IMG/VR virus record: IMGVR_UViG_3300042346_000870
Location: 1 to 49,041 of that record
Origin: a virus
Lineage: Duplodnaviria; Caudoviricetes
Strand: one strand, 5' to 3'
DNA: 49,041 nucleotides
A program made the translations under genes and the position numbers. Below the pieces are notes generated by a model. That model made no database searches, was not told where the DNA came from, and saw only the letters and a list, made by a program, of their open reading frames with translations. Of the stretch, positions 1 through 49,041 are shown in pieces (within the stretch, counting starts at the first letter, position 1; the number at the start of each line of letters is the position of its first letter).

Positions 1-129
1 TGGATAGTAAAGCTAAATAATGACTCAATCTAAATTAACTGCTCAGCAAGCTATAAATAAATTTGTCAAAAAGAAGCAAGATAGACAAAATAGACAAATA
101 GTAATGCTATGTAAAACGAGTAATATGTT
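1..129. repeat. Terminal direct repeat (copy 1); probably assembly overlap of a circular or circularly permuted genome
   Basis: 1-126 identical to 48913-49038; one mismatch at 127 (G) vs 49039 (A); small ORFs read through the junction. Confidence 0.9.
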
Positions 130-154
130 ATTTTTTGCATGGTTTTTGTGGTGA
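20..154 (+). CDS. Small hypothetical protein (44 aa, MTQSKLTAQQ...FFAWFLW)
   Basis: Manual translation; TAATG overlap with the upstream 56-aa ORF and GTGA overlap with the terminase start. Confidence 0.5.
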   Translation: MTQSKLTAQQAINKFVKKKQDRQNRQIVMLCKTSNMLFFAWFLW

Positions 155-1590
155 TACTACAGCCGCAACTTGGTGCGCAGGAAGACTTTTTATCAACTGA
201 AGCAGATATATGCATCTACGGTGGCGCGGCAGGGGGTGGCAAGTCATTCGCATTGCTATTAGAGGGGTTACGCAATATTGATAATCCCAACTTTAATGCA
301 ATGATTTTTAGACGCAATAATACTATGATTCGCAACCAAGGTAGCTTGTGGGATGAGTCTATGTCTATGTATATGACAATTGGAGGACACCCCCGTCAAC
401 ATATGCTAGATTGGACTTTTAGAAGTGGGTCGAGTATTAAATTTGGGCATTTAGAACATGAGACAACAGTATATAATTATCAGGGTAGTCAAATATGTTA
501 TTTAGCATTTGATGAACTTACTCATTTTACACAGTCCCAATTTTTCTACATGCTATCACGTAATCGCTCAGTCTGTGGCGTAAAGCCTTATATTAGAGCT
601 ACTACAAACCCCGACAAAATAAGTTGGGTTAGAAATATGATTGATTGGTGGATAGGTTCGGATGGCTATCCAATCCCTGAGCGTAGTGGGGTATTGCGGT
701 GGTTTGTGCGCGATAAAGGTGAAATAATATGGGCAGATACAGCGGAAGAATTGCAGCATATAGCAGAGCCAAAATCATTTACTTTTATACCTGCAAAATT
801 ATCAGACAATCAAATACTAATGCAAAAAGATCCAAGCTATTTATCTAGTTTAATGGCTCAAAATACAGTGGAGCGGGCTAAACTTCTTGATGGCAATTGG
901 GATATCGACTATAGCGATTATGGCGTTGTATTGACTCGCCATGATTTTAGCAGATACTCACTATCTGAAAAAATGAAAATACCAGGATTTTTTAGTGAAA
1001 GTTATTTTGTGCTTGATGGTGCAAGTCGGACTAGTGAAGCCAACGATTATAGTGTACTTGGATTGTGGGCTAGGGGTAAATTTGATCAACAATGGTATAT
1101 TATCGACTGGCTACGAATACGACTGCAAGAGCCAGACTTGGAGCAGGCAATAATAGATAAATGGCATTATTGGCGAGACGTAAGATATAATAATACTATT
1201 ATATTTACCCCAAAAGGTGTTAATATAGAGCGTGGAGCCTGCGGTATTGGTATGATGCAAAGATTGCCGCGCAAAGCTATACCGTGCTTTGAGCTTGAAC
1301 CAATAAAAGATAAATTTTATCGTCTTAATGATGGGCTAGGTATTATAAAAAGTAAATGGGTTAATGTGCCTGATGATGCAGCTTGGGCTAATACATTCTT
1401 TGAAGAATGCGAATGCTTTAGAGCTGATATGAAGCATGTATTGATGGCTGGTGAAATAAAGCCTCACGACGATCAAATTGATAATATGGCATATGCTATT
1501 AGCTCACAAGTTAATCAAAAAGCAGCTATTGAAGTATATAAAAAACCACAACAACAAAAACCTAGGCATGGGCTGTGGTTAAATAATTAA
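151..1590 (+). CDS. terL: Terminase large subunit (likely GTG start at 151)
   Basis: Walker A YGGAAGGGKS, Walker B AFDELTHF, motif III ATTNP, C-terminal RNase H-like nuclease (LDGA...NDYS...HDDQID). Confidence 0.95.
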   Translation: MILQPQLGAQEDFLSTEADICIYGGAAGGGKSFALLLEGLRNIDNPNFNAMIFRRNNTMIRNQGSLWDESMSMYMTIGGHPRQHMLDWTFRSGSSIKFGHLEHETTVYNYQGSQICYLAFDELTHFTQSQFFYMLSRNRSVCGVKPYIRATTNPDKISWVRNMIDWWIGSDGYPIPERSGVLRWFVRDKGEIIWADTAEELQHIAEPKSFTFIPAKLSDNQILMQKDPSYLSSLMAQNTVERAKLLDGNWDIDYSDYGVVLTRHDFSRYSLSEKMKIPGFFSESYFVLDGASRTSEANDYSVLGLWARGKFDQQWYIIDWLRIRLQEPDLEQAIIDKWHYWRDVRYNNTIIFTPKGVNIERGACGIGMMQRLPRKAIPCFELEPIKDKFYRLNDGLGIIKSKWVNVPDDAAWANTFFEECECFRADMKHVLMAGEIKPHDDQIDNMAYAISSQVNQKAAIEVYKKPQQQKPRHGLWLNN

Positions 1591-1602
1591 AAAGGTAAGA
1601 AA

Positions 1603-2340
1603 ATGAAAATCATTCCTAATTATCATGACTACTCTGTAAAACTAGAGAATAAATATCAAGATGAATTATTGGCGTTGTTAGGTATATTGCTAGTACAGCT
1701 AAATGATGTTAAAACCCTTACGCCTGATGTTATAGACCAAATTATAAAACAGTGGAGGTTGCAACATTGGGAAGATCTAAATGCTATAAACAAATCAACA
1801 TTAATTAATTTAGATAGTTATATTAATAAAATTATAACCTCCCCAAAACTTGCAGTAATCCCTTTTACATCCAAAATAAAAGAGGTGTTGGCTAATTTAA
1901 TAAAAAAGTCACAGGTAGAATCACAAAACGCTGAATTAATTGTAAAACTATTTGATGCTAACAATCAGATGCTTAATATAACTATTGATTATATAGAGTC
2001 AAAATACAAAGAGCTATCAGTGTTAGAAAATACATATAACTATGATAAAGAGCAAAGTAATTTATTTTTAAATGAGTTGGCTCAATCTGTAGAGCATAAA
2101 ATAATTACATTTGTCACGCAATCTACAATAAACAACATGCGAGAATTATTATTTACTACAGCTAAACAACAAAAATATACCGAATATTATTGGCATACGC
2201 AACGTGATAAGCGTGTTAGACCTAGCCACGCAGCAATGGACGGCAATTGGTTTAGACTAGATGACAGAAGCCCTCAACCAGCTAAGTATCAACCTGGCGA
2301 GGATTATGGTTGCCGATGCTATAGTTCAATGTTTAGGTAA
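1603..2340 (+). CDS. Minor head protein, Mu gpF / SPP1 gp7 family
   Basis: C-terminal WHTQRDKRVRPSHAAMDG...PGEDYGCRC signature. Confidence 0.85.
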   Translation: MKIIPNYHDYSVKLENKYQDELLALLGILLVQLNDVKTLTPDVIDQIIKQWRLQHWEDLNAINKSTLINLDSYINKIITSPKLAVIPFTSKIKEVLANLIKKSQVESQNAELIVKLFDANNQMLNITIDYIESKYKELSVLENTYNYDKEQSNLFLNELAQSVEHKIITFVTQSTINNMRELLFTTAKQQKYTEYYWHTQRDKRVRPSHAAMDGNWFRLDDRSPQPAKYQPGEDYGCRCYSSMFR

Positions 2341-2365
2341 AAATAAAAATAAAATAAAAATATAT

Positions 2366-2395
2366 TTGCTTTTATACAATAACTTATGGTAAGAT
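2366..2395 (+). promoter_or_regulatory. Sigma70-like promoter for the head genes
   Basis: TTGCTT-N18-TAAGAT with TG extension in an AT-rich intergenic gap. Confidence 0.45.
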
Positions 2396-2429
2396 TATCC
2401 CAATAATTATATATAACTATTATTTCAAC

Positions 2430-2444
2430 ACGCAGTGATTGCGA
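2430..2444 (+). promoter_or_regulatory. 15-nt hairpin motif ACGCAGTGATTGCGA (copy 1)
   Basis: Exact copy at 17474-17488; both lie 15-16 nt upstream of a structural gene start. Confidence 0.65.
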
Positions 2445-2460
2445 GTAGAAAGTCCTAAAA

Positions 2461-3639
2461 TTGGCAGCCAATTACATTAAGCACGACCGTGAAGTTCCAA
2501 TGGAACATCTTACAAAATACGGTAAGTTTGCTACTCATGATTTAGAAGTACCTGTTTTATTAGCGTATGAGTTAGGAACTATACCTGATAAAAACGGTAC
2601 AATGGTAAAGATAGATAAAAACTTTATTAATACTTTATTAAAATTAACTAATGAGTATATTCACAAAAAACATAAAAACCCCTTTGCTATATTTAAAAAA
2701 TCTTGGAATACGCCAGTTGACCAAGCCCGTTCGATTCCTTTAATTAAAAATCACGATACTAGCGATGTAGATAACACCGCAGGACATATAAGAGGATTAT
2801 TATATACTGAAGAAGTTGAGGGGATATTGTCACTTTGGGGTACTGCAGTAATTACTCAAATTGAAGATAAAATCGCTGCTGAGAGCGGTAAATTAAACAC
2901 TACATCTCTTGGTACTCGTGCAGATGGTTCAATAAAAGAAGTAAGTTTTGTTATAAACGAAGCAATACAGCATGGTGGATTAGCTATGTCAGAATTTGTA
3001 GAACCTTCTCAACAAATACCTACCCATGCACCAAGTCAAGAAGAAATAGCATTATCCGAACAAATTCAAAATTTGCAACTAGAAGAACATCAACTAACTA
3101 CAATCACAATCCCTAATCATATTACATTATCAAGAATGATAAGAACAGGACGTATAGAACCTTGGAAATATGACGACCTAATCAAACAAAACCCCGAAGT
3201 ATTACAGCTTATGGAACATGCTATGCCTAGCAATAAACTTGGTATAGTGTATGGTACAAATATGTCTCCTCAAAAAATTAATCCTAAAGATGCATCTGAC
3301 GCAGTCATTGAAAAAGCATTGGTTAAGCATAATGCTAGAACTGGCAAAACATCATCTAAAGATATAGAATCTAAAATAAAAGAACAAGAAATTATTAGAC
3401 AAGGTCATTCTTTCGAGGAGGTAAGAAAAAAAGAGTTAGAACATATTTTAGAACTGGCAGAGTATTCACCAGAAGTAGCTAGAAAATATATAGCTGTGGA
3501 ATTAGGAGAATCAATTACAACCCCAGAATATCAAGATAAGTATTTAACTGAATATCTTAACAAATCCAAAGAACTTAAACAGAAATTAAATAACTTACAA
3601 ATTCAATTAGGAGAGTTTAAAAATGACACAATTATCTGA
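2461..3639 (+). CDS. Prohead protease with C-terminal scaffold region
   Basis: PLIKNHD (His), TSLG (Ser), IKEVSFV motifs of HK97/Mu I-like proteases; helical charged C-terminal half; position before the capsid gene. Confidence 0.7.
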   Translation: MAANYIKHDREVPMEHLTKYGKFATHDLEVPVLLAYELGTIPDKNGTMVKIDKNFINTLLKLTNEYIHKKHKNPFAIFKKSWNTPVDQARSIPLIKNHDTSDVDNTAGHIRGLLYTEEVEGILSLWGTAVITQIEDKIAAESGKLNTTSLGTRADGSIKEVSFVINEAIQHGGLAMSEFVEPSQQIPTHAPSQEEIALSEQIQNLQLEEHQLTTITIPNHITLSRMIRTGRIEPWKYDDLIKQNPEVLQLMEHAMPSNKLGIVYGTNMSPQKINPKDASDAVIEKALVKHNARTGKTSSKDIESKIKEQEIIRQGHSFEEVRKKELEHILELAEYSPEVARKYIAVELGESITTPEYQDKYLTEYLNKSKELKQKLNNLQIQLGEFKNDTII

Positions 3640-3922
3640 GCGTGCAAAAGCCATAATTATAGAAATAGAAATGGGCGAAGAAGATGCTCGTAAAAAAGAA
3701 AAAGAGAAAGAAGCAGAATTTGCTAAAAAAGAAAAAGAGCTAAACGAAAAAAAAGAAGCTAAGAAAAAAGAAGAAGAAAAAGAGTTCGGAGAAAAGTTTG
3801 GCAAATACTTCGGGGAACATTCCAAAGATATGAATGATAGAATGTGCGCTCTTGAAGAATCAATGAAATCTGTTGTTGCTATGTCTGAAAAGATGATGGC
3901 AAGTAAAAAAGAAGGAGAATAA
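3623..3922 (+). CDS. Highly charged scaffold or internal head protein
   Basis: 99 aa, K/E-rich coiled coil, strong RBS (AGGAG), between protease and capsid genes. Confidence 0.55.
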   Translation: MTQLSERAKAIIIEIEMGEEDARKKEKEKEAEFAKKEKELNEKKEAKKKEEEKEFGEKFGKYFGEHSKDMNDRMCALEESMKSVVAMSEKMMASKKEGE

Positions 3923-3924
3923 TT

Positions 3925-4491
3925 ATGTATCAACCATTAGACGCAGAAACACTATCTTATGCATCAGTATATAATATAGTACCGTGGACTAAACAAGGCA
4001 CAGCATTTTTAGTAGGTGGTTCATTTACTACAGTATCTGGACAACCTAGTTTACAATTATTAGCAAGTTCTAATACAACTCAAGGATATTTTAATGGTCA
4101 GATGTTAGCTAGAGCTAGTGGTGTTAAAGCTGATGCTTCTCCATCAGGGTTAACCGCTGGAGCATTAATTAACTTTTCTCCTACTTCTCCAAGTGGTGAC
4201 ACAGGTCAAATAATTTGGAATGGTATGATTATTATAGACCCTGCATTAAAACAACCGTTGCCATTACTAGACCCAGTTACAGGTAACCCTTTTGTATATC
4301 CAGGAACTATTCAAGTTGCATCACAAATGCAAGGGTGGGTAATTCGTCAACAGTATTTATATTGTTCTGGTACTCCTGCAACCGATGCTATATTGGTGGA
4401 TACGGCTGTTACAACTACTACTGCTGTACGTACTTTACAATCTCAAACTATGAATTCTAGCAATGCGTTAGAAACTATTTTTGCATATTAA
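3925..4491 (+). CDS. Putative head decoration protein
   Basis: Small, T/A/G/P-rich beta-type protein immediately upstream of the major capsid gene (lambda D position). Confidence 0.5.
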   Translation: MYQPLDAETLSYASVYNIVPWTKQGTAFLVGGSFTTVSGQPSLQLLASSNTTQGYFNGQMLARASGVKADASPSGLTAGALINFSPTSPSGDTGQIIWNGMIIIDPALKQPLPLLDPVTGNPFVYPGTIQVASQMQGWVIRQQYLYCSGTPATDAILVDTAVTTTTAVRTLQSQTMNSSNALETIFAY

Positions 4492-4504
4492 AAAGGATAC
4501 AAAA

Positions 4505-5941
4505 ATGCAACATACAATGTCAGGAAGTTATGACGCTAATGCTGTTATGCCTGTCCAATTTAAAACAAATATAGCTAAAGAGCAGCAAGAAATTGTTGAA
4601 AGATGTTTAGAATTTGGCGAAGCATTAAAAGTAGAACCAAGTTTATCTGGTAAAACAGATAAATTACAAAAATTAGCACAAGGTTTAGAATTTAGCGAAT
4701 CAACAATTGGGAAATTAGCACAAGATTTGGAATTCAGTGAATCAACAATTGGGAATATCCAGTTGGCTTCTACTGATGTGACTACTCCATTTGTGGGTAA
4801 CTGGACAGCTGGTACTTTAAATATGTTAATCCAAGAGGTTGGTTCAAGCTTAGAAAAAGATACATTATTGTCTATGGCATTCCCAGATAAAGCAATTCCA
4901 ATGTATAAAGTTATTTTAGACCGTATTGTTGGTAATACAGGTATTGCACCTGAATTTGGGGGTAACAACTCTACATTACCAACAATTAGACCTTTAGATA
5001 CTTATGTGTTAGAGTATCAACCAGGGTTATGGGGCGGACGCATTTCGTTATCTGCTCAAGATATTATGTTTGCTAGAAAACGAGGTAATGTAACTCTTGA
5101 TGATAGAGGAATTGGACAGTTAGTTGCTTATAATACTGTTAATGGTGTTACTCAAGTAATGACTCGTAAAAAATATTTATTAAACCAAGCTATTTTCAAT
5201 AATGGATTTAGTTACAATGGTGCTACTATCAATTCAAACATTCCAAGTGGTAACTATGTTGCTATGTATGAATCAATGGGTACATTAAATGCGGACGGTT
5301 CTGTAACATATTCAAGCAGTGACCCATATTACACTCCATTTATTGCTATCACAAACATTCTTAACAATCCTATATTTTTAAAATATCGTAGATATATTCG
5401 TGGTATTGTTTGTAATGGTGCGGATTTACAAGCAATGATGAATCACCCTAATGTTAAAGCTGTAACTAATCTTATGATGGCTGCGGGTACTTCTTTGGGT
5501 AGCAAAAAATTATCAGTACAAGTTGGCGATATGGTAAAAGAACTTAATGCATACTATGCACCTAGTTTTGAATTCCCATTGTTAGCTGATGATGATGTTT
5601 GGGTACAACAAAATGCTGATGGTACTACTAAAACTACACCAAATAATGCTACAAATGCAACTAGTGCGCAACAATTTTTTGTTCCTCGTGGCAAAATGTA
5701 TGTAATGTTAGATTTAACTTCAATGGGTGGGCAAAATGGTGCATTCCATTTAACATATAATCAAATTGACCCTAATCAAGACGCTCCAGCAATGGGATTA
5801 TTTACTGGTGTGTTTAATCGTAATTTAAATAACTCAGACCAAGTAAATAGAATTGATATAGCTGTAGCATTGAGTGGCGCACCTGCAATATATATGCCAG
5901 AATCACAATTTATCTTGACTGGATTATTTTCGAACGTATAA
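4505..5941 (+). CDS. Major capsid protein (HK97 fold, lambda gpE-like); likely start ATG 4505
   Basis: Size, position after protease/scaffold/decoration genes, C-terminal FVPRGK...SGAPAIYMPE pattern; RBS AAGGA before 4505. Confidence 0.75.
   Translation: MQHTMSGSYDANAVMPVQFKTNIAKEQQEIVERCLEFGEALKVEPSLSGKTDKLQKLAQGLEFSESTIGKLAQDLEFSESTIGNIQLASTDVTTPFVGNWTAGTLNMLIQEVGSSLEKDTLLSMAFPDKAIPMYKVILDRIVGNTGIAPEFGGNNSTLPTIRPLDTYVLEYQPGLWGGRISLSAQDIMFARKRGNVTLDDRGIGQLVAYNTVNGVTQVMTRKKYLLNQAIFNNGFSYNGATINSNIPSGNYVAMYESMGTLNADGSVTYSSSDPYYTPFIAITNILNNPIFLKYRRYIRGIVCNGADLQAMMNHPNVKAVTNLMMAAGTSLGSKKLSVQVGDMVKELNAYYAPSFEFPLLADDDVWVQQNADGTTKTTPNNATNATSAQQFFVPRGKMYVMLDLTSMGGQNGAFHLTYNQIDPNQDAPAMGLFTGVFNRNLNNSDQVNRIDIAVALSGAPAIYMPESQFILTGLFSNV
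4670..4753 (+). repeat. 42-bp tandem duplication in the capsid gene (KLAQ[G/D]LEFSESTIG x2)
   Basis: Units 4670-4711 and 4712-4753, four differences, three synonymous. Confidence 0.95.
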
Positions 5942-5953
5942 TAGGATAATAAA

Positions 5954-6529
5954 ATGGCAGTTCTCCCTTCTCCACAGTATATTGATTATACTGAAAACGT
6001 ATTGCCATTAATTGGCACAGATAAGATATTAGTAAGTGATTCTGACTCAACTGGTATACCAACTTTAGAAGCGGACCAATTAATTGCTTCTGGTGAAAGT
6101 ATAGTACTTGAGGATTTATCACCTTATTATGTTACTGTGCCTGCATTAATTACAACTACTGGGGGTACTTGGGAAAACTTGCCTGCACAAACGTATTCTT
6201 TTATTTACAACATGTTTGTATATCAAGCAGCTGTACAATTAATCAGAGCATTTATAGAACGTAATACTGATGCAGTGCATACTTTAAGCAGTTACGTAGA
6301 TTATTACGATATGCAGTATGCACGTCATTTAAATAGAATGGTTGACTTATTGCCTAACGGCGCATATAAATATCAGCTAATTGGGTTACAACCATTAAAT
6401 ACAGGAATCCCACGCACCCCAGCATCATATGCCCGCACTGGTCGTATTGGAGGTGCTAATAACTATGTTGGTGGACAATTAACCAATCCTCAACGCAATT
6501 TTGCTAATGGCATATGGAGATGGTGGTAA
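5954..6529 (+). CDS. Putative head-tail adaptor (Mu gp36-like position)
   Basis: Helical protein directly after the capsid gene; assignment by position and composition. Confidence 0.45.
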   Translation: MAVLPSPQYIDYTENVLPLIGTDKILVSDSDSTGIPTLEADQLIASGESIVLEDLSPYYVTVPALITTTGGTWENLPAQTYSFIYNMFVYQAAVQLIRAFIERNTDAVHTLSSYVDYYDMQYARHLNRMVDLLPNGAYKYQLIGLQPLNTGIPRTPASYARTGRIGGANNYVGGQLTNPQRNFANGIWRWW

Positions 6530-8049
6530 TGGCTAGACAATTAAAAACATTAGTAAAAGATACCAAACAAAAAATTGTATCAGTTCATAAGCCAAAACCC
6601 AGGTTTGAAATATCTAGCGTTATAGATGAATTCCAGGGTATGAATGAAAATCTAATCGTAAATGATGGATATTCAAACATTGACGGTACATCTAATCCTT
6701 ATCAATTCAATTTATTTTCGGATTTAATAACTAATCCTTCATCTGTAAGCATTAGTGAATTCCAAAAAATGGTATATACCCAACCTATCATAGCAACTGG
6801 ATTAACCGTATTAATTAATCTTGTAATTAATGAGATTGGTCCATATCATCATAAAAATAAAAAACACGAAGAATTTATTCAAAATATGATTGATAACTTT
6901 ACTCGTCCTTTTCATGATATTTTAAAAGATATGTTAACTGCTATTTGGGCTGGTTTTTCAATGGGTGAAAAACGATATGGCAGTGATGGTAGATATGTAA
7001 CAGTTTTAGATATAGAGCCACGTCCTGCATCTTCTATTATATTTAGAGTTGATTCACAAGGACATTTAAAAGATGACGGGATAATACAATATTACTTTAA
7101 TAATCTATGGACTGGTTACGGTAATTTATTAGCATTTAATCAAGTTGGAGCAGACGGTAAACAACAACCTAATCCATATGCTAGTCGTGGTGATTTTGAT
7201 TATCCATGGCGTACTGTATGGGCGCAACCAATAGGTACAATAATGATACCTAAAAATAAATGTGTGCATTTTGTATATAAAGGTTTAGATGGTTTAACTT
7301 CACCTTATGGTAGAAGTTTATTAAGAGCAATCTATAATTATTATTTAGCACAAACTCAAATGCTAGGCACTACCCTTAATGCTGCTAATTCTGCGGCACA
7401 ACCTATTCCTGTGATTGTTATAGATCCAAACCAAACAACTTTGGCAGATGGCACAAATGTATTAGATGATATAGGGAATCAATTAGAACAAATGAAAAGC
7501 CCTGGGGGGGCTAATTATTTATTAATGGCTGGTAAAAAAGAAAGTATTATAATTGATAAATTAAATACTGCAATTGATTTAGATAAATTTGTAAATGTTA
7601 GTAATTATTACGATAAATTAATGTTAACTGGCGTATTATTCCCAGGAGAATTAGCAGGATTATCAGACAAAGGAAGTTACGCATTGGGTAAGACCCAACA
7701 AGATTTGTTAGGGCGAAATGTAGCATCAATTGTTGATTCGTTAAAATCATGTTTAATACAACAATTAGTAAAACCATTATTAGAATTAAATTTTAATGAA
7801 AAAGACGATTTTGGTAGTTTTGGTGAAAATGAAAACGTTGCAGAGGATATATCATTAAATTTAGATAAAATTAATGCATTAAGATACGAAGGTATAAAAC
7901 TAAAACCAGAGGCTATTATGGGCATGATGGATATTTCAATGGATTCTGTAGAGTCTTTTAATAATCCTATAATAGATACTAACCCACCCGAAACAAACAA
8001 CGGGGTGAATGCTAATTTTAGTCGTGCTATGAATAGTCAAGGTAGATAA
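6529..8049 (+). CDS. Portal protein, Mu gp29/DUF935-like (likely start 6529)
   Basis: AIWAGFSMGE, SPYGRSLLRAIY, GSYALGKTQ, QQLVKPLLELNF motifs; about 500 aa; TAATG overlap. Confidence 0.85.
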   Translation: MARQLKTLVKDTKQKIVSVHKPKPRFEISSVIDEFQGMNENLIVNDGYSNIDGTSNPYQFNLFSDLITNPSSVSISEFQKMVYTQPIIATGLTVLINLVINEIGPYHHKNKKHEEFIQNMIDNFTRPFHDILKDMLTAIWAGFSMGEKRYGSDGRYVTVLDIEPRPASSIIFRVDSQGHLKDDGIIQYYFNNLWTGYGNLLAFNQVGADGKQQPNPYASRGDFDYPWRTVWAQPIGTIMIPKNKCVHFVYKGLDGLTSPYGRSLLRAIYNYYLAQTQMLGTTLNAANSAAQPIPVIVIDPNQTTLADGTNVLDDIGNQLEQMKSPGGANYLLMAGKKESIIIDKLNTAIDLDKFVNVSNYYDKLMLTGVLFPGELAGLSDKGSYALGKTQQDLLGRNVASIVDSLKSCLIQQLVKPLLELNFNEKDDFGSFGENENVAEDISLNLDKINALRYEGIKLKPEAIMGMMDISMDSVESFNNPIIDTNPPETNNGVNANFSRAMNSQGR

Positions 8050-8050
8050 C

Positions 8051-8644
8051 ATGCAAGCAATAATGAAATCAGCAACACGAAATACAGAAGATGGAAGAGT
8101 TAAAGTAACTTTATCTACTTCTACAAATGCAGGATATGCTAATACTTGTGAGCAATATAATGATTATGGGCATTACTCAGTGCCATTACCAACTGGAATT
8201 GTAAACATAGAACAACAGACTTTAAGTAATGTTGTGGTTACTGGGTATAACAACACCATAACAGATGAACATTTTACATTACAACCAGGGGAAAGTGCTA
8301 ATTACTCTACAGGATGGTATCAAATTAGAGCTAATGATGGGGTGTATATACAAAAAGCTAATACAACCAGCAAAGAAAATGAAATGATGGGTAACTCCAC
8401 AAATCATATACTACTAGACATGGCTAATTTATTAGTAAATATTATAACTTATTTACAAACCATAGAAACAGCATATAACAATCATATTCATATAGGGGTT
8501 ATGCCAAGTACTCCAGACCAAGTTAGTGGAGTACCACAAACTCCTTGGATTGCACCTCCTGTTGATACAGATGTAACAAATGATATACCAAGATTGACTA
8601 ATGGGCAAAACTTAGCTGGAACAAATTTTACACCATATTTATAA
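8051..8644 (+). CDS. Baseplate central spike (Mu gp45 / P2 gpV-like)
   Basis: N-terminal YGHYSVP OB-fold pattern, LQPGESANY, C-terminal YNNHIH metal-binding HxH tip. Confidence 0.7.
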   Translation: MQAIMKSATRNTEDGRVKVTLSTSTNAGYANTCEQYNDYGHYSVPLPTGIVNIEQQTLSNVVVTGYNNTITDEHFTLQPGESANYSTGWYQIRANDGVYIQKANTTSKENEMMGNSTNHILLDMANLLVNIITYLQTIETAYNNHIHIGVMPSTPDQVSGVPQTPWIAPPVDTDVTNDIPRLTNGQNLAGTNFTPYL

Positions 8645-8657
8645 TACAAGGAATTTA

Positions 8658-9185
8658 ATGAAAAAGTTAATTATAGCATTAGGGATTTTATTTGTAACTA
8701 ATATTAATGCTGATGATATTAGAATAAAATATATATATAATCAAACTTTTGAGTCTTCTAGTATTACAATAGATAACAATTCTCCTATAGATATAAATAA
8801 GTTTGATAGATATAATACGTCTTTATACTTTAAGAACAAAATAGATATTAAATATAATAATCAGATAATACAATCAATAATAAATACTAATAAATATTAT
8901 AAAGGTAGATACGTAATATACACTCATCAAAAATTATTAAATGTAAATATATACATTTGTAATTTTTTTAAAGAAGATATGAATAATATCGGATTAATTA
9001 TAAATAATTATGCTACTATAAATGTGAATAATAAAATATCTTTTCTTTCTTATTTGTCTTATAAAAATCTAGATAATGATTATACAAAAGATATAAATAT
9101 ATTGGGAATTCAATTTCAAGATAATGCGCCTATATTAACTATTGAACAAAAAATTTGTAAAGATATAGTCGAAAACAATTTTTAA
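8658..9185 (+). CDS. Secreted hypothetical protein (moron-like)
   Basis: Signal peptide MKKLIIALGILFVTNINA; visibly more AT-rich and N/I/K/Y-rich than neighbours. Confidence 0.6.
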   Translation: MKKLIIALGILFVTNINADDIRIKYIYNQTFESSSITIDNNSPIDINKFDRYNTSLYFKNKIDIKYNNQIIQSIINTNKYYKGRYVIYTHQKLLNVNIYICNFFKEDMNNIGLIINNYATINVNNKISFLSYLSYKNLDNDYTKDINILGIQFQDNAPILTIEQKICKDIVENNF

Positions 9186-9187
9186 CC

Positions 9188-9649
9188 ATGAATAATATAA
9201 TTGAAAATATCATGGTATTTTGTGAGATAGAAACTCGCAAATTAATAGCAGAATTAGAACAAGAACGATTCGGACATCAAGGTGCTTTTAACGATCATGA
9301 AAAATGGGCTAATAATGCTTCTGATGTTATAAAAGACAAAGGAAGAAATCAACCTTTAGTCGATACTGGAAACCTTGAAAAACAGTTATCAACTGCAAGT
9401 AATTGGGATTTAAAACCAGTATTTAAAAATAATAGTTTACAGTTAGTAGTTAGCGATAATGAACAGTTTACAGACAAAAAATACGATAAATTAGATAAAG
9501 GCGGTTTATCCCCCGCATATACTAGTCCAAGGGGTAATAGGATGCGCGCAAGGAATTTACCTGCTAGACCATTTAAAGCATTCAGTGATTCCGATATTGA
9601 TTGGATAACAAATAAATTAGTACAGGCAATTCAGGAGAAATTTAATTGA
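9188..9649 (+). CDS. Virion morphogenesis / tail completion protein (Mu gpG-like)
   Basis: PLVDTGNL...NLPARPF signature. Confidence 0.75.
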   Translation: MNNIIENIMVFCEIETRKLIAELEQERFGHQGAFNDHEKWANNASDVIKDKGRNQPLVDTGNLEKQLSTASNWDLKPVFKNNSLQLVVSDNEQFTDKKYDKLDKGGLSPAYTSPRGNRMRARNLPARPFKAFSDSDIDWITNKLVQAIQEKFN

Positions 9650-10215
9650 CAAGTTTAACAAATGCACTTCCTTTAATTTGCGGAATTGACAATCAAATAT
9701 CTTTTGCTATAGTGGATTATTTTACTAATATTAATGTATGGACTAAACAAGTATTTCAGTCTTCTCAGTATGCTTATGGTAGAGATGATTTTACCTCTAA
9801 AAATAGACCAACATTGATATGCATACCTAAACGCTCTCACAAAAATAGTTTTGGATATTCACAAACAGGAATAATAGAATTACAATTGCATTTTAGTTTT
9901 CAGCAACAGCGTATTAATTTAGCACAGAATGTAATACAAATAGCTAATTTAATACAATTGATTAATCTTAATCAAAAATTAACACAATATGCGCAAACGG
10001 TTATGTACGGGTTATTTTGGATTGGCAAAGAATGCAATGCAGATTATACAAAAGTATATGCTAAAGAAGCAATTGTTACTCTTGAACTAGATTATAAAGT
10101 TGATTTACTAGCATACCAACGTGGCTTACAGTCGAATGGATTTGATATAACAAGCCCTGATGAACAGATATACCAAATTGCACAAACATTCTTAATGGAA
10201 AATGCACTTATTTAA
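9646..10215 (+). CDS. Putative tail terminator / neck protein
   Basis: Position immediately before the sheath gene; TTG start with AGGAG RBS. Confidence 0.45.
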   Translation: MTSLTNALPLICGIDNQISFAIVDYFTNINVWTKQVFQSSQYAYGRDDFTSKNRPTLICIPKRSHKNSFGYSQTGIIELQLHFSFQQQRINLAQNVIQIANLIQLINLNQKLTQYAQTVMYGLFWIGKECNADYTKVYAKEAIVTLELDYKVDLLAYQRGLQSNGFDITSPDEQIYQIAQTFLMENALI

Positions 10216-10226
10216 GGAGTAACTAT

Positions 10227-12059
10227 ATGGCTACTAATTTTATGCCATTTTTAAATGAAAATGTAGAGCTAACACCATCTGGCACTAGTAGTAATACTAG
10301 TAAGCAAGTGTTACTCTTTGGTCAAAGAATTACAGAGGGTGTACTAACTCCAGCATCAAATGGAAATACACAACCTAATTACTATATACCATGGGTGTTA
10401 CCATCTTTTAAAACTGGTAATGAAGCTTTGGCATATTTAAATACTTATGGTATTAAATCCCAAATTGGCTATAACTTTACTTTAATATTGCCACAACCAA
10501 CTGCAATTAATAGTGTATTAGGCAATACAGTATTAACATGGTCAACTGTTCCATATGGCTTTACTCAGTTAACAGATTTTAATTTGTCGGGTACATTAAC
10601 TCAAGGTATATTAAGTGGATCAGCAACCATAGCTACTATAAATAATGGCGTAGCTAGTTTAACTATCCAAAATATTGTGGCATTTAGCACCTCTGGGGGC
10701 AATATGACTCTTACAGGTGTTAATAATGTCCAATATCCAGACCCTAACGAAACTGACCCTATTGCTTTAATGGTATGGGATTTTTACCAAACAGCATTAT
10801 CTGCAGCATCTTCTGCTAATGGAGTACCTAATGCAATATTATCTATTACAAGTGATAGAGAAACCAGTATCACAGCTGTAGCAACTCCAATTGTATTAGG
10901 TGCGCCAGATGAAATAGACATTGAAACAGAAGAAACTACTGTTATCTACCCAGAAAATACTGTAGGATTAGGTTATTTACCTACAACAGCATATGGTAAT
11001 ACTATTGTATCTCAAAATGCAGCATCTGGTATATATGGTGGCTATTCAATCCAAAACGGTAATGTAGTAATTTCTATAACCGATGTAACAGGAACTTTCA
11101 TTGTAAGTGATCCAATCAGTATTGTATTAGATAATACTATAAATGCTTATACCTTCCTAGATGGAGTAGATATACATAGTTCAGTATTGCAATTCCCAAT
11201 TAATAATGCTACTAATATTAGTACTACACATGCAGATTATTATAATGGTAATACATTAATTAATGAACCAGCAGAAGCTAATAACGGGCATTACTTTACT
11301 TATGCAATTGCAGGAAATATAACATCATTGCCAAATCAAGTTAATAATCTTCCTATTGCAAACGACCAAACTAAAATACTTGTTACTTACCCATATGTAC
11401 AAAAATTCGGTAATATTCCTTATGACAATACTAATAGTAACGTAGCATCTGGACGTATAGCATCTTGTGTAGCTTATATGTTAGCAAATGGTGATGCTCC
11501 TTACCCTCCACTTATGTTATCTAGAATTAACCATTTACCAGTATCAAGCGTTGCATCTACTACTAGTTATTCAATAGCACAAAATAGTACAGGTAATGCA
11601 GCTGTTACAAGAGGATGGTTACCATTAGCTCCAAATAGTAATAATGTGGTGCAATTCTTACAATCTAATACAACGTTAACTACTTTGCCAGGAACTAATG
11701 TACCTGATATTGAATTTAGATATACTCATATTTGGGATTGTGTTAGAGATTTAAAACGCAACATAGCTCAATACTTCCAAATTATAAGAATATTGCCAGA
11801 TAATGCTGGTAGTGCATTAATATCTCCATCATTCTTAACTACATTTAAAAATGGTATTGTATCAATTTTATATACAGCACAAACGGCAGGAGTAGTACAA
11901 AATGTGGCTCTATATGCTGACTTAGTAACTGTAACGCAAGATCCTGATAATCCAAACCAGGTAGATGCTTATGTCCCTAGTCAAATAATTCCACAATTAA
12001 ACGGTGCTAATATATTAATAAATGTATTTAGTTCATTATATCAATTTAATGCAGCATAG
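10227..12059 (+). CDS. Contractile tail sheath protein
   Basis: KQVLLFGQ N-terminus, GWLPL...NTT, C-terminal QDPDNPNQVDAYVP motif of Mu gpL-like sheaths. Confidence 0.85.
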   Translation: MATNFMPFLNENVELTPSGTSSNTSKQVLLFGQRITEGVLTPASNGNTQPNYYIPWVLPSFKTGNEALAYLNTYGIKSQIGYNFTLILPQPTAINSVLGNTVLTWSTVPYGFTQLTDFNLSGTLTQGILSGSATIATINNGVASLTIQNIVAFSTSGGNMTLTGVNNVQYPDPNETDPIALMVWDFYQTALSAASSANGVPNAILSITSDRETSITAVATPIVLGAPDEIDIETEETTVIYPENTVGLGYLPTTAYGNTIVSQNAASGIYGGYSIQNGNVVISITDVTGTFIVSDPISIVLDNTINAYTFLDGVDIHSSVLQFPINNATNISTTHADYYNGNTLINEPAEANNGHYFTYAIAGNITSLPNQVNNLPIANDQTKILVTYPYVQKFGNIPYDNTNSNVASGRIASCVAYMLANGDAPYPPLMLSRINHLPVSSVASTTSYSIAQNSTGNAAVTRGWLPLAPNSNNVVQFLQSNTTLTTLPGTNVPDIEFRYTHIWDCVRDLKRNIAQYFQIIRILPDNAGSALISPSFLTTFKNGIVSILYTAQTAGVVQNVALYADLVTVTQDPDNPNQVDAYVPSQIIPQLNGANILINVFSSLYQFNAA

Positions 12060-12070
12060 GAGTAAATAAA

Positions 12071-12493
12071 ATGGCAACACAACAATTTCTTTATGATAGA
12101 GTAGCTATTTTAGCTGATGGAATAGAATATCTACCAGATGGTCAAATCCGTAGTTTTAGTATGCAAGCTGCTTATAATAATAGGTTACAACAAGGCATGA
12201 CATCCAATGGCGTAGCTACAGGTATAACTATTGGTAATAGGTCGGTAACTGTAAACTGGACAGAGTTTTTACCAACTAGTGGGGATTATTTAAATTTTAG
12301 AACATTTTGTATAGCAAATCCAAATACTGTATTTACTATTATTCCAATTACTTTAGCTGATGGAGTACCAGCTGGTCCTTCATTTACCATTGGTCCAGTA
12401 CAGCCTACTTCAATTAATATAAGCGCACCTAATGAAGGTGAAGTTATGGTACGTGATTGCTCATTTATAGCAATTGATTCATCTAATTTATAG
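12071..12493 (+). CDS. Tail tube protein
   Basis: 140 aa beta-rich ORF directly after the sheath gene. Confidence 0.75.
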   Translation: MATQQFLYDRVAILADGIEYLPDGQIRSFSMQAAYNNRLQQGMTSNGVATGITIGNRSVTVNWTEFLPTSGDYLNFRTFCIANPNTVFTIIPITLADGVPAGPSFTIGPVQPTSINISAPNEGEVMVRDCSFIAIDSSNL

Positions 12494-12503
12494 GAAATAA
12501 CAA

Positions 12504-13235
12504 ATGTCAAAATATAATTTTTTATTAACAGCTCCTACAGCATGGAGCAATTCAGTAAAATATAAAGTTCAAGCTGTTGCATTGGCAGCGGCTATTGGTG
12601 GCACATATGTATCATGTCCCGTGGTAACAGATGTAGGAATTACTTATTATGCATCAAATCCAGCAAATCAACCAACATTAGGAACTGCTCCCGCTAGTGA
12701 TGATGCGTGGTTAGTTTTAGGTGGGGAAAGTACGGCAGAAACTCTTGCGACTCCATTAACTGGGTTTGTGGCTACTTCTGGTACTCCAACTGCTACTAGC
12801 ACTATTCTACAATCTTTTAATAATATAGTATACCGTACTTATGCAGAAGTAGCAGGGATTGCTGTAACTGGAATAGCAAATGGCGTAATACCGTTTACAG
12901 GAAGCACTAATGCATCTTCTAGTAATATTACGGTTACCACTAATACTGGGGTAATTGCTTTGCCTTTAAATAAGATTTTTAAAGTTCAAGCATTTTTGTA
13001 TGTTACTTCCGCAGCAACTTCAGGCACTACATTAACAATTACTTCTACAAATTCTACTGTATTAAAAACTAATGTAGTAAGTATCGGCGCAGATGTAACA
13101 TCTGGAATTGTAATATTAAATGCTTATGTACAAACAACAGGAACAGCGGCACCTACAGTATCAATTACTGCTTCGGCAACTACTGGTACAGTATCAACTA
13201 CAGCTGAATCTACAATTACTATTGACGCGCAATAA
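12504..13235 (+). CDS. Short fibre or decoration-like structural protein
   Basis: T/A/S/G-rich; LTGFVATSGTPTATSTILQSFNNI fibre-type segment; beta-sandwich-like C-terminus. Confidence 0.4.
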   Translation: MSKYNFLLTAPTAWSNSVKYKVQAVALAAAIGGTYVSCPVVTDVGITYYASNPANQPTLGTAPASDDAWLVLGGESTAETLATPLTGFVATSGTPTATSTILQSFNNIVYRTYAEVAGIAVTGIANGVIPFTGSTNASSSNITVTTNTGVIALPLNKIFKVQAFLYVTSAATSGTTLTITSTNSTVLKTNVVSIGADVTSGIVILNAYVQTTGTAAPTVSITASATTGTVSTTAESTITIDAQ

Positions 13236-13249
13236 AGGAAGTATAGAAC

Positions 13250-13873
13250 ATGGATAAACAAAAAGTCATCGATGCAGTTAATAATATTCGTAATGTTCCT
13301 ATAGCAGATTTAAAAAAGGATCTGGTAGAAAACTCTAGCGGTACTAATTTTAAAGCATTAGCCCAATATAATGCTATGTTAGATAATATTACCATTGGAG
13401 CGCAGACAACGACTACTATTAATTATGCTGGTATAGATTGGACATTAAGATTATTAACGGCGGAAGAATATGTAAAAATCCGTATAGAAATGAACAATGA
13501 ATGCAAAAAGCATGAATGCTTCGATGACTTTTTTACCCATTATAACGGAATGACTAAAATATTAGCAAAAGCATTAACTCCATCACCATTTAAAACGGAA
13601 GGTAAAGCTTTATTTACAGAAGCAGATTTACGATTGATGAATTATGATGTATTGGATGCTTTATATATTCAATATGTGGAATTTACCCAATTAGCCACAC
13701 AAAAACCTACTGAATTTACTGCCGAAGAAGTTGATGCAATGGTGACTATTGCAAAAAAAAAGCCCGAACTTTTGAGGGAATACGCGCGTCCGAAATTGTT
13801 ACAAACAGCTCTTTGGTTTTTGAACTCATCACTACAGCTGGAGAAGATGCTAAAATTAGACACGAACAGCTAG
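13250..13873 (+). CDS. Tail assembly chaperone (G); -1 frameshift product (GT) ends at 13929
   Basis: Position before the tape measure; A AAA AAG at 13756-13762; -1 frame open for 55 codons to TAA 13927-13929. Confidence 0.8.
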   Translation: MDKQKVIDAVNNIRNVPIADLKKDLVENSSGTNFKALAQYNAMLDNITIGAQTTTTINYAGIDWTLRLLTAEEYVKIRIEMNNECKKHECFDDFFTHYNGMTKILAKALTPSPFKTEGKALFTEADLRLMNYDVLDALYIQYVEFTQLATQKPTEFTAEEVDAMVTIAKKKPELLREYARPKLLQTALWFLNSSLQLEKMLKLDTNS

Positions 13874-13915
13874 TATTTTTTAAATTATTAATCAATCGAA
13901 TTAGGCAAGAGTTAG

Positions 13916-15658
13916 ATGGCAGACCATAAAATAGATATTCAATTTAGCGGTAGTGGTTCAGGAATGGGTACAGGTGGTCCTGATTCCTCATTACAATTTT
14001 TAGCTAGTATATTAACTAAATTAAATGCTACTTTAGATAAATTGACTATTGCATCTAATAAAGTAGTACCAGGAGGTAGCACATCACAACCTCCAAAATT
14101 TTCACCATATGATATAAATAGTCAACCTTTCAAATCTACCACTAATGATTTTAGCAAAGCTGTAAATGATTTTAGCAAAGATTTAGAAAATACTTTTAAA
14201 GATTTAGGCAAAAAAGTAGGTTCCACATTAACTACTAGTGTAATGGCAGCTGTAGGAGTTACCGCATATAGACTGATTAGTAATGAAACTAATGCTATTA
14301 TGGGACAAGCGCAAACTACAGGACAATTTGGTGTTGCATCTATTCAAGGTAATGCTAATCAACAATTCGGTAATTATATTGGCAATTTATTTGATATAGA
14401 GAAAAATAGACAAATCCAACACAATTCAGCCGAAGCAGAAGGAATAGGTGGTGGAATAGGGGGTGCTGTATCAAGTATAGGAACGATAATTAAAGGCATT
14501 CCTGTAATTGGCGGAGTAGGAAGGTTAATAGAAAAAGGGGGGTTAGCTCTTGGTGCTGCTGGCGCTGCAACTGGTGGATATGCTGCTGCTAAATTAGCTA
14601 ATGCACAAATAGAACAACAGATGGCTATACGTTCGGCATTAGCTCAACGTGACGCTATGGCATCAGTAAGCGAATGGAAAACTGGGTTTAGTAGATTTGG
14701 ATTATCTAGGACAAATTACCAAATAGCAGGAAGTGATATAACGGGAGGTACGCCAATTTCAGCATCACTATCTGATGCATTTCAACAAAAATATGGACAA
14801 TCTCAGAATTATAACGCTATTTTAAATAACATAACGCCATATTTACAATCTAGCCCATTAGACAATAAACAAACAGGGGATTTAAATAAGACTTCTCAAA
14901 ATTTTTTAAAAGCTGGGTTTGCAGCACAAGATTTTGCAAGGCTTACTATACAAGCTAGTCAATATCAAGCATTAACAGGTAAAAACATACAAGGATTTTC
15001 AGAAGATATAAAACAAGCTAGGTCCAAGTTTGGTGATGTATTTGATAGCAGTGCTTCTCAGAATCAAATAAATTTAATGGCTATGGGTTATAATAAAAAC
15101 CAAGCCCAAAATATGGCATTTCAAGCTCAATATAATTCTAGCATTTTAGGTTCAGCAAATCAATTTATGTCACAAAGTATTCCAGATTGGTATAAAAACC
15201 AAGCTATTGGTAAAGCAGTTGGATTTGACATTAATAAAAGTTTACAAACTGGTCATATTGCAGGAGCAAGTAAAGAAACTGAAAAAGAATTAAATAGAGA
15301 ATTACAAGCTTTTGAAAATGGAGTAGACCCATTAAGTTTACCCAAATTAACGTTATTAATGGGTTCGGGAGTAATGAATCCATCAAAATTAGCCGAATTA
15401 ACCCGTAAACAAATAGAGCCATTATCAAATACCGTTAACGAAAAAAGTTCATTATCTCCTGCGCAATCTATGGGACAAGATATTGTAAATACAATTCAAA
15501 ATGGATTGACAAATGTTAATACTATGAATGTCACAGCTCAAAGTATTAATATAACAGGAAATATTAATACTTCACATAACACTCAACGTAATGAAGGTGG
15601 TGCAGTTATGACTATGCCACCGAATGCGCATACTGCATCGCATTCGGCGGGAAAGTAA
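13916..15658 (+). CDS. Tape measure protein
   Basis: 580 aa, A/G/Q-rich helical, hydrophobic Gly-Ala segments, follows the chaperone. Confidence 0.85.
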   Translation: MADHKIDIQFSGSGSGMGTGGPDSSLQFLASILTKLNATLDKLTIASNKVVPGGSTSQPPKFSPYDINSQPFKSTTNDFSKAVNDFSKDLENTFKDLGKKVGSTLTTSVMAAVGVTAYRLISNETNAIMGQAQTTGQFGVASIQGNANQQFGNYIGNLFDIEKNRQIQHNSAEAEGIGGGIGGAVSSIGTIIKGIPVIGGVGRLIEKGGLALGAAGAATGGYAAAKLANAQIEQQMAIRSALAQRDAMASVSEWKTGFSRFGLSRTNYQIAGSDITGGTPISASLSDAFQQKYGQSQNYNAILNNITPYLQSSPLDNKQTGDLNKTSQNFLKAGFAAQDFARLTIQASQYQALTGKNIQGFSEDIKQARSKFGDVFDSSASQNQINLMAMGYNKNQAQNMAFQAQYNSSILGSANQFMSQSIPDWYKNQAIGKAVGFDINKSLQTGHIAGASKETEKELNRELQAFENGVDPLSLPKLTLLMGSGVMNPSKLAELTRKQIEPLSNTVNEKSSLSPAQSMGQDIVNTIQNGLTNVNTMNVTAQSINITGNINTSHNTQRNEGGAVMTMPPNAHTASHSAGK

Positions 15659-15697
15659 TACCGCAATATATAGAAAATTCCATATCTCGTATTGCGG
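15649..15697 (+). promoter_or_regulatory. Predicted -1 programmed ribosomal frameshift signal (G GGA AAG, 5-nt spacer, stem-loop)
   Basis: Heptamer occupies the last TMP codons; CCGCAATA 15661-15668 pairs with TATTGCGG 15690-15697; -1 frame is the transglycosylase frame. Confidence 0.7.
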
Positions 15698-16053
15698 CTA
15701 TGGTAGGAATAAATAGAAATGCCTTAGAAAGAGTAATATTTAATGAGAGCCGTGGCAATCCATATGTAGGAATGGATAAAAGTAATTATTCAGCTGGGAT
15801 AGCTCAGATAAGCAGGACAGTATGGAAGACATACAGTAAATTACCGTATGAAGAATCGGCAAATGCTAAATATTATGAACAAAATATTACAATTGCTGCA
15901 CAGTATTTAAAAATGTTATATAATAGGTTTGGTAATTGGAAAGAAGCATTGCAAGCTTATAATGTAGGTCCTACAGCATTAACACAAATAAAAGCAGGAT
16001 TACGAAAATTACCAAAAATTACCCAACGATATACCCAGAATTTTAAAGGATAG
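15655..16053 (+). CDS. Lytic transglycosylase (SLT) domain, probably made as a TMP fusion (track start 15700)
   Basis: Catalytic ES motif IFNESRGNP, AGIAQI, ALQAYNVGP; frame open upstream of ATG 15700. Confidence 0.85.
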   Translation, partial: VIPQYIENSISRIAAMVGINRNALERVIFNESRGNPYVGMDKSNYSAGIAQISRTVWKTYSKLPYEESANAKYYEQNITIAAQYLKMLYNRFGNWKEALQAYNVGPTALTQIKAGLRKLPKITQRYTQNFKG

Positions 16054-16057
16054 ATTT

Positions 16058-17425
16058 ATGCGCAATATAAGTATCAAGATTTATCCAAGATTAAACACTA
16101 GAGATATTCAATATTATTTTACTTCCGATAATGTGTTAAATGATTTACCCAAATTTGATGCAACAGATATTAATCCTGATGTAAGTAGTTTGTATCAATT
16201 TGTAAATATGTCATTAAATTATTCTATTCAATCATCAAATATAACTAGTAGCATAGTATTATCATTAAATACAACTCTTGCAGGTGGAAATACTATTAGG
16301 TCAGGTCAATATATAGAAATAACGGATAACGGCAGATTTATATTTCAGGGTGTAATGTTATCTTGTCAATATCAACAAACTTTGGTAGGTAATAATAGTA
16401 TTGGTGGCATATATTTAATGGCAACAATAGTGCCATCTTTATATCAATTAACTTTATTACCAATGCTGTTTGATTCAATCCAGAAGTCCCAAATAGATGG
16501 ATTATTGGGAATTGATACAACTAGTATTTTAGTAGGAGAAGTAGCGCAACAAATATCTACGCAAACTTTATTAGATTATATGATCACCAATACTGATTAT
16601 CAAACTTTTTTTAAAAGAGCAATTAGAGCATCTGGTTTACCTGAAAACGTATTTTTAATGGCTACATCTGGACAAAATAGGGATTCAGTTTTACGAACTA
16701 GTATAGATTTTACCAATACTGTATTATTTCAAAAAGAAAATGGAGAAATAAACATAAGGCAATTAGATGCTAAAATAAAAGCTCCTTTTAATATTAATAT
16801 TGGTGACAGATTTGATATAGAAAGCGGAATATATCCTAATGTATTGGAATTTACATATTTAGATAATGCCGCAGTAACCCCTGCTGTAGTAAACAGTTAT
16901 TCTATATTAACACCTAACTTAAGTGTGTCAGCTGATACACAAAGTAATTTTATTAGTTATAAACCTAACCCTAAATTCTTTTTACGAGTTAAACAATTAC
17001 AAGATACTGGATGGTTTAGTGGGCAAATTAATCATACGCCAATTAATACTAACATAGTACAAGATCCTACAATTAGGACTATATTATCTGGGGTTCAAAC
17101 AATTCCTGATCAATATATGCTAAGTTCAGCTCAATCTGGGGCTAAACAAGATTACATAACTTCATACCAACAATTAATGCTCGGTAAGACAATGGGGCAA
17201 GCATTAACTGGGTATGCTGGATTAGAATGCTTAATATCTATAGATGATAAATATTTAGAAAATGTAGATACCCAAGATTTATTGGGTACATGTGTAGATA
17301 TTTTAAACTGTGATATGGCAAGTGGGATTATAGCCACATATAATCGAAGCTATTCATTAGATGGAAGTTATATATCTTTAAATATTGTACCTCTCGGAAG
17401 TTGTACAGGATATTGGACTAATTAA
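16058..17425 (+). CDS. Putative baseplate hub protein (Mu gp44-like)
   Basis: 455 aa after TMP/SLT; GQYIEITDNGRFIFQG and LFQKENGEINIR patterns. Confidence 0.55.
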   Translation: MRNISIKIYPRLNTRDIQYYFTSDNVLNDLPKFDATDINPDVSSLYQFVNMSLNYSIQSSNITSSIVLSLNTTLAGGNTIRSGQYIEITDNGRFIFQGVMLSCQYQQTLVGNNSIGGIYLMATIVPSLYQLTLLPMLFDSIQKSQIDGLLGIDTTSILVGEVAQQISTQTLLDYMITNTDYQTFFKRAIRASGLPENVFLMATSGQNRDSVLRTSIDFTNTVLFQKENGEINIRQLDAKIKAPFNINIGDRFDIESGIYPNVLEFTYLDNAAVTPAVVNSYSILTPNLSVSADTQSNFISYKPNPKFFLRVKQLQDTGWFSGQINHTPINTNIVQDPTIRTILSGVQTIPDQYMLSSAQSGAKQDYITSYQQLMLGKTMGQALTGYAGLECLISIDDKYLENVDTQDLLGTCVDILNCDMASGIIATYNRSYSLDGSYISLNIVPLGSCTGYWTN

Positions 17426-17427
17426 AA

Positions 17428-17456
17428 TTGCATATTAGTTAAAAATATGTTAAAAT
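17428..17456 (+). promoter_or_regulatory. Sigma70-like promoter for the baseplate and fibre genes
   Basis: TTGCAT-N17-TAAAAT with TG extension. Confidence 0.5.
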
Positions 17457-17473
17457 AAAGCAAAATATTTAAT

Positions 17474-17488
17474 ACGCAGTGATTGCGA
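17474..17488 (+). promoter_or_regulatory. 15-nt hairpin motif ACGCAGTGATTGCGA (copy 2)
   Basis: Identical to 2430-2444. Confidence 0.65.
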
Positions 17489-17503
17489 ATGGAATAGGTA
17501 ATA

Positions 17504-17869
17504 ATGATAACAAGGTCGCCTTTAATTGCTAATGGTGAATTAGCATTAAATTCTAGCGGGGATTTAGTCTCTGCTCCTGATATACAAACTCAACTGGCAG
17601 TATCTTTAACTGCTTATAATTGTATTTATGACTACAGCATTAATAGTCTATTAATTACTTATCTATTTAGCATTCCTCCTGGTGGGATTCAACAAAATAC
17701 AATAAAAAATATTATTGTATCTGCATATCAAATTCTTATTACTGCAAATATTATAACTGATTTAGCAATAGCTATAATACCAGTTACTCAAAATTATATA
17801 ACAATTAAAATTAGAGCCGTTGATACTAACGGACAAAATGTAAGTTTGACGTGGGATAATGCACAATGA
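17504..17869 (+). CDS. Baseplate wedge / sheath initiator (gp25 / Mu gp46-like)
   Basis: 121 aa, ELALNSSGDL N-terminus, directly before the J-like gene. Confidence 0.6.
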   Translation: MITRSPLIANGELALNSSGDLVSAPDIQTQLAVSLTAYNCIYDYSINSLLITYLFSIPPGGIQQNTIKNIIVSAYQILITANIITDLAIAIIPVTQNYITIKIRAVDTNGQNVSLTWDNAQ

Positions 17870-19122
17870 ATAATAACTCAATTACAATAGCAAGCTTAAA
17901 AAGTCAATATCAGACTTATTTACAACCAGAAAATTCATCAATTAATGCGTTTGCTCCTAATTCATTTTGGGATATTGACGCAGGTGCAATGGCAGCAATA
18001 TTATTAGACTTATATATGAATCTGCAAACAGTACAGAATTCAATATATCCTCAATATGCAGTTGGTGATCAGGTTGACCAATGGTTGTACTCTCGTGGAT
18101 TAGTAGCACGTATTGGTGCTACTTATGGGATTGCTTATTGTTTTATCGATAGCACTACTCCAACTACTATAGAACAAGGAACAATCTTTGCAAATTCAAG
18201 TACCCAATTTCAGACGCTATCCACTGTTACAGTCCCTAATGGTTCAACCTTAGTTGCATTATATACTTTAACTGCTGGTACAGGTGTAGTACTTCCAACA
18301 GGTGCGCAATTAAATTTAACATCAACAACAACTGCACAAACCGCAGTAATACAGAATGTAGCAAGTGGGCAATTAGAAGAATCAGACCAAAGTTGTATAA
18401 CAAGAATTTTACAATCAATTAGAGTTCCACAGGCTGGTGCAAGAACTACTGATTATTTCCAGTTTGCATTACAAGCAGATACTCAGGTTACTTTTGCAAT
18501 AATATTACCATCTTTTATTATAGTAAGTGGAGTAGGACAATTAGGGGTATTTCCATTGATTGGTTCATCAATTACACCATATGATTTAGACCAAGGGTTA
18601 GCATCTGGAGTATATATACCTTACACAAGGGAAGCAGATATTACCGTTTTAGATAAAGTGCGAGATTATATAAATAGCCAAAGATTAGTAGGTTTGACAG
18701 TGGATGTATTCCCATGTGAAACTTATACAATATCACCATTTGAAGTGCAAATATCGTTAGCTATAGGGTATGAATTATCTACGCTAATAACAATAAATAC
18801 TCAAACTATTGGCTTTGAACCTACAACAGCTGTTTTTACTGTTGAGCAATTGGTTAAGCGTCAAGTAAGAAGTGCTATATGTAATCAACAATTTGGTGCT
18901 ACTAATATAAATAATACTCAAAATTATATAACCATTGATAGTTTACTATATTCATTGAATCAGGATTTATCAGCATTAAACGGAAGTATTGCGCAAATAT
19001 TAACTAATGCTGTATTCTCCATTGGAGATATTGCAGTTCCTAATCAAGATGCATTTAATAATAAAATACAATATACTTACGATGTAGCAGCATATAGTTC
19101 AATTTCGGTAGTATTAGCATGA
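17866..19122 (+). CDS. Baseplate J-like protein (Mu gp47)
   Basis: YPQYAVGDQVDQW..RGLVAR and GQLEESDQ...RIL...AGARTTDY motifs. Confidence 0.85.
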   Translation: MNNNSITIASLKSQYQTYLQPENSSINAFAPNSFWDIDAGAMAAILLDLYMNLQTVQNSIYPQYAVGDQVDQWLYSRGLVARIGATYGIAYCFIDSTTPTTIEQGTIFANSSTQFQTLSTVTVPNGSTLVALYTLTAGTGVVLPTGAQLNLTSTTTAQTAVIQNVASGQLEESDQSCITRILQSIRVPQAGARTTDYFQFALQADTQVTFAIILPSFIIVSGVGQLGVFPLIGSSITPYDLDQGLASGVYIPYTREADITVLDKVRDYINSQRLVGLTVDVFPCETYTISPFEVQISLAIGYELSTLITINTQTIGFEPTTAVFTVEQLVKRQVRSAICNQQFGATNINNTQNYITIDSLLYSLNQDLSALNGSIAQILTNAVFSIGDIAVPNQDAFNNKIQYTYDVAAYSSISVVLA

Positions 19123-20096
19123 CGCAATTGCAAACTACTGTAAATGTATTACCATTAGTTGGGAATGCTACAAAAGCATTTTTTACTGTTATACTAAATG
19201 ATAACAGTCTTAATACAGTAACCATAACTAATAGTTATATTTTATACGGTAATGCAAATTTAATAGCTTTAGATGTATTTATACCAATGGATAACAATCC
19301 ATTGGCAATAGCTTTAACTGGTACATACAATGGAGTTACTTATTTTGAGATATTATATACAAAAGCTATTTATGGACAAAGTACACCAGATAACTACACT
19401 AGATTAGTACAAAAAATTCCATTAGGTATATTTAATGAAATAACCCCAAAAAATGTAATAGGGCAGATATTAACTGCCAAATCAAAAAGTATTAATGATT
19501 ATTATCAAGAATATTTTAATGTGCAATCACAAGTGTATTCTGATACTTATTCTACACAATTAGAATTTCAATATAATGGAACTATAGGATTATTAAGTAA
19601 TAGTGTTTATGTAAACCAATTATTCCAAATATTATCATCAAAAAATATTGTAGCTTTAAATTCTTATAGTTTGGAATTGTTTGTAAGTAAGTATATCTAT
19701 TATAGATTAGGAACTATTTCTGCTGTGTATATAGATGATGGTACTAATAGTTCATCTGGATATTGGAACCTCGGAGTACCTGGAAATACTGAATTAGGAA
19801 CTACAACAATTCTAGCTCCTTACAATCCAGCATTACAAAATATGGTTTGGACTATATTTAATTCTGGTACTTTTACTGATGAATTCCAAGCAGAGATATC
19901 TCAGTTAATTATTAATATGAGTAGAGCAGATGTGGGGAATCCTGTTATATTTAACCCAGAAGCAGACCCAGTTGCAGCAGGGTTCACTTCAGTTGGTCCT
20001 ACATATCCTACAGACCCTAGAACATATTTTAATAAATGTATAAAATATATAGGGGATAATGCATATCCTCTAAATATTATTGGTTATTACAAATAA
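19119..20096 (+). CDS. Baseplate wedge protein (Mu gp48 position)
   Basis: ATGA overlap with the J-like gene; position before the fibre gene. Confidence 0.5.
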   Translation: MTQLQTTVNVLPLVGNATKAFFTVILNDNSLNTVTITNSYILYGNANLIALDVFIPMDNNPLAIALTGTYNGVTYFEILYTKAIYGQSTPDNYTRLVQKIPLGIFNEITPKNVIGQILTAKSKSINDYYQEYFNVQSQVYSDTYSTQLEFQYNGTIGLLSNSVYVNQLFQILSSKNIVALNSYSLELFVSKYIYYRLGTISAVYIDDGTNSSSGYWNLGVPGNTELGTTTILAPYNPALQNMVWTIFNSGTFTDEFQAEISQLIINMSRADVGNPVIFNPEADPVAAGFTSVGPTYPTDPRTYFNKCIKYIGDNAYPLNIIGYYK

Positions 20097-20108
20097 GGAG
20101 CATAATAA

Positions 20109-21206
20109 ATGTCTAACAACCAACAATCACAATGGGTTAACGGTCAAGTAGTAAATGCTACACAAATGACTGCATTAACTCAAGACCTATATAATAAATT
20201 AACATTTATAACCCAAAATTATAAACCTTGTATTTTATATTTAGCAGGAGATATTACACAGGTAGATAATAATATAACTATACCTGACGGTGCATTTAGA
20301 TTTGAAGATTCGGATAATAGTGCAACTCTACAATACAATACAGGTATATTTGGTAATGCACAAGGTACAACATTAGCAGTTACAGGTGATGGTTATATAG
20401 TTGCCAGATATGTATTGAATCCTACAATCCCCAATCAATATAATTACACATTTGCAACATCTTATGTATTTGTAGCTACTCCAATTGCTGATACTGATGT
20501 AGTAATATGTGTAATTACTGCAGGAATAATATCTCAAAAATCGGGAATATTTCCTTACCAAGATATTACTGACAATCATACTAATGGTAACGTAATTATT
20601 GGTGGCAGAGTTGTTAATTCTGTAAATAATATTAAAACTTTAAATGATGAGGGCAAAGAATCAGGGTTGGTTACAACTAATGATGGCAATTATTTATATG
20701 TTACTGAGCCAGATGGTGAAACTATCAATACAGCTGTTGTAAATCAATATGGATATAGACTATATAGCGGTGGTACAGCAACAGCAATATTGGACCCAGC
20801 AAATACATTTGCTTATGTATCAGAATTGCCAGTTGCAAATAATTTTATTAAAGTAAAGACTACAGGAACTGCTGATTTATTTAATTTTGGTATGACATTG
20901 CACGCTGTATATAATGGTAGTATATGGGGATGTACCTTATCAGGTTCTACTGGCAATATATCCGCTACTAATAATGTGTTATATGCATTATATGATTTAA
21001 ATGCTACATTTGGTATATCAGGAATTTCTATTGCTGCTGGTTCTGCATCGTCTGAAGCAAACGGAGATGCGTCATCTGCGATAAGGTATGCAAAAGTAAG
21101 CGCACAAAGTACAAATCTGGACGTAAATGCTGTTTATGTTAATGGTACAATAAATAATGGAACTGCATTTTTTTCGATAACATTTATTGCAACAACTGTA
21201 TCATAA
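20109..21206 (+). CDS. Tail fibre protein
   Basis: Position after the wedge genes; WVNGQVV..TQM N-terminal anchor; beta-rich. Confidence 0.6.
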   Translation: MSNNQQSQWVNGQVVNATQMTALTQDLYNKLTFITQNYKPCILYLAGDITQVDNNITIPDGAFRFEDSDNSATLQYNTGIFGNAQGTTLAVTGDGYIVARYVLNPTIPNQYNYTFATSYVFVATPIADTDVVICVITAGIISQKSGIFPYQDITDNHTNGNVIIGGRVVNSVNNIKTLNDEGKESGLVTTNDGNYLYVTEPDGETINTAVVNQYGYRLYSGGTATAILDPANTFAYVSELPVANNFIKVKTTGTADLFNFGMTLHAVYNGSIWGCTLSGSTGNISATNNVLYALYDLNATFGISGISIAAGSASSEANGDASSAIRYAKVSAQSTNLDVNAVYVNGTINNGTAFFSITFIATTVS

Positions 21207-21216
21207 GGGAAACAAT

Positions 21217-21432
21217 ATGCAATCAGGGTACTATTTAACAATAACAAATAATAAAATATATATTTTACTGAGTCATGATAATGAACCATTAAAAGCTGAT
21301 GATGATTCTTGGTATAGAATAAAAATTACACAAGATGATTACAATATGTATTTACAAGCACTAAAAGATAAAAAAGAAATATATATCGATGATGACGGTA
21401 AAATCCAAATACGATATAAATTAGAGGAATAG
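21217..21432 (+). CDS. Putative tail fibre assembly protein (likely start 21217)
   Basis: IKITQDDYNMYL...IYIDDDGK pattern; follows the fibre gene; RBS AAGGGA. Confidence 0.5.
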   Translation: MQSGYYLTITNNKIYILLSHDNEPLKADDDSWYRIKITQDDYNMYLQALKDKKEIYIDDDGKIQIRYKLEE

Positions 21433-21441
21433 GATACTGTA

Positions 21442-22164
21442 ATGGCAAATCCTTTAGCAATTATAAATAGTCTAAATGAAGTAGCATATTTAGCTGGGTT
21501 ATTTAATTGGCAGATGTCTGATGGAAGTTATACTAATCCAGATGGTAGTTTGACTTGTTCATTTCATATAGTTAAATTAGCTAATTCAATACCTTTAGCA
21601 CAATATGTTAGTGGGGGTATAGATGCATATAATTTAATTGCTGGACCAAGTAAAACCGATCCAAACCAACAATTATTCAACACTCAAATAGCAGCTACAG
21701 GTATTAAAGAAAATATAACTCGCAAATATACTGTAAATAGAATTCCATTTGCTAATTATGACCAACCCGTAGATTTAGGCACTGGAACTCAAAGAATAAC
21801 TTGTAATATATTATTTGCTGGCACTATGTACCAAACAGCAGTCCAGAATTTTCTACAATGTACATTTGGTCCACAATCTGGATTGGGTACATTAAACCAT
21901 CCATTTTATAATAAAATTGAAAAAGTATTGCCAGTTGAGTGTAATACTTTATATAGTTATGATTCATTGAATTTTGTAATGTGTGAAGTTACATTTGTAA
22001 CATCTAATTTATTACATTTAAGCCCTAGTAATATACAACGTTCTCCAGCTCAAAAAATTGCAACTGCATATCAAGCAACACAAGCAGCTTTGACTTCTGT
22101 AATTACTAGTGTAAATGTCATCAAATCCATGACTAGACAAATAGGAGCCTCAGTAGGGTTATGA
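21442..22164 (+). CDS. Mu gpN-like DNA circularisation / tube-initiator N-terminal domain protein
   Basis: RKYTVNRIPFANYDQPVDLG...ILFAG..Y...GTLNHP matches the DNA_circ_N pattern. Confidence 0.7.
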   Translation: MANPLAIINSLNEVAYLAGLFNWQMSDGSYTNPDGSLTCSFHIVKLANSIPLAQYVSGGIDAYNLIAGPSKTDPNQQLFNTQIAATGIKENITRKYTVNRIPFANYDQPVDLGTGTQRITCNILFAGTMYQTAVQNFLQCTFGPQSGLGTLNHPFYNKIEKVLPVECNTLYSYDSLNFVMCEVTFVTSNLLHLSPSNIQRSPAQKIATAYQATQAALTSVITSVNVIKSMTRQIGASVGL

Positions 22165-22682
22165 ATAATTATATTATTGATGCATTAACAGTCATACAAA
22201 ATACTTATAATAGTATATTAGCATATTTTTATCAACGTATAACTCAGACGCAGTTTACTAATAATAATCTTGCTACATATGCTATAGATTACACATTGCT
22301 ATTGCCCAGCTCAGAATTTATATTTAACTTAAATTCTAGTCAAGTTAGCGCACAAATGCAAGCATATATAAATTTATGTAATTTATTAGTAACTTATATA
22401 ACAACTAATACTAATACTCAAACAACATTATTTTATGAACAAATTCAAAATACGTTAAATACAACTATTACTGCTTTAAATACTTTTTCAATATCATTGT
22501 TAGAAGCTGAGTATGCATCAATTTTAACTTATACAGTGCCTTACAGTATGAGTATGACAAATGCTTTATTCTTAAACAACATTAGTTTAGACAATTGGCA
22601 AAAACAAGTTAAATTAAATCCAGCAATTATAGACTTTAATAATATTTTACAAAACACGCAACTTAATCTTTTAAGGAGTTAA
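22161..22682 (+). CDS. Helical protein, probable C-terminal counterpart of gpN
   Basis: ATGA overlap; C-terminal YTVP...LNPAI...L LysM-like end. Confidence 0.45.
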   Translation: MNNYIIDALTVIQNTYNSILAYFYQRITQTQFTNNNLATYAIDYTLLLPSSEFIFNLNSSQVSAQMQAYINLCNLLVTYITTNTNTQTTLFYEQIQNTLNTTITALNTFSISLLEAEYASILTYTVPYSMSMTNALFLNNISLDNWQKQVKLNPAIIDFNNILQNTQLNLLRS

Positions 22683-22684
22683 TT

Positions 22685-23083
22685 ATGAGGTTAGGAACAG
22701 CAATTTTAATAACAAAACTTGGTGCATATGTTAATCCAATGACTAATTTAATTAATAGTAGTAATATAACAGGTGATGCATCAGGTACTTTATATTCATG
22801 CCAAGCAACTTTAGAATTTTTTACTGGGGTTACTGAACTTGCAAATGGATTAATCGTGCCTGATGAAAGTACTGTAGTAAATACTGGGCTATCAGGAACA
22901 TTAGCTTTAAATATATTCCCAAGTAAATATGCCCCTTACGCAGTACAAATTGTACCAAGTAATGTAGTAGATATTTCTACCCAATGCACTTTGCAATTTA
23001 CTGGGGTAGTAGACCATATTACTTTTATTGCAACATCTATTACAGGATGTGATTATATTCGTGTTCTTTTAGATGTGAAATAG
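22685..23083 (+). CDS. Hypothetical structural protein
   Basis: Beta-rich 132 aa, AGGAG RBS, precedes the large fibre gene. Confidence 0.5.
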   Translation: MRLGTAILITKLGAYVNPMTNLINSSNITGDASGTLYSCQATLEFFTGVTELANGLIVPDESTVVNTGLSGTLALNIFPSKYAPYAVQIVPSNVVDISTQCTLQFTGVVDHITFIATSITGCDYIRVLLDVK

Positions 23084-23094
23084 GAGTATATAAA

Positions 23095-26000
23095 ATGACT
23101 GGAACATATACTGGAAATCTTAATTATACAGAAAATCTTACAGGCAGCGGTGTCGGTGGCGCAACTTCTTTAGTTGTAACATCTACAGATAATACAGTTA
23201 CTCAAAATGGAGCATCGTCATTTAATACAACAACAAGAGCTTTAACCGTTGATTTATCAGCTGACAAAATACCTTCTTATACATTTTTTGCAGAATTACC
23301 CAACCCTACTACTGTTGAATTAGGTAGTTATGCTGCTGTAAACCAAACCACTCAAATAGGTGGACAAATACAACTTGCTGGAATGTATAATATTTTAACT
23401 ACTGGCGGTTCCAGCGGTCAATATTGGAATTTTTTAGGCGAGTACCCAGATAATATAACAATTAAATTTGGTAACCAAGTTTTATATGTAAACACAGGGA
23501 CATCAGCTAACCAGATATTACAACTAGATGGTAATGCTAAAATCCCAGCAGTTAATGCTAGTCAAACTACAATTGGCACAGTTGTACCAACAAATGCTAT
23601 TATAAGTGACAATGACTCTTTAAACACAAGCATGAACAAATTGCAAGGACAAATTGACAACGTTTTAAAACCTTTATCCCCTGCAGTTAATAATAATATA
23701 GTTGGTACAACTAGTACAGGAACATTAAAAGATTTAGGATACAATATTAATAATTCTACTCCTTATTCTAACCCGTCATCTACTGAAATTGCAGACGCTT
23801 TAAGCACTTATAATTTTATGATTGGTTTAGCAAATAGCTCAAATGGGTTACAACCTGTGTCGCTTTACTTAGACACTAATCAAACATTATCAGGATTACC
23901 TACGCAAGGCAATTATACTTGTGTAGATAACGATAGAGTAATTTTAACAAATCAAACCAATTCCGCAGAAAATTTAATTTATAATGTACATTCTGGTGCA
24001 TGGACTATTGCACCCGATAGTGCAAAAGTTAATGGATTGCTTGGTGCATGGACAGAAATTGTAAAAGGTACTTATTCAAATAATTATACTTATTTAATTA
24101 ACATTAACCCAGCGTCTGGTGATGTTGCTCCTACTTCAGTAACCTGGAGTACTCCTGTACCTACTGGATTGTACCAAGCTGGAACGGGTTTATCTTTAAT
24201 AGGAAGTGTGTTTAGTGTTGCAGACAATGGTGTTACTAATGCTAAGTTAAACACAATGGCAGCAAATACTGTAAAAATGAATGCAACTAGCAGCATTGCT
24301 AACGCACAGGATGTTGCTACAAATACAGCTTTTAACAAAAACTTTGAAACAAGTACAGCAAATATTAAAATGGATGGCATTGTTTCTGTTGGTAATTCTG
24401 GTAATGCAGTTAATTCAGACCACGTGCATCCAAGCGACACAAGCAAACAAAATATTATACCAACTGCAACGGCAAATAATATTGTTACTACAGACAGTTT
24501 AGGTCAAGTTATCGATAGCAATAAAAAATTTAGTACAGATGTTGCATTAAGTGAAAATAGTAATGATAATATATCGACTGAAGCAGTAATAAAATATAAT
24601 GTTGATTATTTAAATAATCGAATTAATAATTTACCCGTAGGAGCTGGGCAAGGTGTAGTGTATTATTTAACTGACGATGTGAATGGTTCATATTTAACAT
24701 TATCAACAACTCCAAAAAATAGTTCTTCACAAACTTTTCTGACTGGTGTTGTAAACGCAAATACTGCAGCATTACAATTGGGTTCTTTTGCAACTGCTCT
24801 TCCGTTAAACAAAACAACATTAGAAGCAGGAATTTGGGAATTTAATTTTTGGTGTAGAGTAGAAAATGAACAGCCTAATACTTATGTTTTTGTTGAAGTT
24901 TATACTTTAAGTTCAACAAATGTAGAAACACTATTATTTGAAATAAATAATTTCCAAAATATTGGTTCATTGGATTCAATTATTTACAGTATTAGTAGTA
25001 CAGAACTAGCTTATCCAATATTACCAACAGATAAATTATTAATTAAAATTTATGCGGATACAACAAGGAATCAAGACACTATTGTAGTTGTAGATTACAA
25101 TACGCAAACAAATTATAGTCATATGCATACTCCAATTTCTGTATCTCATAATCAATTATTGGGATTAGATGGGGGGAATGGTGCTAATGAATATTATCAT
25201 TTAACACAAAATCAATACAATAATGTTATTAATCAAGCTAGTAACTCACAAAATGGTTATTTAAATTCTACCAATTGGAATACTTTTAATAATAAACAAA
25301 ACGCTTTAACTAATCCAGTAACGTCATCAAGTGCTAGTGCTACCAATAATCAATTGGCTGTATTTAACGGTACAGGCAATCAAGTAAGCCCACAAACTAC
25401 ATTACCAACGGCAGCCTTCCCTGCTTTAACAGGAGATGTTACTACTACATCTGGTAGTTTAGCAACTACATTATCCACTACTGCGGTTACTCCAGGTTCT
25501 TATACTAATACATCTCTTACTGTTGATGCAAAGGGTAGATTAATTGCTGCTACTTCAGGAGTTGCTCCAGTTACTAGCTTTAGTGCTGGTGCAACAGGCT
25601 TAACTCCTAATACTGCAACTACAGGAGCAGTAACTTTAGCTGGTACATTGGCAATAGCAAGCGGCGGTACAGGAGCAACAGCGCAACAAGGTGCAATCAA
25701 CGCATTAACTGGCACACAAGTTTCAGGTAGATATTTACGTAGCAATGGAACTAATGCAACACTCTCAGCAATTCAAGCAGGTGATGTTCCTACATTAAAC
25801 CAAAATACCACAGGGCGTGCTGCAAACATAGCAGGTGGGTTAGCTGGTGCAGTTGCATATCAATCAGCAGTTGGCACAACCAGTTTTACAACAGTAGCTA
25901 CAGTAGGTCAGGTATTAGCATCAGCAGGATCTGCAGCTCCAACCTGGAAAACGGCTACCAGCACGCCAACAGCAAATGCAATTGCACAATGGGATAGTAA

Positions 26001-26685
26001 TGTTAATATGTCTGCTAATACATTTCTTAATGGAATACAAACGGTAGTATCAACAGGTGGGATAACTCAATTAACTGTGGCTAGTCCAATGAATATAGTA
26101 GTGACTGGCACATTAGCACATACTGTTAAGTTGCCTGACCCTTCTATTACAGCGATAGGAACTAAATATTACATCACTAATAATAGCACCGCAGTTGTTA
26201 CAGTACAAAAGTTTGATGGCACTAGTTTTATTCCTAATGGTATCTCTACACAAAGTACTAACGGTCTGCAATTGTTCCTTAATAGCGGTAGTGGTTTTTG
26301 GAATATTATTCAAAAAGAACCCACGATTATAAGTAGACTTGCAAATTACGTAGTATTGCCCGATAGGTCTACTCAAGGTACGATATACACTCAGAGCTTT
26401 ACAGTTGCTTATACTGGTTCTCAACTTTTAATTCAAGGCTCATTTAGTGCATTTGCTTTCATGGGTCAAGGTCTGCGTTTATTTTCCTTATATTACGATA
26501 ACAATCTTATTGATAATATTACGTTTTATTTTAATAATATTAATGCGCATACAACAATACCAATCAATAGCTTAATTAATAATGTTACAAATGGGCTTCA
26601 TACGTTACGGTTAGATATACCCTCAAACACGGTTACAAACTTAGACGACACAATAAATATTGTATTGACAGAGAGTACTTCTTAG
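23095..26685 (+). CDS. Large mosaic tail fibre / adhesin (1196 aa)
   Basis: Fibre motifs LQLDGNAKIP, DRVILTNQT, AGTGLSL, DHVHP, TPGSYT..TVDAKGR, LAIASGGTGAT. Confidence 0.8.
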   Translation: MTGTYTGNLNYTENLTGSGVGGATSLVVTSTDNTVTQNGASSFNTTTRALTVDLSADKIPSYTFFAELPNPTTVELGSYAAVNQTTQIGGQIQLAGMYNILTTGGSSGQYWNFLGEYPDNITIKFGNQVLYVNTGTSANQILQLDGNAKIPAVNASQTTIGTVVPTNAIISDNDSLNTSMNKLQGQIDNVLKPLSPAVNNNIVGTTSTGTLKDLGYNINNSTPYSNPSSTEIADALSTYNFMIGLANSSNGLQPVSLYLDTNQTLSGLPTQGNYTCVDNDRVILTNQTNSAENLIYNVHSGAWTIAPDSAKVNGLLGAWTEIVKGTYSNNYTYLININPASGDVAPTSVTWSTPVPTGLYQAGTGLSLIGSVFSVADNGVTNAKLNTMAANTVKMNATSSIANAQDVATNTAFNKNFETSTANIKMDGIVSVGNSGNAVNSDHVHPSDTSKQNIIPTATANNIVTTDSLGQVIDSNKKFSTDVALSENSNDNISTEAVIKYNVDYLNNRINNLPVGAGQGVVYYLTDDVNGSYLTLSTTPKNSSSQTFLTGVVNANTAALQLGSFATALPLNKTTLEAGIWEFNFWCRVENEQPNTYVFVEVYTLSSTNVETLLFEINNFQNIGSLDSIIYSISSTELAYPILPTDKLLIKIYADTTRNQDTIVVVDYNTQTNYSHMHTPISVSHNQLLGLDGGNGANEYYHLTQNQYNNVINQASNSQNGYLNSTNWNTFNNKQNALTNPVTSSSASATNNQLAVFNGTGNQVSPQTTLPTAAFPALTGDVTTTSGSLATTLSTTAVTPGSYTNTSLTVDAKGRLIAATSGVAPVTSFSAGATGLTPNTATTGAVTLAGTLAIASGGTGATAQQGAINALTGTQVSGRYLRSNGTNATLSAIQAGDVPTLNQNTTGRAANIAGGLAGAVAYQSAVGTTSFTTVATVGQVLASAGSAAPTWKTATSTPTANAIAQWDSNVNMSANTFLNGIQTVVSTGGITQLTVASPMNIVVTGTLAHTVKLPDPSITAIGTKYYITNNSTAVVTVQKFDGTSFIPNGISTQSTNGLQLFLNSGSGFWNIIQKEPTIISRLANYVVLPDRSTQGTIYTQSFTVAYTGSQLLIQGSFSAFAFMGQGLRLFSLYYDNNLIDNITFYFNNINAHTTIPINSLINNVTNGLHTLRLDIPSNTVTNLDDTINIVLTESTS

Positions 26686-26720
26686 CACAAGCTATGCACA
26701 AATCATAATGAACTGTCGAC

Positions 26721-26748
26721 TAACTGTCGATTAATTAATCGGCAGTTA
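26721..26748 (+). terminator. Stem-loop between the fibre gene and the membrane-protein cluster
   Basis: TAACTGTCGATT / AATCGGCAGTTA with one GU pair; abuts the RBS TTAGGAG. Confidence 0.45.
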
Positions 26749-26763
26749 ATTTAGGAGATTTCT

Positions 26764-26940
26764 ATGGATTTTAGTAATATATTAGATAAATTACATTTTA
26801 CTACAATTAACATAATTGCCCTTTTTACCGGTATAATAACGATACCAGTGTCTATATTTATTTTATTAACTCGTAGCATATTTTATAAATATAAAGATAA
26901 ACAATTTTCTATTAATTTAAAGGATAACCAAAATGTATAA
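26764..26940 (+). CDS. Small single-TM membrane protein (58 aa), absent from ORF track
   Basis: Manual translation MDFSNILDKLHFTTINIIALFTGIITIPVSIFILLTR...; RBS AGGAG; overlaps the next start. Confidence 0.7.
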   Translation: MDFSNILDKLHFTTINIIALFTGIITIPVSIFILLTRSIFYKYKDKQFSINLKDNQNV

Positions 26941-27343
26941 ATATTTAAAATATAGCACATTAGCTTTATTGTTTTGGTACGTGGGTTTAAGAGGAATTTT
27001 ACTTGCAATGTCAAACGAATCTAGCATTGATTGGATGAAAAATCCGATTGGTACAAGCATAGCTTTATGTTCGTTGGTATACTTAGGTTTTGCTTATGCG
27101 TTTTTGCCAATTAAAAAGCCCACGTATTTTATTTTAGCCACCATGGGATTATTTTTAGCTAATTTATATTGTTTAGAAGAAATGACTAAATTATTTATAC
27201 ATGATTTTACTCTAATTAATTTTGCTTATTTTTTACTAGATTGCTATATATTGTCTTACTATAGTGTAATGTGGCGTTATTGTTGCATAACTAGCGATAA
27301 TAAAATATTATGCCCAACTGTTATTATTCAATTGATTAAATAA
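26933..27343 (+). CDS. Multi-pass membrane protein (holin/antiholin candidate)
   Basis: About four hydrophobic segments. Confidence 0.5.
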   Translation: MYKYLKYSTLALLFWYVGLRGILLAMSNESSIDWMKNPIGTSIALCSLVYLGFAYAFLPIKKPTYFILATMGLFLANLYCLEEMTKLFIHDFTLINFAYFLLDCYILSYYSVMWRYCCITSDNKILCPTVIIQLIK

Positions 27344-27562
27344 ATGAAATGCTTTCATAATATAAAATCTTTTTTAACCCATGGTTATAAAGAACGTAGC
27401 ACTTTAATCGGTGTTGCAATGTTATTTGGTTGGGTTTATCATAAAGAAATTAATCAATTAGTTATTAATGTATTAACTAGTCCTGAGTTAGTTACTAAAG
27501 TTATAGATGCGTTGGTAACATTATTTGGTGGATTAGCTATAATTTATAAGCAAAAAAAATAA
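27344..27562 (+). CDS. Putative holin
   Basis: 72 aa, two hydrophobic segments, KERSTLIG motif, basic C-terminus. Confidence 0.55.
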   Translation: MKCFHNIKSFLTHGYKERSTLIGVAMLFGWVYHKEINQLVINVLTSPELVTKVIDALVTLFGGLAIIYKQKK

Positions 27563-27566
27563 GTAA

Positions 27567-27646
27567 TATGCTATAATAATGATGTGGCAAAGGGTAGCTC
27601 CCTGATTGGTGTTTCACAATCACGCCACATCTTTTAATCTGAAACA
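27567..27646 (+). promoter_or_regulatory. Extended -10 promoter and structured leader of the KilA-N gene
   Basis: TGCTATAAT; outer stem GATGTGGC/GCCACATC enclosing two hairpins, followed by TTTT. Confidence 0.65.
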
Positions 27647-27669
27647 TATTTATTTTAGGAAACAATGAA

Positions 27670-28365
27670 ATGTCAAAATTTGAAATTGCCACAATTAGTA
27701 ATAAAACTATAACTGTTGATTTATCTGAATTAACAAATAAAGAAAATTTATATTTCAATGCAACTGAGATTGCAAAACAATTTGATAAAAGGGTGCAACA
27801 TTATTTATCTACTTCACAAACCAATGATTTAATAAATGTTATTCTAGAAGCCGAAAAAACGGCTTCTAGAAATATAAATTTAGTAAGTATAGTTAAAGGT
27901 GGTAAATATCAAGGTACTTGGTTGCATAATTCGTTAGCTATAGATTTTGCTAGATGGTGTAGCCCAGAATTTGCTTATAATTTAGATAAATGGATTATGA
28001 ATAAATTTACTGAGGAGAAATCAAGAAAATGTGAACGTTCATTAGCAAAACTTGAATATCCTTTAATGACTGATGCTATAAAAGAAAATTTATTAGCTGG
28101 TAAAGATAGTGATAAATGGCAATATAATATTGAAGCAGACATTATCAATAAAATAGCATTAGGTAAAAAAGCTAAACAATATTGTATAGAAAATAATATT
28201 GATAGAACTTGTTTAAGAGATAGTTTACCACCAAAACAAATTGAAATAATTCACAAATTACAAGAAATAAATACAGTGTTAATAAATGTTGGAATAACAA
28301 GAGGTGAACGAATTGAAAAACTTACTACACAGTATTATAAATTAATTCAGAAATTGTTAAATTAA
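27670..28365 (+). CDS. KilA-N domain DNA-binding protein (antirepressor-like)
   Basis: YFNATEIAKQFDK...GKYQGTWLH..LAIDFARWCSPEF. Confidence 0.9.
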   Translation: MSKFEIATISNKTITVDLSELTNKENLYFNATEIAKQFDKRVQHYLSTSQTNDLINVILEAEKTASRNINLVSIVKGGKYQGTWLHNSLAIDFARWCSPEFAYNLDKWIMNKFTEEKSRKCERSLAKLEYPLMTDAIKENLLAGKDSDKWQYNIEADIINKIALGKKAKQYCIENNIDRTCLRDSLPPKQIEIIHKLQEINTVLINVGITRGERIEKLTTQYYKLIQKLLN

Positions 28366-28380
28366 TTATGCTATAATAAT

Positions 28381-28465
28381 GCCCGTCACGTAGACTACCC
28401 AGTGCTTAGTTGCATGGTTTATCCCAACTAAGCACGACCATGTCGTGGAATCTAACGAGATGGTC
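28381..28465 (+). ncRNA. Candidate structured small RNA (c4-like antisense)
   Basis: Own TGCTATAAT promoter; 11-bp hairpin 28402-28435 within an interrupted outer stem; no ORF. Confidence 0.5.
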
Positions 28466-28473
28466 AATTATGC

Positions 28474-28908
28474 TTAATCAAGTTTAGACAAGATTTTTAA
28501 TTCTGATTCAAGATATGGTATTAAATCTAATAACCACTTTAGGCGAAAAGTGGAATTATATCTATCTGAAATATAATTTATTCTTTCCATTATATGTTGA
28601 TAACTATAATATCCATAAGTATCTTGTCCACATCTAGTTTCGCTATTATTTCCCTCATATTCAACTGCGTGTTTATAATATTTTTTTATATAATAATAAT
28701 TTTTAATAAGCATAGGGTATAATACATTTAAACAATAACGTTTGCAATCGTTTTCATTAAAACGATCAACATTGATTCGATAATGGAATGTTAATATATT
28801 ATTTATAATATTTGTAGCGTGGCGTTCAAACCTACCTTTTTTTGAATACCATTCGTTTTTTGTCCAATCGCGACAATGCTTTACCCTAAATATTTTTTTT
28901 AATTTCAT
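28474..28908 (-). CDS. Hypothetical protein
   Basis: 144-aa ORF with RBS, last gene of the leftward block. Confidence 0.6.
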   Translation of the reverse strand: MKLKKIFRVKHCRDWTKNEWYSKKGRFERHATNIINNILTFHYRINVDRFNENDCKRYCLNVLYPMLIKNYYYIKKYYKHAVEYEGNNSETRCGQDTYGYYSYQHIMERINYISDRYNSTFRLKWLLDLIPYLESELKILSKLD

Positions 28909-28914
28909 AAACGT

Positions 28915-29337
28915 TCACCCTTTCAATATTTTACCATTTTGCAAATCTTTTAACGTTAATCCTCCAGTGTATTGTAAGTGTAACCATTCTTTAAACGTTT
29001 TCCAATCTCCTGCCCAATCAAGCCCGCATTTTTTACCTAAATTGCCACACAAAAATGTTATTAAGTTATCATCCCACATTGCTTTACCTTCAGAAATAAA
29101 GACAAAGTCAAACGCTAATCTATAATTGTGAAATGATTGTCCCCCTTTAGCATTAGTTACTTTCTTACCTGGTGTGGTCCTTCCTTGTGCATATAAAGCA
29201 TTCTGACTCGCATTGTCTCTGTATGTGCTAGTTATTTTTACTTCAATACCGCCTGTGTCTTTACATAACGCTATAAATTCCTCGCATTTAGTTTTTACAA
29301 TTGGGTGTAAATCGTCTATACTTCTTGAGTTAATCAT
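28915..29337 (-). CDS. Endolysin, M15 family L-Ala-D-Glu peptidase
   Basis: TSTYR...QNALYAQGRT..G.KVTNAKGGQSFHNYRLAFD...WAGDW...E.LHLQ. Confidence 0.9.
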   Translation of the reverse strand: MINSRSIDDLHPIVKTKCEEFIALCKDTGGIEVKITSTYRDNASQNALYAQGRTTPGKKVTNAKGGQSFHNYRLAFDFVFISEGKAMWDDNLITFLCGNLGKKCGLDWAGDWKTFKEWLHLQYTGGLTLKDLQNGKILKG

Positions 29338-29348
29338 TCGTTAATTCC

Positions 29349-29867
29349 TTAAAATTCATTTTCATGTTGTGCCACATTAAATGTAAAAAGTCCAAGTTCA
29401 CGCCACATACGTAAAACTTTTGGTCTATCGTCAAATACTGCAACTACATTGAACTTATTTTTTATATAATTTTCATATAGTTCACGTTTAACTATTGTGT
29501 CATCTCTGTTATCACCAGTTTTACGCATATACAATTCAACGCATAATCCTTTGATACAATGTTGTTTCTCAATCCATTCCATTGTTTGGTCTCTACAATA
29601 GCATTCTCGTCCAGACATAAATATAATCGTATATCCTGGTCTAGCAATTGAACTTGCATAACCACCAAATCTGTATTCAGATACCACCCCTTGTGAATTT
29701 TTTTGAGCAAGAGAAAATACTATATCAATAACTGGGTGTATTGGTAAATCCATGCATACTTTTGTATAATCAAAAATATTTCTATCAGGATGTTTTTGTG
29801 CAATAGTACCGTCTATATCAACAATGATACAATCACGCATTTTATTTTTTTGGTCATATGTAAACAT
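29349..29867 (-). CDS. HAD phosphatase, stand-alone T4 PNK 3'-phosphatase-like domain
   Basis: VDIDGT, SGR, LYMR..GD.RDD..VK, FDDR motifs; no kinase domain. Confidence 0.85.
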   Translation of the reverse strand: MFTYDQKNKMRDCIIVDIDGTIAQKHPDRNIFDYTKVCMDLPIHPVIDIVFSLAQKNSQGVVSEYRFGGYASSIARPGYTIIFMSGRECYCRDQTMEWIEKQHCIKGLCVELYMRKTGDNRDDTIVKRELYENYIKNKFNVVAVFDDRPKVLRMWRELGLFTFNVAQHENEF

Positions 29868-29967
29868 TATTTGTTAATTCCTTAAAAATATTAACACTAT
29901 TATACCATTGGTATTATTGACTCAACAACATAAAAGTGTTAATTGTTAAAATTGTGTTTGATAAATG

Positions 29968-30537
29968 TTAGAAGTCAAATCCAATGCTTATTTTAAAAAT
30001 TGGCATTAACATTGACTTATTATTTTGTTGATTATAATTGTAATTTTCTCTATTTACTTGTGCAATAATTTTCTCATCTGTTTTATAATTAACTTGCATA
30101 ACTCCTACATCTGTATTGATATACCAACCTTTGTAAATTTCTGCTTTATAATTAACTCCTAGGTATGGAGAAAATCCGTTAACTTGATAATTTTCTAAAA
30201 CCGACCCATTCCCATTTAGCTGTTGGTTAGATAATTCTGATATATTAAATTTTTCAGTATCATTTGCAAACCCTCTTAAATAGTAAACTCCTCCATTTAC
30301 CGATAAACCTTTCCATACATTGTATCCTAACAATACCCCATATGATTGAATATTAGCATCAATATCCAAATTATTAAATTGAAATGTATTAGCATTAAGT
30401 TTAATACTAAAATCTGATTGCTGAATTGGTAAAGTAATTCCAATGCCAAGCCCAGTAACCCCAACGCTTGTCTCAATTCCAAACGCGTGGCATAAAGTTG
30501 CAGTTCCAATTAATATAGATAATAATAATTTTTTCAT
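29968..30537 (-). CDS. Outer-membrane beta-barrel protein
   Basis: Signal peptide, alternating beta-strands (PYLGVNY), C-terminal beta-signal ISIGFDF. Confidence 0.75.
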   Translation of the reverse strand: MKKLLLSILIGTATLCHAFGIETSVGVTGLGIGITLPIQQSDFSIKLNANTFQFNNLDIDANIQSYGVLLGYNVWKGLSVNGGVYYLRGFANDTEKFNISELSNQQLNGNGSVLENYQVNGFSPYLGVNYKAEIYKGWYINTDVGVMQVNYKTDEKIIAQVNRENYNYNQQNNKSMLMPIFKISIGFDF

Positions 30538-30561
30538 GAATTAATCCTTTTAAAAGTTATT

Positions 30562-30948
30562 TTATTTACGCACTGTTAATTCCCATTCAACTCTAGGGTT
30601 TTCTTTGTCTCTAAAAGAAGTGTCTACTATTCTTAATGTAATTTGATTATCGTTGACTTTTTTATCTTGAAGTTTAAAAAAATCAAATATACCATCTTGA
30701 TAGTTTTTGAGAGCCAATAATAAATTATCATCGTCAAGATGTTTGCCATTTACAAAATAAGCATGTATTGTTAATTTTAAACTGTCTTTTTTGGTAAAAA
30801 TTAATTGGTCATTTTTTGATGCTTCAAGTGCTAAAAAATAACCGTCTTCTCTTGCTTTTTTGCGTAATTTAATTCCACTGCTCCAGTGTTTACCTTTAGA
30901 CTTATTAGCTCCCATTTCTGAACTGGGAATTGGTAATATAATTAGCAT
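30562..30948 (-). CDS. rusA: RusA-like Holliday junction resolvase
   Basis: LPIPSS..N, DDDNL...K...DG, NDNQI, PRVE. Confidence 0.75.
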   Translation of the reverse strand: MLIILPIPSSEMGANKSKGKHWSSGIKLRKKAREDGYFLALEASKNDQLIFTKKDSLKLTIHAYFVNGKHLDDDNLLLALKNYQDGIFDFFKLQDKKVNDNQITLRIVDTSFRDKENPRVEWELTVRK

Positions 30949-30978
30949 TAACCAATACCCCCATTTACAAACTCCATT

Positions 30979-31173
30979 TTATTTCCTTTCTTCCAACCAT
31001 TTATTATAATTTTCTAAACAAACTGCTGTAATCTCGTTACCAGTTTTTCTAATAATTCCTTTTTTAAGCCATTCGTTAATATGTACTAATTTATAAAATT
31101 TGCTAATAGTAATATCCGCATATTTTAAAAATTCGGCTTTATCCATCCAATTTTCTGTAACAGTATTTTTCAT
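30979..31173 (-). CDS. Small putative DNA-binding protein (winged HTH / Xis-like)
   Basis: WMDKAEFLKY..ITISKFY; W..G...K pattern. Confidence 0.4.
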   Translation of the reverse strand: MKNTVTENWMDKAEFLKYADITISKFYKLVHINEWLKKGIIRKTGNEITAVCLENYNKWLEERK

Positions 31174-31352
31174 TATTTCCTCTCTAATCTTATATTTGTT
31201 TCTACAATTGCAGTAAATTCAATTTTACAATGATTACATTGAATTGGTATATGTAATTCTTTGTAACTATAAACAAGGGTTCCATGCAACTTACCTTTAA
31301 TTACTTGATTGCAATTTAAACATACAACCTCGTCTTTTAGTTCTTCATTCAT
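31173..31352 (-). CDS. Small Zn-ribbon protein (59 aa), absent from ORF track
   Basis: Manual translation with CLNC...CNHC; abuts both neighbours. Confidence 0.7.
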   Translation of the reverse strand: MNEELKDEVVCLNCNQVIKGKLHGTLVYSYKELHIPIQCNHCKIEFTAIVETNIRLERK

Positions 31353-31637
31353 TTATTTACCCTCCATATTTTGGTTAGTTTTTATTATTATTTGTTGTAA
31401 ATAATACAATGTTATACTAAGCTTTTTATACTTAATATTATTCTCCATCATTACTTTTGCAATATCACGTAATGAGCCATCAGTTAGTAAAGATTGCTCC
31501 TCAGCTGGTTGCATAAATTCAGCTGGAACATCTAGTGGCTGTGGCACATCTATAGGTATAATTGTGGCACATCCTTGCAATAAACTCAGCGTTGATAATA
31601 AGGCTATTAGAAGTAAAATATCAATTAGTTTTTTCAT
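31353..31637 (-). CDS. o-spanin (Rz1-like) lipoprotein
   Basis: Lipobox LLQGC, Pro-rich segment, C-terminal helix. Confidence 0.7.
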   Translation of the reverse strand: MKKLIDILLLIALLSTLSLLQGCATIIPIDVPQPLDVPAEFMQPAEEQSLLTDGSLRDIAKVMMENNIKYKKLSITLYYLQQIIIKTNQNMEGK

Positions 31638-32209
31638 AATTTACTCTTAGTCATGTTAATAATTTCATCTTCAGTAAAGTATTTTCTACTTCCATTTACA
31701 ATTGTATATGCCCCAGTTAGGTTAGCCCCAGTTAGGTTAACACAAGTTAGGGTAACACAAGTTAGGTGAGCCCCAGTTAGGTTAGCCCCAGTTAAGTTAG
31801 TCTCAGTTAGGTTAGCATAAGATAGGTTAGCCTTAGTTAGGTCAGCACCAGTTAGGTTAACCCAAGATAGGTTAGCCCAAGATAGGTCAGCATTAATTAG
31901 GTTAGCCCGAGTTAGGTTAGCCCCAGTTAGGTTAGCCCAAGATAGGTTAGCCCCAGTTAGGTGATCCCCAGTTAGGTGAGCCCCAGTTAGGTTAGCCTCA
32001 AATAGGTTAGCCTCAAATAGGTTAGTTTCAAATAGGTTAGCCCAAGATAGGTCAGCATTAATTAGGTTAGCCCAAGATAGGTCAGCCCAAATTAGGTTAG
32101 CCCCAGTTAGGTTAACACAAGATAGGTCAATCCTACGCAAATCAAGACTGCTAAAATCTCTATTACCACATTCATATGCGAATATTATTTCTTCTCTTGT
32201 GATCATCAT
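31634..32209 (-). CDS. Pentapeptide repeat protein
   Basis: More than 25 A[N/D]Lxx repeats encoded by 15-bp DNA repeats. Confidence 0.95.
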   Translation of the reverse strand: MMITREEIIFAYECGNRDFSSLDLRRIDLSCVNLTGANLIWADLSWANLINADLSWANLFETNLFEANLFEANLTGAHLTGDHLTGANLSWANLTGANLTRANLINADLSWANLSWVNLTGADLTKANLSYANLTETNLTGANLTGAHLTCVTLTCVNLTGANLTGAYTIVNGSRKYFTEDEIINMTKSKL

Positions 32210-32529
32210 TTACTCCTTAAATTATTATTAATTTCTATAATAGCTTGACTCTCTAATTTACAAACAGTATTAACTGGTATATATTTATATACAATTTGTA
32301 AATTACTTATAGAGCTTTCAACTTTTTTTATTTCACGAATGCGAGATTCAGATTCTTTATATTTTATCTCATTGTTTTTTTTATCAATTACTTGATTTTT
32401 AACCATCTGCTTACCAGCTTCTAACTGTTGCTCTACCCTGCCGTCATGCAATCCAGATTCATAAGACATAACAACAATGAAACATAAACCTCCGATACCA
32501 GCAATTGCACCCAGTATTAAATTATTCAT
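32206..32529 (-). CDS. i-spanin (Rz-like) inner-membrane protein
   Basis: N-terminal TM, Y..G...G, coiled coil, C-terminal Cys. Confidence 0.65.
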   Translation of the reverse strand: MNNLILGAIAGIGGLCFIVVMSYESGLHDGRVEQQLEAGKQMVKNQVIDKKNNEIKYKESESRIREIKKVESSISNLQIVYKYIPVNTVCKLESQAIIEINNNLRSK

Positions 32530-32565
32530 TTTTTAAAATTCCGTCAAAAAAATCATTTTCATTTT

Positions 32566-32826
32566 TTATTCCTCTAAATAATATGTTATTATATTTTCTA
32601 ATTTGTTTTGTAGATAGTCTAATGCATCCTGAAGAATATCAAAACTTTTCTCAGGTGAACCGCCGTCATATATGTCCAATACATAATATTTTTTATCATT
32701 ACATGAATTATGTTGAATTATGCGATAGTCTAATAGTTTGTACTCATCATTAATAATTCCCCAGTAAGTAATCGATTTATTGTTATTTATTTTAGGTTTC
32801 TCTAACCTAAGTTGTTTAATTTTCAC
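32566..32826 (-). CDS. Hypothetical protein
   Basis: ORF in a tightly packed operon. Confidence 0.55.
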   Translation of the reverse strand: MKIKQLRLEKPKINNNKSITYWGIINDEYKLLDYRIIQHNSCNDKKYYVLDIYDGGSPEKSFDILQDALDYLQNKLENIITYYLEE

Positions 32827-32829
32827 TTT

Positions 32830-33408
32830 TTATTTTCTCCCAAAATAATCAAAATACCGTTTAAACATATTATCTAAATTAATAAACCCTTGTATACTCG
32901 ATTCTCGTTTAATACCAAACCAGATAAGGCACGACTGGCTACCATATTTTATTGCATATATCATTCTATTTTCAGTAATATTTTTAAATAATAATAAAAA
33001 ATTATCTACAATAAATATAATATTTTGCTTTAAAACATCAGGAATAATAGTTTTATCTGGTACTACTAATTTATCAGTGTCTTTGTCATAAACGCTATTA
33101 TTAATAATTTTATCAAAATATCTGATAATATTATCTCTTACAGACTTAAAGAACTTGATTTTATCTTTATCATCTGTAGCATATTGCATAGTAAAAAGAT
33201 GCTCAAATAAAAATGCAAGTAAATTATATTCAGTAGGATAAAACCCTTTATCTAATCCTGGAATAGTATCAATACCCAAATATCCCCGTTGCACTAAAGA
33301 TTTTAACGATTGCAATGGCAATATAAAAGGCGTCAAACTATTTATTGACACCTTTAAATTAACGGTATTGGGATTATATTTTTTTCTAGGTTTTTTACTA
33401 GTTGCCAA
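32830..33408 (-). CDS. Hypothetical phage protein (basic N-terminus ATSKKPRKKYNP)
   Basis: 192-aa ORF, TTG start with AAGGG RBS. Confidence 0.65.
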   Translation of the reverse strand: MATSKKPRKKYNPNTVNLKVSINSLTPFILPLQSLKSLVQRGYLGIDTIPGLDKGFYPTEYNLLAFLFEHLFTMQYATDDKDKIKFFKSVRDNIIRYFDKIINNSVYDKDTDKLVVPDKTIIPDVLKQNIIFIVDNFLLLFKNITENRMIYAIKYGSQSCLIWFGIKRESSIQGFINLDNMFKRYFDYFGRK

Positions 33409-33419
33409 AATTTATCCCT

Positions 33420-33818
33420 TTAAAACGGAATATCATCACTCTGCAAACCACTACCAGCAGTAGGCATACTCATTGGTTCATACATTGACTCAGCTTGTGA
33501 TTTTGTATCATTCTTAGAGCTTAGTAATTCAATTGTGTTAGCCCAAACTTTTTGGGTAGCGTAAGGTTCTCCCCCATCTTTTGGCTTAACAACATCAGTT
33601 GATGGCTTACCCCTTAAAAACATTTTAGTACCTTTTTTAACGTAAGGCATTGCTGGGTGGTCATGATTAGCAGTAACTGATAGCCATTCAGTTTTGGGTT
33701 TATCTTTTGTGCCAACGCTTACTCCTAAGCTAAATGTATAAAATGATTTTCCATTTTGAGTGCTTTTTAATTCTGGGTCACGTCCAACGTAACCAATTGA
33801 TGTGATTTCATGTAACAT
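33420..33818 (-). CDS. ssb: Single-stranded DNA-binding protein
   Basis: IGYVGRDPE, TEW, KKG...GK, acidic tail DDIPF. Confidence 0.9.
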   Translation of the reverse strand: MLHEITSIGYVGRDPELKSTQNGKSFYTFSLGVSVGTKDKPKTEWLSVTANHDHPAMPYVKKGTKMFLRGKPSTDVVKPKDGGEPYATQKVWANTIELLSSKNDTKSQAESMYEPMSMPTAGSGLQSDDIPF

Positions 33819-33835
33819 AATTTACTCCTTTGTAG

Positions 33836-33998
33836 TTAATAATTTCATCTTCAGTAAGATATTTTTTACTTCCATTTACAATTGTATATGCCCAATTAGG
33901 TTAGCCCAAGATAGGTCAATCTTACGCAAATCAATATTGCTAAAATCTCTATTCCCATATTCATATGCAAATATTATTTCTTCTCTTGTGATCATCAT
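33836..33998 (-). pseudogene. Collapsed, frameshifted paralog of the pentapeptide gene (40-aa ORF 33876-33998)
   Basis: 5' and 3' parts nearly identical to 31634-32209, repeats deleted, GGG instead of GGGG shifts the frame. Confidence 0.8.
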
Positions 33999-34910
33999 TT
34001 ACTCCTTAAATTTATTTGTTATTCTAAAACTTGTTGACTGGCTTTTATATTTATCATCAAGCACCAATTGATTGTCTTTGATAAATTCTGCATATTTTGT
34101 ACTATTTTTTACGCTTTTAGTTATTGTATAATTACCACAAACACCTCCCTCGGGGTATAAACATTCTATTTGTAATTTTATATTTTTTTGCTTTTCCGTT
34201 AATTGTTTTATTTGTGTATCTAATGAAAAATAATTATTTAACATATTATTTGCAACATCATTATCTTTAGCATTTAATAAAGCTAAATATTCTTGGCACA
34301 TATTCAACCAATCAGTTTTGGATAAATAGGGTTTAATAAAAAACATATGAGAGTTTATCTGTCTTTTATAATCATTAACTAATGATATTGTTATGCTGTT
34401 ATCCTTAAAATGCGTTATTTTATATATTCTGATAGGGTTATTTACAGTTCCAAAATATTTAATAACACAATAAGCCAGTAATTTATCAGAGCAATACATT
34501 TGATGTAAAATTTGCCAGACATAATATTGTAATATGTCTTTTTCGTATTCCACACTTTTAGATGTGGTTTTATATTCAACAATTCCATTAAAAAATGGGT
34601 CATAACCATCTAATGAACTATAAATACTGTCGGAATGTTCAACAACTGTTGGTGTGTGACTGCCACCAGTTAGCTCATTAAAATAAGCATTTAACAAAAG
34701 CTCTTCTTCTCTACCCCTTTGCATATAAATATTGTCCGCAAGTTCAATATTATTTTGTTTGTTATAAATATTTTCATTTAACGAAGCTTTAAATATAGGT
34801 TCGCTAAATCCTTTATGACAAGCAAATAAAGCAAAATCACTTGCGCCAATTCTAGTATTACGGTACTTATGCCATTCTGGAGTATTTTGCTGTAAATCTA
34901 TTAGTTTCAT
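33999..34910 (-). CDS. YqaJ / lambda-type exonuclease
   Basis: QQNTPEWHKYR...IGASD, MQRG..EE, SLDG, VEYKT, Y.WQI.HQM. Confidence 0.9.
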   Translation of the reverse strand: MKLIDLQQNTPEWHKYRNTRIGASDFALFACHKGFSEPIFKASLNENIYNKQNNIELADNIYMQRGREEELLLNAYFNELTGGSHTPTVVEHSDSIYSSLDGYDPFFNGIVEYKTTSKSVEYEKDILQYYVWQILHQMYCSDKLLAYCVIKYFGTVNNPIRIYKITHFKDNSITISLVNDYKRQINSHMFFIKPYLSKTDWLNMCQEYLALLNAKDNDVANNMLNNYFSLDTQIKQLTEKQKNIKLQIECLYPEGGVCGNYTITKSVKNSTKYAEFIKDNQLVLDDKYKSQSTSFRITNKFKE

Positions 34911-35620
34911 TTTGGGGATACCTTTTTATCATTAACAAGAGCATTAAGTTTAAATAAAACATCTGTACATATTTTTAAATCTGGAGCCTCAACATTTAAA
35001 ATTTTTATATTTACATATTCAACTATTGTAACCTCAAATTCATAATTTGCTACAAGTTCAATTATTTTACATCTTATTTTGTCAATCTCTTGTAATTCTG
35101 TTTTTTGTTTATTTGCAATTGCATTTTGTTTTTCAGCAATTATTTTTTCTTTTTCATCAGTTGGCAAGTCTTCTCCTTTATACACGTACAGCCCAATCCC
35201 AAATAAAGCAAAATTTTTAACTAAACATCTTAATACACTTTTGTTAATCTCAAATACGTCAATTGTCCCAACTTTTTTAGTGCCATTTTTAGTGGTATAT
35301 TCGTAAGGTTCATTAGTAAGATAATTATTATTACCATCCATTACGGGCAAAAACATGTCTTTAGATATTCCTTGAATTGTAATTTGAGTTTTTGTAAAAT
35401 ACCCTAAACTTGCATTACCCCAAATCGGTAAATTGTCATATTGAGGATTTTCGTATACTTTCCAAGACACTTCATTATCAGAATAATTAGAATAAGCAAT
35501 TTCTAAACAATCAGCCCACGGTAAATAAGTTAATTCTTGGGTACCGCTTTTCTTTTTTGAAACTAATTCAGACACATTAATTGCGTTTAATTTATTAAAT
35601 ATATTGTTAATTTTTTCCAT
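34907..35620 (-). CDS. sak: Sak / Rad52-like single-strand annealing protein (DUF1071)
   Basis: LTYLPWA, MFLPVMDGNN, INKS..RCLVK..ALFGIGLYVY.GEDLP. Confidence 0.85.
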   Translation of the reverse strand: MEKINNIFNKLNAINVSELVSKKKSGTQELTYLPWADCLEIAYSNYSDNEVSWKVYENPQYDNLPIWGNASLGYFTKTQITIQGISKDMFLPVMDGNNNYLTNEPYEYTTKNGTKKVGTIDVFEINKSVLRCLVKNFALFGIGLYVYKGEDLPTDEKEKIIAEKQNAIANKQKTELQEIDKIRCKIIELVANYEFEVTIVEYVNIKILNVEAPDLKICTDVLFKLNALVNDKKVSPK

Positions 35621-35642
35621 ACTTATTTACTCCTTAAAATTA

Positions 35643-36014
35643 TTAATATTTATTTTGATAATAAGTTATAATGTCAATATTGCCATAAGAAAGACCAACT
35701 CCAATTATCAATCTTCCAGAACATTCCCCGTGTTTGTCTACATAAACATTTACTTCGTCATCCATTAAAAATTTACCACCTTCGTATCCTGTCAAGCTTG
35801 TATTGCGCACGTCTAATAATTTATTATATAAAAATTCAGACGTTATATCTTTATGTTTACTTTCAAAAGAAAAATCAATAGCTAAATCCCTACGATTCCC
35901 TCTATAAGAAATAAATTCAATATTTGTACATGCGGTATAATTGCCATCCAGCATTACACATTTGTTTTCATTTTTAAATGGTTCTAGCAACCTAATTAAA
36001 TCACCTAATTTCAT
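35643..36014 (-). CDS. Hypothetical phage protein
   Basis: MKLGDLI..L, SYRG...DLA, GYEGGKF patterns. Confidence 0.65.
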   Translation of the reverse strand: MKLGDLIRLLEPFKNENKCVMLDGNYTACTNIEFISYRGNRRDLAIDFSFESKHKDITSEFLYNKLLDVRNTSLTGYEGGKFLMDDEVNVYVDKHGECSGRLIIGVGLSYGNIDIITYYQNKY

Positions 36015-36575
36015 TTATTTACTCTCCAAAATCTCAATTAATTTATCTATTTGTAGGTTAGATTGTTTTACTTCGGCATCATTATCATCAGCCTCATAAC
36101 CCACTGCCACAGCAGCATCACAAACAGCTCTAGCAGCAACACCACTTGAAAACCCATCATCTTGAACAGGAGCAATAATAACGCGATAAGCAGCAGAAAG
36201 AACATTCCTATTACCATAATAATTAATATCCATACCAGGGTTATTAGCTAAATTAGCATTATCAGCAGCCACTTCTAATTCTTTAATAGTTGCTTTACCA
36301 TCAATGTATAATTTTAGCGTATCAACTGCTTTAACACATCTTTTATCCTTCATGAGATGTTTAATTTCATTAACACACCACCACGTGTAATAATAACAAG
36401 TTTTTTTATCTAAAAATTTGCATGCAATCCAGTTTATATCTTGTAAATCTTTTTCTTTTACTTTATGTCGATACTCTTTCACAAAGTTAAGCAATGTATC
36501 TGAGTAATCAGTAGGAATTCCAATTCTTTTAGCATTACTAATTACATCAATTGCATCGTATGTTACTAATTTCAT
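36015..36575 (-). CDS. Hypothetical protein, tandem paralog B
   Basis: Shares both termini and core with 36576-37166. Confidence 0.8.
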   Translation of the reverse strand: MKLVTYDAIDVISNAKRIGIPTDYSDTLLNFVKEYRHKVKEKDLQDINWIACKFLDKKTCYYYTWWCVNEIKHLMKDKRCVKAVDTLKLYIDGKATIKELEVAADNANLANNPGMDINYYGNRNVLSAAYRVIIAPVQDDGFSSGVAARAVCDAAVAVGYEADDNDAEVKQSNLQIDKLIEILESK

Positions 36576-37166
36576 TTATTTACTCTCCAAAATCTCAATT
36601 AATTTATCTATTTGTAGGTTACTGTATATATCATAAACAGCAATAGCGCCGTCCCAAGCAGCAGCAACATCAGCATCAACAGCAGCAACTTTAGCAGCAA
36701 GATAAACAGCAACATCAACAGCAACAGCAACATCAACATCAACATCAACATCAACAGCAACAGCAGCCTTAGCAGCCTCAACAGCAGCATTAGCAGCATA
36801 AAAAGGACAATAAGCAGCATCATCCTCAACATAAGCAGCATCAGCAGCATTAACAGCAGCTTTTAATTCTTTAATAGTAGCAACGCCATCAATATAATCT
36901 TTTAGAATATTAATAGCTTTAACACTTCTTTTATCCTTCATAAGATGTTTAATTTCATTAACACACCACCACGTGTAATAATCACGAGTTTTTTTATCTA
37001 AAAATCTGCATGTAATCCAGTTTATATCTTGTAAGTTTTTTACTTTATGTCGATACTCTTTCACAAAGTTAAGTAGAGTATCTGAGTAATCAGTAGGAAT
37101 TCCAATTTGTATTGGATTGTAACATGGGTTCCATTCCATTATTGCATCGTATGTTACTAATTTCAT
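36576..37166 (-). CDS. Hypothetical protein, tandem paralog A with Ala/Val/Asp low-complexity tract
   Basis: GCA/ACA/TCA trinucleotide tract at about 36655-36860 on the + strand. Confidence 0.8.
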   Translation of the reverse strand: MKLVTYDAIMEWNPCYNPIQIGIPTDYSDTLLNFVKEYRHKVKNLQDINWITCRFLDKKTRDYYTWWCVNEIKHLMKDKRSVKAINILKDYIDGVATIKELKAAVNAADAAYVEDDAAYCPFYAANAAVEAAKAAVAVDVDVDVDVAVAVDVAVYLAAKVAAVDADVAAAWDGAIAVYDIYSNLQIDKLIEILESK

Positions 37167-37288
37167 TCACAATCTCCACAAATTCGTTCGTTATATTCAA
37201 GTTCATCGCTAGCGCATCTATTACAACGGTTGGTGCGTGACTCAACCCATTTTTCATGGGCATCAAACTGGTGGTCTATTATGTCCAC
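37163..37288 (-). CDS. Small Zn-finger protein (41 aa, GTG start), absent from ORF track
   Basis: CNRC...CGDC; RBS AAGGA; ATGA overlap with the next gene. Confidence 0.6.
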   Translation of the reverse strand: MDIIDHQFDAHEKWVESRTNRCNRCASDELEYNERICGDCE

Positions 37289-37482
37289 ATCATATTCCTT
37301 TCATTAATATGCTCAGTGTAATAATCCACTTCGTAAGTAGATTCTATTCCTTCATCATCATTATAAATATTTAAAAAATATTTTTCACATTTTGTGGCGT
37401 CACTGTCATTGTCAAAATAATAACATTTACTATTTTTTAAACTATTTATCTTTTTAATTTGTACAATGTAAATTAATTTCAT
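37279..37482 (-). CDS. Hypothetical protein, first gene of the leftward operon
   Basis: 67-aa ORF downstream of the leftward promoter. Confidence 0.55.
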   Translation of the reverse strand: MKLIYIVQIKKINSLKNSKCYYFDNDSDATKCEKYFLNIYNDDEGIESTYEVDYYTEHINERNMMWT

Positions 37483-37602
37483 AGTTTACTTTTTCAAAGC
37501 GTTACGTTTTGTAACGGATTAGTTACGTTAATTATGTCTTACATTCAGACATGATAACCTACCATCGCGGTTACCTGCGCGCTTTTTCTCAAGCCATGCA
37601 GT

Positions 37603-37632
37603 ATTATAACTCAAAAGATAACCGAATGGCAA
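37603..37632 (-). promoter_or_regulatory. Leftward sigma70 promoter
   Basis: TTGCCA-N18-TATAAT on the - strand. Confidence 0.65.
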
Positions 37633-37722
37633 ACTATTTTTAAGTGTATATCGTAACTCATTGAATTATATATAAACTATTTTATTAAATACAAGATAAT
37701 AAGATGGATAATTAACCTATGT

Positions 37723-37751
37723 TTGACATTGACAGTCAAGTATGATATAAT
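37723..37751 (+). promoter_or_regulatory. Rightward consensus sigma70 promoter with palindromic operator TTGACAGTCAA
   Basis: TTGACA-N17-TATAAT with TG; palindrome 37729-37739 in the spacer. Confidence 0.8.
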
Positions 37752-37778
37752 ATATACTTAATTAATAAAGTAAATAAA

Positions 37779-37961
37779 ATGGCAAAGAAAAAACCACAAG
37801 CACAATATAACAGAACTCATAAAAATAAGCACGATCTAACAAGTATACGTCTTAAAAAATCAACTGTAAAAAGTTTAGCTGATTTAAAAACATTACTTAA
37901 TGTTGAAAATCAGAACGAAGTTACAGAATATTTAATAAAATTCCATGAAGAGAATAAATAA
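37779..37961 (+). CDS. Ribbon-helix-helix-like regulator
   Basis: TSIRLKKSTVKSL...NQNEVTEYLI strand-helix-helix pattern. Confidence 0.6.
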   Translation: MAKKKPQAQYNRTHKNKHDLTSIRLKKSTVKSLADLKTLLNVENQNEVTEYLIKFHEENK

Positions 37962-38138
37962 ATGAGTGTAAATTACATGACGGGAGAAAAGTGTCAGAGT
38001 TTAGAAGATGATATTAGCACTGATGTGTTATACGAAAGTATTAAAGATCATCTTAAATTTAATCACAAATTTAGAAACTTATCGCCAGAAGATTATCAAT
38101 CACGTATTAAAAAGATTGCAGATGCGTTAGATATATAG
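37962..38138 (+). CDS. Small hypothetical protein (58 aa), absent from ORF track
   Basis: Manual translation MSVNYMTGEKC...KIADALDI; starts right after the RHH stop. Confidence 0.6.
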   Translation: MSVNYMTGEKCQSLEDDISTDVLYESIKDHLKFNHKFRNLSPEDYQSRIKKIADALDI

Positions 38139-38202
38139 TATAATAACGGAATGCGATGTTGTAGGTGTGGTAACCAAAAACATTGTTACATATAACTAAT
38201 AG

Positions 38203-38298
38203 AGCCTGTAATAGGCTTAGAATAACAAAGCTATGTATTAGTTCATGGTATTACCACTTATATAGTTATTCTGAGTTTATTACAGGCTTTTTCTTTTT
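38203..38298 (+). terminator. Long hairpin plus U-tract (attenuator candidate) before the replication initiator
   Basis: 24-bp continuous stem 38203-38226 / 38265-38288 with three GU pairs, then TTTTCTTTTT. Confidence 0.65.
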
Positions 38299-38310
38299 AA
38301 AGGTCACAAA

Positions 38311-38997
38311 ATGGCAAATAATAAAAATATCGTGTGTGATAGTTTTGTATTTTATCGTAGTTTTATTGAAGGAATGGAAGGTTTAAATGATGAAGAAGTT
38401 GGCAAATTATTAAAAGTTTTATGTCAATATGCTTTAAATAATAATGATTTTTCTGATAAATTAAAGGGTTTTAGTCGTAATATTTTTACTATGATAAAGC
38501 CTTTAGTTGATGCAAATAATAAGAAAAGACAAGTAGGGCAAAAAGGAGGCAGACCAAAGGGTTTAGTGGTTAAAAAAGAAATAACCACAGGTTATGAAAA
38601 TGAAAAACCAGAGGTTATTAAAAAAAATAACCAGAGGTTATTAAAAAATAAACCTAATGAAGATGTAAATGGTAATGGTAATGAACATGATAATTTTAAT
38701 ATATCAATTTTAGATTATTATAACAAAGTTACAAAATTAAAGTGTACCCTAAACGACGACATTATTCACAATTTAAAAATCATACAGGATGATGGGCATA
38801 GTTTAGACGATTGTAAAATAGTTATAGATTTTATTACTAATGATAAACATCATATTGATGGAGGTTGGACTGGATTAATTAATATTTTTAGACCGACTAA
38901 ATTTGTGGAAAAATTGGAAAGGGCTAAATTATTAAAAGCCAAAAACCAAAGCAACAATCAATATATAACCGAATCAACGCATTTAGATTTTGCCTAA
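38311..38997 (+). CDS. Replication initiator (DUF6291-like N-terminus, conserved phage C-terminal domain)
   Basis: SFVFYRSF...L.DEE.G.L...L..YA, KGGRPK, IFRPTKF; internal iterons; upstream of DnaB. Confidence 0.8.
   Translation: MANNKNIVCDSFVFYRSFIEGMEGLNDEEVGKLLKVLCQYALNNNDFSDKLKGFSRNIFTMIKPLVDANNKKRQVGQKGGRPKGLVVKKEITTGYENEKPEVIKKNNQRLLKNKPNEDVNGNGNEHDNFNISILDYYNKVTKLKCTLNDDIIHNLKIIQDDGHSLDDCKIVIDFITNDKHHIDGGWTGLINIFRPTKFVEKLERAKLLKAKNQSNNQYITESTHLDFA
38583..38641. repeat. Iterons / probable replication origin
   Basis: AACCA[C/G]AGGTTAT at 38583, 38606, 38629 (23-bp period) separated by A-tracts. Confidence 0.75.
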
Positions 38998-39006
38998 GGG
39001 GGAATT

Positions 39007-40365
39007 ATGTCTTTATCAACAAATACTAAAATAATGCCGCATGATGTATCAACTGAGCAGGTATTATTATCATGCATAATTAATTATCCAGAAGCTTACT
39101 ACGAAGCTTCTACATTAGAAGATGATGTTTTTTATCGGGCAGAACATAAAATATTGTTTATGTGTATTAAAAAGCTCTATGTAAATAAAAAAGAAGTTAA
39201 TGCAGTAACAATATTTGCAACTTTAACAGAAGAAGAAATAGAATATATTGGAGGCGAGGATTATTTAAATAGTTTAGTAGAATGTTACGGTAGCAAGTGT
39301 TCTCGTTTTATAGAAATAGTAAAAAGTTATATTCAAATTTTATTAGAGTTTTATAATAGACGTAATTTGATTGTTAATAGTCAAAAACTGATTGAAGAAT
39401 GTTACTCAAACAATGAACAAGAAATTGAAACAATATTATCATCTTATTTGCCTAATTTTGCTTTATCTAACCACACTAATGATAAAATATATTACACCGA
39501 AGATTTTATAGAAATGATACAAGAATATCAGGGTAAAGAAGAAAATTATATACCTACGAATGATAGTAGTTTAGATACTATTTTAAATGGTGGGCTAGGA
39601 GAGGGTGAGTTAATAATATTGGCTGGTAAGTCAGGAATGGGAAAAACCGCAGTTGCTATAAATTTATTTACAAGCTTGATAAAAACCAATAATGCAATTT
39701 ATTTTAGTTTAGAAATGACTTTTAACGAAATAGCAAAGCGTATTTATTCTAACATTACGCATAAACACTTGCATAATGATTTAACAAATGAGGATTTAGA
39801 TAATTTATATTTAGCAATTGGAACTCGTAAAAATATGGCAATTGTTGATAATACTAAGTTTAATTTAACTCTTTTGAGAAAATATATCATTGATTATAAG
39901 CTTAAACACGGAGATTTAAACGTAGTCATTATTGATTATTTGCAAATTATGTCAAGAAAAAATAAACAATCTGAGTATGAAGCTTTAACAGAAATTACTA
40001 GAGAACTAAAAATAATAGCAATGGAGTTTAAAATATGTATAGTATGCTTATCACAATTGAGCAGAGCTGGTGCTGATAGAAAAGAAAAACGTCCACAGTT
40101 AAGCGACTTAAGGGGTAGCGGAAGCATAGAACAAGATGCAGATATAGTAATGTTTATACACCGTGAGGAATGGTATTATAAAGAGTTGGGGCAATCCGTG
40201 CCATTGGAGTTACAAAATGGGTTAGAGCTTATAATAGCTAAATTTAGACGTTATATGCCAAATAAAATACTATATCAAGCTGATTTAAAATATAGCTATT
40301 TAGATGTGATGCCTCCACTTTTAAAAAGTAAGTATATAGATTTTTTAAAACCAAAAAATAATTAA
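39007..40365 (+). CDS. dnaB: Replicative DnaB-like helicase
   Basis: AGKSGMGKT, FSLEM, IIDYLQ, LSQLSR, DLRGSGSIEQDAD. Confidence 0.95.
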   Translation: MSLSTNTKIMPHDVSTEQVLLSCIINYPEAYYEASTLEDDVFYRAEHKILFMCIKKLYVNKKEVNAVTIFATLTEEEIEYIGGEDYLNSLVECYGSKCSRFIEIVKSYIQILLEFYNRRNLIVNSQKLIEECYSNNEQEIETILSSYLPNFALSNHTNDKIYYTEDFIEMIQEYQGKEENYIPTNDSSLDTILNGGLGEGELIILAGKSGMGKTAVAINLFTSLIKTNNAIYFSLEMTFNEIAKRIYSNITHKHLHNDLTNEDLDNLYLAIGTRKNMAIVDNTKFNLTLLRKYIIDYKLKHGDLNVVIIDYLQIMSRKNKQSEYEALTEITRELKIIAMEFKICIVCLSQLSRAGADRKEKRPQLSDLRGSGSIEQDADIVMFIHREEWYYKELGQSVPLELQNGLELIIAKFRRYMPNKILYQADLKYSYLDVMPPLLKSKYIDFLKPKNN

Positions 40366-40439
40366 CCATTTTCTCCAAGTGGGGTAAATGGTATGCTAAA
40401 AATATATCATTTTATCGACATGATAAAGAAAGGTAAAAA

Positions 40440-40715
40440 ATGTTAACAATACAAAATTTTGATATAGAACGATTTAAAATATTGAAACCAGCAGAATATA
40501 TTGAATTTATAAAAGAATATCTTATAAGCTGCGGATTAACTAATAATAATTACTCTATAGAAAATATTTTAGGTTATAATGTTCCTGATGTTTTATTAAT
40601 TTTAGGAAGTGATGACGCTGCTGAGTATGTTTTATTGCTTGATTTTTTTGATTTATTAGCAGAAGAATTTAAAAAAATTCCTGCTTATTTATGTGATTTT
40701 AATATGATATGTTAA
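40440..40715 (+). CDS. Hypothetical protein
   Basis: 91 aa, RBS AAGGT. Confidence 0.65.
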   Translation: MLTIQNFDIERFKILKPAEYIEFIKEYLISCGLTNNNYSIENILGYNVPDVLLILGSDDAAEYVLLLDFFDLLAEEFKKIPAYLCDFNMIC

Positions 40716-40774
40716 GAATGACTTATCCAAATTTGTTTTTTAAAAATAATTAAAATAAAGTAGAAAGGTAAAAA

Positions 40775-41722
40775 ATGGACAATAAAAAAATGTTAAACGT
40801 GGTTAGTTTATTTGCAGGAATTGGTGGAATTTGCCAAGGACTTAAAAATGCAGGGATGAACATAATATGGGCAAATGAAATTGATAAAATGGCTTGTCTT
40901 ACATACACAGCCAATCACCCAAACATAAGTCTTATTAATGATGATATTAATAATATAAAAACAACTAATATCCCAAATTGTGACGTACTAACCGCAGGAT
41001 TCCCCTGCCAAGCATTCTCAATTGCTGGATATAGAAAAGGATTTGATGACGAACGTGGCAATTTGTTTTTTAGTATTCTTAGAATTTTACAAGAAAAAAC
41101 TCAAAAACCATCTGTTATTTTTTTAGAAAATGTAAAAAATTTATTAACACATGATAATGGTAAAACATTTAAAATAATTTGTAGTGAACTTAATAAACTT
41201 GGTTATTTATTGCACTTTAAAATATTAAACTCTTGCGATTATGGGGATGTTCCGCAAAATAGAGAAAGAATTTTTATAATCGGATTTCTTGGTATAAGTG
41301 CATATAATAACTTTAAATTTCCAGAAATAATTAATTTAACTAAAAGTATAAAAGATATAAAAGAAGACGCGATAAAAGACAAATATTATTATACTGAAAA
41401 AAGCAAGTATTATCTCGAATTAAAAAAAAATATTATAAATCAAAATAGCATTTATCAAATTAGACGGGTATATGTTAGAGAAAATAAAAGCAATCTATGC
41501 CCTACATTAACAGCTAATATGGGTACTGGTGGGCATAATGTACCTTTAATATTGGATGATAAAGGCATTAGAAAATTAACACCAAAGGAATGCTTCAATT
41601 TACAAGGATTTCCAAGTGATTTTATATTGCCAGAAATATCGGACTGTCACTTATATAAACAAGCGGGCAATTCGGTAACTGTTTCAGTAATTGAAAGAAT
41701 TGCTAAAAATATAACAATTTAA
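40775..41722 (+). CDS. Orphan C5 cytosine methyltransferase (Bsp6I-like, probably GCNGC)
   Basis: SLFAGIGG, GFPCQ, ENV, QNRER, YKQAGNS; TRD RRVYVRENKSNLCPTLTANMGTGGHNVP. Confidence 0.9.
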   Translation: MDNKKMLNVVSLFAGIGGICQGLKNAGMNIIWANEIDKMACLTYTANHPNISLINDDINNIKTTNIPNCDVLTAGFPCQAFSIAGYRKGFDDERGNLFFSILRILQEKTQKPSVIFLENVKNLLTHDNGKTFKIICSELNKLGYLLHFKILNSCDYGDVPQNRERIFIIGFLGISAYNNFKFPEIINLTKSIKDIKEDAIKDKYYYTEKSKYYLELKKNIINQNSIYQIRRVYVRENKSNLCPTLTANMGTGGHNVPLILDDKGIRKLTPKECFNLQGFPSDFILPEISDCHLYKQAGNSVTVSVIERIAKNITI

Positions 41723-41734
41723 TTGCAAATAAAA

Positions 41735-41764
41735 CTTGACAGTCAAGAAGTAATTTGATATAAT
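41735..41764 (+). promoter_or_regulatory. Consensus sigma70 promoter overlapped by palindrome CTTGACAGTCAAG
   Basis: TTGACA 41736-41741, N17, TATAAT 41759-41764; same palindrome as at 37729. Confidence 0.8.
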
Positions 41765-41770
41765 ATCGTT

Positions 41771-42146
41771 AGCACTTAAAAGATTGTCTTTTAAGTGTTG
41801 TAACATGCAACTATTTTTGTTTTTAGAAGTGTGTTAGGTTTATAATTATTTAATGCTCATACGATTAAAAAATTGCACAGTACAGCACAGCACATGAAAC
41901 CCACTGACGGGAGTTGCTTACCTTCTCCTGTCTCCAGATCTTCTAAAGAAGTTAAGATTATAGGCATCTTAATTTCTTTATGGGCTTTGTTATTTTGTTG
42001 TAATTATTCTCTATTAAGCCCTTACGCGGCACAGAAAATACAGACTTTCTTAATAAGCACAGAACAGAACTTGATTAAACGGCGAACATATTGCAAGTGA
42101 GTTTAATCATTTAAACCCGCAATAAAAACATCTTTGCGGGTTTTCT
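41771..42146 (+). ncRNA. Candidate multi-hairpin non-coding transcript
   Basis: At least five stems, GCACAG x4 in linkers, terminator-like final hairpin. Confidence 0.4.
42113..42146 (+). terminator. Intrinsic terminator-like hairpin
   Basis: AAACCCGCAA / TTGCGGGTTT followed by TCT. Confidence 0.6.
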
Positions 42147-42617
42147 ATAAGTACATTAACTTCTACAAATTAATAACTACTGCAAAATTATTAAATGAGA
42201 TTACATTAATTTAATAAAGTTAACAGAGGTCATTTATCGACGTTTTGGTAAATGCAGGTAATAAAAATTCGGTATCAGGTCTGGCTTTTTGTAATCAAGG
42301 CAATGAGACATACAGCGAATGAACCTAAAATTTTAATTTGTAGACGTAAATATATTTAGTGATATTTCGTTAGTTCGCACGAGATGTTAAGAATCATGAG
42401 CAAATTCTCAACATTAAATCGTTTTAAAGTAAATTTAGTACTCGGGTTCTATTAGCGAAAAAAAGGATTAAATTGAAATAAAAACGTGCGAACTAACAAA
42501 ATATTATTATAATGTGTTATAATACGTACTTATTATCCTGCTAATAACAGGCTACCAGTTTTGTAGCTATCTATCTAAAAATTCTGTGCTACTGGACTTC
42601 TTTTTATTAAATATATT

Positions 42618-42655
42618 AAGTCGGATTGTAACTTCTAGGTTGAATCCGACTTTTT
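42618..42655. terminator. Intrinsic, possibly bidirectional terminator
   Basis: AAGTCGGATT / AATCCGACTT with T-run, at convergence with the leftward block. Confidence 0.7.
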
Positions 42656-42736
42656 ATATTCAAGCTATTTTTTATTTTGATGCGCCAAAATAAATAGTTC
42701 CATCAAGTAGCATATTAATTTTTTATTTAAATATTA

Positions 42737-43420
42737 TTAAAACTTTATCTGTACTTTTACAAAATCAAATATTAATTGTTCAACTTTTTTATTAATTTTT
42801 TCGTTGTTTTTTGAGTTTTTTATCGGAATTAATTCCATTAATTTTAAAAAATCATAAAGATATTTTACGTAATTTTGTTGTCTTTTTGTAATTTCTAATA
42901 TTAGTTTTTCTATTTTATCCGAATCGATTGATTTCAGTGAATTTTCAAAATTTTTGGTGATAAAAAAATTGTTCAAAAAATAATTTAATCTTAAAATTGT
43001 TTTTAGAGTTTTATAATGCTTAGAAGTTTTATAATTACCGTTTTGATATTCTAGTAAAGTTTTAATATTTTTTAATATATTACCTTTAACTGAATTAACT
43101 AAATTAGACAAATTAGCTGTTACAATTTCTTCCCGCATTGACGTTAATTTATTATACAAATTAAACCACTCTAAATTATTAGTAATAACCTCTTTGCTGT
43201 AAAGCAACTCTAAATTATTGGGGTGAGAGGCTTTTAGTAAAGCTGGTAGCGTGCGTATATCTTTGTATTCCATGTCGTGTATTCCTATTTTTTCCACTTT
43301 TGACAGTTTTTTGTTGTAATACAAATCTTCAAAAGTTGGACAAACAAATATTTTATAATCTTTGTCTGAATTCTCATTGTTAAGATTATAATTGTGCGAT
43401 CCGACCAATATTTGTAGCAT
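42737..43420 (-). CDS. Pol-beta superfamily nucleotidyltransferase (Nuc-transf/YcgL-like)
   Basis: LVGSHNYNLN...SDKDY..F..P, PNNLELL. Confidence 0.8.
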   Translation of the reverse strand: MLQILVGSHNYNLNNENSDKDYKIFVCPTFEDLYYNKKLSKVEKIGIHDMEYKDIRTLPALLKASHPNNLELLYSKEVITNNLEWFNLYNKLTSMREEIVTANLSNLVNSVKGNILKNIKTLLEYQNGNYKTSKHYKTLKTILRLNYFLNNFFITKNFENSLKSIDSDKIEKLILEITKRQQNYVKYLYDFLKLMELIPIKNSKNNEKINKKVEQLIFDFVKVQIKF

Positions 43421-43602
43421 AAATTATTCCTTTTTATAACTAATATTAAATTCAATAATATCGTTTTTATTTTTATATGTTTTTTTAGCTGCGTTAAATG
43501 CTAAAAATGGGGAGGATATAGCTAAGCATATGCCCAGCAGTAAAAATGTTGCTATACCCCCAAAAAATGTAATTACGCCACATTTAATTTTATTTAATTG
43601 TT

Positions 43603-43779
43603 TTATTTATTTGATTTTTCTATTTTTTCAATTAATGATTTTAATTTTAACGCAATCTCAAGCCCCAGATCTACTGAAGTAAAACCGTTTAACATTTCAA
43701 AATATTCTAACAAGTGATTAGATATAATTTTTAGTTTTTGTACATCAATATCAGTTATAATTTTTTTGTCATTTTGTTT
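43603..43779 (-). CDS. Hypothetical protein (likely start 43779)
   Basis: ORF overlapping the upstream gene end. Confidence 0.5.
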   Translation of the reverse strand, partial: KQNDKKIITDIDVQKLKIISNHLLEYFEMLNGFTSVDLGLEIALKLKSLIEKIEKSNK

Positions 43780-44023
43780 CATTATGTGCCTCACTTTCTA
43801 AGTATTTTGTTTCTGTTTTTAGTAAATAATTTACAAATTCGCTTGCTGTAAGCTTAAGTTCTTGTTTACGAGATGTAAACTTAGCAAATAATTCTTTTTT
43901 TATACTAATTACTTGCATTTTTTCTTTATGCCAATTATTTTTATATTGTTTAATTTTATTTAATTTTGACATTGCTTTATCTAGCAAATCAACAGTTTCT
44001 TGTAATTTTGTTGTATCAGCCAT
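43769..44023 (-). CDS. Putative ribbon-helix-helix protein
   Basis: QVISIKKELFAKF...LTASEFVNYLL. Confidence 0.5.
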   Translation of the reverse strand: MADTTKLQETVDLLDKAMSKLNKIKQYKNNWHKEKMQVISIKKELFAKFTSRKQELKLTASEFVNYLLKTETKYLESEAHNETK

Positions 44024-44292
44024 TATTTTTTACTCTTAAAATTATCGGTTATAAAGTGTCTAATTAAGTTACGCAATACGTTCTTGTAAAATTTAATTGT
44101 TTTATGCATAATTTAATCCTTTTTATATGTTATAGTTAGTGTATAAAATTGTATTTATAGTTTTTTTTTAAAACTTGTGCTATTTAATGTTAATTTTATT
44201 AAATAATTAACTCTTTTTATATTATAAATTGTTATAAGTTGGTAAATCAAGAGTTAAGTCTTGTTTGCAAATTATTTTATATTTATGCATGT

Positions 44293-44553
44293 CTAATACC
44301 TTTTTTGTTTATAAGTTATCGTTAAATTTTGCCAATAAAATTTTGTTATTAGCATTTCTATTTTAAGTTTGTTAGTGTTATTAACATTAAAGCTAAAATC
44401 AAACGTTGTTATGTTATCTATTTTATTAATAGTATTTTTATCGCATATAGCGTTAATAAGCGCAGTATATTGAGTAAATTCATTGTGTAATAAATTATTT
44501 AAATGAGATTTTAATTTTTTATTACTCTCGTAGTTTTTAATTATGTTAATCAT
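44293..44553 (-). CDS. Hypothetical protein
   Basis: 86 aa, RBS AAAAGGG. Confidence 0.55.
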   Translation of the reverse strand: MINIIKNYESNKKLKSHLNNLLHNEFTQYTALINAICDKNTINKIDNITTFDFSFNVNNTNKLKIEMLITKFYWQNLTITYKQKRY

Positions 44554-44583
44554 TATGTGCCCTTTTTAAAATATAATATAATT

Positions 44584-45330
44584 TTACCAATTTGTACTAA
44601 CTGTTGATTTTATCCAGTTAAAATATTTGCCGACCTGCAAATTAAATTTTTCTAATGATTCTAAATCTGTAAAATTTAAATGTGCATTACCGTTTTTAAA
44701 TACTTTAACATTAAAATACTCACTTTTATATATCTCTGTAGTTTTTGGCGAGTACGGCATAATGTACGGGTCTACTTTTTTAGCTGTTATAAAATTAAAA
44801 CATTTAATAATATCTGAAATATTATCTTGAATGTTATAAGTTAAAATTACCTTTGTGCCGATTTTATCTGATGTCATAGACTTAAATTTTTCTTTATTTT
44901 GAAATGGATTAATGTTTGTCATTAATAAATAACAAGCTTTTACCTGATTTTTTATAATATCATCGCTGTTATTTAACAAGCTTGCTACTAAATCGTGTGC
45001 TGATGTTTCTGTGATAGAAAAATTATTATTACGTGATAGTACGTTTAAGCTTTTATATAATTCGTTAGCGTTTTTTTCTGTCATTAAATTTTTAATTTTA
45101 TCGTATTGTAATATTTCTCTTATAAAACTGCTATTCAATGACTCATAAAAATTATTGCCACGGTATGGGTTTTTCCTTAAGCCATCTATGTCTTCGTATG
45201 ATGTTCTTTCGTATAATTCGTTTAACTCTTTAAACTCTTTAAATGTTTTTTCAACGTCTTTTATTTTTGCAGTCAAACGCTGGTACTTATCAACGATTGT
45301 TTTTATTTCGCTATGTGTAATGATCTCCAT
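44584..45330 (-). CDS. DUF4942-like protein (likely start 45330)
   Basis: KIGTKVIL, YFNVKVFKNGNAHLNF; RBS AAAAGGT before 45330. Confidence 0.7.
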   Translation of the reverse strand: MEIITHSEIKTIVDKYQRLTAKIKDVEKTFKEFKELNELYERTSYEDIDGLRKNPYRGNNFYESLNSSFIREILQYDKIKNLMTEKNANELYKSLNVLSRNNNFSITETSAHDLVASLLNNSDDIIKNQVKACYLLMTNINPFQNKEKFKSMTSDKIGTKVILTYNIQDNISDIIKCFNFITAKKVDPYIMPYSPKTTEIYKSEYFNVKVFKNGNAHLNFTDLESLEKFNLQVGKYFNWIKSTVSTNW

Positions 45331-45344
45331 TTTTCTTACCTTTT

Positions 45345-45626
45345 TTAACATTTTTGCATTAAAATTTTAACGTCTAACTCTGTAATTATTTCTTTTTCTA
45401 CATCTTCGCAATATGCAATTTTAGACACTGTAAATAATATCTGACAAAGTTTTTTATCAGCGTATAATTTGCTTTCAAATTTATTTATTCTATAACTTTC
45501 AAACGCATAACCGACAACTGCAGGTATACAACGCTCCGCAATCTCTGTATCTAATAAATCCTCTAACCATACGTCATCGTGTGTATATATTTCATTTATT
45601 AATTTATCTCTGTTGATTATTTTCAT
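45345..45626 (-). CDS. Hypothetical protein
   Basis: 93 aa, RBS AAGGAG, ATGA overlap. Confidence 0.65.
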   Translation of the reverse strand: MKIINRDKLINEIYTHDDVWLEDLLDTEIAERCIPAVVGYAFESYRINKFESKLYADKKLCQILFTVSKIAYCEDVEKEIITELDVKILMQKC

Positions 45627-45958
45627 AATAGTTTACTCCTTATAGTTTTATTAAAATTACTCTCTAGCTCAGCTTGATTATTGATTATTTGACATACGTT
45701 CAATTTAATATCGTTTTTTATTGCTTGTTTAGCAATTGTAAAATTAATAAAATCTTTATTATTTAATATTTCTAGCGCTATTTTTTTTAAATTGCGTACA
45801 TCAGCAGTGAATGGAATATGGTAACTAGAATAATTGTTTTTAACCCAACTATAAGCCCATCTATCTTTTTTATGATATTCAATTGTTGCTTTATTTCCAT
45901 ACTCATCTTTATATCTGTATATAGCATTTAGTCCTATACCTATTTTTTCCCATTTCAT
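45623..45958 (-). CDS. Hypothetical protein
   Basis: 111 aa, RBS AAAAGGT. Confidence 0.65.
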   Translation of the reverse strand: MKWEKIGIGLNAIYRYKDEYGNKATIEYHKKDRWAYSWVKNNYSSYHIPFTADVRNLKKIALEILNNKDFINFTIAKQAIKNDIKLNVCQIINNQAELESNFNKTIRSKLL

Positions 45959-45978
45959 AATATTTTACCTTTTTAAAA

Positions 45979-46746
45979 TTAAAGTGCTATGCTAAGCGAT
46001 GTGTTATTTAAGTTTATATTTTCTAAAAATGCCCCCGCAAATTTAACAAGTATTAATTTTGCTTTAGTTAAGTTAACGTTAGTAAAATTTGACTCAATAA
46101 AATCCGCTTTGTACGCTTTTGCATATGTTAAATCGCAGTCTAAAAATTTGCTACAATCTAACATCGCATTATTAAAATTTATTTTGCTTAAATTACAGTT
46201 ATAAAAATTAACTCTGTAAGCATATGCTTTTGTAAAATTAGCCTTACTTAAATCAGTATCTATAAAAGTTGCGCCCAGTAATTTAGCCTCGCTTAAATCA
46301 GAGTTTGTAAAATTACAAAATATAAACTTACAACTATTAAAATTAATATTAGTTAAATTAATATTACTTATTTGTATATTTTCAAAATGTATAAAGCTAA
46401 AATCTCTATGTCCACATTCGTAAGCTAGTATAACTTCTTCAGCTGTCATTTTGTTGTTCATTTTCTTATAGATATTTAATAAATTTATTATTTTAATTTG
46501 TGTAAATTTATGAGCAAGATCTAAAGCTGTATAACCATATTCATCTTTAACATCAACATTAGCCCCCAGCTTTATAAGTAGCTCAACTGCTTCAACGTCG
46601 CACGTTATTGCGGCGTACATCAGCATAGTATATCCGTATTCATCTTGTGTGTTAATATCTGCACCAAGTTTTATAAGTCTCTCAACTCCGACATAATCTT
46701 TATTAATATAAGCCCTAATTAAAACACTAGTTAGTAATGATATCAT
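45979..46746 (-). CDS. Ankyrin repeat + pentapeptide repeat fusion protein
   Basis: LIKLGADINTQDEYGYTMLMYA / LIKLGANVDVKDEYGYTALDLA, then AYECGHRDFS and pentapeptides. Confidence 0.9.
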   Translation of the reverse strand: MISLLTSVLIRAYINKDYVGVERLIKLGADINTQDEYGYTMLMYAAITCDVEAVELLIKLGANVDVKDEYGYTALDLAHKFTQIKIINLLNIYKKMNNKMTAEEVILAYECGHRDFSFIHFENIQISNINLTNINFNSCKFIFCNFTNSDLSEAKLLGATFIDTDLSKANFTKAYAYRVNFYNCNLSKINFNNAMLDCSKFLDCDLTYAKAYKADFIESNFTNVNLTKAKLILVKFAGAFLENINLNNTSLSIAL

Positions 46747-46858
46747 CTTCTTACCTTTTTAAAAATTAATACATTAATGTAAGCTATTGCTAACTTACAT
46801 TAGATATTAACTTTAATTTGTTATAGTAATTCTAAAATATTTTTTATCAATTAACATA

Positions 46859-47071
46859 TTACCCCAGCCTTTTACTCAAAGTTACATACATTTCATATCT
46901 ACAAAACGCATTACCACCGCACACACTTTCAAATTTCCAACCTTTTTCTTTCATTTTATTAATATATTTATTTATTTTAAGCTCTACACGATCTCTAGCT
47001 GATAATTTAAAGTTGCAAAAACCATCATTTGCAACAGTTAGTCTTTTGCATATTGTTCTCATATTATTCAC
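46859..47071 (-). CDS. Hypothetical protein
   Basis: 70 aa, first gene after the leftward promoter. Confidence 0.55.
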   Translation of the reverse strand: MNNMRTICKRLTVANDGFCNFKLSARDRVELKINKYINKMKEKGWKFESVCGGNAFCRYEMYVTLSKRLG

Positions 47072-47109
47072 CTTTTTAAAATTTGTTTCTTTTTTTACTC
47101 TATGACAGT

Positions 47110-47138
47110 ATTATAACACTATCTATATAAGATGTCAA
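47110..47138 (-). promoter_or_regulatory. Leftward consensus sigma70 promoter
   Basis: TTGACA-N17-TATAAT with TG on the - strand. Confidence 0.8.
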
Positions 47139-47697
47139 ATAATATTACGCATAAGATGTAATATATATTGTAAGTTACTGATTTCATTGATAACTATTTT
47201 TGAAATAAATTGAAATAAATTGAAATAATTATAGATATTTATTATATTATATGAGTTTGTCGAGATTATCGACGAAATGAGATATAAATTAAAATGCAAA
47301 TTAGATAGATAATAGTTAAATATAGTAGATGATATTATGATATAATGTTGTATGTGAGTCTATGCTTATGGATATTACCCCTTAGTTCTTGGCTAGCTTC
47401 CCCTTCCACTCCTCTACCTACCACTCAACCGTCCCAAAGGTTTTCACTTGCTCCACTTGTTGCAATATTATTCGCTTATGTGTTACTTGTTACTACAAAT
47501 ATTACTATTAATAAATAATAATAGACTTGTTTTTATTTTTGGTGCGTATATCGTGTATAGTATAGCGTCGTTTATGACAGATTATATCTCTTAGTGAGTA
47601 CAGATAACTGTATAATAATTTGTCGGGTTGAACTAGCCCACTTTCGATATTATACTACAAATAAAAAAAGGTCAGCAAAATATAATAACAAAAATAT

Positions 47698-47726
47698 TTG
47701 ACGATTGACAACAAAAATGGTACAAT
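47698..47726 (+). promoter_or_regulatory. Promoter for the terminase operon
   Basis: TTGACG-N17-TACAAT with TG. Confidence 0.65.
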
Positions 47727-47762
47727 TACACCAATAATTAATCGGTGTAAATGGTGTAAATA

Positions 47763-48359
47763 ATGGCTGGTAAGAGAAAAATCACAGATAAACAGTGGCT
47801 TGAGATAAAACAGATGTATGAAATGGGTGTCAAAGTTAGAGATATTGCAGCAAAATATGATTATGATCATGCTAATATTATTCGCAAAGCTAAAAAATTG
47901 GGCTGGATAAATGGCTCAACAATGCAGATAGTACAAGCAAAAGCTGAAGCGATTAAAGATATTATTACAATTGACGCCCACTTACACCAAAACAAATCTG
48001 AATTTGAGAGAGAAATAATCAACGAGAGAGTATTAGAGCTAGCTGAGTTAAAATATCAAGCACAAACTTATCAAAGTACAATGTTTGACGTGTTAAATTT
48101 AGCAGCTAATCAAGCAAAAAAAATCGTTGCTAATAATGTTGATGGCACATACATAAAAGCGGAGGGCGCTAATGGCACAACGTATGGCTTAACTAGCGAG
48201 ATAATACGCAATTTAACCCCCGCTATGACAGCGGCTAACGCTATATTAGGTGTTGGTAAAGAAACAGCGGCAGTACAAATTAATAACAATGGTGTAGAGG
48301 AGACTAGTCAAGTCAAAATCTACATTCCTGACAACAAAAGAAGTAAAAATAAATTATAA
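47763..48359 (+). CDS. terS: Terminase small subunit
   Basis: N-terminal HTH (W.EIK..YE.G..VR.IA.KY...I.RKAKK.GW), VQINNN, C-terminal IYIPDN; upstream of terL across the junction. Confidence 0.8.
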   Translation: MAGKRKITDKQWLEIKQMYEMGVKVRDIAAKYDYDHANIIRKAKKLGWINGSTMQIVQAKAEAIKDIITIDAHLHQNKSEFEREIINERVLELAELKYQAQTYQSTMFDVLNLAANQAKKIVANNVDGTYIKAEGANGTTYGLTSEIIRNLTPAMTAANAILGVGKETAAVQINNNGVEETSQVKIYIPDNKRSKNKL

Positions 48360-48372
48360 AAAGGAAAAAATA

Positions 48373-48765
48373 ATGGCTAAATTAGTAAAATTTAACGTGC
48401 GCACAGAATTTCACAATATTCCAGATGACAAATATAAACACGAATTGGATTTGATGGAGAAGTTAGAAGATGAGGACTGGGAAAAATATGCACGTAAGTT
48501 GACTAGCTCACGTAGTAAATATCAGTACGTGCAGGTGGGAATCGGGCAAGAAGTAGCTGTACCAAATTGGTATTATGACGCCCACAAAGACGACAAAATC
48601 AATATGGGCTTGTCATTTGATAAATATCGTGATGCAGGTGGCAATATAATACCATTTAATACAGCTGAAGCTATGCGCCATGGTGATTTGCAGAATCTTG
48701 ACGATACTATGCAGACAGTGAGCAGATTTGAGCTTGTAAAAGACTTAGACAGTAAAATTAAATGA
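48373..48765 (+). CDS. Hypothetical protein
   Basis: 130 aa, RBS AAGGA. Confidence 0.65.
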   Translation: MAKLVKFNVRTEFHNIPDDKYKHELDLMEKLEDEDWEKYARKLTSSRSKYQYVQVGIGQEVAVPNWYYDAHKDDKINMGLSFDKYRDAGGNIIPFNTAEAMRHGDLQNLDDTMQTVSRFELVKDLDSKIK

Positions 48766-48932
48766 CGCAATATTTTGAAGACAGAATTATAATAAAAATC
48801 AATACTAATGATTATGCTAATTCATTAATTATTGATAAAAGAAAATTTGTAAACGATAAACAGTATACATTTAAAGTAAATGACAAAATTGTACACTTAT
48901 GTAAACAAGAATTGGATAGTAAAGCTAAATAA
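48762..48932 (+). CDS. Small hypothetical protein (56 aa), absent from ORF track
   Basis: Manual translation MTQYFEDRII...ELDSKAK; ATGA and TAATG overlaps. Confidence 0.55.
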   Translation: MTQYFEDRIIIKINTNDYANSLIIDKRKFVNDKQYTFKVNDKIVHLCKQELDSKAK

Positions 48933-49041
48933 TGACTCAATCTAAATTAACTGCTCAGCAAGCTATAAATAAATTTGTCAAAAAGAAGCAAGATAGACAA
49001 AATAGACAAATAGTAATGCTATGTAAAACGAGTAATATATT
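48913..49041. repeat. Terminal direct repeat (copy 2)
   Basis: Matches 1-129 with one mismatch. Confidence 0.9.

Follow-up and report, generated by a model that had tools for sequence, protein, structure and literature searches.

The heptamer G GGA AAG is the slippery motif of the lambda G/GT frameshift. It is also listed for HCTV-5 g-t, and frameshifting has further been described as a means of providing structural proteins with optional C-terminal domains, namely in gene 10 of T3/T7, in the capsid and tail of Lactobacillus phage A2 and in the Listeria phages A118, A500 and PSA (PMC5009743). So far as found, published phage frameshifts concern tail chaperones or Ig-like additions to abundant coat or tube proteins, and none of the lambda G/GT, A2, T3/T7 and Listeria cases in the excerpted part of PMC5009743 lies on a tape measure protein (TMP). 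Tape-measure genes do appear among the false positives of PRFect, where they were taken as mislabelled chaperones (PMC10885494).

Muralytic domains are known to occur in frame within TMPs, as in P1 Sit with its SLT domain (PMC9024508), the TM4 TMP and T5 pb2 (PMC6116005, PMC12617516), and the tail protein Tal of TP901-1/Tuc2009 is found in virions with and without its lytic domain (PMC11409707). The C-terminus of the lambda TMP lies at the baseplate end of the tail (PMC12617516). In the myophage A-1(L), six TMP chains fill the tube and three C-terminal helices bind the spike and hub, and the presence of six chains but three C-terminal ends at the hub in several tails has been ascribed to proteolysis or disorder (PMC12617516, PMC10966104). 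Laboratory growth often does not require virion lysins; on thickened walls these enzymes are useful (PMC6116005).

At the locus described here, a likely TMP gene is followed by an SLT domain in the -1 frame and, judging from the sequence, programmed -1 frameshifting at the end of the TMP gene very probably yields both a 580-aa TMP and a 712-aa TMP-SLT form.

Tail module and identity of its genes

The window (the whole stretch of DNA analysed, 49,041 nt or ~49 kb) is the sequence of an uncultured phage, has a G+C content of 31% and is contained in lake and freshwater metagenomes. Two RNA runs contained only 0.14-0.15 of the sequence words. Genes for terminase, portal, sheath and baseplate J are present. 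The tail module has the order sheath, tube, 243-aa gene, 207-aa gene, 580-aa gene, SLT frame, Mu gp44-like hub and baseplate genes, in which the 580-aa gene immediately follows a G/GT-type chaperone gene and precedes the hub (Table 1). The hub was recognized by an ESM Atlas structure match (TM 0.61/0.77 to a GpP-like/Gp44-like cluster). A separate endolysin-like gene is located at 28915-29337. No tRNA genes were found in the window or in six relative loci, and the region 13200-16300 lacks terminator-like sites and is not enriched in promoter-like ones. The TMP had no match among annotated phage genomes and no relative was found among GTDB genomes, so that neither a cultured model nor a host emerged for the phage. 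Three SLT matches in annotated phage genomes (29-35% identity) were set aside as unrelated; one of them, on inspection, belonged to a 1038-aa transglycosylase gene with different genomic surroundings.

Table 1. Features of the tail module around the junction of the TMP gene and the SLT frame
Feature	Position	Strand	Basis or remark
Likely tail assembly chaperone gene, 207 aa	13250..13873	+	Position before TMP
A9 run and -1 frame extension (58 codons) into TMP start	13753..13929	+	Likely G/GT-type recoding site
Likely TMP gene, 580 aa, short form	13916..15658	+	ORF, position, helical model, weak similarity
Slippery heptamer G GGA AAG (X XXY YYZ), last two TMP-frame codons	15649..15655	+	Sequence
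SLT lytic transglycosylase domain, -1 frame, 132 aa from junction	15655..16053	+	Pfam, model, folds
TMP stop TAA	15656..15658	+	Would be passed only after -1 shift (GTA = Val)
Predicted 3' stem-loop, 9-bp outer helix, likely frameshift stimulator	15661..15697	+	Folding
First SLT-frame ATG, unlikely true start	15700..15702	+	No SD pairing, poorly conserved, cuts helix
Predicted catalytic Glu (Glu31), N-E-S motif	15745..15747	+	8/8 aligned SLTs
Baseplate hub, Mu gp44/GpP-like fold	16058..17425	+	ESM Atlas structure match

The 580-aa protein is likely a TMP, an identity which, since neither Pfam nor PHROG provides a family-level match, we infer from its position, its helical model and a weak resemblance to TMP clusters. 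Its predicted structure is mostly helical, with the exception of residues 531-580, which are Pro/Ser-rich, have a pLDDT below 50 and are predicted to be disordered. Foldseek returned weak matches, mostly to TMPs or minor tail proteins and none at E≤0.001, while ESM Atlas feature matches of 0.90-0.91 to TMP_3 and PhageMin_Tail clusters comprised only 108-117 shared features.

The 207-aa gene upstream likewise has no Pfam or PHROG match, and a homologue of it is present in all loci that extend to it. The first-pass annotation had placed a frameshift in this gene as well. This stands in so far as the A9 run (13753-13761) is kept with an open and similar -1 frame in 8/8 relatives compared; on the other side, nine A's may mean that RNA polymerase slips here, and the zero frame of the gene also continues for 36 conserved codons. 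As the A9 site has the G/GT-type arrangement, two recoding sites would flank the TMP gene.

The SLT domain is a lytic transglycosylase by profile and lysozyme-like fold, its activity being predicted. It matches Pfam SLT PF01464 (E 9e-14, 51.5 bits against a cut-off of 21.3), and its predicted model (pLDDT 83) finds Slt70, T7 gp16 and MltD as the best PDB folds (probability 1.0, TM ~0.6, E only 0.02), with a PDB sequence search returning nothing at E≤1e-5. Glu31, at the end of predicted helix 21-31, is invariant in 8/8 aligned SLTs and is presumably catalytic by virtue of SLT family membership.

Junction of the TMP gene and the SLT frame

The TMP gene end reads G GGA AAG TAA, with the heptamer immediately 5' of the stop as first reported. 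The -1 frame stays open between 15595 and 16053, and 15700 is the position of its earliest ATG. The long product, estimated in the first-pass annotation at about 712 aa, was computed as 712 aa and 76.3 kDa, compared with 61.3 kDa for the short form. The probability of the heptamer is 0.023 given the residues A-G-K and the codon usage of the TMP gene. Residues 1-12 of the -1 frame from the junction are VIPQYIENSISR, with Val first (15655-15657) if the frame is entered by a shift and Met or Pro first if it is entered by a restart at ATA. The junction peptide proposed earlier for detection contains Lys, so trypsin would cleave there. A conserved 5' SD-like stimulator was not found (pairing of +1.9 to -9.5 kcal/mol across loci, none in the window).

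Relatives of the locus were gathered by scans as nine IMG/VR contigs and seven metagenome loci; the IMG/VR DNA set is regarded as saturated because three further scans gave the same nine contigs. After merging of near-identical copies and duplicates (L001-L003, L005-L007, L013 and L014 being counted as one with the window) and exclusion of L017, whose contig ends inside the TMP gene, ten loci including the window show the junction. Nine of these, again including the window, bear an SLT, and in all nine it lies in the -1 phase across a TMP stop with a shift motif at the TMP end, at 43-62% identity to the window for the SLT and 37-46% for the TMP. L015, the remaining locus, lacks SLT, motif and stem alike and continues into another gene, a loss which fits the frequent dispensability of virion lysins in the laboratory. 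The last two codons before the stop form the heptamers C CCA AAA in L008, C CCA AAC in L009, A AAA AAG in L018 and A AAA AAC in L019; L011 has A AAA AAC five codons 5' of the stop, and L010, L012 and L026 have GCA AAG one codon 5' of it. Hence the X XXY YYZ site that relatives were expected to conserve at the TMP stop is retained as a pattern and a phase in 9/9, but not as the letters GGGAAAG. In E. coli, which need not represent the host here, G_GGA_AAG, C_CCA_AAG and A_AAA_AAG are highly shift-prone, A_AAA_AAC and A_AAA_AAA are weaker shifters and NNA_AAG hexamers give low-level shifting (PMC5009743).

Among 132 other gene ends used as a control, a heptamer at the last codon occurred once and either motif within the last six codons 14 times, and the background inside TMP genes was 1.6% per codon. 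With the residues and codon usage of the individual locus taken as given, synonymous choice would produce the motif with a probability of 0.02-0.39 per locus and a product of 1.7e-8 over 8 lineages, so that protein constraint fails to explain the motif. These p-values are optimistic because the lineages are related and because the hexamer and the L011 site were recognized post hoc. Shared ancestry alone is also insufficient, since the letters of the motif have changed repeatedly while the pattern was kept.

At the protein level, 28 TMP homologues are all of 547-607 aa, with forms of up to 1015 aa being searchable, and an exhaustive search with a TMP profile yielded 41 representatives, 110-804 aa long. 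An SLT profile found a fused SLT in 0/54 TMP homologue records, some of which are fragments or repeats of loci, and a search for longer SLT-bearing proteins also gave none, which is weak evidence. Seventeen of the 28 homologues end in residues compatible with a last-codon heptamer (background 5.7%), and in 27 the last two codons could hold one or the other motif (background 15.5%), a test which overcalls, as the SLT-less P0012 also passes it. Two distant homologues (P0091 and P0092), seen as protein only, end in F-P-F, which is compatible with a U-type heptamer, the predicted form being C CCU UUN; P0018, P0088 and P0090 are expected to be devoid of either the SLT or the motif.

The hairpin reported 3' of the heptamer was recovered by folding: the stem 15661-15669/15689-15697 is the predicted minimum-energy helix and opens 5 nt after the heptamer, with a z-score that depends on the stretch folded (-3.7 for 15659-15700, -2.1 for 15656-15740 and -0.4 for 15640-15720). 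For the window, L008, L009 and L011, the helix that opens 4-9 nt past the motif (-10.5 to -15.5 kcal/mol) is more stable than those at each of 40 random positions; in the other five SLT-bearing loci it ranks at p 0.10-0.32. The combined p is 6e-5 over 8 lineages, which are related. Compared with shuffles, the stems of L010, L012, L018 and L019 are unremarkable (z -0.5 to 0) and that of L026 is fair. The covariation sought in this stem is weak, the window, L008 and L009 having one common helix with compensatory changes in which 4/10 pairs change on both sides (six sequences; 11/500 shuffles). A single hairpin common to all loci was rejected, as L018 and L019 break this helix; other loci use different hairpins and there is no one conserved structure. 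In L011 the hairpin lies 6 nt after the upstream heptamer and not after the stop, which supports that heptamer as the shift site.

Other explanations for the split reading frame

A free-standing small SLT protein, produced through termination-reinitiation (at TAATG, or at ATA in the window) or from a downstream start, is quite unlikely; under this reading the slippery-looking gene ends would reflect a Pro-x-Lys protein motif. An own start for the SLT, which the first-pass annotation had weighed against its frameshift, is absent in most loci, though 2/9 SLT-bearing loci (L008 and L018) have a TAATG stop-start overlap; the window and L009 have TAATA at that position. Upstream of the window's ATA the anti-SD pairing amounts to -5.5 kcal/mol. 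Of the 45 SLT relatives with gene calls, 14 begin at the junction position and another 5 where helix 1 starts; the Pro-x-Lys end, for its part, persists in the SLT-less L015. However, no ATG, GTG or TTG precedes helix 1 in six of the nine loci (window, L009, L010, L011, L012 and L026), L010, L011 and L012 have no start-like codon of any kind at the junction, and the TAATG loci retain perfect heptamers, so that restart cannot be the general route. A GTG is found at the start of helix 1 in 1/9. A quick TMP tree, open at its base and with SLT partners assigned by the length of their contigs, gave no order for the gain or loss of TAATG. As for the protein motif, synonymous choices favour the slippery form. 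The downstream ATG at 15700 is itself an unlikely start. As noted on first inspection, it has no clear SD (anti-SD pairing of +0.6 kcal/mol, where 19/21 ordinary starts are at -2.4 or lower), and starting there would remove the first SLT helix, which is predicted to span residues 4-17 from the junction with the ATG at residue 16. The PF01464 match begins 4 residues before this ATG, and only 1/8 aligned SLTs has Met in its column. The starts called in relatives fall inside helix 1 or later in 26/45 records, 8 of them past the catalytic Glu, which argues against an own start.

A real shift could also have as its main role to keep the dose of a toxic enzyme low, with the linker being cleaved and the SLT working apart from the TMP, at the baseplate or in the infected cell. 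The predicted disorder of residues 531-580, the cleavage of the lambda and T5 TMPs near their C-termini (PMC12617516) and the unequal strength of the motifs, which suggests that the exact ratio is loose (PMC5009743), are consistent with this reading, but a protease site was not found, lysins of virions frequently reside in the TMP (PMC6116005) and the window has its separate endolysin-like gene; we hold it to be very unlikely. RNA polymerase slippage, by which an added base would let a subset of mRNAs encode an in-frame fusion, finds some room in the A-rich sites of L018, L019 and L011 (six A's). It is extremely unlikely, given that the window, L008, L009, L010, L012 and L026 have only 3-4 consecutive A's, that efficient bacterial slippage needs runs of 9 A or T (PMC5009743), and that the motifs lie in codon phase, with 3' hairpins at the spacing expected for ribosomal shifting. 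In-frame TMP-SLT genes such as P1 Sit are common (PMC9024508), and such a gene could have been split by an error in assembly or by the recent gain or loss of one base. The first-pass annotation had asked for a check of this, and the contigs of 4/4 runs, each spanning the junction, have no inserted or missing letters, which refutes the error at the level of contigs, as opposed to raw reads, 3/4 runs not being flagged as a possible source of the window. The same -1 phase in 9/9 divergent loci, the lack of any fusion in the 54 TMP homologue records and the invariance of the catalytic Glu in the 8 aligned SLTs also speak against a lesion, which is almost certainly not the explanation.

Proposed mechanism and comparison with known systems

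Under programmed -1 frameshifting, ribosomes would pause between the stop and the hairpin, slip back one base, bypass the stop and continue into the SLT. On G GGA AAG this would involve tandem re-pairing of the Gly and Lys tRNAs, and in L010, L012 and L026 a single slip of the Lys tRNA on GCA AAG; the hairpin and the adjacent stop would raise the shift rate. The disordered TMP residues 531-580 could act as a linker to the SLT. The long form would be built into the tail so that its C-terminus lies at the baseplate hub, and the SLT would sit at the tail tip, as the TMP C-terminus is the baseplate end in lambda and A-1(L). On contraction, the long form would be ejected with the TMP and open the peptidoglycan locally. 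In the lineages with TAATG, free SLT may be made as well.

The stop is kept in all SLT-bearing loci, and selection therefore likely favours a mixture in which each tail has less than one enzyme domain per TMP chain. We infer that room at the hub may be limited, that a lower dose of a harmful enzyme may be favourable, or that a mixed virion population may be of use. If 10% of ribosomes shifted and chains were assembled at random, 47% of tails with six chains would by calculation contain an SLT. More tentatively, and in our view rather doubtfully, the frameshift could set the architecture of the tail tip by creating two types of TMP chain, with few enzyme-tipped chains at the hub, bet-hedged virions and two tandem sites tuning one operon.

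If frameshifting is confirmed, the shift rate would decide how many virions or chains carry a lysin. This would provide a genetic handle on the question of six TMP chains and three tips, and on the question of what restricts the benefit of virion lysins to certain host conditions. Gene callers truncate the SLTs, 26/45 records having a start within the domain, and annotation therefore fails to show such fusions; a shift motif at the TMP stop followed by a -1 frame enzyme is a pattern for which genomes can be screened.

In keeping with the first-pass annotation, which knew of no frameshift at the end of a TMP, none was found in the literature on tape measures, frameshifting and lysins, for the most part as represented by abstracts. 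The kind of arrangement, a frameshifted optional domain, is itself known, and the comparison suggests that what is new here is a likely TMP as the carrier and an enzyme as the cargo. As in lambda gpG/gpGT (PMC5009743), there is an X XXY YYZ site for a -1 shift in a tail operon, but here it terminates the TMP gene instead of preceding it, and the products would be parts of the virion, unlike the lambda chaperones. The lambda-like position is taken in the window by its own G/GT-type chaperone site (A9), 1.9 kb upstream of the TMP-end site. The T3/T7, A2 and Listeria cases share a slippery site close to where a structural gene ends, the keeping of both forms and the gain of a C-terminal domain by a fraction of the product. 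The carrier here, however, is likely a TMP of ~3-6 copies per virion as against hundreds of capsid or tube proteins, and the added domain is a predicted enzyme where those are Ig-like. P1 Sit, TM4 TMP and T5 pb2 likewise combine a TMP with a peptidoglycan-degrading domain, but there every chain bears it in frame, whereas here a stop separates the two and no fused homologue was found. Tal is similar in that one tail protein has two forms, with and without a wall-degrading C-terminal domain, and virions are potentially mixed. The Tal forms, however, arise by proteolysis of a tail-tip protein in siphophages of Gram-positive hosts, while those of the present phage are predicted to arise at translation, on a TMP and in a contractile tail.

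The doubly open stretch of the likely chaperone gene

Beyond the A9 run in the likely tail assembly chaperone gene, the zero frame remains open for 36 codons and the -1 frame for 55 (region of run and extension: window 13753–13929), and the same doubly open stretch follows the run in seven related loci (L008, L009, L010, L011, L012, L015, and L019). From sequence comparison, this stretch looks dual-coding, with both frames appearing conserved, and different C-termini would be expected for the short and long forms of the chaperone. The A-run is exactly nine in every relative compared, which is the length stated for RNA-polymerase slippage in PMC5009743.

Distant homologues of the likely tape measure protein

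Two distant homologues of the likely tape measure protein (TMP), P0091 and P0092, available as protein sequences alone, have the C-terminal residues F-P-F. A U-rich heptamer at the stop codon would fit such an ending, which suggests that the shift signal extends past the close family.

Neighboring genes

A small, highly charged gene (~55–65 aa) lies between the lytic-transglycosylase domain (SLT), or TMP, and the hub gene in four of 10 loci; none was detected anywhere in the window. In the region at window 16058–22164, no spike or tube-initiator gene was found between TMP and the gp46-like/J genes, and the gene order, with a "baseplate hub" match behind the fibre gene, is unusual.

Coordinates of the small charged gene and of the hub match
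Feature	Location	Remarks
Small charged gene	L015:5706–5903	
Small charged gene	L018:1111–1281	
Small charged gene	L010 and L012:6138–6302	
240-aa gene	window 21442–22164	PHROG "baseplate hub" match; follows fibre gene

In the head region (window 1603–8049), unassigned head genes have a head-morphogenesis gene before them and the portal gene (6514–8049) behind them, and the PHROGs comparison gave no match to a major capsid protein. Two paralogues of phrog_18326 (unknown function) occur in tandem on the minus strand (window 36015–37166). The phage tail segment of L001/L005 (100% identical) is located inside an IMG/VR record labelled as a giant-virus bin, which is probably a binning error.

The gene between tube and chaperone is variable, being 243 aa in the window (12504–13235), ~125 aa in L009 (2955–3329) and absent from L011; in this it resembles an exchangeable tail decoration.
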